This document shows, one piece after another, positions 1 to 64,000 of a stretch of 64,000 bases of DNA. The position numbers and the translations under genes were made by a program. The DNA is taken from NCBI GenBank assembly GCA_977030845.1, contig OZ365115.1, positions 34,720,001 through 34,784,000 of the forward strand, written 5' to 3'. The notes beneath the pieces were generated by a model that was not told the DNA's origin, did no database searches, and was given only the letters and a program-made list of their open reading frames with translations. Positions within the stretch are counted from its first letter, which is position 1, and each line of letters opens with the position of its first letter. Source of the stretch: Fimbriosthenelais zetlandica. Taxonomy: Eukaryota.

Positions 1-854
1 CCGTGAGACAGACAACCAGATAGTGGGGACAGTGATGTATTTTAAACATTGAAATAAACCAGGACTTTAGATAAGGCTATCTGAATCCAGAGTGAACATG
101 TCACTTTAACATGACCTTGATGCTTTATTAGCAGACATTCCTCATCTCATTAATCAAACCTAATGTCAAACATTCCATTTATACCATTCACAATGTCATG
201 TCAAGGACAGAGCTATGAACAAAGAGAGCTTTGCCTTCAGCAAGAATCATCCTTCATAATGACTTAAAGATGATTATCCTAGTCCAAATTTAAGGAAATA
301 CTTTTGCTACTTTTGCTAACTAGTAACAGTTCCCAACATAAATTTGATTTAGTTGAAGGCTCTCAGGGGTCTTAATTTGGCTTAAGGAACTATTTAACCA
401 AGTATAGTCAGAAATATGAGCTGCAGTTTCTCGTGTAGCTACAGACATAAAACTGCCAAGAATAATAATTATTCATTTTTCGAGCGTAGTGTTGTAATAT
501 ATTTCGTTATATTTTCTATACGTTTATGGTACAACATATGAATAACTTCTCATGTATTAAGGAAGCTATAATGTGCAACATGTGCAAAATGAAAAACAAG
601 TAGGCCTTAGATGCACAGGAAGTGACGTGGATGGTGCATGCGCAGTGAGATCTAGTGAGGCATTCTGGGAGAGGTGGTGATGGGTAAAATATGATTAGAT
701 TATTCACCGCCAGGTTAGAACAACACAGACAATTGTGTGTTATAGTCTATCCCGACTCACTGACAACCTTAGTTCACTCTTCAGACTCTCATCTCAACTA
801 TAAGAGAGAATCTTGCACTTGCAGTTTTCTGCTTGTTATTGACAGGCGAATTGA

Positions 855-912
855 GAGAGAGATTGAGAAAGAGATGGAGAAAGAGATGGAGAAAGAGATG
901 GAGAAGGAGAAG
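855..912. repeat. (GAGAAAGAGATG)n 12-mer repeat
   Basis: About 4 copies are visible; source of the EKEM pseudo-ORF. Confidence 0.85.
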
Positions 913-3734
913 GGTAGAGTCAAGGTAAAGAGATTAAGATGAAAAAAGCTAGAGAGGGGAAGAGTTGGGGAGCCGAGGAGTTGGAAGGCAAGCAGAAATA
1001 TCAATGGATGACTTATTTCTGCCTTGCTTTTCATTGCAACAACTGCAAAAGTTTCACGGGGTGAAAAGCCAAGGGTATCTGGCATTTAATAGCAACAAGA
1101 GTTACTGCAAGAAAACACCCTAGCAAGGTTAGCGGGATAGATTACGGTGCCATATGGATCTTCTAAGATGTGATGACCTTTCATGACCTTGTGAGTCTGG
1201 AAGAGGGAAACAAAATAACAGTTTGTATAAGGCGGGGCGTAGACTGGCTCTCACTCAGTCTCTCTGCTCCTCTCTACTCTCCTTCTCCTCTTCACAACTA
1301 CTTCACATTATATCGTCAGTATAAATCAATGATCAGAATGATTAAACTAAGTACTTTTACTTGACTCGGGAATGAAAGTTTTGTCAATACTTTTATACTT
1401 CCGAATGGACTCTAGACTGTATTTCTGGACAACTGTTGATTTAAAACGCATAAACATGTGTAGAAATCCTCAATTTAATCCAAATTAAGGGAATAATAGT
1501 TAGAGTGTTGCACAACAATACTTTACTTATGTTTGTGTAATTGTCTCATTATCATATCTTTGAGAAGTCATAACAGTCTGTTGCCGGGGGAAATATTATT
1601 ATTGTTCCATAGAAAAAGCATTTTGGTATGGAGACAAAATGTCCCAAATGTTCTTGAGCACATAGAGCACATTCTAGTCCCCTTCTGCTCTTCTTTGTTG
1701 AAACATTTTGTAAAACTTGAAATCAATTGATCAGACAAGTCATAAAACAGAGCAGTTTGTTTTGTAAAGTGTTGGACCCGCCTAGAGTCAATAGGATAAG
1801 TTAGGACGGGTCTACTAGCTGGAGCCGGAATGTTGGAGGAGGTCTACCTCCCCCCGAGCCATCCTTGAGACTGAAATCTCAACGTTACACTTCACTGATG
1901 GAATCAAAACAAAACACAAAATCCAAGAGCAAGGCTCGCCGCCGGACTTTGATGGTGTTTATTTTATTTGGTTCGCTTTGGTCAATCTTTATTCTAGCAG
2001 GTGTCAGGAGTAAGTTGATGCTCTTCCAAGTAAAATAACCAAATCAAGGGTAGTCAACCAATTCACCTATTTTGCTGGGTGTGTGTCGGGGGGTTGGGGG
2101 CGATATGGTGAGACCTCTGCCATGATTTTGCGTTGTTGAAACGTCTTTAAACCCCTATAAGCAAGGATCCCTGAGTCTGCTAAAGCAATAGATTCTTTTT
2201 TTTGAAAGATAATGTTTGGTTCTCTATGTCGAGTTTAAAACTTTATGTCGATGCCATTTATTCCTTGTATTTGGTCGTACTTGACTTATTCCCATGGCCA
2301 GCCCACAGCCAGGGACCCATGTTTCCAAGCATCTTCAAATATTTGGACATCCAAGCTGATCTAAGGCTGCACATCTGTATCTAGTCTCCTACATAGACAC
2401 CACTGTCCACTGTATCCATGAGGACCCTGGATGCCCCCCCCCCCCCACCCCCCACCCCCAACAAACCCAGGACGAGAGAAGCCCCATCTGTGATCCAGCT
2501 CCATAAAAACTGAGCAAACACCTACTGTCGTTTGACAGGTGAAGGGCGGTCATAAACTTTACATGGCTTCTCCCCTATTATCGCCCATGCTAACTAAAGG
2601 CTGTTCTCCACTGCTACGATTTCCCTTTTGACACAACTCTGACAACATATGCCGCAATGATCAGGGGAGAATGGTCTTTAGATCATTGATACATTAGATC
2701 TTTTTGATTTTCTGTTGCCAATGTTGCCCCCAATACATTATGTGTCATCAATGGAAAACAGCCTGAACGAAACTTGTAGTCTTACTTATGTGTGTCTAAA
2801 AACATACTGTGTCGGTATTGTATCGCACCAGTGAGGGACAGGCTTAAAGACTGGAAGCAACATGAGGAAGGAACCGTTTTTACATTGTGACAATTCAGAT
2901 CTTTTACTTCCTCAGTGGATTCTAAAGAACCGTTTTAAACTAAAACATATTGCTTGTACCAGGGGGTAAGCTGTACCGGGAGAATTGTCGTCCGTTTGAC
3001 TTCTCCAAGTGATTCTTTGTCTGATCCTGAGGTGATACAAAAACATGAAAGAGCACGATGTCACAGTCCGTCCTCTCAAACCTCGTAAATTGACGGAGAA
3101 GTAGGTGCCAGGGGTAGGACCATTGGGACAAGTCTAAAAAGTATGAAAACCATGATGATTCTGCTAGCTTGGTATCTCTCCCTATATCTATCTCTCCCTT
3201 TCCCTCCCTCTCTCTCTCCCTCCATCTCTTCCCCTGTCTCCCTTTCTCTGTCCCTCCGTCCCTCTGCCCCTCTGCCTCTCTCCCCCTCCCTCCCCCTCCC
3301 TCCCCCTCTCTCCCCCTCCCTCCCTCCCTCCCTCTCATGTCTCGCTATCTCTCCCTCTCCCTCTCTCCACACACTCTATTTTGAAGAGACTTGACCATCC
3401 TGGACATTAGGGTAATCTAAAATCCAGACCAGAGACGTGTCGTCTCTCTACTCAGACGTTCCTATAATAATGACCTTTCATTACAATTCAAGATGGCCGC
3501 CATATGGTCGTGAGTGACTGGTTGTTGACGGTGATATATGTCAATGGTTGCCTGGACAACAAGTGTCCCCCAACAGACATTACTTCCCTAAACCCTTACT
3601 CTCTCCCATCCCTTGGACCATTCATTTATAGACCAAAATACAATTTATAAACGAAAGAGATTCAAAGTAAGCGTTTAAATTTGTGAAGTCGATTTTGGTG
3701 CTGTAATATAGTATAAGGGTTTTTTTTATAATAC

Positions 3735-3928
3735 TTTTTTTTGGGTTGTAATAATTGATTTTTGGTTGTAATATTTGATTTTTGGTTGTAATATTTGATT
3801 TTTGGTTGTAATAACTGATTTTTTTGTTGTAATAATTGATTTTTTGGTTGTAATAATTGATTTTTTGGTTGTAATAATTGATTTTTGGTTGTAATAATTG
3901 ATTTTTGGTTGTAATAATTGATTTTTGG
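3735..3928. repeat. 20-21-bp minisatellite, about 9 copies
   Basis: The unit is TTTTT(T)GGTTGTAATAATTGA. It explains the spurious QKINYYN/PKNQLLQ ORFs. Confidence 0.92.
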
Positions 3929-4611
3929 CGGTAGTTGTGATGGATGTAGTTTGGGTGAGAGTGGGTTAAGCCTACGTCCACCCATGTCGACTCAGCCACC
4001 AGCTGGTAACATCTGATAGGTGGCGCTTATCTCAGGCGGTGTCTCACGCCATAGTGTCCCCTGTAAAAGCCGGTGTCTCAGCCCCGCCCCAGATAGTCCC
4101 CGCTATAAAGTTTGGGTGGCTAATGCTTATTTACAATCGGACAAGATCCAGTAGGATCTGACACTGAGGATCGGATAGCGCCCCCCAGATCCACGACCTT
4201 AACATGACCTTGACGTGACCTGAGAATGACCTTGACCTTAGAGATCAGATAGGAATGTGGAGAGAGTGTCAGTGGCGGGGATTCAGATGGCAGCCCGAGG
4301 CAGACAGAGATGTCACGTGATTAGACCAGACGCCTAATGGTGTTGACTGGATTTCTTTTTTCAAATCTGCTACTGAATGGGTCTACATCCCTTCTTCCCA
4401 GTCCCCCGCCCCCCAAATCCCGCTCTCCTCGCTGATAAGGACACACTCGGTGTGATCCATGTGAGGTCTGTGCTGGACTTTGGGGGCTAGACGGACTATA
4501 CCATCATTTGATGTATACACCTGTTTTTATGTTTGTTGAATTTTATTGAAAAATCCCGGATTCCTGTGATAACTAAGAGGGTGGGATTGCTCGGATATAA
4601 CATAGGTTGAA

Positions 4612-4683
4612 CCCCCCCCCCCCCGGGCCCCCCCCCGGGCCCCCCCCCCGGGCCCCCCCCCCGGGCCCCCCCCCCGGGCCCCC
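4612..4683. repeat. (C8-10 GGG)n GC-only tandem repeat, 5 GGG units
   Basis: Directly visible: C-runs are interrupted by GGG about every 12-14 nt. Confidence 0.9.
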
Positions 4684-7600
4684 TGTTGCAAAATCCTGAG
4701 ATAAGGAGACTCTCGTTGATGTGCGTGAGGACCGCCTGATACAGTTAATGTATACCACTCAACAACTACCCTGGTCCCCTGTCTTATCCTCCTCACTGAG
4801 GAATACCCCGGTACCAGGACAAGGATGTTATTAAATCACCTTTTATCGCCCACTCTTCACTCACCACTCTCGCCAATCAGTTTCAACTTTACGACTTCCA
4901 AAATTCCTTTCCTCTTCTTGTCTTCCTCCATTTTCCTCCGTTACGTTTTGTCTTCAAGTGCTGTACTTGATATTATGGCATCTATATAGATTTACTGTAG
5001 GAAGGCCATGATTTTTCAAGACTAAGAAAACTAAGTCTCTGTTGTTTATCCTCTCTTTGACATTTTTCTTTCATTTCTTTAGGAAATTTAATCTATCGTT
5101 TTACATTTTCTTGCTTTCAAAGTGGACTCAAAACTCCCATGGGAGAGGCTTATAATACTGATGGAATACAGTTGTCTTTTTTTTTGGTGAATATTTTTGA
5201 TATAAATTAATGATATGGAACTTAACCTATCCGAAATAACTATTCAACACTGTCCTCACAAGTCCCTAAAACCAGTGGCAGAGAAAACATAAAAAAAAAT
5301 ATGTTGTGGAAATCCGTGGATAAAGAAAAGTCTTCCACCATAGAGATGGTAATGTGATTTCTTTAGAGGAAAGCTTTGGCCGCCATTTTCTATTGATGTA
5401 GTCTCAAAAGTCGAGCAGTGATCCACTATGTGACTCTGATCCGATGGACATTGCTCATAGTGGAGGTGATTCAGGTCTCACCACACACAATACGCTGTAG
5501 TCTTCATTATCACACGTCAGCAGGTGTTTACCGGCTGCCGCGTCTTACCCCTGCCCTGAGACACTGTAGTGAGACCTGAACTGGTCACCGCCATTGATCC
5601 AATAACGTCTGCTTCTACCGCTGGATGGCGCCCCGGATCAATACATCCGCGCGGTCCTCGCATTATGTCCGTCCAACAGACCGGCCTCGGCTTATTCCAC
5701 ACGTAAAAAGAAGCGCTCGTTTCTGGTGAATTTATTGAAAGGTTCTGGGCCGTGTCTTCAATCAGTGGACTGACAAAGCGGGGCTGACATCCGCGCTAAG
5801 TCCTCCCGCGCGATGCCTGCACAATACGCGTCCACCAATTGACCATCGCGCAGTTGAGAAATGCCCTTGGCAGCGCTCCTGGTGGCCGTGAAGCGATCAT
5901 TTTAGAATGAAGGGCACAATCTTGTCTCTGGCTGGGAGGCGGTGCGGAAGCCATCGCTCAAACTCTGTTGTAATATCAGCGAGACGGGCCATTTTTAATG
6001 CACAGTCGTGGATTATTGGCATGGGGGGAGGGATGGTGGAGGGGTGAGGGTGGGGGGTGAGGGGTGAGGGGCTGACAAGTGAGGGAGGAGAGGAGGGGGA
6101 GGAGAAGGCTGGATGTCTAAAGAAAGACATCCAATTCACTGATCCATTTTCTCGTTTATTTCCTGAAAGTTGATACCTGAAATACGGAATTGTCTTCTGA
6201 TATATTTTGTCAATGATCTATGCGAGTCTTCTCTGAATTTATGATACAGATATGGTCCAACTTGGAGATAAATTTGGAGATAAAGAAAAACTAAAGTGAT
6301 GAATTAAATGTCTTAAAGATTGAGAAAACTGAAGAGTAAAGACTGACAAATTGTCTCAGCAAGTCATCTGAAAAATGTCTTGAAATGTTGCCTTTCTCTT
6401 AAATGTGATTGATTCTATTTTATTAAAATATGATCCTAACTTGGTTTGTACGTTTCCATGATGAAGACATGAGAATCTTTGTGGGTGTGGGTTGTGAAGC
6501 CCCTCCTGCTTCCCCCGCCGCTCCATTTGTCCACCACCCTTTACATCTACATGTCAGCATTATGACGGATCGCTTCACCGCCTGCGCTCGCGCCCGGACG
6601 CTCTTATTGCGCATGCTCAGCAAATTGAAAGGCGGAGTAACCAATGAGAAGTTGTCAATGCAGGTCAGGTGGTTTGCCCTGAGCGATATTCGGGGGTGTT
6701 TAGAGAGGGGATGAGTCGGACTAATTTGATATGGACACTGTTGTACATTTCATATTATCTCTGACACTTCCGCCCCAATATGGCTGACAGGGAGAGGCGC
6801 GCCACAGACGGAAAGGCGATTATTATTATGGATAAAATCCAGATGGTCGCCTCGCCTGAAGCTTCATTGAATACTGAGTGATGGGCTGAGAGGGGGAGGA
6901 ATGAGCGAGTGGAAACTGAAAGGCCATAGATTAAAACAAATCTGTCCTCACTCAAGAAGGATTTTTGAACCCAATGGTGGAACTTTTCAAAAGATGATGA
7001 CTTACTCTCAAGTGTGTGCTCTGAAGTAAAGGTTATCCTAGAAATTTCGGAATTTTAGAAACATTTTACTGAAACAATTTATAAGGAAAAGTCTGATGGG
7101 TAGTTCTGTTCTGTTCTTCTCATTTTGGAACAATTTCTAAGGAGGGTTGGGCGAGTGAAACAGCCAACACCCACCCCTGAATCTATACACGAGGCGCAGA
7201 GTCTGGAGTTTAAACACTCTAGATAAGAAGGATTGTCTCTTGTATTACAACTATTTGATAAATCACACTTGAATGTCCTCCTATTGAAGCGAGGCTGGAG
7301 GGGAACCCCCATGTCTAACAACTTGTGTGTATTTACAGTAAAAAAGAAATAAAACCAGCCTCTCTCTTAAAACAATAAGCGGCTTGTCAAGACCGTCTGC
7401 CTGAACCCAATGAGGTGGAACTCGAAGATGGAGAGAAAGGGTGGAACCTGGGAGGGAAGAGTCCAGCGGAGTTGGAACTCTCCAGTAAGAGATTTAGGTT
7501 TCAATAGGAATTCTACCAAATATTTTACCAAATATTATTGAAAGGTTTATTCTTGTAGGCATTGTTTCACTCATTTTGCAATGTTGGATCCGCCCTGCCC

Positions 7601-8834
7601 CCTATTCTTGAGGCTGATATTCCTCTATCTCTCCTTCTCTTTCTTTTTCTCACCCTCTCTTTCACTCTCTTGCTCACTCTCCCTCCCTTTCCATACCTCT
7701 CGACATATCGCCCTCTTTCCCTTTTCTATGTAGTTATTTTCAAATTTATGTGAAATGCCTCTTAGTTGAATAGATCTTTACAGTATACTGTAAACTTATT
7801 ATTTTAAGTTCTATATGAGTCGAAATCACCATCCATTCATTAAGACTATAGTCTTGGACGTTGATTGAAGGCCCTCCATTGAGGACATTGACCTGTATAG
7901 GTGGCGCTGGTGTCGAGGCGGTGGTTTACGGTACTAACTCTGGTCTGGACCGCTCTTGTGTATCTCAGTGTTTATATGGTGAAGCATTTAAGAGTGGCGA
8001 GGATGGGTGTTTGGTAACAATCTACTGTAAGGAGAGATGGACACACGGCTGAGTGTCTACTAGATCGGGTGTCTGCTTCACAGCTTGAATTCACTGAACG
8101 CCACGAAGAAGAGTCTTCCCTTGCGATTCATGCAACTTTTCATTGCGATTTCTTATTGTGATGTGAGTGTACTGTCTATGCCTTCTTGTGACAAGTCATA
8201 GGTGGTATCTGCTTCCATGTGGCATCTAATATAGGTCCTACCTTCTTGCAAAGGTGGAGCTAGTTTACAGAACGACAGAACAAGCAATGAAAACCCAAGT
8301 AGAGCTGACCTATAATAGCATCAGCTGTAGCAAATACTCCAAGAAAATTGTAATGAGAAATCCCTATTGGAGTTAGCCAATAAATGGGTACAAATTTGTC
8401 ATTCATGAAAAATGTCTAAATGGTCCCATTTGGAGAAACCTGCGAGAGTTTGGCGAGCTCTCGCCGGCCTTAAACAATAGACAGTAGAGAGATCTTTGTT
8501 ATAAAGTGTCGTGTAAATCTCTCATGTTTACTGTTAGACATGTCAGACTCCGGTACAGCCAGGACAGACAGAGATGACCTTTGTATACCTACACCCCTGT
8601 CTTCTATCTCTGAGACGCTCTCTGATAAGATGAAAAGATCCAACGGGATTATTTTACTCTTTTTATGGCACGAGGAACATCAATGTCGTGATATCCACCT
8701 CCCAAATAGTCCTGATGCTCCGGATATTTCTTCATGTATTTTATTATCCCATTCAATACATTCCAGTTAGTTGAATTGCCCATATCATTTTAAATCAATT
8801 GATCATTTTCAAATTAATTGGTCATTTTTAGTTT

Positions 8835-10093
8835 GGGGCCGTCCATATAGTACGTAACGCTCCTGGGGGTGGGTGGGTGTTCCCATGAGCGTTACGAAAC
8901 GTGACAAGGGAGTGGGGGGGTCTTTTGCCAGGCGTGACATAACGCGGCCAGTGGTCAGGTATCTTGGCCCTCAATCCCCTTCACGACGAACAGGTCTGGT
9001 CATTAAAAACACGTGGTATTCATATTTGAATGGAAGTCGCACTTGTTTATCTCCATATAATGTTACATATGTGTGAAAAGATAATCGCCTTGGTCAAAAC
9101 GATCCCCTCTCATCTTATAACATCAGAGATATATATAAAAGCCAACAATAAATGTTTAACACTTTAAACTGAAAGACAATGAACCGACCCCTTTCGTACA
9201 TCACCTTCCTTTGATGTAGAAAGTCAGATAATGCTTCGACCTTTCTGGTACAGAAGGGGCGGCCACATTATATTTGTAGCACTTCCTTACCAAGGAAAAG
9301 GAAATGAAATTACATTCTCATATTATCGCAGCTTATAAAGCAGTCTACCAGAGCAAAATAGAAACGAATTCCAACTCGAAATGGCCGAAGTTTGGTCAAA
9401 GATTAAGATTAAGAAAGACGGGAGGAATGTTGGGGAACTTAGGCTACACAGGCTCAAATACAAGAATGCATTGGAATTGTCCTCAAGAAACTATCAAAGC
9501 TCTTCTCATCTTGGTCAAAATTAAGTTCGAGATTTATCTCCACCCCCCAATCATGGATCAATAATCATAGATTTAAAAAAGTGGCATTTATTTTAGCTTT
9601 AATATATTTTACTTAATTTCTTCATAAAAACCTTTCCATTCACTTTAGGGCTTCAAGTAGCTGTCTGTATATATTATATCTCTTACACAACAGACACATT
9701 ATGTTAATTAACATCCTTTTTTGATCTTTTGATTGCGCCTGAAAACCGTTGGGTACCCAATAAAAGTCTAATTTGAAGCAGAGATGTATTTACATCTGTA
9801 CACCATATCACATGTCTAATCATTTTTGTTTAAAAATTCTTTGATGTTTACAAGTTGAAAATTTATCTTGAAACCTATATCATTTGATTTCACCATGATA
9901 CAAAATTATAGGAATTATAAAAACATAGCCTATGTTCATGGGGGCTGGGGGTTTACATGGGGGGGGGGTCTTCCTTCCCGCGTTACGTAATTAATAGGGG
10001 GGGTTGTCGCGAAAGTGTGACAAAACGTTACAGGGGGGTGGGGGGGTTTTGGAAATGGCCTAAAATGGCGTTACATACTATATGGACGGCCCC
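8835..10093. mobile_element. Non-autonomous TIR element, PIF/Harbinger-like, 1259 bp
   Basis: The 26-bp TIR GGGGCCGTCCATATAGTACGTAACGC (8835-8860) matches 10068-10093 at 25/26 positions. TTT flanks both sides (3-bp TSD candidate, atypical versus TWA). There are subterminal CGTTAC/CGTGAC motifs with G-runs and an AT-rich interior without a meaningful ORF. Confidence 0.82.
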
Positions 10094-11089
10094 TTTGGCT
10101 CGGTTCTGAATCTTTTGTTGCAATAAGAGAAACAGTAGAAAAGGATCCTCACTATGGGATTTGTCTTACAGTGAATATAAAAAATTCACTACTTTTGAAT
10201 GGATGTCTATTTAGGTTGAGGAATACCACATGTACCTACATATCTACCCAGGCGACAATGCTGTATAGGTCCCATTCAATGTCCCCATTCTTCTTTTTCT
10301 CCCGGCTCCTGCTCTCTTATTGTAATATTTGTGGCCCATGAGTGGTTCAGTAAAATAATTAACGAAGATCAAGATGGGTAGGACTTGCATGGCTATCTCA
10401 GACTTCTGCAAAAGTTTTTTTTCAGTAAAAATAACAAAACATTGTAATAATCGCAAGGCAATAACCCATTGTGGAGTCACCTAGAAGAAATTAGCAATGA
10501 ATCGTTGCCAAAATGGCAAGGCAAGAAACCCATAGTGGAGTTAGACTTGTGGATTATTGAAATGCTTGCTGTTTTATTGCAATGAATTTCAATGAATAGT
10601 TGCCAGAATCGCAAGGCAGAAAGCCTAGTCGTCTTGTGGATTATTGGAATGTTTGTGGTTTGGGTGTTTTATTAGGTTTGGACCGAGTCTGAGTTTCCTA
10701 TGAGGGGCGGGTCTACCCCGGCACACAGCGCTGAGCGTCTTGTGCAGTGTTTAAAGCACCTTTCAACATTCATTAGATCCCTCTGTTGACAAGAGTACGG
10801 CATCGATTTACCGCGACAAAAAACAGGCAGTCACAAACAAAGAGAGGTCTTTATTAGGTCTGAATGATTATACACAGGCCGAATCGCTATCTCTACATGA
10901 ATAGCGAGAGGCAGATCAGAATACAGGCCCGAGTCCTATAACATTACAGAAACTAAAATATCTTTACAAATATGAATAGAATTATGGCTATTATCTGCTA
11001 TTATAGATCATAATTATGATTATATATCTTCATATTCCAACCCTTCGAAGTTCCAACCCCTGATTAGCATCCCTCCTACCCATTCCCTC

Positions 11090-11400
11090 CCCTATCTCCC
11101 ATCGCCTTTCCCTACCCCTCACCCTCCCCTCCAAACCCCAATGTCCCCGACCCTCTACCCCAAACCCCACCCCAAAACCAAGACGCCCCCTCCCCCCCGA
11201 CATCCTGTCATGAAAATACCCCCCCCCCCCCACAGCCCCATCTCCCTCCTCCCCCCCCCCCCATCTCCCTCCACCCCTCCCCCCCCATGTCCCTCCCCCC
11301 CCCCATGTCCCTCCCCCCCCCCATCTCCCTCCACCCCCCCATCTCCCTCCACCCCCCCCCCCATCTCCCTCCCCCACCACCCCCCCCCCCCCTGTCATGA
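11090..11400. repeat. C-rich low-complexity tandem tract
   Basis: Repeated CCCCCCCAT(C/G)TCCCTCC units; source of the Pro/Gly-rich pseudo-ORFs. Confidence 0.85.
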
Positions 11401-11656
11401 ATATAACCCCCACCCCTGTAATAAGCAGGTCTGTGTGGGATCTTCATTACTCAACCAAATGTTACCTTTAGTTAGATTTATGGTGGAGAGTAAGTGGGGA
11501 TGAATCAGGTTCATCTGGCGGCCGTGATGGCCATATTGCATGATGAGCAGCTCATGATGCTGTAACTAGGCGGTAACTAAGGACAGAGGTGCTCCTAATG
11601 GCTCACAGTGGCACCAGGGGGCGTTTATCACCAGCCCGGGCTCTCATACCGGTACC

Positions 11657-11792
11657 NNNNNNNNNNNNNNNNNNNNNNNNNNNNNNNNNNNNNNNNNNNN
11701 NNNNNNNNNNNNNNNNNNNNNNNNNNNNNNNNNNNNNNNNNNNNNNNNNNNNNNNNNNNNNNNNNNNNNNNNNNNNNNNNNNNNNNNNNNNN
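11657..11792. other. Assembly gap (N run)
   Basis: Run of N. Confidence 0.99.
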
Positions 11793-12497
11793 TTTCTCTC
11801 TCTGCCGATAGTTATATTATTCAAATGAAATTATATCTCATAATTCTAGGCATTTTCCATAAATTAGGTTCTTAAAATATGTCATATAAGAAGGATTCAA
11901 GTACCCTTTTCAAATCGAAATGTGTATAGGGGCCATAATTTTGTCGGTAGTGTGGATCTCCAAATTCTGTGGCTGGTGGGGGACAGTACCTTTTCCCATT
12001 AGCACCAACTCTACTTGAACATCCAGGATCCACCCCTGAAAGGCCAGGAAAGAGCAAGGCCGATCACCGTGTATCTAGGTGCCCCTGCCCGGGGAAGGAG
12101 TGACATGGGGGAGGGTACTGGGGGCGGGAGCTGAGATCCACATTAGAAATAAGGTTAATATGTACCTGCACGTGCAGAGGAGGGTACGATCAGCTGCTAG
12201 TATTAATCTTCATGTGTCTCATCTAAATTTGAAGGAGGCTTCTACTGAACATATTAATTAGGCAATAATCATTTTACTGACTCACTATCTGCACTGCAGT
12301 AGCAATAGAATTATTAGTACAGATTTGAAGATCCATGCTCCTTCTTTCTCTTTCCCTCTGATTCCCTCTCCCGTGCTCTCTCTCTATTTCCCCCTCTGTC
12401 TATTATCTCTCTCTGTCTCGGTCTCCTCTCTCTCCTCTAACTCTCTCTCTTCTTCTCTCTTTCCTCCCTTCCATCTGTCTTCTCTTCCTCCCTCTCC

Positions 12498-12689
12498 NNN
12501 NNNNNNNNNNNNNNNNNNNNNNNNNNNNNNNNNNNNNNNNNNNNNNNNNNNNNNNNNNNNNNNNNNNNNNNNNNNNNNNNNNNNNNNNNNNNNNNNNNNN
12601 NNNNNNNNNNNNNNNNNNNNNNNNNNNNNNNNNNNNNNNNNNNNNNNNNNNNNNNNNNNNNNNNNNNNNNNNNNNNNNNNNNNNNNNNN
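12498..12689. other. Assembly gap (N run)
   Basis: Run of N adjacent to a CT tract. Confidence 0.99.
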
Positions 12690-13498
12690 AATAAGGCCAG
12701 ATATCGCCCACCCCGTCTCTGATCTGTAATCAAATTCCAACCGCTCAATTAACATGTCACCACCAGTCGGCAGTCTGATCGCGACGCGCATGCGTAATGG
12801 CCATCTTAGGTGAGCGATAATAGGGCGGGTCTAATGTTGAGACAGGACTGACCTGAGAGGCAATGCTGGATGGAGGGAGACAGGAAGAGGGAGGGGGAGG
12901 GGAAGAGGGAGGGGGAGGGGAGGGGAGGGGGAAGAGGGAGAAGGAGGAGGAGGGGGAGAGGGTTGGGGGTCTTTCTACAGTATTGGTTTAGAGACTGATT
13001 CCTCTAAATATAAGTCATTTCATTTATTGTATTTGATTAATAGTATGACCTTTCAAAATTCAAAACACATGCACCACGAAAATAATAAAATACCATCTCA
13101 ATTAAAAGTCTATCTCAAATATATCTAGGACAAGAGGAACCATGTAAGCACGACAACAAGATTACTGTGAATGAACCTTTATATTATAATTTAAACAACC
13201 ATTGTGATATTGTTAGGTTTCATAAACACAAATTCTTAAGGACATTTAATGAGTTCAGTACTAAGTAGTGAATAAACCATGTAGTGTACAGTAAGGGACT
13301 TTACCCGAGTCCTCTTCCCCAGAGACACTCCATTAGCTCTAGTAAGTACTATTCTATCTCTGTAGATAGGATTCGGCGCCAAAATAACGTGAGGGCAGAC
13401 AACATTTGTCCTTTTAGAAAGCTTTGTGATGTCAGGACGGACTGAACACTGATACAACGTCAGACGCAGCCGGAAATGGTCATATGTAGGTCAGTGAA

Positions 13499-13643
13499 GT
13501 GCCCGGATGAAGGTCAGAGTGAGGTGCCCGGATGAAGGTCAGAGTGAGGTATGGGCTGTGATTGGTGGAGAGGATGAGAGATAGGCTGTGATTGGTGGAG
13601 GGGATGAGAGATAGCCTCTGATTGGATGAGAGGATCAGTGATA
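13499..13643. repeat. Adjacent tandem repeats: 25-bp x2 and 30-bp x3
   Basis: GTGCCCGGATGAAGGTCAGAGTGAG x2 is followed by GGCTGTGATTGGTGGAGAGGATGAGAGATA x3 (diverged). Confidence 0.85.
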
Positions 13644-16600
13644 GGCTATGATAGCTGGCTTCTTCCCGACATTAACCTGAGTGCTTTAGCCGGTTATCAA
13701 TAAGACTAATGCCATCCAGACCCAGGCCTCATGATAACGATTCAATTCCTCGATCCCAAACGTAATTGTTTCTCTATCTGCTCCTTTATACTATTTTATT
13801 TTCGTTTTCTCAAGTAGGGTGAGTTGTATTAAGTAAAGGATTTATTTTTCGGTAGAATTGTAAACAGTTTTTTATATTTTCTCATGTCCTTTATCTGTTA
13901 CCCTAATGGGGTAATTCCACTATGGACTTTTGCCTTATTACTGCAACTTTTACTGCAATTATCTTCTTAAATTTCTAACTGTCTCATGCCTTGACCCTTA
14001 CCACAGTACACTGTAATGCTATGCACACTTGCAATATCCACCTCAGTTGCAAGTAGTGAAAAACAAAGTAGATCTGACCTACAATACCATAACTGCAAGT
14101 CTCGCAAGACAGTTGCAAGAATCGCAAGAAGATACTCCATAACTTTCTGCTGCTAAACGGAAGATGAAGCATGTCATCTCAAATTTGATCATGGCAATCA
14201 CCATCCTGCCCCCGGGTTTAAGCATTGTAAACTTCGCCTTGTTCATTGGCTCTTTGTGACTGCTGGCCTCTGAATCTTGTCCCTACTCCAGGCCATGGAC
14301 AGTGCCTCGTGTCAGAAAGCTGTGGCCTCCTTCTGGTCAATCAGAGTAAATGTGAGTAGACTGGAGGGCAGGCGGTGAGGCGGCGAGCGTCCGTCAGCCG
14401 GGATCATCAGCCATCCCCTCTAAATGACCCTCCATTCTCGTCCGCAATTGGATTTTTTCACCCCTAATTTGGCCCCTGACATCTTCAGAAACTTGAAGTG
14501 AAGGCATCCGGTGGCTTGAAATCACGATCCTATTCTTGCCGCGCTTTGCAACTGACAGCAGACGACATTGGCCTAAATAGGTCAGTACCCAGCTCATTTG
14601 ATGCCTTCTTGCCCTCCAATAAAGGAGACTTCCAGAAAGACCTTTTTATCAGTTCCTTCTTCTGCAGGCCATTCCTGCCAGCCTCATCGGGGCATTTGAA
14701 GGGCGTTTCAAGGTCAGAGCTATGAAGGACGATGGTCCTGGCCATCTAGTGGTCATCAAGGGAATTATTGACGTGGCTCAAGAAGGTCAGACTTTTGGCC
14801 TTCAAGGTCAAACGTGTGATTCCCGGAGTCAGATGCACTCACTTCTGTCAGTTACACCCAAATACAAGTGGTCATCTGCTGGAAAGTATTTTTGCACTCC
14901 TCTGTTGCTAGGTAAAAACATGGAGGATCCTGCCATGTTTCTATTGGTGATATCATTTGAAGCATCCACATGCAAAACAATCAAAAATACGTTATACAAG
15001 GAAGGCCATTGTAGTTAAGGGCTGGAACTATGTTTAACATTTCTTTCTCTTTTGGAGAAATAGTTCTAAAAGTGCTTACATTGTTCCGGATTTTGGATAT
15101 ATTTTGAAATGCAGGAGAAACATCACTTACTATGGGGAAACACCGCTTGCAATGGTTATTATGAACGCGTGATCGACCCATATAAAGTTAGGATAAGATA
15201 GCCTCGTTACCATCCCCAGCACATCCTGGCACTTCAATCCTCAGCGTCCCCTATTGACGCAGCTCTGCTACATCCGGGATCTTCTGCTTGCTCTGCTCTC
15301 ATTGGTTACTGTCAGAGATGACGCCATCTGGCGCCAGAGATCCGCGGCTCTTGAGGCGTCAGTCATGTCACAGGCCACACCAGGTCATTCTCTATTGAAA
15401 AGCCTGCAATAAGGAATAATAAAATACTTAATTGTCGCAGACAATATTCACCCGTGACATTTTATTGATGCTTCATGCTAGGCTTTCATGATGCTGCCAT
15501 TTTTTGTCTTTCTCTTTGCCAAATGAACAGACATGATTTAAGAGATTTAATAGCATGTTATTGATTCGTCCAATGTACTTTAAATATTCCCCTCAAATAA
15601 ATGGCTGGCAATGTCTGCCATGACAATTAATGTTACATTTACAAAGTAGATTTAGTTGTCGACAAGCTGGCCATATAAATCATGTCCCCGGATGGTGCAA
15701 TGATCACTCATACAGAGAGAAAATGCCATTTTGCCATTTCCATGTTTTAATTCCATCGACCTGATTCCTAAACAAGGATTTATTAATTTTCCCCACCTCC
15801 ATGTGGACGTGTGCCATACCCTTCCTTCCCTGAGCTTCGGCCCCAAATATTTATTTTCAAATAGGATTCACCTTGGTTTCAATAGGGGTAACCAAGGCGT
15901 TTGAATTGTCAGGCTGGGATCGATAGATTTAGTTGTAAACATGGATGGTGAGATGTATTTGTCAACAAACATTGTGTTATGACTGGGGATGGGAGATGTG
16001 GGGTGGTACTTGGCTTGGCCTTTTACAGTCATGTGTGCTCCCCGACCATCTCCTACTGTTGCTTCTGATATCAGTGTCAACAATAGGCCGGGTGACAGGA
16101 CAGTGGTGGGATGCTCGGCAAGGCCAGACTGTGTTGACATTGTCAGCAGTTCAGCTTTATGGCTTGAGACACCAAGCTGGTTATGATTACGATGATAGGA
16201 TGGATCTAGCTTTCTCTCTGTCTCTGATTCTCTCACTCTCTGCCTCTCTCTCTCTCTCTTCCATGCTCTTCCCCTTTCTATCTAAGAGGGGCTTATGTAT
16301 CTGAGAAACAGATCGTTCTGAGGTGCATTTGCAGAAAAATTATATTGTGAAGTAAAATTCTGAAGATGTCCTGAGATATTTTCAAGTCTTTCTGCCTAAC
16401 TGCCTAAACTGCCTTATGCACTTTGGACTTCGATAGATTCACACCTATGACTGTCTATATCTACAATATGACTGGCATTAATTCCTGTCTTCATGCTGTC
16501 TGAGAGACAGTGTGACCCAGTCATGGCGGCCATGTTGTATAAACAGACGGTGAATGATAAGGCAATATTGCGTGTTATTGTATGCATGAGACTGAGGTGA

Positions 16601-16680
16601 TGAGAGCCCTGGTCTCTGTACCAGTTAACTGTGTTTACCTCACTCCTCAGACCAGTCTCCAGCCCAGCTTCAACTGGTGG

Positions 16681-16766
16681 ATCCCTATCCCTATCTCTAT
16701 CCCTATCACTATCACTATCACTATCACTATCACTATCACTATCACTATCACTATCACTATCACTAT
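16681..16766. repeat. (CTATCA)n hexamer microsatellite, about 10 perfect copies plus CTATCC variants
   Basis: Directly visible; source of the SD/IT-repeat ORFs. Confidence 0.95.
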
Positions 16767-17344
16767 TGAAGGCCTGACTACACTTGCACAAGCCTTTCTT
16801 GGTGACACTACTGCGACAAATGTGATGCTTGTGTTCCAATCAGAAATTTAGCCTTGGCCACTTTGACTGCAATTGAAATGTCGCGAAATAAAAACTTGGG
16901 GTCCGAAAAGGATTTTTGTAGGAAAGAGGGTATCTGAAATTACAGCAATATCGCCCATATAGAGTCTGCCCTAACCCACACCCACCCTCCCCCACAACCC
17001 ACCCCACCAGAAGCCCACAAACATGCCTATTGTCATGAAGACAAGCACCGACCACTTGTGGTTGGATCCCCTCTTGGATCCTATTATATTTTGGATGCCA
17101 TTGATCAATGGGTGTTTGAGGATGGGGGAGGCATCCACAATAGGCCCTTACCACATTGACAGGGACTGTTGCGTCCTACCAAAGCCTGAGGAGGCACAAT
17201 GCCTTGTTTACATGGCTTCAACAGGCCATCCCCAACTTTGACAGTCACTAGAGGGCAGTCCAGCATTTATGTCATGGTGTCACAGTTGCTCAGAACTCCC
17301 CCTTTAACCAGTGATTACAACTGAGATATACATGTATTTTGCTC

Positions 17345-17520
17345 ACAGCTTCTCAGTGTTGATTCAATTCGATAGATTTGCCATTTCACATCGTCATCCA
17401 GTGCTGCTAACTGAGATATCAAAAGTCAGTCATGTCATGCGCAGTCTGATCAGAGGCTTGCCAAAGGCCAGCCAACATTCTGTCCCACTGTCTGTGGTGA
17501 AAAGAGAACTAGGCAAGGGA
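17345..17520 (+). mobile_element. tRNA-derived SINE family copy (degenerate)
   Basis: The core CCAGTGCTGCTAACTGAGATATCAAA is shared with copies at 20.9, 23.6, 26.7, 31.9 and 44.0 kb. Confidence 0.65.
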
Positions 17521-17755
17521 TGACCAAAGCAGAAACACTGTTTTGTCTTGCGACATTTGAGCTACTCACTTTGTAATCACAAGCACTGAAACTGCTGTAT
17601 AACTTTGAAATACATAACTGCACTTATTATTAGAGTATCATCAGGATTCTTTCACTTTTAGAAAGCCCAGATGAAACTATTAAGAGAAATAATGCGTTAT
17701 CTTAGGGTTCTCCTTAAATTAATATATTTCTCTAATGGTTGTCTGTTGTTTTCAG

Positions 17756-17758
17756 CCA
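17756..17758 (+). other. Candidate 3-nt microexon (CCA) or near-zero-length recursive site
   Basis: CTCTAAT (branch-point-like)...GTCTGTTGTTTTCAG|CCA|GTAAGT. Confidence 0.35.
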
Positions 17759-17972
17759 GTAAGTTGCTGTGATTATTAATAATGTTCAGTCCACCGATCG
17801 ATAACACCTCTCATCCTATTCCACCGTGTATTTATCACAGGAAAAGACAATCCCACTCTCAGTGTTGACACACGGACGAAAAAACCATTAGGTATAAAAC
17901 GCATCCTTCATCACCAGATATGCTTCCCGCTTCACATAGGGTGCCATGCAGATCAATAATTCCCAATATGCC

Positions 17973-18275
17973 AAATATCTTTATTATATTTCATAATTTT
18001 AGGCTTTTTCCATAGATTTAAGCCCATAGAATATGTCCTATAAGGAACTTTTAGTGTAGTGCATGTTAGCAGAAAATGGCCATTTTAAAATATTGCAATT
18101 CTTGGAATTCACATTGCTAATGTGATATACTTTCGCTACTAAATATCTTCATTATATTTTTTAAATCTTAGGCCTTTTTTCATAGATTTTGCCCATAAAA
18201 TATGTTCTATAAGAAACTTGTAATGCAGTGGTAGCAGAAAATGGCACTTAAAATATTAAGAATCAGATTGCTAAC
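17973..18275. repeat. Diverged ~168-bp tandem duplication
   Basis: AAATATCTT(T/C)ATTATATTT...TAGGC-TTTT-CATAGATTT...TAGCAGAAAATGGC recurs at 17973 and 18141. Confidence 0.8.
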
Positions 18276-20924
18276 GTCAGATAAGGATCTGTGGAGATTG
18301 TTGACTTGAGGAGACCAGCCGGTGGCTGCTGCTCTGATGCTAAGAGAAACTATTAAAGTCACTTGTCTGTTTAAATAATCGTCAGTGAGGTCAGTCCTGG
18401 AGGATCCACTTTCGCCGGGGTAACCCCTCATTCCAACCTCCCCCTCCTAACCCTCAGATCCGGTGCTCACCTCGCGTGTTCACGTCAAGGTCACCTCAAC
18501 CCGCCATGTCAAGGTCGTGTGAAGGTCATTAACTGATTGACCTTGATCGCCTTTGTGGCGTATTTTCTCATCTATATCCGATTTGAGGATTAGATTTCGG
18601 GGTCTTTACTTCGCTCGGGGTGAATTATTTGAATTGCTAAGATGTGTGATTGAGGGTCGGGCAGGGCGGGGGCAGCCACCAGTGATAATCGAGTGTGAGG
18701 TGGGTGTCGTGACACGGCGGTAAGATATTCATTTGGTACGGATCGTTTTGGAATGCAATCAGGAGCCAGGAAAGGCGGCCTGAAATGATACTAAGGTGGG
18801 AGATCGTGTCACTCTCCACCCTCGCTCATTGACTCTCAAAGATCCTAATGTCCTTCTATTTACTCTGTGATTGCATCTCCAACGAAGCAGTAGATATTTT
18901 CATGGTGGCCAGAAAAATTCTTTCCTAAACGCTTAAATTCTACAGTACTTCCCCCTTTTCAATTCTGAAAAAAATGTCCTTGAAAAGCAATTAGATGTGC
19001 CTTATTTGTTTTAGGATAGACCACCGACTTCTAACTTTGATAAACTAGTCTACACTTTGTTATAGATGTTGTAATACATTTCTAATAGGCGAATCAATGA
19101 ATATACCAGTAGTGTGATGTCTCTGATAACCCAAGCCTTGCCCACCAGTCGTCTAAACCGTCTCACCACTCCCATATGGCTCAGCTGACCTTGACCTTCA
19201 TGGTAAAGACCTCCTTGACAACCGTCCTGACGTTCTACTGGTAATCTGACGTCATATTAAGAGCTATCTGACAGTAGTTCTCCCTAGTGCCCTCACTCCC
19301 CGCCTCTCCATGGCAACCAAGTCTCGCCCGCTGACAAGCCTGACGTGATCTCGCGTGATTACTGATAAATACAATTTGAAGAAGGAATCAAAGATGCAAT
19401 TTGTGATCATCGTTTTGCGTCGTCGTTGCTATTAGCGACGCGACAGTCGTGACACTGGCTGTAGACGACATCTTCATACGCGTGTGTTGAGACAAATAAG
19501 TGGTGAAGAGGTCATAATTCCCGGACCGACCCTCGATTAACAACGACATAGGCGGCCCCCACAGGAAGACAATCTATTTGGGCGTTCCCAGTGGGGGTCG
19601 CTTATGATGTTAATAACAGATTGTGGACTGGGAGTGAATAAGAGGCAAAGGGGGCTTATGGGACAGTCACATGAGATGACATTGAGGATGGGCAGCTGGG
19701 CGATATTAGGGGAGCTGAGGACCCTGCCGTGAGTGGGTTCGTGAGGGGAGGGAGATGTCGTGATGGCAGAGATCGTTTTGGAGTGCTACTCTATCAGTGG
19801 TTGCCATTTTGGACATTGCTAGATGAAATTATGTGGATTTTGGGGTAACCACGTTTAAGTGCTGATAACTGAGTGCTATATTAGCAGCCGCAATATGCCA
19901 TAGATGGCATGTTTAAACGAAAGATCGATCAGTGCAATTTTACTACATTTGAGTTTGAAAGGTTTAACAATTTGGGCATTCTAGTGAAGGATCTTTACCT
20001 TCTATTCTAAGATGCTGGTCATGCATGGAGGGCAGGCCTTATTTAGGCCTGTCTACCCTCCCCTCCATCCTTCCACCCCTCCACACCTCCATCCCCTCTC
20101 TCTCACTCTCTCTCTCTCTCTCTTCCTTCGCCCCTTCCTTCCACCCTTCGCTTTCCCCTCCCCCCTTCTCCCCCTCCTCCCCCTCCCCCCTTCTCCCACT
20201 CCCCCTTCTCCCCCTCCCCCTTCTCCCACTCCCCCTTCTCCCCCTCCCCCTCCCCCTCCTCCCCCTCCCCCTCCCCCTCACCACAGCGTCTTTATCTCCC
20301 CTCACCCCACCTCCCCATTAATTGCTGAGCGTCTGATATTTTAAGAGGATTTCCACCTTGTTGGTCGCTGTGAATACCATCATCTCTCCCCTGCCTGTCT
20401 CTCATCAGGAGTTGCTCACAGCTCCCGGCGAGCAGCATTGTTCATGGCTCCAGTCCGTAATCCAGCTCCCGCGTAAATATCCACTCACACAGACACCGCC
20501 TTTTCATATTTTGACAACTTAATTGCATTAGTATTGGTAGGGTAGGGAGGCGAGGTGTTCTGGTCGTGTGAAGGAAGGTAGACGAGTAAGGGATTGGGTG
20601 GACAGGGCATTCTAAACCAAAGCGGGTGCTTTACCATGCCTTTACCATGCATGTCTTTCCCGTTGCCAAAGTCAGTCAGGGGTTTTGTAGGGGGTTTTAG
20701 GTTTGCAACCACCTTTCCTATCATAACTTTTCTTTTCTTTTCATTCTTTGTAAGGCGTTGCTAACTCCTCTCTGAATCTCTACAATTTCAAGGCTCTGAA
20801 AAGTCGAGAAATAAAGAAAGACAGAGAGAGAATGGAGTGAGATTAAGACAGAGAGAGAAAGGGAGTTGGGAGTGAGTGAATATGAATGGACCGGTTTTCT
20901 CCAATGGCACTAAAAGTCATCATA

Positions 20925-21075
20925 GGCAATAGCAGACATGACTGACATTTCATATCCCAGTTAGCAGAACTAGGTGTAGAAGGGCAATGGCAATTGGAGA
21001 AGGCTCGGGGGATTGAACCAGGGACCCCTATACGGTTTTGAAAATGAGATCCAAATTGGTCATGAGTGCCCCAGC
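20925..21075 (-). mobile_element. tRNA-derived SINE family copy with a recognisable B box
   Basis: On the minus strand, GGTCCCT-GGTTCAATCCC (B box at 21009-21019) is followed by TTGCCATTGCCCTTCT...GCTAACTGGGATAT. Confidence 0.72.
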
Positions 21076-22461
21076 CAGGGCAGGGATTGTGAGAGCTGGG
21101 ATCTGCCTCATGACATCGTGATTCGGTCATCATTCACGGAACACTAGCGCCACCTCTGATAGATGTGTTTAATTATTAAGGCCTTGTGAAAGTATAATTA
21201 ATCCACGTGATGCCGTCAATGGTGGCGACGTGGTGAGGAAGGGGGGGGGGGGGCAGGGGGGAGGAGAGGGATGGACAGAGGAGGGGAAGGGGGAAGGGAT
21301 GGAACCTATCGGTCAGATAGAGGGATGGACAGGGGGAGGGAACAGGGATGGACAGGAGGGAAATGGACAGGGAGACAGGGATGGATGAAGTGGTGCGGGG
21401 AGGGGACAGGGAGGAGAGACAGGAGCGAGAAGGAGGAGAGAGAGGAGGGGCAGGAAGGAGTGAGAGTGTAGAACGATAAAGAGAGAGTAAGAGCCCTTCT
21501 CTACCTGTCGCCTTTTCTCTCCTCTCTCGACTCCCTTCTCTCTCTATCTCCTTCTCTCTATGTCGCTCTCTCCTCTCCTGACCGCTGTCTTTCCTTTCCT
21601 CATTCCTCCACCCTTCTCCTCCACCCCCCACCCCCCCGTCCAGCCTCCACCCATTCCCCACCCACCCTGTCTTAGACCATATCGATCACGTGTCCAGGCA
21701 GCCAACCAAGTGATGCATCGCCACTCCCGCATCGCACGCCGCAATTCAATGTGGAGAAAATTCATTAGGCTAACATATGTCCCCATATGGGGGCCTGGGT
21801 GGCAGTCTCTCCACCACATACTCATCTCAGTCCATGGCAGGGCTGCTGGTAAAGATCGCCCAGTGATGCTGATACAGCCAGACGGGCGATTCACTATAAT
21901 TATGTCCCCGGACGACAAGAGAGCTCTGGCCGGCCATTCCCCGGACCTCAGGGCAACGCCGCCCGGTGAAGATACACTTAAGCAGCGCAGCAAATGGCTC
22001 CTGACAAAACAGTTTATGAATCACATTCATATTTCATATTTGGCCATCATGGGGCTTGGCAGGGAGGGCAGGCGGGGTAATGGATGGAGAGATGCTGGAC
22101 TCAGCCACCGGAGCCAGCAGAGCCAGCGCCGACGGGCGGGATCCACTAGGGGCATTTACCTGGCGATTCTTGCAATTTGATTGCAATTTTCATCTTTGTG
22201 ACATGTGATAGACAGTCACTGCCATCTGGCGCAAGAGACGAAAGCGGTAAAAGCCCATGTAATGTTGGCAAAATATGACCGACTGCCAGTGCAGCAAGTG
22301 CCTAAAAAGCGATTGCAAGGCTTGCCAGGTTTAACTCCAAATTGGAGATATATTCAAATTTTGATAATTGCCTTGCCATTCTTGCAGTAACCACTAGAAT
22401 TGCGAGCACTGCAAACCCAAGTGGCCTACAAAGCAACTACTGCATCAATAGCAAGTTTGAG

Positions 22462-22525
22462 TTTATTCTGGTTTGGATGATTATTCTGGTTTGGATGTTT
22501 ATCCTGGTTTGGATGTTTATTTTCG
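22462..22525. repeat. 18-bp tandem repeat x3
   Basis: TTATTCTGGTTTGGATG(A/T) units. Confidence 0.8.
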
Positions 22526-23504
22526 GGTTTAAGTTGGTCAGATATTGACATGGCTTATTACATCTGATCGTAAATCACTCTGTGACAGACATTTATTAAA
22601 GTTTCAAGGCTTGCCTATCATCAGTCAATGAATACTGAATATACTGACGCTGCTCCATGACAAAAGTCATTAAATATGTACAGGTATCTCTGTTACTGTA
22701 CCGTCCCACGAGACCCCAGGGTGGATTCATCCGAACACAGGTACCTTAAATATCAAACATGTCAATATCAAATATGTAGAGGTAGGCATGTGGCCTACAG
22801 CAGTGAGGTAGAGAGGAAGAGTCCCACCAGGACCCAAGGGAATATTAATCCAAGGCTGAGAAAGATAACCTTTTTAAAATTGTCCTAAAGATGAATTTTG
22901 GCTGGATTTTAGGTGTTAGGCATGTACATGAGTTATGTATAGATGAATAGTCTCTGTTAGGTGGGCATTTGTTGGGTATGGATGGGTGGGTGTGGGTTTG
23001 GTTGGACGCACAAAAGAAACAATGTACTTTAGGTCTATTGAATCTATATAGATCTACATTCTTCCCAAAAGTACACAAGAATTGATTTACACTTTTAAAT
23101 ATTGAATGATTTTTTTTCTAATTTTCTTCCTAGCCCTATGACAGCCCCCTTTCAAGCTTGCCTTTGCATAGCTAAGTGTCGTCCATGCAAATTCTATGGA
23201 CGACACTTTGTAATGTGACATGAAAATGTATAAAAATTGGTCTTTAGGGAAATAAATATTTAATAGTAGCGAATCCCGGGTAGAGCAACCTGTGATGTAG
23301 ATTTGAATTATGATTATTATTTTATAAGACTTTCAACCTACATGAGTGATGCGTGACAGCTGATTACATCAAGTTCTGCTTCACTGCACATCAATCATAT
23401 GAGGTTACATCGACCTTGACTTATTATTCAACACTAAGGCACATTGTCAATCAAAGATACATAGAAACATTCATGTAGCTGGCTAAACGTCCCACATTTT
23501 GGGG

Positions 23505-23735
23505 GGTTTAGGCTCAGGAGAGTGTTTGGTTTTGTTTGTGGGAGGTCCCAGGCATTCTTCAACTTTGCCATTGTCTTTCTCCAGTGCTGCTAACTGGGAT
23601 ATCAAAGGCCAGCTATATATATCCCCTATGGTGAAGCATGAGAGGCATGTAAAAGGCCAGTCATGTTGCCCACTGTCTGTGATGAGAGGCATGTAGAAGA
23701 CCATCCACGTCTCCCACCCAGCCATGCCTCCCATT
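23505..23735 (+). mobile_element. tRNA-derived SINE family copy with about two internal core repeats
   Basis: An A-box-like TAGGCTCAGG and GGAGGTCCCAGG precede TTGCCATTGTCTTTCTCCAGTGCTGCTAACTGGGATATCAAAGGCCAG and repeated GAGAGGCATGTA units. Confidence 0.72.
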
Positions 23736-26619
23736 TGTCAGCAAATTGAACTCAATGTTTAATTTTATACTTAGTATTTGGTGATGCTGTTTAAGAAAGA
23801 ACCTAACCCATCCAGTCCTCCTCCACCACCTGTTTTTGTTGACGTCTGGCTGTGACAGTATACAGGGCGGACTAGTTCTCTCCCCTGGAGGGAACCACTT
23901 CTCCAGTACACCCCTCTCCCACCCCTCCTCCACCCCTCCTCCACCCCTCTCCCACCCCTCTCCCACCCCTCTCCCACCCATCCTCCACCCTCTCTACCAC
24001 CTCTGTTTATTTAATCTGATCCTGGGATTGTGTTTAAATGACAGTTGCTCCTACCAGGAGGTCCACATAGCACAATGTCAAATCAGCTAGGGCTTGTTTC
24101 ACAAGAAAAGAAATGTTTAATATCTGATACTTTATTATCTTTAAAATCATAATTGCTTAAAATATAAGTATTTTTGGTACAGTAATTTAGGATATCAATG
24201 TGCATTATTCATGCGAGAATTCATCTATTATAAAATATCTTACTAAATATAAAGCGATATAGAGGATTATACATTCGGTTTAGTACAGAAAATCTGTATA
24301 TTAGAGTGTATTTTTCATATGAAATTCTATAATAAATAATGGTCAAACACAGACAGATATAGAGGAGTATATGGGGGTGTGTGTCAGCTATGTTTGGCCT
24401 GTATGTTTATATATATGCACCCACTAATAGGAGGGTAACTGAATGCTTATTTATGCCACCAGTAGAGGTCGGAACATGTTAGAACCAAGATATCAGATTG
24501 ACCGTCAGATATCGCGTCCACAATGCTCCATTCCCACTGTCCCCTCAACGGCGTCTCAGACCCCAGTCAAGGTCAAACCCACAACCATCTTTAAGGTCAT
24601 CTTCAAGGTCACTCCTGACATGGAACATCTGGGCCAGTCACCATTGTCAGTGGTAGGTCAAGGCCGCGCCAAGAAAAAACCCACCATTATGGGGGAAACT
24701 CCGGAGAAAAGAGAGGCTGAGAGAAAGAGGGTGAAGCTTGTCCTTCTTTACTGAAAAGAAATGAGTTTTGACAAAGGGTTCTTCTCCTCCAAATGGTCAC
24801 TTGCTTCTCAAATTTGTCTTGACGTCTGGTGGCAGGGATGGCGATGGGAGGGGGGGGGGGCAAGGTTTTCACCGTAACATCAGATAAGCATGAGATTCCT
24901 TTGGTGAATTAAGACATGAACTCCCCGCTTATCACTCGTCACATCATCCTCTCCTTTTACGACATTGAATGCGAACCCATTAACGGTTGTCGTAATCGAG
25001 GAGAGGACCAAATAATGCTGATTCATCGTGGCCATCTAGTGGCTGGAACCAGCAATGGACACACAATGACCCATCCCTGATAATCCTGACGCTTCATATC
25101 GTTAATTATCTATTATCTGTTTAATATCCTTATATCATTACCGTGATGGGTTGTTTGATAGGCTAGTCTTGGAGGCTGTTTTAAAATTAGCCATTGACTT
25201 AGCATTTCACTAAGGGATTATTTGTGCACAGAAATTTAAATAATCATTTATTCAGTTTTTGCCTTGGATTGCACATTTAGACCAGATGGGATTTTTCACC
25301 ATTTAATGGACATATTTCACGATTTATCTGTAATAATCCCAGTTTTAATATGTCATATTAGATTGTGCTTGGACGTATCAATAAGTGATGCTCAGTCACA
25401 CCATTATCAGCCTCCATTGTTTACAGGAGTAAAGAAATCAATGACTCTTTGTATTATCGCTCAATTGCCATTACGTCACACTACACATCACCTGATCATC
25501 TGGCGAACTCTCCAGCAGTGGAGGAAGGATTAACAGATCCAATATGGCCGCCGTAATGTGCCTGACTTCCTGTCATTCAGCAGCAAATGCACTTTGAGGA
25601 GCGACTGGATGATAATGTCATTGTGTTGTCAGGGACTTATGTCATGCGCGGCTTTTGGGGGGTCGGAGTAACGTTAATTTAGCACTGAGTTCATTATGAG
25701 GTCGATCTAATGGCTTACCTTAGTTAGTGACAATGAAAAGTCTATCCATTTCCATCGTTAACATGGATATGGTTACAATCAGTGGGGATTGTTGATGGTA
25801 GGGCTGTGATGGGATATTGAGGCTAAATATTCTATGGTAGGTTTAGTGACGTTGGTTAGTTAATCATTGGATGCCAATATAACCCAGCTGAGGCAGATGG
25901 TTGCTCAACTCACTTCCCATACATGCAGGGGGAGGATTTTCTGCAGGGAGGTGGGTGTGGGGGATTGGGGTTAGGGGAGTAGCCTTGTGAAAAGTTGGTG
26001 GGAAAATATCCCAAACCCCCCGGATATTGAAATAATTGTATGTGTTTTAAAAACATTATCCATATCATTCCAGTGTAACCTTAGTGTTCCTAACATGAAC
26101 TTCATAATCGGTTTTGGGTTAAGTACCCTGCTCTACCTTTCAAAGTGAAGAAAGTTTAAAAAATCGCCATTAAATAAGTTGGAGCGATCGATAATTCGCC
26201 GTACCTGTTCAACTTTCTCCCCCATCATCTCGCATGCTATTACAACATTTCGCATGTTATTATTCCTCTGTGAATATCTCTCCTGCACACGTTTTTATTT
26301 CATTTTCATCTCATCCTATCTGTCACAAGCAAATCTCAAATTAGAGACGCGGCCTCACGAAAGTAGTTCCGGTAATATAGTCCCCCGGGTCATGATAATA
26401 TGAGTTCATGGAACGGAGGAATATGAGCTCATGTCTGTGAGGAATTGAACAGACAAGAAGAGATGGGAGCGTGGCAGAAACTGTTGGTTCTCTGGGGTCG
26501 TGTGAAAAATTGTGAATGTGTCTTTAGGGGCCTAACTAATCGGTAAAGAATGAAGGAGTGGATTAGATATTTAAGATGGGCGGATGCCTTATACCTCATA
26601 AACTTATGAGACTTTAATA

Positions 26620-26760
26620 TTTGAGATCCCAGGTTCAATTATCCAAGTACTTGCCATTGTCCTTCTTCACCCAGTGCTGCTAACTGGGATACCAAAGGCT
26701 CGCCACTGCCCGTGGTGAGAGTCATGTAAAGGGTCAGCCATGTCTCCCACAGTCTACCAA
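26620..26760 (+). mobile_element. tRNA-derived SINE family copy
   Basis: GAGATCCCAGGTTCAAT (B-box-like) precedes TTGCCATTGTCCTTCTTCACCCAGTGCTGCTAACTGGGATACCAAAGGC. Confidence 0.72.
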
Positions 26761-39200: not shown

Positions 39201-42200
39201 GAATGTTTAAATGCTCTTTAGTGGCAGTCGTTTTCTTTTATTCATCAGCTGGAATCAGATAAGATAAACGTTAATTATTAATTTGACATCTTCTTGAAGA
39301 CTTAAAACTTTTGGAGCAATCTCCCCACTATGTTCCTTTTCAACGATGTTATTTCTCAAAATTCATTGATGAGTTAGTTCTCGCTTTGCAAGTAGATTGG
39401 AGAGTTTAAATCTTACCTCGACATCTTAGATTTATACACTGAAAGCATACCGTGCTAATATCATAGAACTATATATAGTTCTGTGCTTGTATTACTCTTA
39501 TTCATGTTATTTAATTAAAACCCACCAATATAGAGTTGTCAAGAGCAGACTTGGGACAGACTTCAATGCGGTTGAAACAGAAGTATAGTGCCACTGAACC
39601 CACAATAGATCAATTGTCTGTCACAAAACAATAATTCTGATTGTTTACTGGCGATGGGCAGAGTACAATACATGTGGAGATGCTACCTGACCATCTTGAA
39701 AAAGAAGAGAGAAAAAAGAAATAAAAAAGCTGTAAATGGAGGGTAATATGTACTGAGTTATTAACGGTTAGGTGGATGTTGGGGTCTGTGACATGCACTG
39801 TACATGCAAGTATAGGGATGTGAGGCACCCACAATGGGTTAGATAAAAATATATTGGAATACTTGGGGGCCTTATAATGTGCAGAGGGTCAGAAGATGGG
39901 ATATAGAGAGGGAAATCCTTGTAATATCCCCTTGTTTTTAACCTTATATTTCAACTTATATTTCATTTTATATTTCAACTTCATTTATATTCAAAACGAC
40001 ATTACATATTTCGATATCGATAATGATATTATCTTTTATTAATTAGTATTTCCACATGAATTGAACCCAATGTCTTTATTTTGACACGGTAAAACGGTCT
40101 TATTTTATTTAGAATTTCGACAAATTGAAGTAGTTTTTAGGAAATACCTCGTGCACTTTCTGTACGGAAGCCATCTTGCCCTTGTCGCTCCTCGTTAAAC
40201 AACCTATAGCCTGTCGTGGCCCTGGTGGACCACGGTCCATTAAGACCTCTATCTCAGCTATATTATTCCCAGGTCCCTGACCCCAGACACTACGAGCATG
40301 TACCCGAGTCTATTGTGTGTTGTTTGGGGGCAGAGGTAGGGTCAGAATCAGGGTCCTCACTATAGGCCAGGTGGGCACGGAAATCACCTTAAAAACATTG
40401 GGCTTGTCTTGGGATTCTGGCAACTCTTCATTGCAATAATTTTGGCAAAGATATCCTTGCATTTTGCTTCTTAAATTGTGGCATGTGATAGGAGCTCCCT
40501 GACTTCTTTTGGCATGTGATAGGAGCTCTATACCTTCTTATATCAATAATTATATATCTTCAAGACGTAAACGACTGAAATCAAGCCTTGAAATATGTGA
40601 AAAATATGTAAGAGAACGCTGAAATCTGTTAAAGTGACCTATAATGTTTCAGATGCTCCCTTAAATGTAACTGAATTCCTCTGGTCCTCGATCGAGACCA
40701 ATACTGAAACAGGTGGGAAACTCTACAGGTATCTAATTTACCACATCTTATCTTTTCAGTCCATTGTTTGACTGTTTTCATCTCGTCCTTCATTTGCTTT
40801 GTGGATTCTTTGTCACGTCTCTGGGGCTGGTTTTAGTTTTGGGGATTAGTGAACCATCAAATGAGGAGCGGAGGTGTTCACTATCTGTGTGTATCAAATG
40901 GCGGCGTATCTATCTCACCCCCATTACCCGGTAACACTGCACCCACCTCTTATCTCCTCTAAACCTCCCCAGCCGGGAAAACAACCCCAGAATCAACAAC
41001 AAGCCTCCGCTCTTCCCCCTTACCGCCCTCACCCCGCACTACTTTCTTTGTATCATTGCGCGCGTCGCTAGCGCCAATCCGGGTATCTGCCACTTAACCT
41101 CCCATCAGGAAGATAGTCCGCGTGGGGATCGATGCCCGTCTGGGCTCTCAGGTTCCCCACAGACCAGTGCATGGGGTAGGAATGGGCGGGGTAAAGGGCT
41201 CTCAGACAGGGGATGTTTTTTTTTCTTTTTTATGAATTCAATAGGAGCAGGTTCTGGAGCTCCTGGCTAGTCATCCTTTTGTGATGACAGGTGAAGAGTT
41301 GGAACTTTGAATTGTAATTAAACCAGATGGGAATAAAAGATTTAATATTGTCACAATGCACAATCATAAGGTTTATTTGGTGTGGGAAGTATTGCAATCA
41401 TTGTAAAGCTGTTTTCTTTTATTTCAATCAATGAATAATCTTTATTTTTTCCTGATCTCTGATACCGTCTATCGATGATGCTATGCTGCATACTTTTCAT
41501 GTCACTTTACCTTCGTTGATATCTTAAGATTGATTTCTACGAATATCGATGATTGCTATATTATCTTTATGATAATAAAAGATCTTTTATTATGGTAATA
41601 AAAGATTTTGTTGTTACCGTAAAAATATATATCATTCTATAATATTGTTTTAACTTGTTAGAGTTAGTAGACCTATATAAAACCCTTGCCAATGATGGTA
41701 GGCAATAATACATGTGCAGACCTATCAGAGAATGCCTCGTAATGAAGGAGGGAATATTTGATTCGGTCAAATCCTGTGCAATCAGGTGAACTATATCCCT
41801 AGAGATAAAAGTCCCAAATAAAAGCGTAGACAAACAAGCATTGACGATAAACAAACATAGAAGAATGACCAGCTATAAAAACCATTGTATGAGTGGGATT
41901 AGTGAGGGGTAAACCTGCTTAAGGGTCCACCTTAAGACTCATCATTACTGCTAGCACACCTTTCATATCAGAGATCAAAGTGGTCAATTTGTGCCTTCCC
42001 TACTGGTCAGTGTGGCTCGACAAAGGTAGTGGACACAATGGTTGAAGGTAGGTGGATGAGGTGTCTGTGTTGGGGATATGATGGGTCGCAGCTTAGCTGG
42101 AGATTTGTGCGTGTATTGTTGGTTATAGCTCCCTGTAGTGGGAGGATGCTTTAGTGAGATATTAACCCTACCTTTGATGTGTCCACCTGAACCTTTGTCA

Positions 42201-42829
42201 TTGAGTTAATGGTTGATCTGTGCTGTCGTCTCAGTCAGGGGTAGGGTTAACGGAACGTCTTTGTTGGCGATCACTAAACTAAAGATTCCCTTTATATAGA
42301 TTCTCAGACGTGAAAAACAAGAATCTTATCCTTTTTCTTGGTGATTTGATTCTATGGATTGCCGCCGAAAACAAATGTATTATCTGAAAGGTTTGCACAA
42401 TTGCAAGGGCAAAATAGGGCGCTAATCCCCTAATTAGTAAACCATCTTCTTTGAAGTTATTTTTTGGAATTATTTCTAAAATAATATAAATGTATTTTAT
42501 CATTGGCAATGACACAAGATGCCCCTCTCTAGATATGAATTGTTCATTTCATCTTTGGTCCAAAAAATTTCCTTGGAATTACAAACTTAAATTCACACTT
42601 GATAACTAAAGTCTAACTTCATCTAAAACGTCAACTTTCGTAACCAATCTGCCTAGATGTTTGCCCAAACTTTAGCATTGCTAAAAGAAAAATGAACAAT
42701 TTAGTCATTGTTACCTCGGGGCATATCCAAATGACGAGTATAGAACTTTCATAAGTACATTTACTGACACAAACATAGGTTGACAGTGATTGACACCTAT
42801 GTTAGGAGCACACCTCTCACCCCGTCACC

Positions 42830-43000
42830 CCCCACCACTAGCATCCCCTCTCACCCCCCCCCCCCCCACCACTAACACCCCCTCTCATATCCCCCCCCCC
42901 GCCACTAACACCCCCTCTCATACCTCCCCCCCCCCCCCCACCACTAACACCCCCTCTCATACCCCCCCCCCGCCACTAACACCCCCTCTCATACCCCATA
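42830..43000. repeat. C-rich ~33-36-bp tandem repeat x5
   Basis: The unit is Cn-(A/G)CCACTAACACCCCCTCTCATA. Confidence 0.85.
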
Positions 43001-43954
43001 CGACACCTGTAAACACCTTACATTTGTATACCTGTCCTACCTGCCCCGTTAATCCTGTCCAGGTGGGACTCTCAGCTCAGGTAAAAGACCATCAAGGGGT
43101 TTACCTCCCCCCTACCTCCCCCCCTACCTCCCCCCTACAGGTGTTAGACCATCTTCAACACTGACACCCTCTCAACATGCTTTGTTGTCTCACTAGGAGC
43201 ACACATGAAGGTTCTTTACACAACAAGCTTTTCTTTTCCATTCTTGCTTTCTTAATCCTAGAAAATACTCTTGATTTCTTAGTAAGAGTGTAGGAAGGTT
43301 TGTGAAAGCAGTATGGGGCATAGTTTGTTTACAGAATTATTTGTATTTGGGGACAAAAATTGATTCATTTTTGTCAAAAGTTGGGGAACCCCTGCCCCCC
43401 TTCACACACCATTTCATCCTATTGTTGTTGCATACCAAAACAAAGGCATTTATTAGTATTGGCTAAGTATCTTTACCTATATCAATCTTATTTCCACATG
43501 CAGCGCCACTGATTCCCCACAAATCATTCAACAAAGTTGTTTTGACGAACATATAACAACATAACGGAACATATCACCTTAATAAAAACCTTTTTACTTG
43601 GTCGTTGCGTCTAGACGCATGTTTTGGGATGCTTCCCTTGTCTTGGACTTGTGTTAATTTCAATCCAAACCACACACGGGGTATTTGGTCATTACTGTGG
43701 CGTCTCCCTCCACCTACCGTTAGTCTAGCCACTTGTAAATGTACATTACGTAACACCTCATCTATACACCCCTCAACCTTACCTTTACCCCCCGCCACCT
43801 GGTCCAGCCAGGTATATGTTACCTGTACCTCTCAATGACTACTTACCACACCTGTAATTGAAGGATTTACCTGTGTATCATGGGGTATAGAGGTATAGGG
43901 GTGGGGCTGGGGCTCAGGTGCGAGGTGGGGCCATATACCCATCACAGGCTGTTT

Positions 43955-44065
43955 GACTTGGGAGATCCCGAGTTTATTTCTTCTCAACAATTCCCCAATT
44001 TGACTGCATTGCCCAATTTAATTTGAGTCTTTTCCTTTCAATTGCTGCTAACTGAGATATCAATT
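43955..44065 (+). mobile_element. Highly degenerate SINE family copy
   Basis: A GGGAGATCCCGAGTT head remnant and a GCTGCTAACTGAGATATCAA core remnant are present. Confidence 0.45.
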
Positions 44066-44657
44066 AATGACAAGCCTTGTCTTACTATACCTACATTGAG
44101 AGTCATGTATACATTCCTGAAATTACTGCAGACCTTGGTAGAGTATGGCGGAAATATGGGAGAAATTATCTCTACATTGTATTAATCTATAGTAATTTTA
44201 GCAATATATTGTATTATCAGCAGAGAAGGACAAATTTGATCAGCCTTTTGATTGAAGATCTAACGACCCATAAGTAACTTGTCCATCCATTGGTTAAAGT
44301 ATCTAAGCACATGTTGTTAGAACGTTTGCAAAAGAGCTGAAATCTGGGATAAAATGTCGTTTTTCCAGGTTTTTGAACCTGTTCACCTTCTCGCTGTATT
44401 GCCCTACTCGTCCCTGGCCGTCTCTTTATGTGGGGGCCTGGGGACAGACAACAGACCAATGGTGCGCGCCCCAGTCTCTCACTTCATTTAACACAATATT
44501 CTGTCTCCTCGAGTCATCTCTCTACCCATCCCTTATACCGAGAGGTGGATGAGGTGGGCTAGTCAATGTTAGAGGACGGGGGAGAGGGGGCAGGGGCAGA
44601 AGGGCACAGGGCAAGGGCCAGGGGGGTGCAATGGATCTTAAGGGTTTACATGTCTCT

Positions 44658-44892
44658 CCCCACAGATAGTGGGAGGCATGGCTGACCTTTACAAGCCTCT
44701 CACCACAGATAGTGGAAGACATGACTGGCCTTTTACAAGCCTCTTACCACAGACAGTGGGAGACATGGCTGGCCTTTTACAAGCCTCTTACCACAGACAG
44801 TGGGAGACATGGCTGGCCTTTTACAAGCCCCTTACCACAGACAGTGGAAGACATGGCTGGCCTTTTACAAGCCTCTCCCCACAGACAGTAGG
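44658..44892 (-). repeat. 44-bp minisatellite (about 5.3 copies) derived from the SINE core
   Basis: The unit is TACCACAGACAGTGGGAGACATGGCTGGCCTTTTACAAGCCTCT. Its reverse complement matches the SINE segment AAAGGCCAGTCATGTCTCCCACTGTCTGTGG-GAGAGGCATGTA. Confidence 0.85.
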
Positions 44893-47800
44893 CCTATAGG
44901 GCAACATGCCTGGCTTTTTATTAACCATTTACCATCCCTCGCCACCGATAATGTCCTTTCCCTCGTTATCCCTGGGACCGCAATACGAGCCATTGTGACA
45001 GCGCTTAGAGGAGGTTTTGACTCCTATTTAAGTGCATTACACTCTGATGTCTTTATTAGTGTCTGCAGGGACAGGGGGTGTCAATCTGTGACAGGAGAGA
45101 TGTGATTTTATTGTCAAGCCTCACAATAGGAGGCCCCGTGCCCCCTGCAGCCCTATAGCACATCAGCATATTGTCAGAGTGTGACTCTATGTCCGCCCCC
45201 TCTACTCATCTCCATTTATAGGCCTATCTGTACACTATGGAGCCCCCAGAATAGTCTTGCTAAGGTCCTTTTAACTATTGTGTTTAGTCTCTGCAGTTCA
45301 CACCACCAATAATAAAAGTGATGTGTGTAGTTCACTTCGGTTTCACTGCTTATGAATCTTTAAGTTTATTATCCTATTAAAGGCCAGCTGCTATTGCAGT
45401 TGTTCCGAGTGTGTAGCTGCATTATACCACAGGATTGCAAGGCATTTTATTAGAAGGAAATTGCAATGAAAAGTTGCCAGAATAGCAAGACAAACATCTC
45501 AATTTGAATTGAGGAGGACCTGGGCTAGTCTAGCTTGTTAGCAGACACCTCAGTAAGGTGATGTCTTGGTTCATATTTTAGTTTCTATAAGATGACAAAA
45601 GGTCGCCCCACCACCGTCACGCCCCCTAACGGCTTCCACGACTACTGGAATGTGCTCCTTGCCCTTCATTTTGGGCGTTTTTTAAAAGATTTCATTTTAT
45701 TGGGATATTTCTTCTCTGACCCTCCTTTCAATCTGAAGGGACGATTTCATTAGCCTACATAAACATCTTGATGCCAAGTTAATTCGGAGCGATTTTAATT
45801 TTAGACTTTATTGGGTTTGATGCGGATGCAGCTGGGAAGAAAGGAGAAAATAAATGAAGATCGTCGAGTGACAAGGATGGAAAGGTTTCATTAAGAGGTG
45901 TAAGGGCTTTAAGTGGTTTACAGTGAAGACGGATGAATCCCAGGAGAGATGGGGGAGAGTGGAGTGAAGCTCATTCACTGTTATCTTGTCATTGTCCGCG
46001 TCGTCATGACGATATCGCCTTAACGACGTCGTCAAGGTGACCAAACAAGCCTCGTTTCCACGGCCAATTGGTCCTGGTCAAGACAGCGTGCGCTCAGTTA
46101 GTGGCGGACAAAGTGGACACTTGACCGGAAACTAGGATGTCTGTCCATCTCCAATTGTCGGGCTAGTCTGGCGTGGACATTCTCGTAGAATCTCGTAGAA
46201 TCTCGGGGAGAGAAGGAGGCCAGGTGTTTCCTGTGTAAGGTGCTGAGTCATTGTACTCGGGAAGATCTCGCTGAATCTCGTCCGGATCTCGCCCCCGGCG
46301 CGAGATGAGACGCGGGACTTGGCTGTTTCCTCTCGTGGATTCACGTACTGTCTCGTTTATTGGCGAGGTTACAGCTCCCTGTCGTCTTTTTTGTCCCCTC
46401 ACTTCCTCTCTTCGCTGACTTGCAGCCAAATCTTTCACCCTGAAACGTTTAACCCATTTCCTGCTTTTCCAATAAATGAGCATTCTTCTTTTATAATAGG
46501 CCTAAATCTGGTCTGAAATCCCACCGTATATTGTTCTGGAGAGCTTTATGAATCTCCAGTAGGATTCCTTCAGTTTCCATTTAGATTTGTGTGAGTGCAT
46601 TTACCATAATGTCATAGGGATTATATAATTGCATTACAAACAGTAACAAATTGTCTACTCCATTAGTCAGAATAATCCCTGATATCTCGGTGATAATTGC
46701 CCTCATACCAAATGACATCTTCACGATGTTCCCTACAACCTGCAAATTACCTAATAATTACAGAAGGGATACCTAAATGTGTTCTCAGGAATTGAACAAA
46801 ATCCAAAACAACAACAAGTTGTTGGTCAGGGGCTTCCGTGGGTGGTGGCATGGGTCATTCACAGCGACATGTCAACTCTAAACCCCCACACAATCATTAG
46901 AGGGCAATTTAACCCGGGAATTGTCTCTACAATTATCTATCTATGTTTGCTTAACAACAATTGTACGCTACTTCTGTGTCAGGTTATTTTGATTGGGGAT
47001 TAAGTAAGGGCCATTTGTGGTCGATAGTGTGAAAACAGTTAATATTTACGACCTCGGAAAACTGGATAATGAATAGAAAACCCCCATATAACGGATGCTA
47101 ACCGGACTTAACTATTGTGTAAAGTTATGGAATTTGTTGTAATTGGCAAGGGGTCTTAGATTTATAAGCCGAGGCTTACACTGAAATTCAGATAAAAGAA
47201 TAAGATGTTATCAATAAGTTAGGGGTGGCAATAGAGTATATTTCCTATTGTGATTTGCAATCGACTTCCTGGAATTCTCATGATAAAAATTAGTTTGCAT
47301 TACAAGGATTTGTATCCTATATAATAGGATGATGTAAATAAATTGATGTTCAAATTCCTATAGATAAAATCAAATTCTATGATTTCATGAATTTAGCACC
47401 CATTCAGCAGATTAGCAGCTGTCTTACAACCTTAGATAATTAAGAAAAAGAAAATAAAATGACCCAGGACAAACTTGATCTTTTTTGGGTCCTTCTTTTG
47501 ACCTTCAAAATCTTAAGACGCTTGATGCGTCTATCCAAGAGGGATTCCTTTCTCTTTTTGTCTGGATCTTTTATATCAGAATCTATTTTAGTTGTGTTTT
47601 TCTGTTAGAACCTTCAGGTGGATTACCACAGTAGGTTTTCTCTTTAAATACAGGTGCAAAAGGCCTTTGTTGTGTCCACTCTTCACTCTCCTTCAATCCT
47701 TAAGTTTGTTTCCGCTTGACCGACCCTCTTAGCTTTCTCTCCCGTCCATGCATGAAATGAACATACTAGATACAGGCTAATTGACACAGCCGGGGTGGGT

Positions 47801-50076
47801 TAATTAGGGCTGTTCTAATTGTGACTGTTTGTATGGGTGTTAGATGGATGGAGGTATAATGAATGTATAGCCTCCTGTAGGTGTTATATACACATTATAT
47901 GGACGACCTCCCTGCTGTCACACTGTCACATATCGTGTTATTATAGCGTCAAATGGTGACTGTATACAATCAATGATTGACAGACAGCGCATCATTACCG
48001 CGGATCATAGGTGATAATCACAGACAATCAATGTTAACGCATTATTCATTATCCTTACAAAATGTCTTAAACCATCTTTAATTCTTTAAAACAATACTTT
48101 AAGAACATTTTATGCAAGCGGCTTGCCCAAAGAGGCAAGAGGCATGCCTAAACGAAAAAAAATTGTCCATATTCCCAGCTCAAAGATAGTTCAATTCGAA
48201 ATTGTTGCAAATGAATACCTTTCAATGCGAGAGACAAATGAGTATTCTTGTTACTTGAGAGGAAATGAGTACTATTAGAGAGGCAATAGAGTATAGTTAT
48301 GGAGAGAATTCAGATTTGTTCATAGATATTGTGTTATCTTTCGGGATAAAATCAAGGATAGTAGAGTTACTAGGATATTGTAAATCCTTGATTTATAGAG
48401 TATCCTTGATAAAATCCCAATTAATACATTGTCTTCTTACTATATCCCTTGATCAGCCAGTTTTTTTTTAATATGACAGTTCTCCTTTGAAAAAAAATTC
48501 TAAATCTGAACAAATGAAATCAAAGTTGGCCCCCTGTGGGGAGGATTTGTGAAGAACGTTGAGGGAGGTCTTGTACTGTTTTCTCATCCACGCGTCTCAG
48601 ACGCATGCTAATCATGTTCATGACGTCATCACATGTTAATACCCATGTTAACTAAAGTCTGGTGTCAGAAATAGACACCTATATAACACCCACCTCTATT
48701 GTTCGGATTAAGACCACAAAAGAGGGATGAGCCGATGTTAGCTTTCATCTAATGCCATGAACAGCTTCCCTGGTTCTAAAAACGGGTCCTAGATTTACCT
48801 TGTTGCTCGGAATCTTTCATATTGAAGCTAAACTTTAATCCCAACATCTATATTGGTAAAAGAAGAGTATTTCCATAGATTTGGAAAAAGAAAAGTATAT
48901 TATTTATTAGAAACAAATAGATATTTAATTGAAGCAAGTTCCCAGATATTACTCTGAAATATTAATAAACTCTTCCTTGCTGTTCCTCATTTGTCGTCAC
49001 CTTCATTTTCAACACCTGGTTTTGAGCTGAGCCCAGCCTACCTATACATGTAGAAGTCATACAGAATTTTTAATAACCCGTTCCCGTGTATACATGTTTT
49101 CTCGGTACCCACACACATTATAATAAATATGATTAGACTGGGCCAGGCTTTCTGCCTTGCTTCACTCCGTCAATAACATCTATACAATATGAGAACTACA
49201 TTCCTCAAATGAGCTTTGAATATTGAATGAATGGACCATCTGCCAGTCCGGCATGTGTAGGGCATTTAGTCCTCATGGCGGAGAGCCCCTTCAACTAGCC
49301 AACCTAGAGAAGGGAGTCACTGAGACAGAGAGAGGAGAAAGACAGAGAGATAGAGACATAGACAGAGAGAGAAGGATAGGGAGAGACAGTGACAACGCGA
49401 CGTCAGGGAAGGGCAGACAGAAAGACAGAGAGACGTATAAGACATGCAGAAATAGAGACAGAAAGAGGGTGAGACTGAGTCTCAGACTCCATGGGACAGG
49501 GAGAGACGGAGATAGACAGATACACGTAGATAGATAGACAGAAAGAAACGAGAAGAGAGTGGTTGAGAAATAATGTAAATACACAGATAGAGAGCAGGAG
49601 AGAGAGAAACTGAGAGAGGAAAGAGAGAAACTTTGACATACTATTAGGAGAGAAACTGACAGAGAGGAGTGAAAAGGGAGGGGGAGATAAGAAGAGAGAG
49701 AGAGAGGGGGCATGTGTGGAGGGTACATTATGGGATGGCATTATGTTTGTACAGATGGCCCTCACATGTTTGCATGTTACTTCATTTCACGTGGAAGTAA
49801 CAAGTAGAGAATATGTCACTTGTAAATACTCTCCCCACCCTCCTCCACACCCCCCCCCCCCCGGCCTTCCTCCTCCCTCTCCCCCTCTGCCTTTCTCCTC
49901 GCCCTCCGCCTCATCATAGACGTAGATAGATGGACCGCCAACTCTGAAGTCTCGCGCATTGACTTCAATGCAAATAACGCCGGCCACGAGAAGCCGCGAG
50001 AAACAGGATAGTTGACTTCCGGTTACATTCTCACACGCTTGTGGGTGTGGTTGTACTCTGCTATTTTGTCGTAAAT

Positions 50077-51800
50077 ATGGATTACAATGAATTCAATGAT
50101 GTGTTAGAGGTAAGTTTCCACTTATTTATTTGATATCCAACCAGGGTAAGACAAACAGAGAAGTTGTTATATGATTTAATCGTATTTATGTGAGGTAAAT
50201 GCCGGCGAAGTTGCCGGGTCACGGACCTGTCTGCCACTAGTGTCAGGCCCACTGCCGCTGTCAGAGAGGGACACAGTTCCCAGCCCGTTCTAGTGTCTCG
50301 TCTAGCCCCTACTCAGGCTACTATAGGCTAGATAAAATATTCATCCCCTGGGTCCCCGACAGGACAGGGAGCCGATCATATTGTCTAAACTGTAGGCTTG
50401 TATTTGTACATCAAAATGTAAGCCTAGTCCTAGGCCCCTCCTTGCTTCGGGAATTGTGGTTGATAACGCTTCCAATGAAAAAAGGTTTCCCCATGTCTGA
50501 TGTAGGGGCTAATTTTTTTTTAAATGGTCAGGATTCTGAGGAAAATGCTATAATTCAAGTAGCTTAGGCCTGCATAGGCCTAGTCAGTTCGTGTAGGTAG
50601 GCTAGCCTCAATTGTATTATAAAGCATTAAAGGACCTAAATTATGGAATCATCTCCCAAATTATTTACGGGAAATAAAATCTCTCTATTCATCAAATAAA
50701 ACATTTCTTTATGTAACTTAAATCAACAATTAATACCGTAATAAGTGATAATGTTTCAACATATTCTAATATAATAATATATATCAATTAATGTTCAAAC
50801 CTCATGTTCTGTAAAAAGTCCCTGTATATGTAAAGGGAACATATAAGCCCTTCGAGGTTTCTGTTCTTATATAAATTTTATTTTTGTCATTTCCAACCTG
50901 TTAATTGTTACTTTGTTATTTTGAATAAAAAAATAAAAAATTCCGGGGGGGGGGGGGGGGGGGGTGGTAGGCTAATTTCAATCAGGCCATAGATAGGCTA
51001 GGCCTAACGCTATTATTAGGCTTAGTCCTATGCATAACCATCTGTATTGTAATACACTTGGCATTACATTTACTTTATCGGCCATAGATAATAGTTCTCT
51101 ATCATCTATACATAACCCATGCCATAGTTATAGCCATAGTCTAGGACGATATGGCCTATTATAGGTGTTTCTGCCACCACGTCTGATGATGTGCCTCGCT
51201 TTGAAATATATTAAAATGTTAGGCCCAATGATTTGATTTCCACGGCATTCCATTGTCACCCAAAAAATTTCTGTGTTGATTGCCAGTAACCTAACTGTTT
51301 GTAATTAACAATTTTAGGTCCTCACGGCAGGCCTACATGATTATAATCACTGAAACACAAGGCCAAGGTCTAGCAAAATGACGGTGAGTAAATGACATTT
51401 GGATAATTACAAAAATAGTGTCAAGTTGTAAGGTCCGCGGGGACCTACAGAATTTCTTAATTTAATATATATGGATACCCGTAATATTACTGCAAATACA
51501 TTAGTTCAATTTAACTATTTTAAGATCTTAAGGTTAAACTAGACTGCTGTTATATTGTTCATGAAAATATACAGTGAATGTTCATATTATTACGGATATA
51601 TGTAGTATTAATATTTCTTATTTTCATGATACAGAAGGATGGACTAGCATTGGATTCCACATTGGATAAACGAGTGCTAAACACCGGGTATTGGCAGTTG
51701 TGCCTGTGTCCAAGGATGAATATAATTCGAGTAGGCTAGAAAAATTCTTAGAAGATGTCAAAATAAGAGATCAATTGTTACTGTTTTTACTGTGTTGATT
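50077..51800 (+). pseudogene. Degenerate spliced gene remnant inside the P-like element
   Basis: Exon-like pieces: 50077-50109 (ATG...GAG|GTAAGT, MDYNEFNDVLE); 51318-51383 (ttttAG...ACG|GTGAGT, 66 nt, VLTAGLHDYNH*NTRPRSSKMT with one in-frame stop); and a piece from 51635 (ttttcatgatacAG|, KDGLALDSTLDKRVLNT then, after a frameshift, VLAVVPVSKDEYNSSRLEKFLEDVKIRDQ). The phases are compatible (0/0). The product was not recognised. Confidence 0.45.
50821..50942 (+). mobile_element. Possible truncated 3' tail of a non-LTR (L2/CR1-like) retroelement
   Basis: A small stem-loop (GAACATATAAGCCC-TTCG-AGGTTTCTGTTC) is followed by a T-rich stretch and an AATAAAAAAATAAAAAA tail. No ORF or TSD is visible. 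Confidence 0.3.
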
Positions 51801-52831
51801 AAACTAGTAACTTTGATATATGTATCAGTTACAAATATTGAATATTTTTAGAATATCATTGTTTTATCACTTTGTCTTTGCGTACCGTACCTTGGCGCAT
51901 ATGATATATGAAGTTATTTTTTTTATTTATAGGCCTATTTTTTTAAATTTAACAATGAATTCGTCTGTGATATGAACATTTTCTGACAGATAATAAAACA
52001 TATAATGAAAAAATGGATAGCTTATAATTATTTCTTCACTTGAAGGGGCCGATCATAAAGGCTAGGCTAGAATATGCCTGAAAATCCTTGCTATGAATGT
52101 TTTGTATTATTAGGCCTATAGTACAGTACGTACTAATATAGTAACACTTATTATAGACAAATACCGGTAATTATTTAATATTTAAGTAGGAACATGGTGG
52201 TAGAAAAACCTAAAGGCTCTAGACCAGGTTTTTTCAGTAGGCCTACGGTACCGGTAGGCTTATCCTAGGACTAGGCTTCTTTAAATTTAGCTTAAATCAC
52301 CACCCCTGGAATAAGGGCTAGCCTAGGCCGCGAATATAGGCCTATATATAGCCTCGATTCGAAAAATGGCTTTAGGCCGCCTGGAGATTCAATTTCAGAC
52401 GAAGATACCGGTAGGCCTACCTTACTGGTACTTTCTTCATTGCCTTGTAAGTTGTAGGCCTAGCCCCATCCCAGGCCTAGCGGAAATATTTATAGAGTTC
52501 ACACTGGTTCAAACATCTGCTTGGATTAAGGCCGAGGCTATACCCGGTAGGCCGTAGGCTAGGCTTATAACCTATCGAGCTATAGGCCTACATATTCAGG
52601 CCCAAGGGCTAGGCAGACATGGTTTTAGTTTCGGCAACACTTTTTCAGAGGCATCAGAACTGATGAGGCCTGACAGAGTTGTTATGAAAGATAATATCCA
52701 GCATACCGGTACCAATTAAAATCTGAGGATTGAAGTAAAGATCTTCAGGATAACACAAGTAAATACTATCACCGACTAGGCCCTGATGTTGTTACACGGC
52801 CTAGCGGTAGGCTTACTGCTGTAGCCTAGGC

Positions 52832-52884
52832 CATAGATAATAGTAGAACTACTATTATCTATAGTAGAACTACTATTATCTATG
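52832..52884. mobile_element. Nested 53-bp palindromic mini-element with CATAG...CTATG ends and a 7-bp TSD
   Basis: The sequence is CATAGATAATAGTAG-AA-CTACTATTATCTATG (15-bp perfect inverted repeat) with an internal 21-bp tandem duplication. It is flanked by CCTAGGC at 52825-52831 and 52885-52891. Confidence 0.78.
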
Positions 52885-52974
52885 CCTAGGCCTAAAGTCT
52901 GAATGTAGGCATAGTCAGTGACCGTGCATGTCAGTGACAGTGTAGACGGCTGTAGCCAGTGACACTCGCCTTAC

Positions 52975-53091
52975 TCCTATATTTACCAAAGATTCAAGGC
53001 GTTTCCGCAATGATAATGCTTCCGCAATGAATTCCTTGGACGTCTTTACCCCGGAGCACCATTGAAATTGTAATTCTAACAATTATATCAT
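52975..53091 (-). pseudogene. Possible degenerate first exon of a second, convergent gene in the P-like element
   Basis: The minus-strand reading MI*LLELQFQWCSGVKTSKEFIAEALSLRKRLESLVNIG (39 codons, one stop) starts about 60 nt inside the right TIR block and ends at a phase-0 GGA|GTAAGG donor. No homology was recognised. Confidence 0.28.
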
Positions 53092-54922
53092 TGTTTTTAT
53101 GGACCATCGTCCAGACACTCCCGCTTCGCAAAGCTAGTCAGCTGGCAGCCGGAAGTCAACTATCCTGTTTACAGGCCGCGCATGCGTGCCGCGCGCTCGA
53201 GGGAGTTGGCGGTCCATCTATCTACGTCTATGGCCTCATTGAGTCAGTTGCATTTATTAAAAAATACATTCTTTCTTCTAAATGGACTATTTTTGGAATT
53301 GGTGCACCAGATCTGACACAAATTGTCAGAGCCGACAGATGAGGAAACGGTCAGGAATATTGACTTTGATTTGAACTGACTATAATAGGTCTGTGTTATG
53401 CATCTGATAAAGCTTGCTTTGTAACTTCGTTATATTGTTTTTTTTAAATTGGCGCTGAACATATGCGCTATTGATATCAAAATAAAATCTAACTAAAGTG
53501 TTATAAAATAATTATACTTATACTTGAAGAAATAGGACTAGGGATGGACTCATTTCTGCATTCCCTATCATTTTAATAAAATCTTCCTGAAATGCCCCTA
53601 ACTTTTAAAAGTCCTGTATATTCCCTCTAGTAGGCCTATATTCTATACTCACGTTAAGTCAGATACATACAACCCTCAATATCATTCAGCGTCAAATTTA
53701 TTAGCAAAAACTCACATGGAAGTCTATTCTTTTATGTCAATGTTTATGAGAATTCCTGTAACAAATTGCACTGAGTAAACTGCCTAACCCCACACTATCG
53801 ACCTTAGAAAGAAAAGCTCCCCGGTGAAGAATATATCCCGTGTGTTTTACACATCAAGGTAATAAATTATGGAATAATCATGGTCTCTCATATGGTGTTG
53901 TCATCAAGCTGGTTTGTATGAAAAGACAATGTAATCATTGGTACAATTTGTACCAGGGTGATGTGACATCACTCCACAGGTCTGATGGTGGCTGGTGCTT
54001 TATAACTCCCACTTGTCCAGGCTATTTCCATGCTATAATGGACACAGTATGTCATTCCTCATACATTAATATGTATTATTCCACGGAATTTCATGCTTTG
54101 TTGCATCCGCCATATCATATGCCCATCATTGAGAAAGACCTGTTTCTACAATATGCTTTATGATTTTTTTTTAATGAATACAAATTGGAACCGTAATATT
54201 TATATTGCAATAAATCATATACTTAGAATCGATGGGTGGTAGTAGGCCTAAACCTTTTTTTATCTATTTTCATGGTTTTCACCTTCGTTGGGATATGTGT
54301 ATTCTATAGCCTACAAAGACCACTATAATTATTTAAAGAGAATTTAGTAAGTTGTTATGAATGATACTAAGTCCATTTAAAGAAACAGAAGCCCCCTTTA
54401 AGATATCAGGCGGCTCGTGACTCCATGACACCTGTCACACACGTTTGTGACGTCTGTCAAACGTCGAGTTGCTATGGTGACGAGTGACGTCCCTGAACGT
54501 CATGGTACGTCTCGCTGCCAGCTTCATTCGATCAGGTTCAACTCTCTACCCCCAAACATATTATTCTAATTTTATCTGGATATTATATAATGGAAAATAT
54601 TAAAATCTGACGGTAAAATTGATCAGTTTTCTTCATTAATCATACTAAGACAATATTCTTGGGGGACGCTCATCAAAAGCTTGAAGAAATATTTCTGATA
54701 TTGTTATTATGTTTAAATATATACTAAATTAAAGTCCTGGGCAAGTTTAATCGTGTCTGTCTCCACCTGATCATGGAAACAAACATCTTCCCTGCTATGT
54801 TCAGTACACATTTCCCCTGTCCTCTGACAAGCAGGTCCTTTGTTTATATTTTAATGTCATTCAATGAAACTCCATCAAGATCCACGCTGGGCCACCATAA
54901 CGGCTTACCTTACACTGACATT

Positions 54923-55207
54923 CCTATACATTTAACATTGGTTCTCCCCTATTATCGCCCTATACATTTAACATTGCTTCTCCCCTATTATCGCCCTATA
55001 GTTTAAAATTGCTTCTCCCCTCTTATCGCCCTATAGTTTAACATTGCTTCTCCCCTATTATCGCCCTATACGTTAAAATTGCTTCTCCCCTCTTATCGCC
55101 CTATAGTTTAACATTGCTTCTCCCCTATTATCGCCCTATACTTTAACATTGCTTTTCCCCTATTATCGCCCTATATGTTTAACATCGGTTCTCCCCTATT
55201 ATCGCCC
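54923..55207. repeat. 35-36-bp minisatellite, 8 copies
   Basis: The unit is CCTATAGTTTAACATTGCTTCTCCCCTATTATCGC. The copies are contiguous with no spacers, so this is not CRISPR. Confidence 0.92.
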
Positions 55208-56559
55208 AGTAGGATCTCATTGTTTTCATCATTTATGTCCAACGGTTTAGGCTTAAATACTGACTTTAAATGATATTGTAGAGACTGACTTCTTTCCTTT
55301 GCCCATGACACCACCGTGAGTAAGATTTCATCCCACTAGAAAGCAGGAGAACTAGTCCTGAAATCATATTTCTCCCTAACTGATATAAGTAAGGAAGGTC
55401 AAAGATTGTTGAAGTTAGATTTCTTTAAAGGGAGAGTTTATTAGTGAAGCATGTTTTGAGAACCTGTGCTATAAGCCTAATTATAGTGAAAGCAGTGATG
55501 ACACATACAAGCTGTAGTTTACACTGATTGAGAAATTAACCATGAGAGAATCACATTTTCCTGTCACAACTACAGACGCCCGCCTGTACTAATGATAGCT
55601 GTCACCAGTCCACGCCTCTTCTCGCTATATCTGACAGTCCCCTGTCACCCCACCACCCTCCCCCCACCCCCACCCCCCGTCACAACTCTCCTATCACGTC
55701 TCTCCATCCATCAACACCTCCTCCTCCCACCTCTCGTCCCACATCTCGCCACTGCGAGACACGGCGAGAATCAATCTCATCTGGAGATTGCTGATTGGTC
55801 CATCCCTTTTGATGCTCACGTCATGACGTATGACGTTTTGATGACGTGTGGGATGACGTCGTGGCGTTGTGGGAGTTGTGAGGGCTGGTGATCAGATCAG
55901 ACATGTTGCTGTTTTTCTCAGACACTCCTCTTGCTATAAGACGGTCCCTGGGGAGGTGAAGGGGCAGGGACTGATCAAAGATTCTGTAAAGGTGTTGGGG
56001 CAAAGGGGGGGGGGGGTCATCGGTATTGTGGGCGTGGAGGGGCAAGAAAGGGTTGGCCATCAGTTGTGTGGACAAAAGTGAGAGTCATAATATGTCTTTT
56101 CCCTTTGCTTTTTGTCCCTGAGACCCTTAAATCATTGTCTGTTCAGAACAAGCTACCTGTGACCCAAGTCATATTATGCTTCAAGTTAAAATTTTGTAAA
56201 GCTTGTACTGATGTTTTATTAATAAGATTTAAATCTTATGGACTCTCAAGTCCACCTTCCCCACCCCTCCCCAGCATCTCAGCACCCCCCCCCCCCCTCC
56301 CCCTCACATCTCCCCTTCGCCCGATCTCATCTTAGATTCAAAGATGGCGACGTGTAGCGGTCGTCTTGGTAGCAGTGGGCGTGACCTTGGCGGTCTCTGA
56401 GATGGCGGGGTATTGAGGGTGATATGAAGACCATATAAACCTGGCGTCCTCTGGGATCAGCCGTATAGATATGACCCGAGGCCTGTCTGTGGCCTGTGAC
56501 ATGGATAGGGAGGGTCCAGTAGCAATGTCCACCTCCTGGTCATCTCTCATATGTCATCC

Positions 56560-56905
56560 GCCATGTTGACCTTGACCCCGCCATCATGATGACCTTGACC
56601 TCCCCGCTCTGCCACCTCGCTTCACTTCCCGTCCCTCCGCCTCATTTACCCTCACTACTTCCCCGCTTTTCCCTCCTCATTCCCAATCTCACCTCCCGCC
56701 TTTTAGTGATCTCCCATGGGGGATCAGGTCAAAGGTCAACTGGGATTAAGGTCAGAGGTCAGGAGATCAATTCGGCGATGGACACTGAGCGCCATGATTG
56801 ACAGGCGGCGACATGTTTTAATTCGGCTATGGTTGCTATGGTTACCCCGCCATGGTAACGATGGTGATGATGATACATGATGGGTTGATGGTGACCATGG
56901 TTACA
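56560..56905. promoter_or_regulatory. Enhancer-like module: two perfect nuclear-receptor DR1 elements, DR0-like pairs and three RFX X-box-like sites
   Basis: AGGTCAAAGGTCA 56726-56738; AGGTCAGAGGTCA 56749-56761; GTTGCTATGGTTAC 56832; CCATGGTAAC 56850; GTGACCATGGTTAC 56891. Confidence 0.5.
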
Positions 56906-59900
56906 TGACCATCAACTGGACGTCCAGGAGGGGAAGTGACCCACATAGAGACCATGGTATAATGATGATGGCCAGAGATGACCATTCTGCTACATTTCTC
57001 CCACTAAATGACCAATCTGTGTCTGCTCCCAGCGGTCAATCTCACTTACTGACCATGCCATCTATATAGCTACTGATTTAGCTCCACTATTCTCTATGTA
57101 TTGTTATGTTTATGATTATTTTACTGATTTTATTGTCAATTCATTCAGTCACTTCGTAACTCATTGATTCATTCATTCGTCTCTCTTCTCAGCCATTTGC
57201 TCACTGAGTTTCTCAACCAACCATTTGCTCCTTCAGTAACTCACTCACATACTCACTTACACACCAGCTGTGTAGGCCAATATGTATACACACCCTCAAC
57301 TATTAAAAATATATAATATTTACTCAAACATTCCTCAATTGTAAATCACGAGTATAATACTTCCTGAAACTATTTATAATATGATAAATCCAATATTTAC
57401 CAAAGTTGAAGTTTGTGTATCTTTTAACATATCAAATATCACATGATAAGTTTAGATATTGTTGATCAAACTCCATTGTCTCCATTGTCTTCTCTCCTCA
57501 TGATATTGTTCTAGAATCTTCATGGTGTTTTAGAAGCTTTATGATATTGTTCTAGAAGGTTCGTGAGAATCTCAGATTGTTACCATGGTGACGACAGATT
57601 GATTATAAAGTCATGCATCACGTGACACCCAGATAACAACCCTGACAAATAGGATGATGTAAGCCAAACGCCCGCCACCTATCTCTTCTTGTTGATATAT
57701 GACTTCAGTTATGTATAAACATTTGTCATTTTCTCCCCATCCGCCGATAAAAAACGCTCTGGTCCAGTCATCAATGCCGTTAGCAGCAAACAAGCCCCCT
57801 TCTGATTTAGTTTTTGTTGGAGAGTCTTTGTTGTAATTTATTATGAATCAATTCTCACGTTCCTAGGGGAACTTGTCTGTCATCCCAAGCAGGCTGGTGG
57901 TAGAAGTTAGTATTATAGATACATAACTCTCTCTCTCCCTCAATCTCTCCCTTCTCTCCCTCTCTCTTTCTTTGTCTCACTTTCGATCTCATTCTCTCCC
58001 TCTCCTTTCTCTCCTTTCTATCTATCTCTCTCTCTCTCTCTCCCTCTCCCTCTCCCTCTCCCTCTCCCTCTCCTTTCTCGTTTTCTCTGTCTCTCTCTCC
58101 TTTCTCATTCTCTCTAAATCCTCTTCGCCTTGTTTGCTGTCTTCCTCTACAATTGCTGGATATCTCATTATCTAGTCTGGCTTCTATACAAATTCCCTTG
58201 TCTTTAGAACATGGAATATGTCAAACAATTCATATTAATGGTTTTAATGTCGCCCTGCCAAAGCATTTTTCTTTAGATCCCCCATATGAATGACAATGTA
58301 TTAGACATCGTTATAGTAGATATCAAAAAAGATGAAAATGTGCAATATGATAGCCCTCTGTCTGACTACCGGTAACCATTGTGTGCCAGCAGCAGGGGGC
58401 CAGCGAGTCGTCTTTTTAGGCGAGCAACTAAATGAAAACATTTGTATAAGAATAGATAGAGTTACTGGGAGCATGTGGTAAAGCAATGTGGTTGATCATC
58501 ATTGTTTTAACCCGGTACCTGGGGCGTGAAACTAACTCGCCAACTTTATACCTAAATACATCAAGAAATCCTGCTTAAAAAGGCCTGAAACTGTAGACTA
58601 ACTCACCAACTTTATACCTAAATACATCAGGAAAATCCTACTTAAAAAGGTTTTCCTCTGGAGGCCTAGTATACTGCAATGGGTATAATGGTTATCATGT
58701 AACCTTGGCAGCTGAAAATATCTCAGCTTTTGGATGAAAAACTGCCTTGAAAAATGTCCTTCAAGTCTGTTTGACAAGGGAATGGGTTGTAACCCCCTTC
58801 CCATACCCAGCCCCCCTTGCTGGATCCACAACTGGACAGCTTGACCATGTACTGACCATGATTGTCTCCTCTCGCCTTATTCCATTCAATTTGTTATATT
58901 GATGTCAATTTGGTCAAATCTGTCCCCCTCTCTGACACTGACCACTTGGTCTGGTCACTCTGGCCGGCTGTGGGGGGACGCTCGAGGTCAGAGGTCATCA
59001 ATTTGGCATTTCATCCATCCGGCCATCTGAGGCCTGATTATTGACATGTCATTCAGACGGTGAAAAATGCATGTGGCATTACGATTTATAATCCTTATGG
59101 GGTTTCTCCCATTGCCTTCCCATTCTTGCAACTTTTCATTGCAATTTTCTTCATATGGCATGTGATGGGAGGTCTCTAACTTATTGCAGTAGTAGATCTC
59201 CACTCTCGCAACAACTCAAGCAGTGAAACCCCAAGTGCAGCCGCAGCAAGTGCCGCAAGAACATTGCAATCAAAATGAAGGCAATTCAGCAAGCACCTTT
59301 TAGCGATTTCACTTTTTTACCAGAGTAATTTTTAGCTTCATCACATATGTCCATTCCTTCAATCACTTTCACAGTTCAGTCAGAGAGAATTTGGCAACGA
59401 GTTTAAGGCTTGCTGCGTCATGATTATGATTTCTGAGGTCAGGACCAAAAATCAAATTCCTGTAAATGAAATCCACCCAACATGCCCCCTCTGATCCCAT
59501 AACCCATAATGCAATGCGGTGATGACCTTTATGCACTGAGCAATAAGGCCCCCCGCAGAGGTACTACACAAATATACATAATATTTGCATATTGAATATT
59601 CTTACGCAGCCCACTGCAAGAACAGCCATGTCAGGTCAAATGAAACTAGAAACTGGTCGCTTTTAGTCAATGGCTGATCCAGACGGGTGGGGGGATTTGG
59701 GGATTGCAAGATAAGACTGGACAGTACTTGCCCAATATATAGGACATCTGGTATAGCCTATAGGGAAGGAATCGCTGGACTGAATTTCTGAAAAGACTGG
59801 ACTGAATCTCTATATCTGAGGTGTGATTTGAGGAACATTGACATGGGTGTGACAGCCATCTTGTCAACCATGACTTGACACCTGCTCAGCAGAGCAGAGG

Positions 59901-61959
59901 GGAGATGTCAAGAACGCTGGACCCTACGACCCATCACCCAAACTAAGAGGCAAACTGGGGCATATATACAGGCTCTATTCCCTGACCAGAATCGATTTGG
60001 CCAAATTTGACCAATTGACAGATTTGGCCAAATTGACAAACTCCACTCGCAAGTACTTCGATTTGTCACTGTGATTTCCAACCTCAAGGTGATAGGCTCC
60101 TTGCCTGCTCTCAAAATATGCAAGGCTCACTTGCGATTCTCGCAACTTTTCATTGCAATTCACTTGCAGTACGTACGGTTGATATTATTATGGTCCAGCT
60201 CCTGGGCTTTCACTGTTTTTCACTACAGTTTCTATATCTTATCCTGAGCCATCAATAAACTATGCTTAAGAAATTGAATGTCAACTTGGTCCACTCCCCC
60301 ATGTCTCCCCTTCCCCTCCAGTCCACCATCCCCCTCCCCCACCCCCTAATCCCCTAATCCCTTCCCGCATACCCCTCTGAACACGCCACCCAATACCATC
60401 AATACAATATTTCCATCGCATACATGCTGCTTTGCGGTTACTTTCAGTTTCCTTTTACTCATGTCCCGGCCATTATCGATCTTTCTTTAAGTGTAGGATT
60501 TTTCTAACCGCGGAACTCATGAAGGCATGAAAGGTAGGGTGCGGAACAACAGTCTTGTGCATCGTTGTTCAATCTGATATTGAACCAAAACAAAGTGCGT
60601 CAAGGAGAGATTGTCAATAAGTGTTGGCCGTGGAGAGGGGAGGGGTGACATTGTCCTGGCCAACATGTGGGAGTGGAGGATCCAGTTTTCAGCCACCCTG
60701 GTTGATGGTGGGGTGTTGAGGTGTGAAAGACCGTTCTGGATCAGTGGATCCGCATATCAGACTTAACCCAAGCGTGCTGGTCCTCTTAATGGCATCTCTC
60801 TCCCCTGGGAGACGGGGGGAGACCGGGGTGTAGGGCTCTCTCCCCGCCCCTCCTGCCCCCTCATCCCGGGATGGGGAGCTGCTCGCCCCGGGGACCTGAG
60901 CTTGAGCCACTCCCTCTGTCCTGGGTTGCTCCTTCTGTCTTGGACCTCTAGATGGGAAGGACATGGAGGGAGGAGGGATGGATACGGAAGGGATGGAGCA
61001 GGAGCTGGAAGGGAAGAGTCACCGGTACAGGGAGAATAGGATGAGGGATGCATGGGGAGAGAGCAGGAAGGGAAGAGGAGCCAGAAGAGGGAGAATGGGG
61101 AGGGGATGGGAGAAGGGAGGGAGCAGGAGCATTGGGGATGTGGTAGAGAACAGAATAAAGCATGGTCAAGATTAAAACATTGTCGTCGAAGAGAGAGAGA
61201 GAGAGAGAGAGAGTGATTGGAGAGAGAGAGGAGAGTGCAGAGAGAGGGAGCGAAAAGGTACAGGCAGAAACCCTATGAAGGGTAGGCTATAGGCTAGACC
61301 TTACTCGCTATACAGTATCTACTATAGCTATGAGAGGACCAGCTCTATCACAGCCATGTATGGGAGCTACTACTACACCAACCCTACCCTCCTCCTCCAG
61401 TCTCAGTGTTGCTCTCTCTGCTCAGTTTGGTCTTTAATGAGTAGCTCATACAGGGCTCCTATATAACTGCTGGTTCAGGGGCTTCTCCTCTTCTGTTTCA
61501 TATCTACAATAATATTGAAGTACAGGGCATTTGTCTCTGGTATATAAGCCAATGGTATTAAATATGCCAATGCCATCAAGCCATTGCCAATACAATCAAG
61601 CAAATAATGTTCAAAGGCCCTTATATCTTTCAAATGATACAAATCTACGAGTTACTCAAATTAGGTCAATTTCTTTGATATCTGTCAGAAAAACCATTGC
61701 TAAAGATAATGTGTTTAAAGTATAGAGGTTCAACACTTTAACCTATGGTTCTGCAATGAGACATCATTTAAACAATGCAACAGTCATTGCGCCAATGTTT
61801 AAAACCGTGTTAAATTCATTAAAGGTTTAGATATTGGGAAATTTAGGTTGGAAATAACATAGTTGAGATGCAACATACTTCAATACCGTTGTAAAACCTT
61901 GGGTTTTATCAAAGATAGTTTCTACTGTGGGAGGCCTGTACACTATACTGTGGGTGATT

Positions 61960-62900
61960 ATCTTAATATGTCCCGCCCGTACCACTATACATGTACCAGA
62001 GATTGTGAGGATAAAACATTCTAGTTTCTGCCCCCGCCGATGGTGGCGCTCTGAGCTGGTGAGAGGAAACGCTGTGAGTAGAGCAGGGACCCAGGAGGGA
62101 GGCTGGAGGAAGGCAGAGAGAGGGCGGGGACCCGGAGATAGATAGAAAGAACGTAGGAAATCACGACACTAACAAAACATTAGAAAAGATACAATTTGTA
62201 GCGGAGACCCTGGAACGTGTTGACAATATAGGAGGAGTTCTGTACCGTGAAAAAGGGGAATTATGGACGGAGATATTTCTCAATAAGGAGGACGTAACGA
62301 GTGGGATATGGCTTTGTAATTGAAACAAGAACCGGATTTTGAAAGTGATTGGTGGACGCTGCACGGGACCATAAACATTGTGATGACCTGTGCTGGTTGA
62401 CCTCTTGTGACGTCACCATTGAGCAGACGCTGATTTTTAAGATTTGGCGCCAGGAAGCTTTCATCAGGACTCATTGTAATATAACGAGAGTAAGATAGGG
62501 ACCTGATGATACAAACCCACATATAACTTTCCTCGTTCAACTACAGCCGTCCTATTGTTGAGACAGTTGGTGGAAACATTACCTCATGTTACCCATGACT
62601 TTGTCTTGTGTTTTTATTTGTTTGAGAGATAACATGTGGCACCCTGGGACGTCTATCGCCCATTTGATGACGTTTACTCCGAATAAAATGTAAATAACAA
62701 TCAGAGGACGTGAAGTCTCGTACGGGACGAGACTGTGGACGAGATGTGACGTTATCTTATCTTGTCTGCCTTTCCGGGGGAAGGTTACATTTTTGTCGTC
62801 AAAACAAGACATTGTGAGGCGATATTTTACCGAGGGTTTACTCAAAATACGCCGCCAGCTCGTGTATGGGTGATGTGGGCAATCTGACCTTCTGACCTTA
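61960..62900 (+). promoter_or_regulatory. CpG-rich putative internal promoter/alternative first exon region
   Basis: GC boxes (CCCGCCC about 61972; GGGCGGGG about 62122), a CCAAT box (ATTGG 62348), a perfect CRE (62408-62415), a donor candidate AGA|GTAAGA (62490), a DR2 (62885-62898) and the EVI1 site lie immediately upstream of the 135-nt exon. Confidence 0.45.
62752..62766 (-). promoter_or_regulatory. Perfect EVI1/MECOM ZF1-7 consensus site GACAAGATAAGATAA
   Basis: The plus strand reads TTATCTTATCTTGTC, a 15/15 match to the established consensus GA(C/T)AAGA(T/C)AAGATAA, 650 nt upstream of the PR exon. Confidence 0.6.
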
Positions 62901-63124
62901 GATTATCCGGGCCGACTCAATTGTTGTCTGAAGCTCATGTTGGTTGATCCCACCATAAAGAATGTGGCCTTATCATCTCAATGTGTGTCTCAATTTTACA
63001 CTTTATTATTCTCATTATTTGATAAATTAATGTGTACAGTACTCACAGAAAGTTAGGAATAATAATTATGGAGAAATGACAATAAATTTACCTATTCCCC
63101 AAATATGAAATTTGCAACTGACAA

Positions 63125-63270
63125 CTTAGTACTCTTGTATTTAGAGAGGCAATTGAGAATCGTAGCATTTTGAGAGGCAATTGTCTACTCTAGTAATTTG
63201 AGAAGCAAATGAATACTCTAGTAATTGGGAGAGGCAATTGAGTACTCTAGCAATAGAGATAGAATATTTG
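63125..63270. repeat. Degenerate ~28-bp tandem repeat (TTGAGAGGCAATTGAGTACTCTAGTAAT), with related patches at about 31030-31085 (minus) and 48215-48300
   Basis: About 4-5 diverged units are visible; shared GAGAGGCAA and GAGTACTCTAG words occur at the other sites. Confidence 0.65.
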
Positions 63271-63415
63271 AATTTCTTCAATAGAAACTATATAAGCTTT
63301 CTTGCATTGTATCCCTAAATTTAGCGTAATTCAAGATCCAAAAATGTATTCTACTTCATTTCTAATTATAGGCCTAGATTAATCAAACTCAAATATTTCT
63401 CTGTTCACCTTTCAG

Positions 63416-63550
63416 CTGGTTGATAGTTACGGGAAGGTGAAGGGATGGATCGACGCCAGTGAACCCGGAACCGGAAACTGGATGAAGTATGTGCGCAGTA
63501 CGTCAGATCCACGTCATCAGAACGTCATGGCGCTCCAGACGGACGACCAG
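63416..63550 (+). CDS. PRDM3/16: Internal coding exon (45 codons, LVDSYGKVKGWIDASEPGTGNWMKYVRSTSDPRHQNVMALQTDDQ) of a PRDM3/16-family PR/SET-domain zinc-finger transcription factor gene
   Basis: The acceptor is ctctgttcacctttcAG (ends 63415) and the donor is CAG|GTAAGA (63551). The exon is 135 nt, phase 0-0 and stop-free. The peptide has the PR-domain motif IDAS-x5-NWMKYVR-x7-QN-x3-Q and aligns without gaps to the recalled 45-aa exons of MECOM (ILDEFYNVKFCIDASQPDVGSWLKYIR...CQINDQ) and PRDM16. The supplied ORF 63437-63706 is this exon read through into the intron. Confidence 0.9.
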
Positions 63551-64000
63551 GTAAGACGACGTTACGACGTCTTAATATCATCTTATTTCTCTATAAATCT
63601 GTATGAAATCAGCTGTAAGAAATACAGAGACATGGATAGAAAATGGCCTTGTCCTTTCGACATTTCAAATGTCCCATTGGTAGTCAGAAATGTGGGGTCA
63701 ATATAGGCTACTTTACACCAATGTGATCTCAGTCAAAGTCAAAGGACAAAATAGTTGTCCCCCCATGGGTCCTCAGTCTTCATGATTATTTCCTGAATAT
63801 GAAACTGTTTGAATGTTTCTGATATTAGAATTATCAAAAATAAAATCTGAAATTATCATGAAAAAAAAATCGGTAACTGCCGTCATCAAGGAGGTAGATA
63901 TGGTTCTTTATGTTGCTGTCAAGTCCTTTGAGAGAACACGAGTCTAACGGACATCTGCTTCCCCAGAAAACTAAACCAAATATCATCATTCATAATATCA

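What the first reader, a model, noticed from the sequence alone, without database searches (positions are those of the whole stretch)
52825..52891. A 32-bp-core hairpin that appears to have transposed: minimal P-type mini-element
Seen: a 15-bp perfect inverted repeat with a 2-nt loop (plus a 21-bp internal duplication, 53 bp in total), the same CATAGA...TCTATG ends as the host element and its own perfect 7-bp TSD. A decayed look-alike (CATAGATAATAG-TTCT-CTATCATCTATA) lies at about 51084-51111. Inference: an exceptionally small mobilisable unit consisting of nothing but abutting TIRs, far shorter than typical MITEs. Alternatively it is an internal-deletion scar of a larger insertion.
Basis: partly seen in the sequence, partly recalled or inferred. 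Interest (0 to 1): 0.7.

Follow-up and report, generated by a model that had tools for sequence, protein, structure and literature searches.

The report
Excision scar of a P-like transposon
The 53-base hairpin is most likely the scar left when a larger cut-and-paste transposon jumped out of this spot, not a tiny transposon in its own right. About 50 such scars across the genome show that the enzyme cuts about 18-19 bases inside each transposon end, as the fruit-fly P element enzyme does.

Summary
Window 52832-52884 is a 53-bp palindrome-like block flanked by a perfect 7-bp duplication (CCTAGGC). Sister copies of the host repeat lack exactly these 60 bp.

The interpretation as a self-mobile mini-element is not supported.
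- The hairpin ends are the outer 15-19 nt of the 33-bp terminal inverted repeat (TIR) of a 6.1-kb non-autonomous element. That element has three 99%-identical copies with 7-bp duplications.
- Genome-wide, 47 short hairpins (28-53 bp) show 27 different centres. No end keeps more than about 20 of the 33 TIR bases.
- One-sided forms exist, such as 18 nt + 1 nt.
- The commonest centres (32-mer at 12 loci, 29-mer at 5) are what two 18-19-nt 3' overhangs give when joined through terminal microhomology.
- This matches published Drosophila P-element excision repair junctions, where the overhang is 17 nt.
- The host element's own family has 15 such scars.

The best reading is therefore a P-type excision footprint: a known kind, new organism.

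One oddity remains. An identical 53-mer lies at an unrelated locus with a different duplication. It could be a recurrent repair outcome, a copy made during repair, or, least likely, true re-mobilisation. No P transposase could be tied to this family.

The parts
52822..52822 (+). T at position -3 of the target motif T-NN-[7 bp]-NN-A
   Evidence: T at -3 in 33 of 37 reconstructed target sites, including the 3 full-length elements; sequence
52825..52831 (+). Left copy of the 7-bp target-site duplication CCTAGGC
   Evidence: present once in sister host copies
52832..52849 (+). Remnant of one transposon end: TIR bases 1-18 (19 if the next T is counted)
   Evidence: Identical to bases 1-18 of the 33-bp TIR of the 6.1-kb elements L046-L048
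52850..52869 (+). 20-nt centre made only of re-copied TIR pieces; equivalent to a 21-bp tandem duplication of the common 32-mer scar
   Evidence: D6, exact 21-nt repeat; decomposition (19 + 15 bases from the ends, 19 bases of filler); templated insertions of this kind are listed for Drosophila P excision repair (PMC2895639)
52870..52884 (-). Remnant of the other transposon end: TIR bases 1-15 on the minus strand
52885..52891 (+). Right copy of the 7-bp target-site duplication CCTAGGC
52894..52894 (+). A at position +3 of the target motif
   Evidence: A at +3 in 35 of 37 sites
49915..53232 (.). Host element: a related P-like non-autonomous repeat with TIR starting CATAGACGTAGATAGATGG, duplication GCCTCAT at 49908-49914 and 53233-53239, and the same T(-3)/A(+3) target motif
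   Evidence: ends and duplication read directly; sister copies; 15 footprints of its own family
51083..51110 (+). Look-alike of a 29-mer scar, inherited with the host family; no duplication
   Evidence: spanned without a break by at least 10 sister copies

Best explanation
The block is an excision footprint.

Proposed sequence of events:
1. A member of a P-like cut-and-paste family (33-bp TIRs, 7-bp target duplication, now represented by three 6.1-kb non-autonomous copies) inserted at CCTAGGC inside an older related element.
2. A transposase supplied in trans later cut it out.
3. As in the Drosophila P element, the cut on one strand lies at the element tip and on the other about 18-19 nt inside the TIR. 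Each flank therefore kept a 3' single-stranded tail carrying the outermost 18-19 TIR bases, next to its copy of the duplication.
4. Host end joining annealed the two identical tails through 1-3 nt of terminal microhomology and filled in, giving the common 32-bp 'hairpin'. Here a further round of copying added 21 templated bases.

Shown: the anatomy, the empty site, the family-wide retention limit, the diversity of junctions and the fit to overhang joining. Inferred: the polarity of the overhang, the repair pathway and the P-type transposase. The scar itself is most likely inert.
For: - Source element. The full elements have a 33-bp perfect TIR and 7-bp duplications, and are 99% identical to each other. 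Only 8 real TIR ends exist in the genome.
- Retention limit. Of 92 sites with TIR bases 5-18 intact, 84 leave the TIR sequence by base 19-22. There are no intermediates between these and full elements.
- Junction diversity. 47 short hairpins of 28-53 bp have 27 distinct centres. 34 have perfect and 7 have one-mismatch 7-bp duplications.
- One-sided scars with duplications exist (18+1, 18+0 and 16+5 bases).
- Fit to overhang joining. An 18-nt overhang explains 21 of 47 loci as simple joins, and a 19-nt overhang explains 19 of 47. With a 19-nt tail, the 32-mer (12 loci) has 2 nt of terminal microhomology and the 29-mer (5 loci) has 3 nt. Overhangs of 20 nt or more explain almost none.
- Drosophila precedent. 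P{wa} repair junctions have the same layout: duplication, up to 17 nt, microhomology or templated insert, up to 17 nt, duplication. Some classes recur (PMC2895639 Table 1). The 17-nt staggered cut and the internal transposase-binding sites are described in PMC7776569.
- Independent replication. The host family, with a different TIR sequence, has 15 scars of 24-41 bp keeping at most 17 nt per end.
- Shared target motif. Scars, full elements and the host element all show T-NN-[7]-NN-A, the same TSD+3 geometry as the 14-bp P target motif (PMC2577343).
- Local context. One scar lies 1.66 kb from a full copy, and two scars lie 414 bp apart.
- Empty sites in sister host copies.
Against: - An identical 53-mer lies at C27:9069290-9069342 with unrelated flanks and a different duplication (GGTAGGC/GGTAGGT). 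Independent formation of the same 21-nt insertion is unexpected. In the Drosophila table each complex insertion was seen once.
- No locus was seen in both the occupied and the scarred state. No sequencing runs were listed, so excision at this site is inferred, not observed.
- No transposase gene lies in the family's copies. None of the 38 P-transposase-like loci could be tied to these TIRs.
- There are many scars (about 50-90) for only 3-5 extant copies.
Confidence: 0.85

Rival explanations
1. Self-mobile mini-element. The 32/53-bp hairpin is cut out and reinserted by the family's transposase as the smallest possible non-autonomous element.
For: The same 32-mer lies at 12 loci and the same 53-mer at 2 unrelated loci, each with its own 7-bp duplication and the family's target motif.
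Against: - The hairpins hold only 12-19 of 33 TIR bases and none of the roughly 100-bp subterminal inverted-repeat region of the full elements.
- In Drosophila P the transposase-binding sites lie inside the TIRs, not at the tips.
- Cuts 18-19 nt inside both ends would overlap in a 32-bp unit.
- 27 distinct centres occur in 47 loci, and one-sided forms exist.
- The recurrent simple forms are those predicted by overhang microhomology.
Confidence: 0.05
2. A scar whose centre was copied from elsewhere. Excision happened here as in the best explanation, but the break was repaired by copying another footprint. The TIR-bearing tail invaded the 53-mer at the other locus, or the reverse, which explains the identical 53-mers at two loci.
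For: Identical complex 53-mers with different duplications and unrelated flanks. From general knowledge, not tested here: P-element breaks in Drosophila can be repaired from ectopic templates that share P-end homology.
Against: Only 15-19 nt of homology is available on each side. No other complex centre is shared between independent loci. Alternatively, a 21-bp slippage bounded by an AT/AT microhomology on the common 32-mer could recur on its own.
Confidence: 0.12
3. Internal-deletion derivative. A full element lost its interior through interrupted gap repair or deletion, leaving only its ends.
For: Both element tips and both duplications are kept.
Against: Deletion breakpoints should scatter through the element. 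Instead no copy keeps between about 21 nt and the full length. The limit falls inside the perfect 33-bp TIR and is seen again in a second family.
Confidence: 0.03

Closest known systems
Drosophila P-element excision footprints (P{wa} repair junctions; 17-nt 3' overhangs; Beall and Rio 1997 as cited in PMC7776569; Chan, Yu and McVey 2010, PMC2895639)
   Same: Both target duplications are kept. Each side keeps up to a fixed number of outermost TIR bases, well short of the whole TIR. Junctions form by 1-4 nt microhomology, blunt joins or templated insertions. A few junction classes recur. One-sided products occur.
   Different: About 18-19 nt are kept instead of 17. The duplication is 7 bp instead of 8 and the TIR 33 bp instead of 31. 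These are natural, inherited scars in a non-insect invertebrate genome rather than products of a laboratory assay. The transposase responsible is unidentified.
MITEs / miniature non-autonomous DNA transposons
   Same: Short, non-coding, bounded by inverted ends and target duplications, present at many loci.
   Different: MITEs keep complete, functional TIRs and a shared internal sequence and amplify as a unit. These hairpins keep only part of the TIR, differ in their centres and include one-ended forms.
Other P-superfamily elements with 7-bp duplications (Galileo, 1360; PMC4168063, PMC3698922, listed)
   Same: 7-bp target duplication, TIR-bounded cut-and-paste elements, non-autonomous derivatives.
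   Different: No sequence relation was tested. Galileo has very long foldback-like TIRs. Footprint anatomy was not compared.
Footprints of Tc1/mariner and of hAT/Transib/Mutator elements (general knowledge)
   Same: Donor-site scars left by cut-and-paste excision and end joining.
   Different: Tc1/mariner scars keep only 2-3 TIR bases. hAT, Transib and Mutator excision makes hairpins on the flanking DNA and leaves no TIR bases. Remnants of 18-19 nt are so far a P-type signature.

Membership tests
P-type excision footprint | Both copies of the target duplication are retained around the remnant, and the uninterrupted target exists elsewhere | tested here: met
   CCTAGGC lies on both sides. Sister host copies carry one CCTAGGC and lack 60 bp.
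P-type excision footprint | Each side keeps no more than the stagger length of outermost TIR bases (17 nt in Drosophila), far less than the TIR | tested here: met
   Greedy retention is at most 20 of 33 in 47 loci. 84 of 84 non-element sites leave the TIR by base 19-22. A second family keeps at most 17.
P-type excision footprint | Heterogeneous junctions: microhomology, blunt joins, templated insertions, one-sided losses | tested here: met
   27 junction types; one-sided scars; fit to 18-19-nt overhang joining; compared with PMC2895639 Table 1.
P-type excision footprint | The same site seen occupied by the full element in another individual or haplotype | not testable with these tools
   No sequencing run was listed for the locus.
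P superfamily of DNA transposons | Transposase with a THAP DNA-binding domain and an RNase H-like catalytic domain, encoded by the element or shown to act on it | tested here: inconclusive
   The 6.1-kb copies have no open frame over 129 aa. The two broken copies hold only nested retroelement genes. The genome has 38 Tnp_P_element matches, including a multi-exon THAP-plus-catalytic gene at L081. None could be linked to these TIRs. The only DNA similarity to L081 is a shared high-copy repeat.
P superfamily of DNA transposons | 7-8-bp target duplication and TIRs of a few tens of bp | tested here: met
   7 bp in 3 of 3 full copies and 34 of 47 scars; 33-bp perfect TIR.
P superfamily of DNA transposons | Palindromic target motif reaching 3 bp beyond each side of the duplication (14 bp in Drosophila P) | tested here: met
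   T at -3 (33 of 37 sites) and A at +3 (35 of 37) give a 13-bp symmetric motif, with the geometry described in PMC2577343. The preferred bases differ from P.
MITE / mobilisable mini-element | Complete ends sufficient for transposase binding and cleavage | tested here: not met
   Only 15-19 of 33 TIR bases are kept and none of the subterminal inverted repeat. Whether this suffices was not tested biochemically.
MITE / mobilisable mini-element | Copies at different loci share one internal sequence, showing amplification from a master | tested here: inconclusive
   The 32-mer is at 12 loci and the 53-mer at 2. There are 27 centres in all, and the recurrent simple ones are predicted by repair microhomology.

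The most novel reading that the evidence does not exclude
The identical 53-mers at two unrelated loci with different target duplications show that a footprint can be propagated as a unit. This could happen by transposase acting on a 53-bp pair of partial ends, which would be the smallest mobile DNA unit known in animals. It could also happen by break repair that copies one footprint into another excision site, a form of scar-to-scar gene conversion.
Probability: 0.12. Interest if true: 0.65.

Novelty: new member of a known kind. Interest (0 to 1): 0.4.

Why it matters
As a mini-transposon the hairpin would have been remarkable. As an excision scar it is an ordinary consequence of cut-and-paste transposition.

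The set of scars still has some value.
- It gives sequence-only evidence that the unusually long staggered cut of the Drosophila P transposase (17 nt) is shared, at about 18-19 nt, by P-like elements of a distant invertebrate. The cleavage chemistry of P/THAP9-type transposases has been measured in very few systems.
- It provides a natural catalogue of about 50-90 inherited germline end-joining products from one defined pair of 3' tails. This could be used to read the host's microhomology and templated-insertion repair habits.
- It is a caution for annotation: short TIR-TIR palindromes with perfect target duplications should not be scored as MITEs without checking how much of the TIR they keep.

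Tried and rejected
- Coding capacity. The 6.1-kb elements were scanned for open frames and nothing credible was found.
- The two solitary true TIR ends (L094, L095) were followed in the hope of an autonomous copy. They are copies broken by a DIRS-like element (reverse transcriptase plus tyrosine recombinase) and a Penelope-like element (GIY-YIG plus reverse transcriptase).
- The weak DNA similarity between the 6.1-kb element and the intron of a P-transposase gene (L081/L082) proved to be an unrelated high-copy repeat nested in both (438 candidates). It is no link.
- A positional link between TIR hits and the 38 P-transposase-like loci was sought by comparing coordinates. None lies within 100 kb.
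- Read evidence for occupied or empty alleles: no run was listed.
- A segmental-duplication explanation for the second 53-mer was rejected. Flanks are unrelated beyond the block, and the duplications differ in the same way on both sides.
- Two other pairs of identical hairpins (C30:822930 with C30:1390207, and C39:4343382 with C40:50732) do share flanks and are duplicated DNA or haplotigs.
- Earlier notes of this scan hold nothing on this hairpin family.

Full report
THE OBSERVATION

Window 52825-52891 reads: CCTAGGC, a 53-bp block, CCTAGGC.
- The block starts with CATAGATAATAGTAG and ends with its exact reverse complement.
- It contains an exact 21-bp tandem duplication, 52840-52860 and 52861-52881 (D6).
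- The arm next to the 2-nt loop pairs 14 of 15, because 52863 is A (I23). The perfect partner is the distal arm.
- CCTAGGC alone is not rare in the window (7 hits against 5.5 expected). The duplication therefore needed independent proof.

That proof exists. The surrounding DNA is a copy of a repeat family. In at least 7 sister copies the two alignment pieces overlap by 9 bp exactly at the site. Three sisters aligned directly lack exactly 60 bp and keep a single CCTAGGC (alignment A1). Something did insert here and duplicated 7 bp.

WHAT THE ENDS BELONG TO

The 15-mer end occurs 151 times in the 447-Mb genome, against 0 for the reversed control.
- Three pairs of ends lie 6.1-6.8 kb apart. These are three 99%-identical elements with a perfect 33-bp TIR (CATAGATAATAGTAGAACTGGATTGCCAGCTTC), weaker inverted similarity out to about 100 bp, and 7-bp duplications.
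- They have no credible open frame, so they are non-autonomous.
- Only 8 genuine TIR ends exist in the genome. Two of these belong to copies broken by nested retroelements.

THE HAIRPINS AS A POPULATION

A pattern requiring 12 TIR bases at each end, at most 30 bases apart, finds 48 places against 0 for the control. These amount to 47 loci by flanks, including one inverted duplicate pair.
- Lengths run from 28 to 53 bp.
- There are 27 different sequences.
- 34 loci have perfect and 7 have one-mismatch 7-bp duplications.
- No end keeps more than 20 of the 33 TIR bases.

Every genomic site with TIR bases 5-18 intact was listed: 92 sites. Eight continue as real TIRs. The other 84 leave the TIR sequence by base 19-22. 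Nothing lies between 'about 19 bases' and 'whole element'.

Sites holding a single 15-mer are mostly asymmetric versions. Examples are 18 bases of one end plus 1 or 0 of the other, or 16 plus 5, still bracketed by 7-bp duplications. Others are ends followed by unrelated DNA. Such one-ended forms cannot be mobile elements.

FIT TO A MECHANISM

The Drosophila P transposase cuts one strand at the element tip and the other 17 nt inside the 31-bp TIR. This leaves 17-nt 3' tails on the donor flanks (PMC7776569; PMC10983969).

Sequenced repair junctions after P{wa} excision have exactly the anatomy seen here (PMC2895639, Table 1). The layout is: duplication, up to 17 TIR bases, 1-3 nt of microhomology or a blunt join or a templated insertion, up to 17 TIR bases, duplication. 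A few classes were recovered many times, and one-sided losses occur.

I tested which tail length best explains the present junctions as simple joins of two full tails.
- 18 nt explains 21 of 47 loci.
- 19 nt explains 19 of 47. With a 19-nt tail, the 32-mer (12 loci) has 2 nt of terminal microhomology and the 29-mer (5 loci) has 3 nt.
- 17 nt explains 17 of 47, but with little terminal pairing.
- 20 nt or more explains almost none.

In the 32-mer the two central AA bases, the 'loop', are the mismatched middle of the overlapped tails. This also explains why AA and TT versions both occur.

The window's 53-mer is this 32-mer plus 21 re-copied bases bounded by an AT/AT microhomology. That is a templated insertion or slippage of the kind listed in the Drosophila tables.

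INDEPENDENT REPLICATION

The host element is at 49915-53232, with duplication GCCTCAT at 49908-49914 and 53233-53239. It belongs to a related family with a different TIR (CATAGACGTAGATAGATGG...). The same kind of search finds 15 scars of 24-41 bp for that family. Each end keeps at most 17 bases, and the control finds 0.

TARGET SITES

Thirty-seven target sites were reconstructed: 34 scars and 3 full elements. They show T three bases before the duplication (33 of 37) and A three bases after it (35 of 37). The window site (T 52822, A 52894) and the host element's own site obey the same rule.

The motif is symmetric and spans the duplication plus 3 bp on each side. This is the geometry of the 14-bp palindromic P target motif (PMC2577343), although the preferred bases differ. 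It shows that scars and full elements were integrated by the same kind of enzyme. It does not by itself separate the two models.

FAMILY ASSIGNMENT

Pointing to the P superfamily:
- the 7-bp duplication;
- the 33-bp TIR;
- the target-motif geometry;
- above all, the 18-19-nt TIR remnants.

The genome holds 38 Tnp_P_element matches, among them a multi-exon gene with THAP-like, helix-turn-helix and catalytic exons (L081). I could not tie any transposase to these TIRs.
- No hit lies near a TIR.
- The one DNA similarity found is a shared high-copy repeat.

Membership is therefore structural, not proven.

WHAT DOES NOT FIT

An identical 53-mer lies at C27:9069290-9069342. Its flanks are unrelated, and its duplication is different (GGTAGGC/GGTAGGT) in the same way on both sides. 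It is therefore an independent integration site.

Possible explanations:
- the same 21-bp duplication arose twice on the commonest scar;
- one break was repaired by copying the other scar;
- the 53-mer itself moved.

The third option is disfavoured. The block lacks most of the TIR and all subterminal sequence. Cuts 18-19 nt inside both ends would leave almost nothing between them. No other complex centre is shared between independent loci. It cannot be excluded without experiments.

Also unobserved is an occupied allele at any scar locus. No sequencing run was listed for the locus.

THE LOOK-ALIKE AT 51083-51110

It resembles a decayed 29-mer scar but has no duplication. At least 10 sister host copies span it without a break. 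If it is a scar, it predates the spread of the host family. It is not evidence for mobility.

VERDICT

- The interpretation as a minimal mobile element is not supported.
- The inferred stagger is about 18-19 nt.
- This scan had not noted the hairpin family before.

Noticed in passing
genome-wide; window 52822 and 52894; host element flanks 49905 and 53242: The P-like families here share a strong symmetric target motif T-NN-[7-bp duplication]-NN-A (33 of 37 and 35 of 37 sites). It could be used to recognise degenerate insertion sites and to find the autonomous partner.
   Followed up: partly
genome-wide, e.g. G000:C19:21059722-21059753: The host element's own family (TIR CATAGACGTAGATAGATGG...) has 15 short TIR-TIR scars of 24-41 bp, several of them recurrent (a 24-mer at 3 loci, a 28-mer at 3 loci). 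Their flanks and duplications were not fetched.
   Followed up: partly
L039, L037, L024, L006; G000:C21:12692881: Several scars carry fillers of the type TAGGCC / GCCTAG / AGGCCT. These probably copy TAGGC-rich flanks, since many target sites end in TAGGC. This may bear on the AGGCCT/TAGGCCTA saturation noted for this transposon interior (s1-188523).
   Followed up: no
G000:C1:3366701-3366732 against the full element at C1:3358918-3365041; L044 1501-1532 and 1915-1943: One scar lies 1.66 kb from a full-length copy, and two scars lie 414 bp apart. This suggests short-range hopping, as known for P elements.
   Followed up: no
L094 1265-7089; L095 about 625-8400: Two copies of the 6.1-kb family are interrupted by retroelements. 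One is DIRS-like (reverse transcriptase plus a tyrosine recombinase match below the Pfam cut-off). The other is Penelope-like (GIY-YIG plus reverse transcriptase).
   Followed up: partly
L046 4126-4693; L081 1962-2450: A high-copy repeat of roughly 250-600 bp (438 first-look candidates) is nested both in the 6.1-kb element and in an intron of a P-transposase-like gene. Some hits suggest it has inverted ends.
   Followed up: partly
L081 (G000:C27:6872774-6875947), with a near-twin at L082: A multi-exon P-transposase-like gene has THAP-like, coiled-coil, Tnp_P_element and catalytic exons, all open. It could be an active transposase or a domesticated THAP9-like gene.
   Followed up: no
window 54933-55212: A tandem array of a 35-bp unit, about 8 copies at 72-97% identity (D1). 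Not examined.
   Followed up: no
window 50945-50965 and 49850-49865: Long G and C homopolymer runs lie inside and just before the host element. Length variation among sister copies probably sits there.
   Followed up: no
G000:C11:8373113-8373164: One scar carries a direct duplication of TIR bases 2-18 (two left-end copies in tandem before a short right-end remnant). This is another templated-insertion form.
   Followed up: no

What the first reader, a model, noticed from the sequence alone, without database searches (positions are those of the whole stretch)
62752..62766. Perfect 15-bp EVI1-family binding site inside the EVI1-family gene: autoregulation signature
Seen: GACAAGATAAGATAA (minus strand), plus a 13/15 site at 39253-39267. 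Established: GA(C/T)AAGA(T/C)AAGATAA is the consensus of the EVI1 N-terminal zinc-finger domain. The rough chance of a perfect match in 64 kb on both strands is of order 1e-3. Inference: the gene product binds its own putative internal promoter, a feedback loop that could set the long/short isoform ratio. The zinc-finger exons are outside the window, so conserved specificity is assumed.
Basis: partly seen in the sequence, partly recalled or inferred. Interest (0 to 1): 0.8.

Follow-up and report, generated by a model that had tools for sequence, protein, structure and literature searches.

The report
EVI1-type sites in PRDM3/16 gene
A perfect match to the DNA sequence bound by the mammalian EVI1 zinc-finger protein lies in a big intron of this invertebrate's own EVI1-family gene, with a second perfect match 83 kb upstream, which makes self-regulation of the gene a reasonable but untested idea of a kind already known in this family.

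Summary
GACAAGATAAGATAA is at 62752-62766 (minus strand), in single-copy DNA, 650 bp upstream of a PR-domain exon (63416-63550) of a PRDM3/16 (MECOM/PRDM16-like) gene on the plus strand. The 13/15 site at 39253 is at chance level.

- **The protein could read the site.** The zinc-finger exons lie 42 kb beyond the window. Fingers 4-7 keep 15 of 16 canonical base-contacting residues of vertebrate MECOM and PRDM16.
- **The site is not alone.** The genome (447 Mb) has only 14 non-microsatellite perfect matches. Two lie in this locus; the scan had already noted the second, 20.7 kb before the window (s1-191829). Over 148.7 kb, matches with 0, up to 1 and up to 2 mismatches number 2, 3 and 10, against 0.00, 0.09 and 2.19 in Markov simulations. 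The core GACAAGATAA occurs 5 times against 0.59 expected.
- **Plain GATA hexamers are not enriched,** nor are the ETS-like or C-terminal-finger motifs.
- **What is missing.** Binding, expression, an internal promoter and conservation could not be shown. No RNA run was listed and no close relative was available.

In mammals most EVI1 ChIP-seq peaks carry an ETS-like motif, not this 15-mer. Self-regulation of the family is already documented for C. elegans egl-43. My verdict is a plausible autoregulatory site (about 0.4), a new member of a known kind, of modest interest.

The parts
62752..62766 (-). Perfect 15-mer GACAAGATAAGATAA, the consensus of the EVI1 N-terminal zinc-finger domain. It lies 650 bp upstream of PR exon E_b.
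   Evidence: The flank is single copy. It is one of 14 non-microsatellite perfect matches in 447 Mb.
45981..45991 (-). Core match TGACAAGATAA (11-mer) inside the 78-kb intron. It is one of 5 GACAAGATAA cores in the 148.7-kb locus.
   Evidence: The 10-mer occurs 5 times against 0.59 expected.
39253..39267 (+). It is at chance level.
   Evidence: 2 matches with up to 2 mismatches against a mean of 1.0; 26 of 100 shuffles reach that.
63416..63550 (+). PR/SET-domain exon E_b of the PRDM3/16 gene: 135 nt, phase 0, acceptor tttcag, donor gtaaga. It contains the conserved in-frame ATG at 63482, where predicted short isoforms of other invertebrates begin.
61900..63100 (.). CpG-undepleted patch that holds the site: CpG observed/expected 0.77-1.0 against a window mean of 0.53. 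It is a candidate cis-regulatory module or internal promoter. This is inferred, not shown.
   Evidence: The 400-bp windows that hold the site (o/e 0.96-1.0) are in the top 5% of 400-bp windows.
1..63415 (+). The part of the 77.9-kb intron between PR exons E_a (C25:34705209-34705496, before the window) and E_b that lies in the window.

Best explanation
The 15-mer is probably a functional binding site for the N-terminal zinc-finger cluster (fingers 4-7) of the protein this gene itself encodes. It would be one of a small set of such sites spread over the 5' two thirds of the PRDM3/16 locus, so that the product feeds back on its own transcription.

Shown:
- The site and a second perfect 15-mer (C25:34699319, 5.9 kb upstream of exon E_a) exist in unique DNA.
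- The composite motif is enriched in the locus well beyond local composition and beyond the genome-wide rate.
- The DNA-reading residues of fingers 4-7 are essentially those of vertebrate MECOM and PRDM16.

Inferred:
- The local protein binds this sequence.
- The 62.5-62.9 kb patch is a regulatory module or promoter for a PR-truncated isoform starting at the ATG in exon E_b.
- Binding changes transcription. The sign of the feedback is unknown. In mammals the long form activates and the short form represses through this consensus (reviewed in PMC7564095).
For: 1. Exact match, unique in the window, about 1e-3 expected.
2. Genome-wide there are 14 non-microsatellite perfect matches, against 15 for the reversed-pattern control. 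Two of the 14 fall in this one locus, 83.4 kb apart. The Poisson probability of 2 or more in 148.7 kb at the genome rate is 1.1e-5.
3. In the contiguous 148.7-kb locus, matches with 0, up to 1 and up to 2 mismatches number 2, 3 and 10. Order-3 Markov simulations give 0.00, 0.09 and 2.19, and none of 200 simulations reaches the observed count in any class. Locus-trained Markov models of order 1-5 expect 0.0013-0.0018 perfect 15-mers.
4. The core GACAAGATAA occurs 5 times. The mean of same-composition words is 0.59 (empirical P 0.0024) and the genome rate gives 0.55. TGACAAGATAA occurs twice against 0.14.
5. The enrichment is specific to the composite motif. Single GATA hexamers, the ETS-like AGGAAG and the C-terminal-finger consensus GAAGATGAG are not enriched.
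6. Contact residues of fingers 4-7 are 15/16 identical to vertebrate MECOM and PRDM16, and those of fingers 8-10 are 12/12 identical.
7. Both perfect sites sit in single-copy DNA.
8. The site lies in a CpG-rich patch next to other high-information motifs.
9. There is a precedent in the family: C. elegans EGL-43 regulates egl-43, and ChIP-seq shows it enriched at its own locus (PMC7117773).
10. There is weak cross-species support. The Haliotis orthologous locus has 3 cores against 0.41 expected (P 0.012). Eight non-own orthologous loci pooled have 5 against 1.3 (P 0.01-0.03).
Against: - There are no binding or expression data of any kind; no sequencing run was listed.
- None of the eight orthologous loci examined has a perfect 15-mer. 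Babylonia, Asterias, Priapulus and Plakobranchus have no core site at all.
- The intron flanks do not align to the relatives available, so conservation of the site is unknown.
- The consensus comes from in-vitro selection with mouse EVI1. In mouse leukaemic cells 88% of ChIP-seq peaks carry an ETS-like motif instead (PMC3694976).
- The local protein lacks fingers 2 and 3 and has one contact change in finger 7, so its optimum site may differ.
- Both perfect matches are one transition away from the common (GATAA)3 microsatellite, and the motif contains GATA sites that other factors read.
- The second perfect site lies in CpG-poor DNA with no other mark of a regulatory element.
- Five of the 13 independent non-microsatellite sites lie on contig C25, which hints at an uneven background rate. 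Even the C25 rate leaves P at about 1e-4 by my own arithmetic.
Confidence: 0.4

Rival explanations
1. The sites are non-functional sequence: chance matches, including relics or near-variants of the abundant (GATAA)n pentanucleotide microsatellite. They happen to fall in the EVI1-family gene and were picked out by a reader who was looking for exactly this motif.
For: - 153 of the 167 genome-wide matches to the degenerate consensus are (GATAA)3. Each perfect site differs from it by a single T to C change.
- The genome-wide count of non-microsatellite matches (14) is no higher than the reversed-pattern control (15), so the motif is not selected for genome-wide.
- The scan examines very many windows, and the motif was chosen after the gene was recognised.
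- The 13/15 site is at chance level.
- No perfect site occurs in the eight orthologous loci.
- Five of 13 independent sites lie on C25, so the rate may be locally raised.
Against: - Two perfect matches in one 148.7-kb locus have P of about 1e-5 at the genome rate and about 1e-6 under locus-trained Markov models.
- Near matches and the 10-mer core are enriched as well, and none of 200 simulations reaches the observed counts.
- Neither perfect site has flanking GATAA units, and no tandem array covers the window site.
- Both sit in unique DNA.
Confidence: 0.3
2. The sites are functional but are read by another factor, most plausibly a GATA-family factor using the tandem AGATAA units, perhaps in competition with the gene's own product. 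The gene would then be a GATA target rather than self-regulated.
For: - The 15-mer contains two overlapping WGATAR sites. The upstream perfect site has a third GATAAG 20 nt further 5'.
- The N-terminal EVI1 consensus is described as GATA-like, and EVI1 and MDS1/EVI1 modulate GATA-1-dependent transcription (PMC7564095, PMC10553128).
- The window site sits in a patch with other factor-like motifs, such as a perfect direct repeat of AGGTCA spaced by 2. That fits a multi-factor enhancer.
Against: - Plain GATA hexamers are not enriched in the locus: AGATAA 170 against 146, TGATAA 146 against 116.
- The enrichment is carried by the composite GACAAGATAA, whose GACAA half is not a GATA site: 5 against 0.59. 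The double-GATA word GATAAGATAA is only 3 against 0.86.
Confidence: 0.25

Closest known systems
C. elegans egl-43 (EVI1/MECOM orthologue) positive autoregulation
   Same: The gene family is the same. egl-43 also has a long form and a short form made from an intronic start site. Its product regulates its own gene, and ChIP-seq shows EGL-43 enriched at the egl-43 locus (PMC7117773).
   Different: There the loop rests on RNAi, reporters and ChIP-seq; here there is sequence only. What I read of that paper did not attribute the loop to the 15-mer GATA-like consensus. The animal here is a different phylum: the best protein matches are brachiopod and mollusc orthologues.
Mammalian EVI1 N-terminal zinc-finger consensus GA(C/T)AAGA(T/C)AAGATAA (Delwel et al. 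1993; Perkins et al. 1991 core TGACAAGATAA; cited in PMC7564095 and PMC10553128)
   Same: The window site and the upstream site are exact matches. The local protein's fingers 4-7 carry 15 of 16 of the same canonical contact residues.
   Different: The consensus was defined in vitro with mouse protein. Mammalian ChIP-seq peaks are dominated by an ETS-like motif (PMC3694976). The local protein has 5, not 7, N-terminal fingers.
MECOM two-promoter architecture (MDS1-EVI1 long form and EVI1 short form from an internal promoter)
   Same: A very large intron splits the PR domain. The exon after it (E_b) aligns to the middle of the MECOM PR domain. Predicted short isoforms of Lingula, Asterias, Babylonia and sea urchins start in or just before the equivalent exon.
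   Different: No transcript evidence exists for this genome. The exon-for-exon equivalence with human EVI1 exon 2 rests on my recollection of the human junction, not on a test. The invertebrate short forms would keep half of the PR domain, whereas vertebrate EVI1 starts just before finger 1 (P0155).

Membership tests
PRDM3/PRDM16 (MECOM/EVI1) gene family | N-terminal PR/SET domain | tested here: met
   Pfam PRDM2_PR matches the exon at 63422-63553 (35.2 bits, above the cut-off). The best PDB match is the MECOM PR domain, E 2.2e-6, then PRDM16. Further PR exons are at C25:34705209-34705496 and 34794709-34794816.
PRDM3/PRDM16 (MECOM/EVI1) gene family | N-terminal cluster of seven C2H2 fingers | tested here: not met
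   Five fingers were found (equivalents of 1, 4, 5, 6 and 7). No candidate for fingers 2 or 3 lies between the finger-1 and finger-4 exons. Lingula PRDM16 shows the same five, and Haliotis has six, so this is a lineage variant of the family rather than an exclusion.
PRDM3/PRDM16 (MECOM/EVI1) gene family | Fingers 4-7 with the family's recognition helices | tested here: met
   The contact residues are D-S-N-R, T-S-G-Q, Q-S-N-R and T-T-S-K. Shark MECOM and bat PRDM16 have D-S-N-R, T-S-G-Q, Q-S-N-R and T-S-S-K, so 15 of 16 are identical.
PRDM3/PRDM16 (MECOM/EVI1) gene family | CtBP-binding PLDLS-type motifs and a C-terminal cluster of three fingers | tested here: met
   PFDLS and PLDLS motifs and three C-terminal fingers are present, with 12 of 12 contact residues identical to the vertebrate proteins.
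EVI1 N-terminal-finger binding site | Match to GA(C/T)AAGA(T/C)AAGATAA | tested here: met
   15/15 at 62752-62766 (-) and 15/15 at C25:34699319-34699333 (+).
EVI1 N-terminal-finger binding site | Bound by the protein in vitro or in vivo | not testable with these tools
   No DNA-binding assay is available here, and no sequencing run was listed for this genome.
Transcription-factor autoregulatory loop | Sites for the factor in its own locus, beyond chance | tested here: met
   Matches with 0, up to 1 and up to 2 mismatches number 2, 3 and 10, against 0.00, 0.09 and 2.19 simulated. P is 1.1e-5 at the genome rate. The core 10-mer occurs 5 times against 0.59.
Transcription-factor autoregulatory loop | Sites conserved in orthologous loci | tested here: inconclusive
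   Only the exon aligns to the relatives available, at 72-79% nucleotide identity. No perfect 15-mer occurs in eight orthologous loci. Core sites are 3 against 0.41 in Haliotis, 5 against 1.3 pooled, and none in four species.
Transcription-factor autoregulatory loop | The gene's expression depends on its own product | not testable with these tools
   This needs a knock-down or site mutation with a transcript read-out.

The most novel reading that the evidence does not exclude
The N-terminal-finger sites mark an ancient bilaterian PRDM3/16 feedback circuit placed at the internal promoter for the PR-less or PR-truncated isoform. The long and short products would compete at the same sites, activating or repressing, and so set their own ratio. 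This logic would be shared by lophotrochozoans, nematodes (egl-43) and vertebrates (MECOM).
Probability: 0.1. Interest if true: 0.55.

Novelty: new member of a known kind. Interest (0 to 1): 0.3.

Why it matters
If the sites are bound, two things follow. First, the DNA specificity of EVI1 fingers 4-7, defined in vitro in mouse, would be conserved to a lophotrochozoan-like invertebrate and used in vivo. Second, self-regulation of the PRDM3/16 gene, so far documented in C. elegans, would be a wider feature of the family. That bears on how the balance between the PR-containing form and the PR-less, oncogenic-type form is controlled. It is a hypothesis from sequence statistics in a non-model animal, and autoregulation of developmental transcription factors is common, so the gain is incremental.

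Tried and rejected
- **Expression or start-site evidence.** Two searches for public sequencing runs listed none.
- **Conservation.** I fetched the equivalent exon with flanks from four other assemblies, and whole orthologous loci from Haliotis, Babylonia, Asterias, S. purpuratus and Priapulus. Only the exon aligns. The Ptychodera locus was too long to be served, and three proteins were not on record.
- **Bipartite EVI1 element of Morishita 1995** (the 15-mer, then 1-28 nt, then CTCATCTTC). Reading the minus strand by eye, the best match downstream of the window site is CACATCTCG, 6 of 9 at spacing 3. By my own arithmetic that is expected in roughly a quarter of cases, so I rejected it.
- **C-terminal-finger consensus GAAGATGAG:** 3 against 2.5 expected. 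**ETS-like AGGAAG:** 130 against 165. Neither is enriched.
- **General GATA-site richness as the cause:** rejected.
- **Repeat or transposon origin of either perfect site:** rejected, both are single copy.
- **Exon 1 of the gene:** not found in the 25 kb upstream of E_a. Whether the upstream site is intronic or 5' of the gene is therefore open.
- **Mammalian EVI1 autoregulation in the paper library:** the search found nothing usable. The Delwel 1993 paper itself is not held.

Full report
**Observation.** The + strand at 62752-62766 reads TTATCTTATCTTGTC, which is GACAAGATAAGATAA on the minus strand. It is the only exact match in the window to GAYAAGAYAAGATAA. None of 100 dinucleotide shuffles produced a match. 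The site at 39253-39267 is 13/15 as stated, but matches at that level are at chance: 2 observed against 1.0 expected, and 26 of 100 shuffles reach 2. No tandem array covers the perfect site. The 401 bp around it occur once in the genome. The consensus itself is correctly quoted: reviews give GA(C/T)AAGA(T/C)AAGATAA for the first finger domain and GAAGATGAG for the second (PMC7564095; reference list of PMC10553128).

**The gene.**
- The window is G000:C25:34720001-34784000 in a 447-Mb assembly.
- A 135-nt phase-0 exon at 63416-63550 (+), with acceptor tttcag and donor gtaaga, matches Pfam PRDM2_PR.
- Among solved structures its best match is the MECOM PR domain, then PRDM16.
- Among 1.8 billion representative proteins it matches PRDM16/MECOM-like proteins of Plakobranchus, Lingula, Ptychodera, Batillaria, sea urchins and Priapulus.
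- I mapped the gene with the Lingula, Haliotis, Babylonia and Ptychodera proteins:

| Exon | C25 coordinates | Content |
|---|---|---|
| E_a | 34705209-34705496 | N-terminal half of the PR domain; has an acceptor, so it is not exon 1 |
| E_b | 34783416-34783550 (window 63416-63550) | middle of the PR domain |
| E_c | 34794709-34794816 | C-terminal part of the PR domain |
| E_d | 34800955-34801083 | finger 1 |
| E_e | 34826341-34826511 | fingers 4-5 |
| E_f | from 34826731 | fingers 6-7, PFDLS and PLDLS motifs, fingers 8-10 |

- The site therefore lies 650 bp upstream of E_b, at the 3' end of a 77.9-kb intron that splits the PR domain.
- The species was not determined. The protein is closest to brachiopod and mollusc orthologues.

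**Can the product read the site?** I extracted the fingers and their canonical contact positions (-1, +2, +3, +6).

| Finger | This genome | Shark MECOM (P0155) and bat PRDM16 (P0167) |
|---|---|---|
| 4 | D-S-N-R | D-S-N-R |
| 5 | T-S-G-Q | T-S-G-Q |
| 6 | Q-S-N-R | Q-S-N-R |
| 7 | T-T-S-K | T-S-S-K |

The single difference, S to T, is shared by the Lingula, Haliotis and Ptychodera proteins. Fingers 8-10 are 12 of 12 identical. Fingers 2 and 3 are absent. The title of Delwel et al. 1993 says that four of the seven fingers are required for binding the 15-mer. So conserved specificity is plausible, but it is inferred.

**Is the site more than chance?**
- Genome-wide the degenerate consensus has 167 matches, and 153 of them are (GATAA)3 microsatellite.
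- The non-microsatellite forms number 7 (GACAAGATAAGATAA) plus 7 (GAYAAGACAAGATAA). The reversed-pattern controls number 10 plus 5. The motif is therefore not enriched genome-wide.
- Two of the 14 lie in this locus. The second, GATAAGACAAGATAA at C25:34699319-34699333 (+), was a lead from an earlier scan note (s1-191829). I confirmed it. It is also single copy.
- I assembled C25:34680001-34828700, 148.7 kb. Matches with 0, up to 1 and up to 2 mismatches number 2, 3 and 10. Order-3 Markov simulations give means of 0.00, 0.09 and 2.19, and none of 200 simulations reaches any observed count.
- At the genome rate, P(2 or more perfect sites) is 1.1e-5. Markov models of order 1-5 trained on the locus expect 0.0013-0.0018.
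- The core GACAAGATAA occurs 5 times, at C25:34699324+, 34708550+, 34765981- (window 45981), 34782757- and 34801992+. Same-composition words average 0.59 (empirical P 0.0024). The genome rate gives 0.55, from 1660 copies against a control of 1695.
- The enrichment belongs to the composite motif. AGATAA, TGATAA, AGGAAG and GAAGATGAG are at expectation.
- One caveat: five of the 13 independent non-microsatellite sites lie on C25, which is 8.5% of the genome. Using the C25 rate still gives P of about 1e-4 by my own arithmetic.

**Context of the site.**
- The stretch 61.9-63.1 kb has CpG observed/expected of 0.77-1.0 against a window mean of 0.53. The 400-bp windows that hold the site (0.96-1.0) are in the top 5%.
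- Next to the 15-mer are three copies of GGACG(A/T)GA and an 8-bp perfect palindrome.
- A perfect AGGTCA-GA-AGGTCA direct repeat lies at 62885-62898. That pattern has 539 copies genome-wide.
- This looks like a dense regulatory module. That is an inference.
- The upstream perfect site lies in CpG-poor DNA.

**Internal promoter.** No RNA run was listed for this genome. The comparative evidence is as follows:
- Lingula isoform X3, Asterias amurensis MECOM-like and the Babylonia protein begin at the conserved Met of the equivalent exon (MKYVRS...). That ATG is at 63482 here.
- Sea-urchin models begin in that exon or splice an alternative first exon to it.

These are gene predictions. They make a start site upstream of E_b plausible but do not show one here.

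**Conservation.**
- The nearest available sequences share only 72-79% nucleotide identity in the exon, and nothing aligns outside it.
- In eight orthologous loci (365 kb) there is no perfect 15-mer.
- The core occurs 3 times in Haliotis (0.41 expected, P 0.012), once in an unnamed contig, once in S. purpuratus, and not at all in Babylonia, Asterias, Priapulus or Plakobranchus. Pooled, that is 5 against 1.3 (Poisson P 0.011, permutation P 0.026).
- This is weak support at best.

**Literature.**
- EGL-43, the C. elegans orthologue, regulates itself and is enriched at its own locus in ChIP-seq. Its short isoform starts in an intron of the long one (PMC7117773).
- In Drosophila, long PR-containing and short Ham isoforms exist, and the DNA specificity of the finger domains is described as undetermined (PMC12227202).
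- In mouse leukaemic cells 88% of EVI1 peaks carry AGGAAG, so the in-vitro 15-mer is not the dominant mode in vivo (PMC3694976).
- Both MDS1/EVI1 and EVI1 bind the first consensus, with opposite effects on a reporter (PMC7564095).
- I found no paper showing mammalian EVI1 autoregulation through this site.

| Reading | Probability |
|---|---|
| Sites are read by the gene's own product | about 0.4 |
| Another factor reads them (GATA-type) | about 0.25 |
| They are non-functional | about 0.3 |

The narrower claim, that this site at an internal promoter sets the isoform ratio, is speculative (about 0.1-0.2). Autoregulation of this family is already known in nematodes, and autoregulation of developmental regulators is common. 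This is therefore a new member of a known kind, of modest interest.

Noticed in passing
window 62885-62898 (-): A perfect direct repeat AGGTCA-GA-AGGTCA (nuclear-receptor half-sites spaced by 2), made by an 8-bp tandem duplication TCTGACCT x2. It lies 120 bp from the 15-mer, in the same CpG-rich patch. The pattern has 539 copies genome-wide against 100 for the reversed control, many of them in repeats.
   Followed up: partly
window 62706-62748: Three copies of GGACG(A/T)GA and an 8-bp perfect palindrome (AGTCTCGT / ACGAGACT, 5-nt loop) lie immediately beside the 15-mer. Their meaning is unknown.
   Followed up: no
C25:34700754-34700778 (L050:754-778): A short tandem array of GATAAGACGA units gives one 1-mismatch and one 2-mismatch hit to the consensus, 1.4 kb downstream of the upstream perfect site.
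   Followed up: no
genome-wide: Five of the 13 independent non-microsatellite perfect 15-mers lie on contig C25, which is 8.5% of the genome (binomial P about 0.003 by my arithmetic). This is unexplained.
   Followed up: no
C25:34801084-34826340: This PRDM3/16 gene has no exons for fingers 2 and 3. Its N-terminal cluster has five fingers, like Lingula PRDM16. Haliotis and Ptychodera keep finger 3.
   Followed up: partly
L046:12202-12287 and 13402-13487 (Plakobranchus ocellatus): The E_b-equivalent exon is present twice, 1.2 kb apart, and the deposited 207-aa protein model repeats it. This is either a local duplication or an assembly artefact in that genome.
   Followed up: no
window 45981-45993 and L008:9324-9336: Two of the core sites share a 13-mer, GACAAGATAACAG, which extends the shared core by 3 nt beyond the 10-mer.
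   Followed up: no
L056:71085-73776 (Priapulus): A second PRDM-type gene (PR domain plus C2H2 fingers) lies tail-to-tail about 7 kb from the Priapulus PRDM16-like gene.
   Followed up: no
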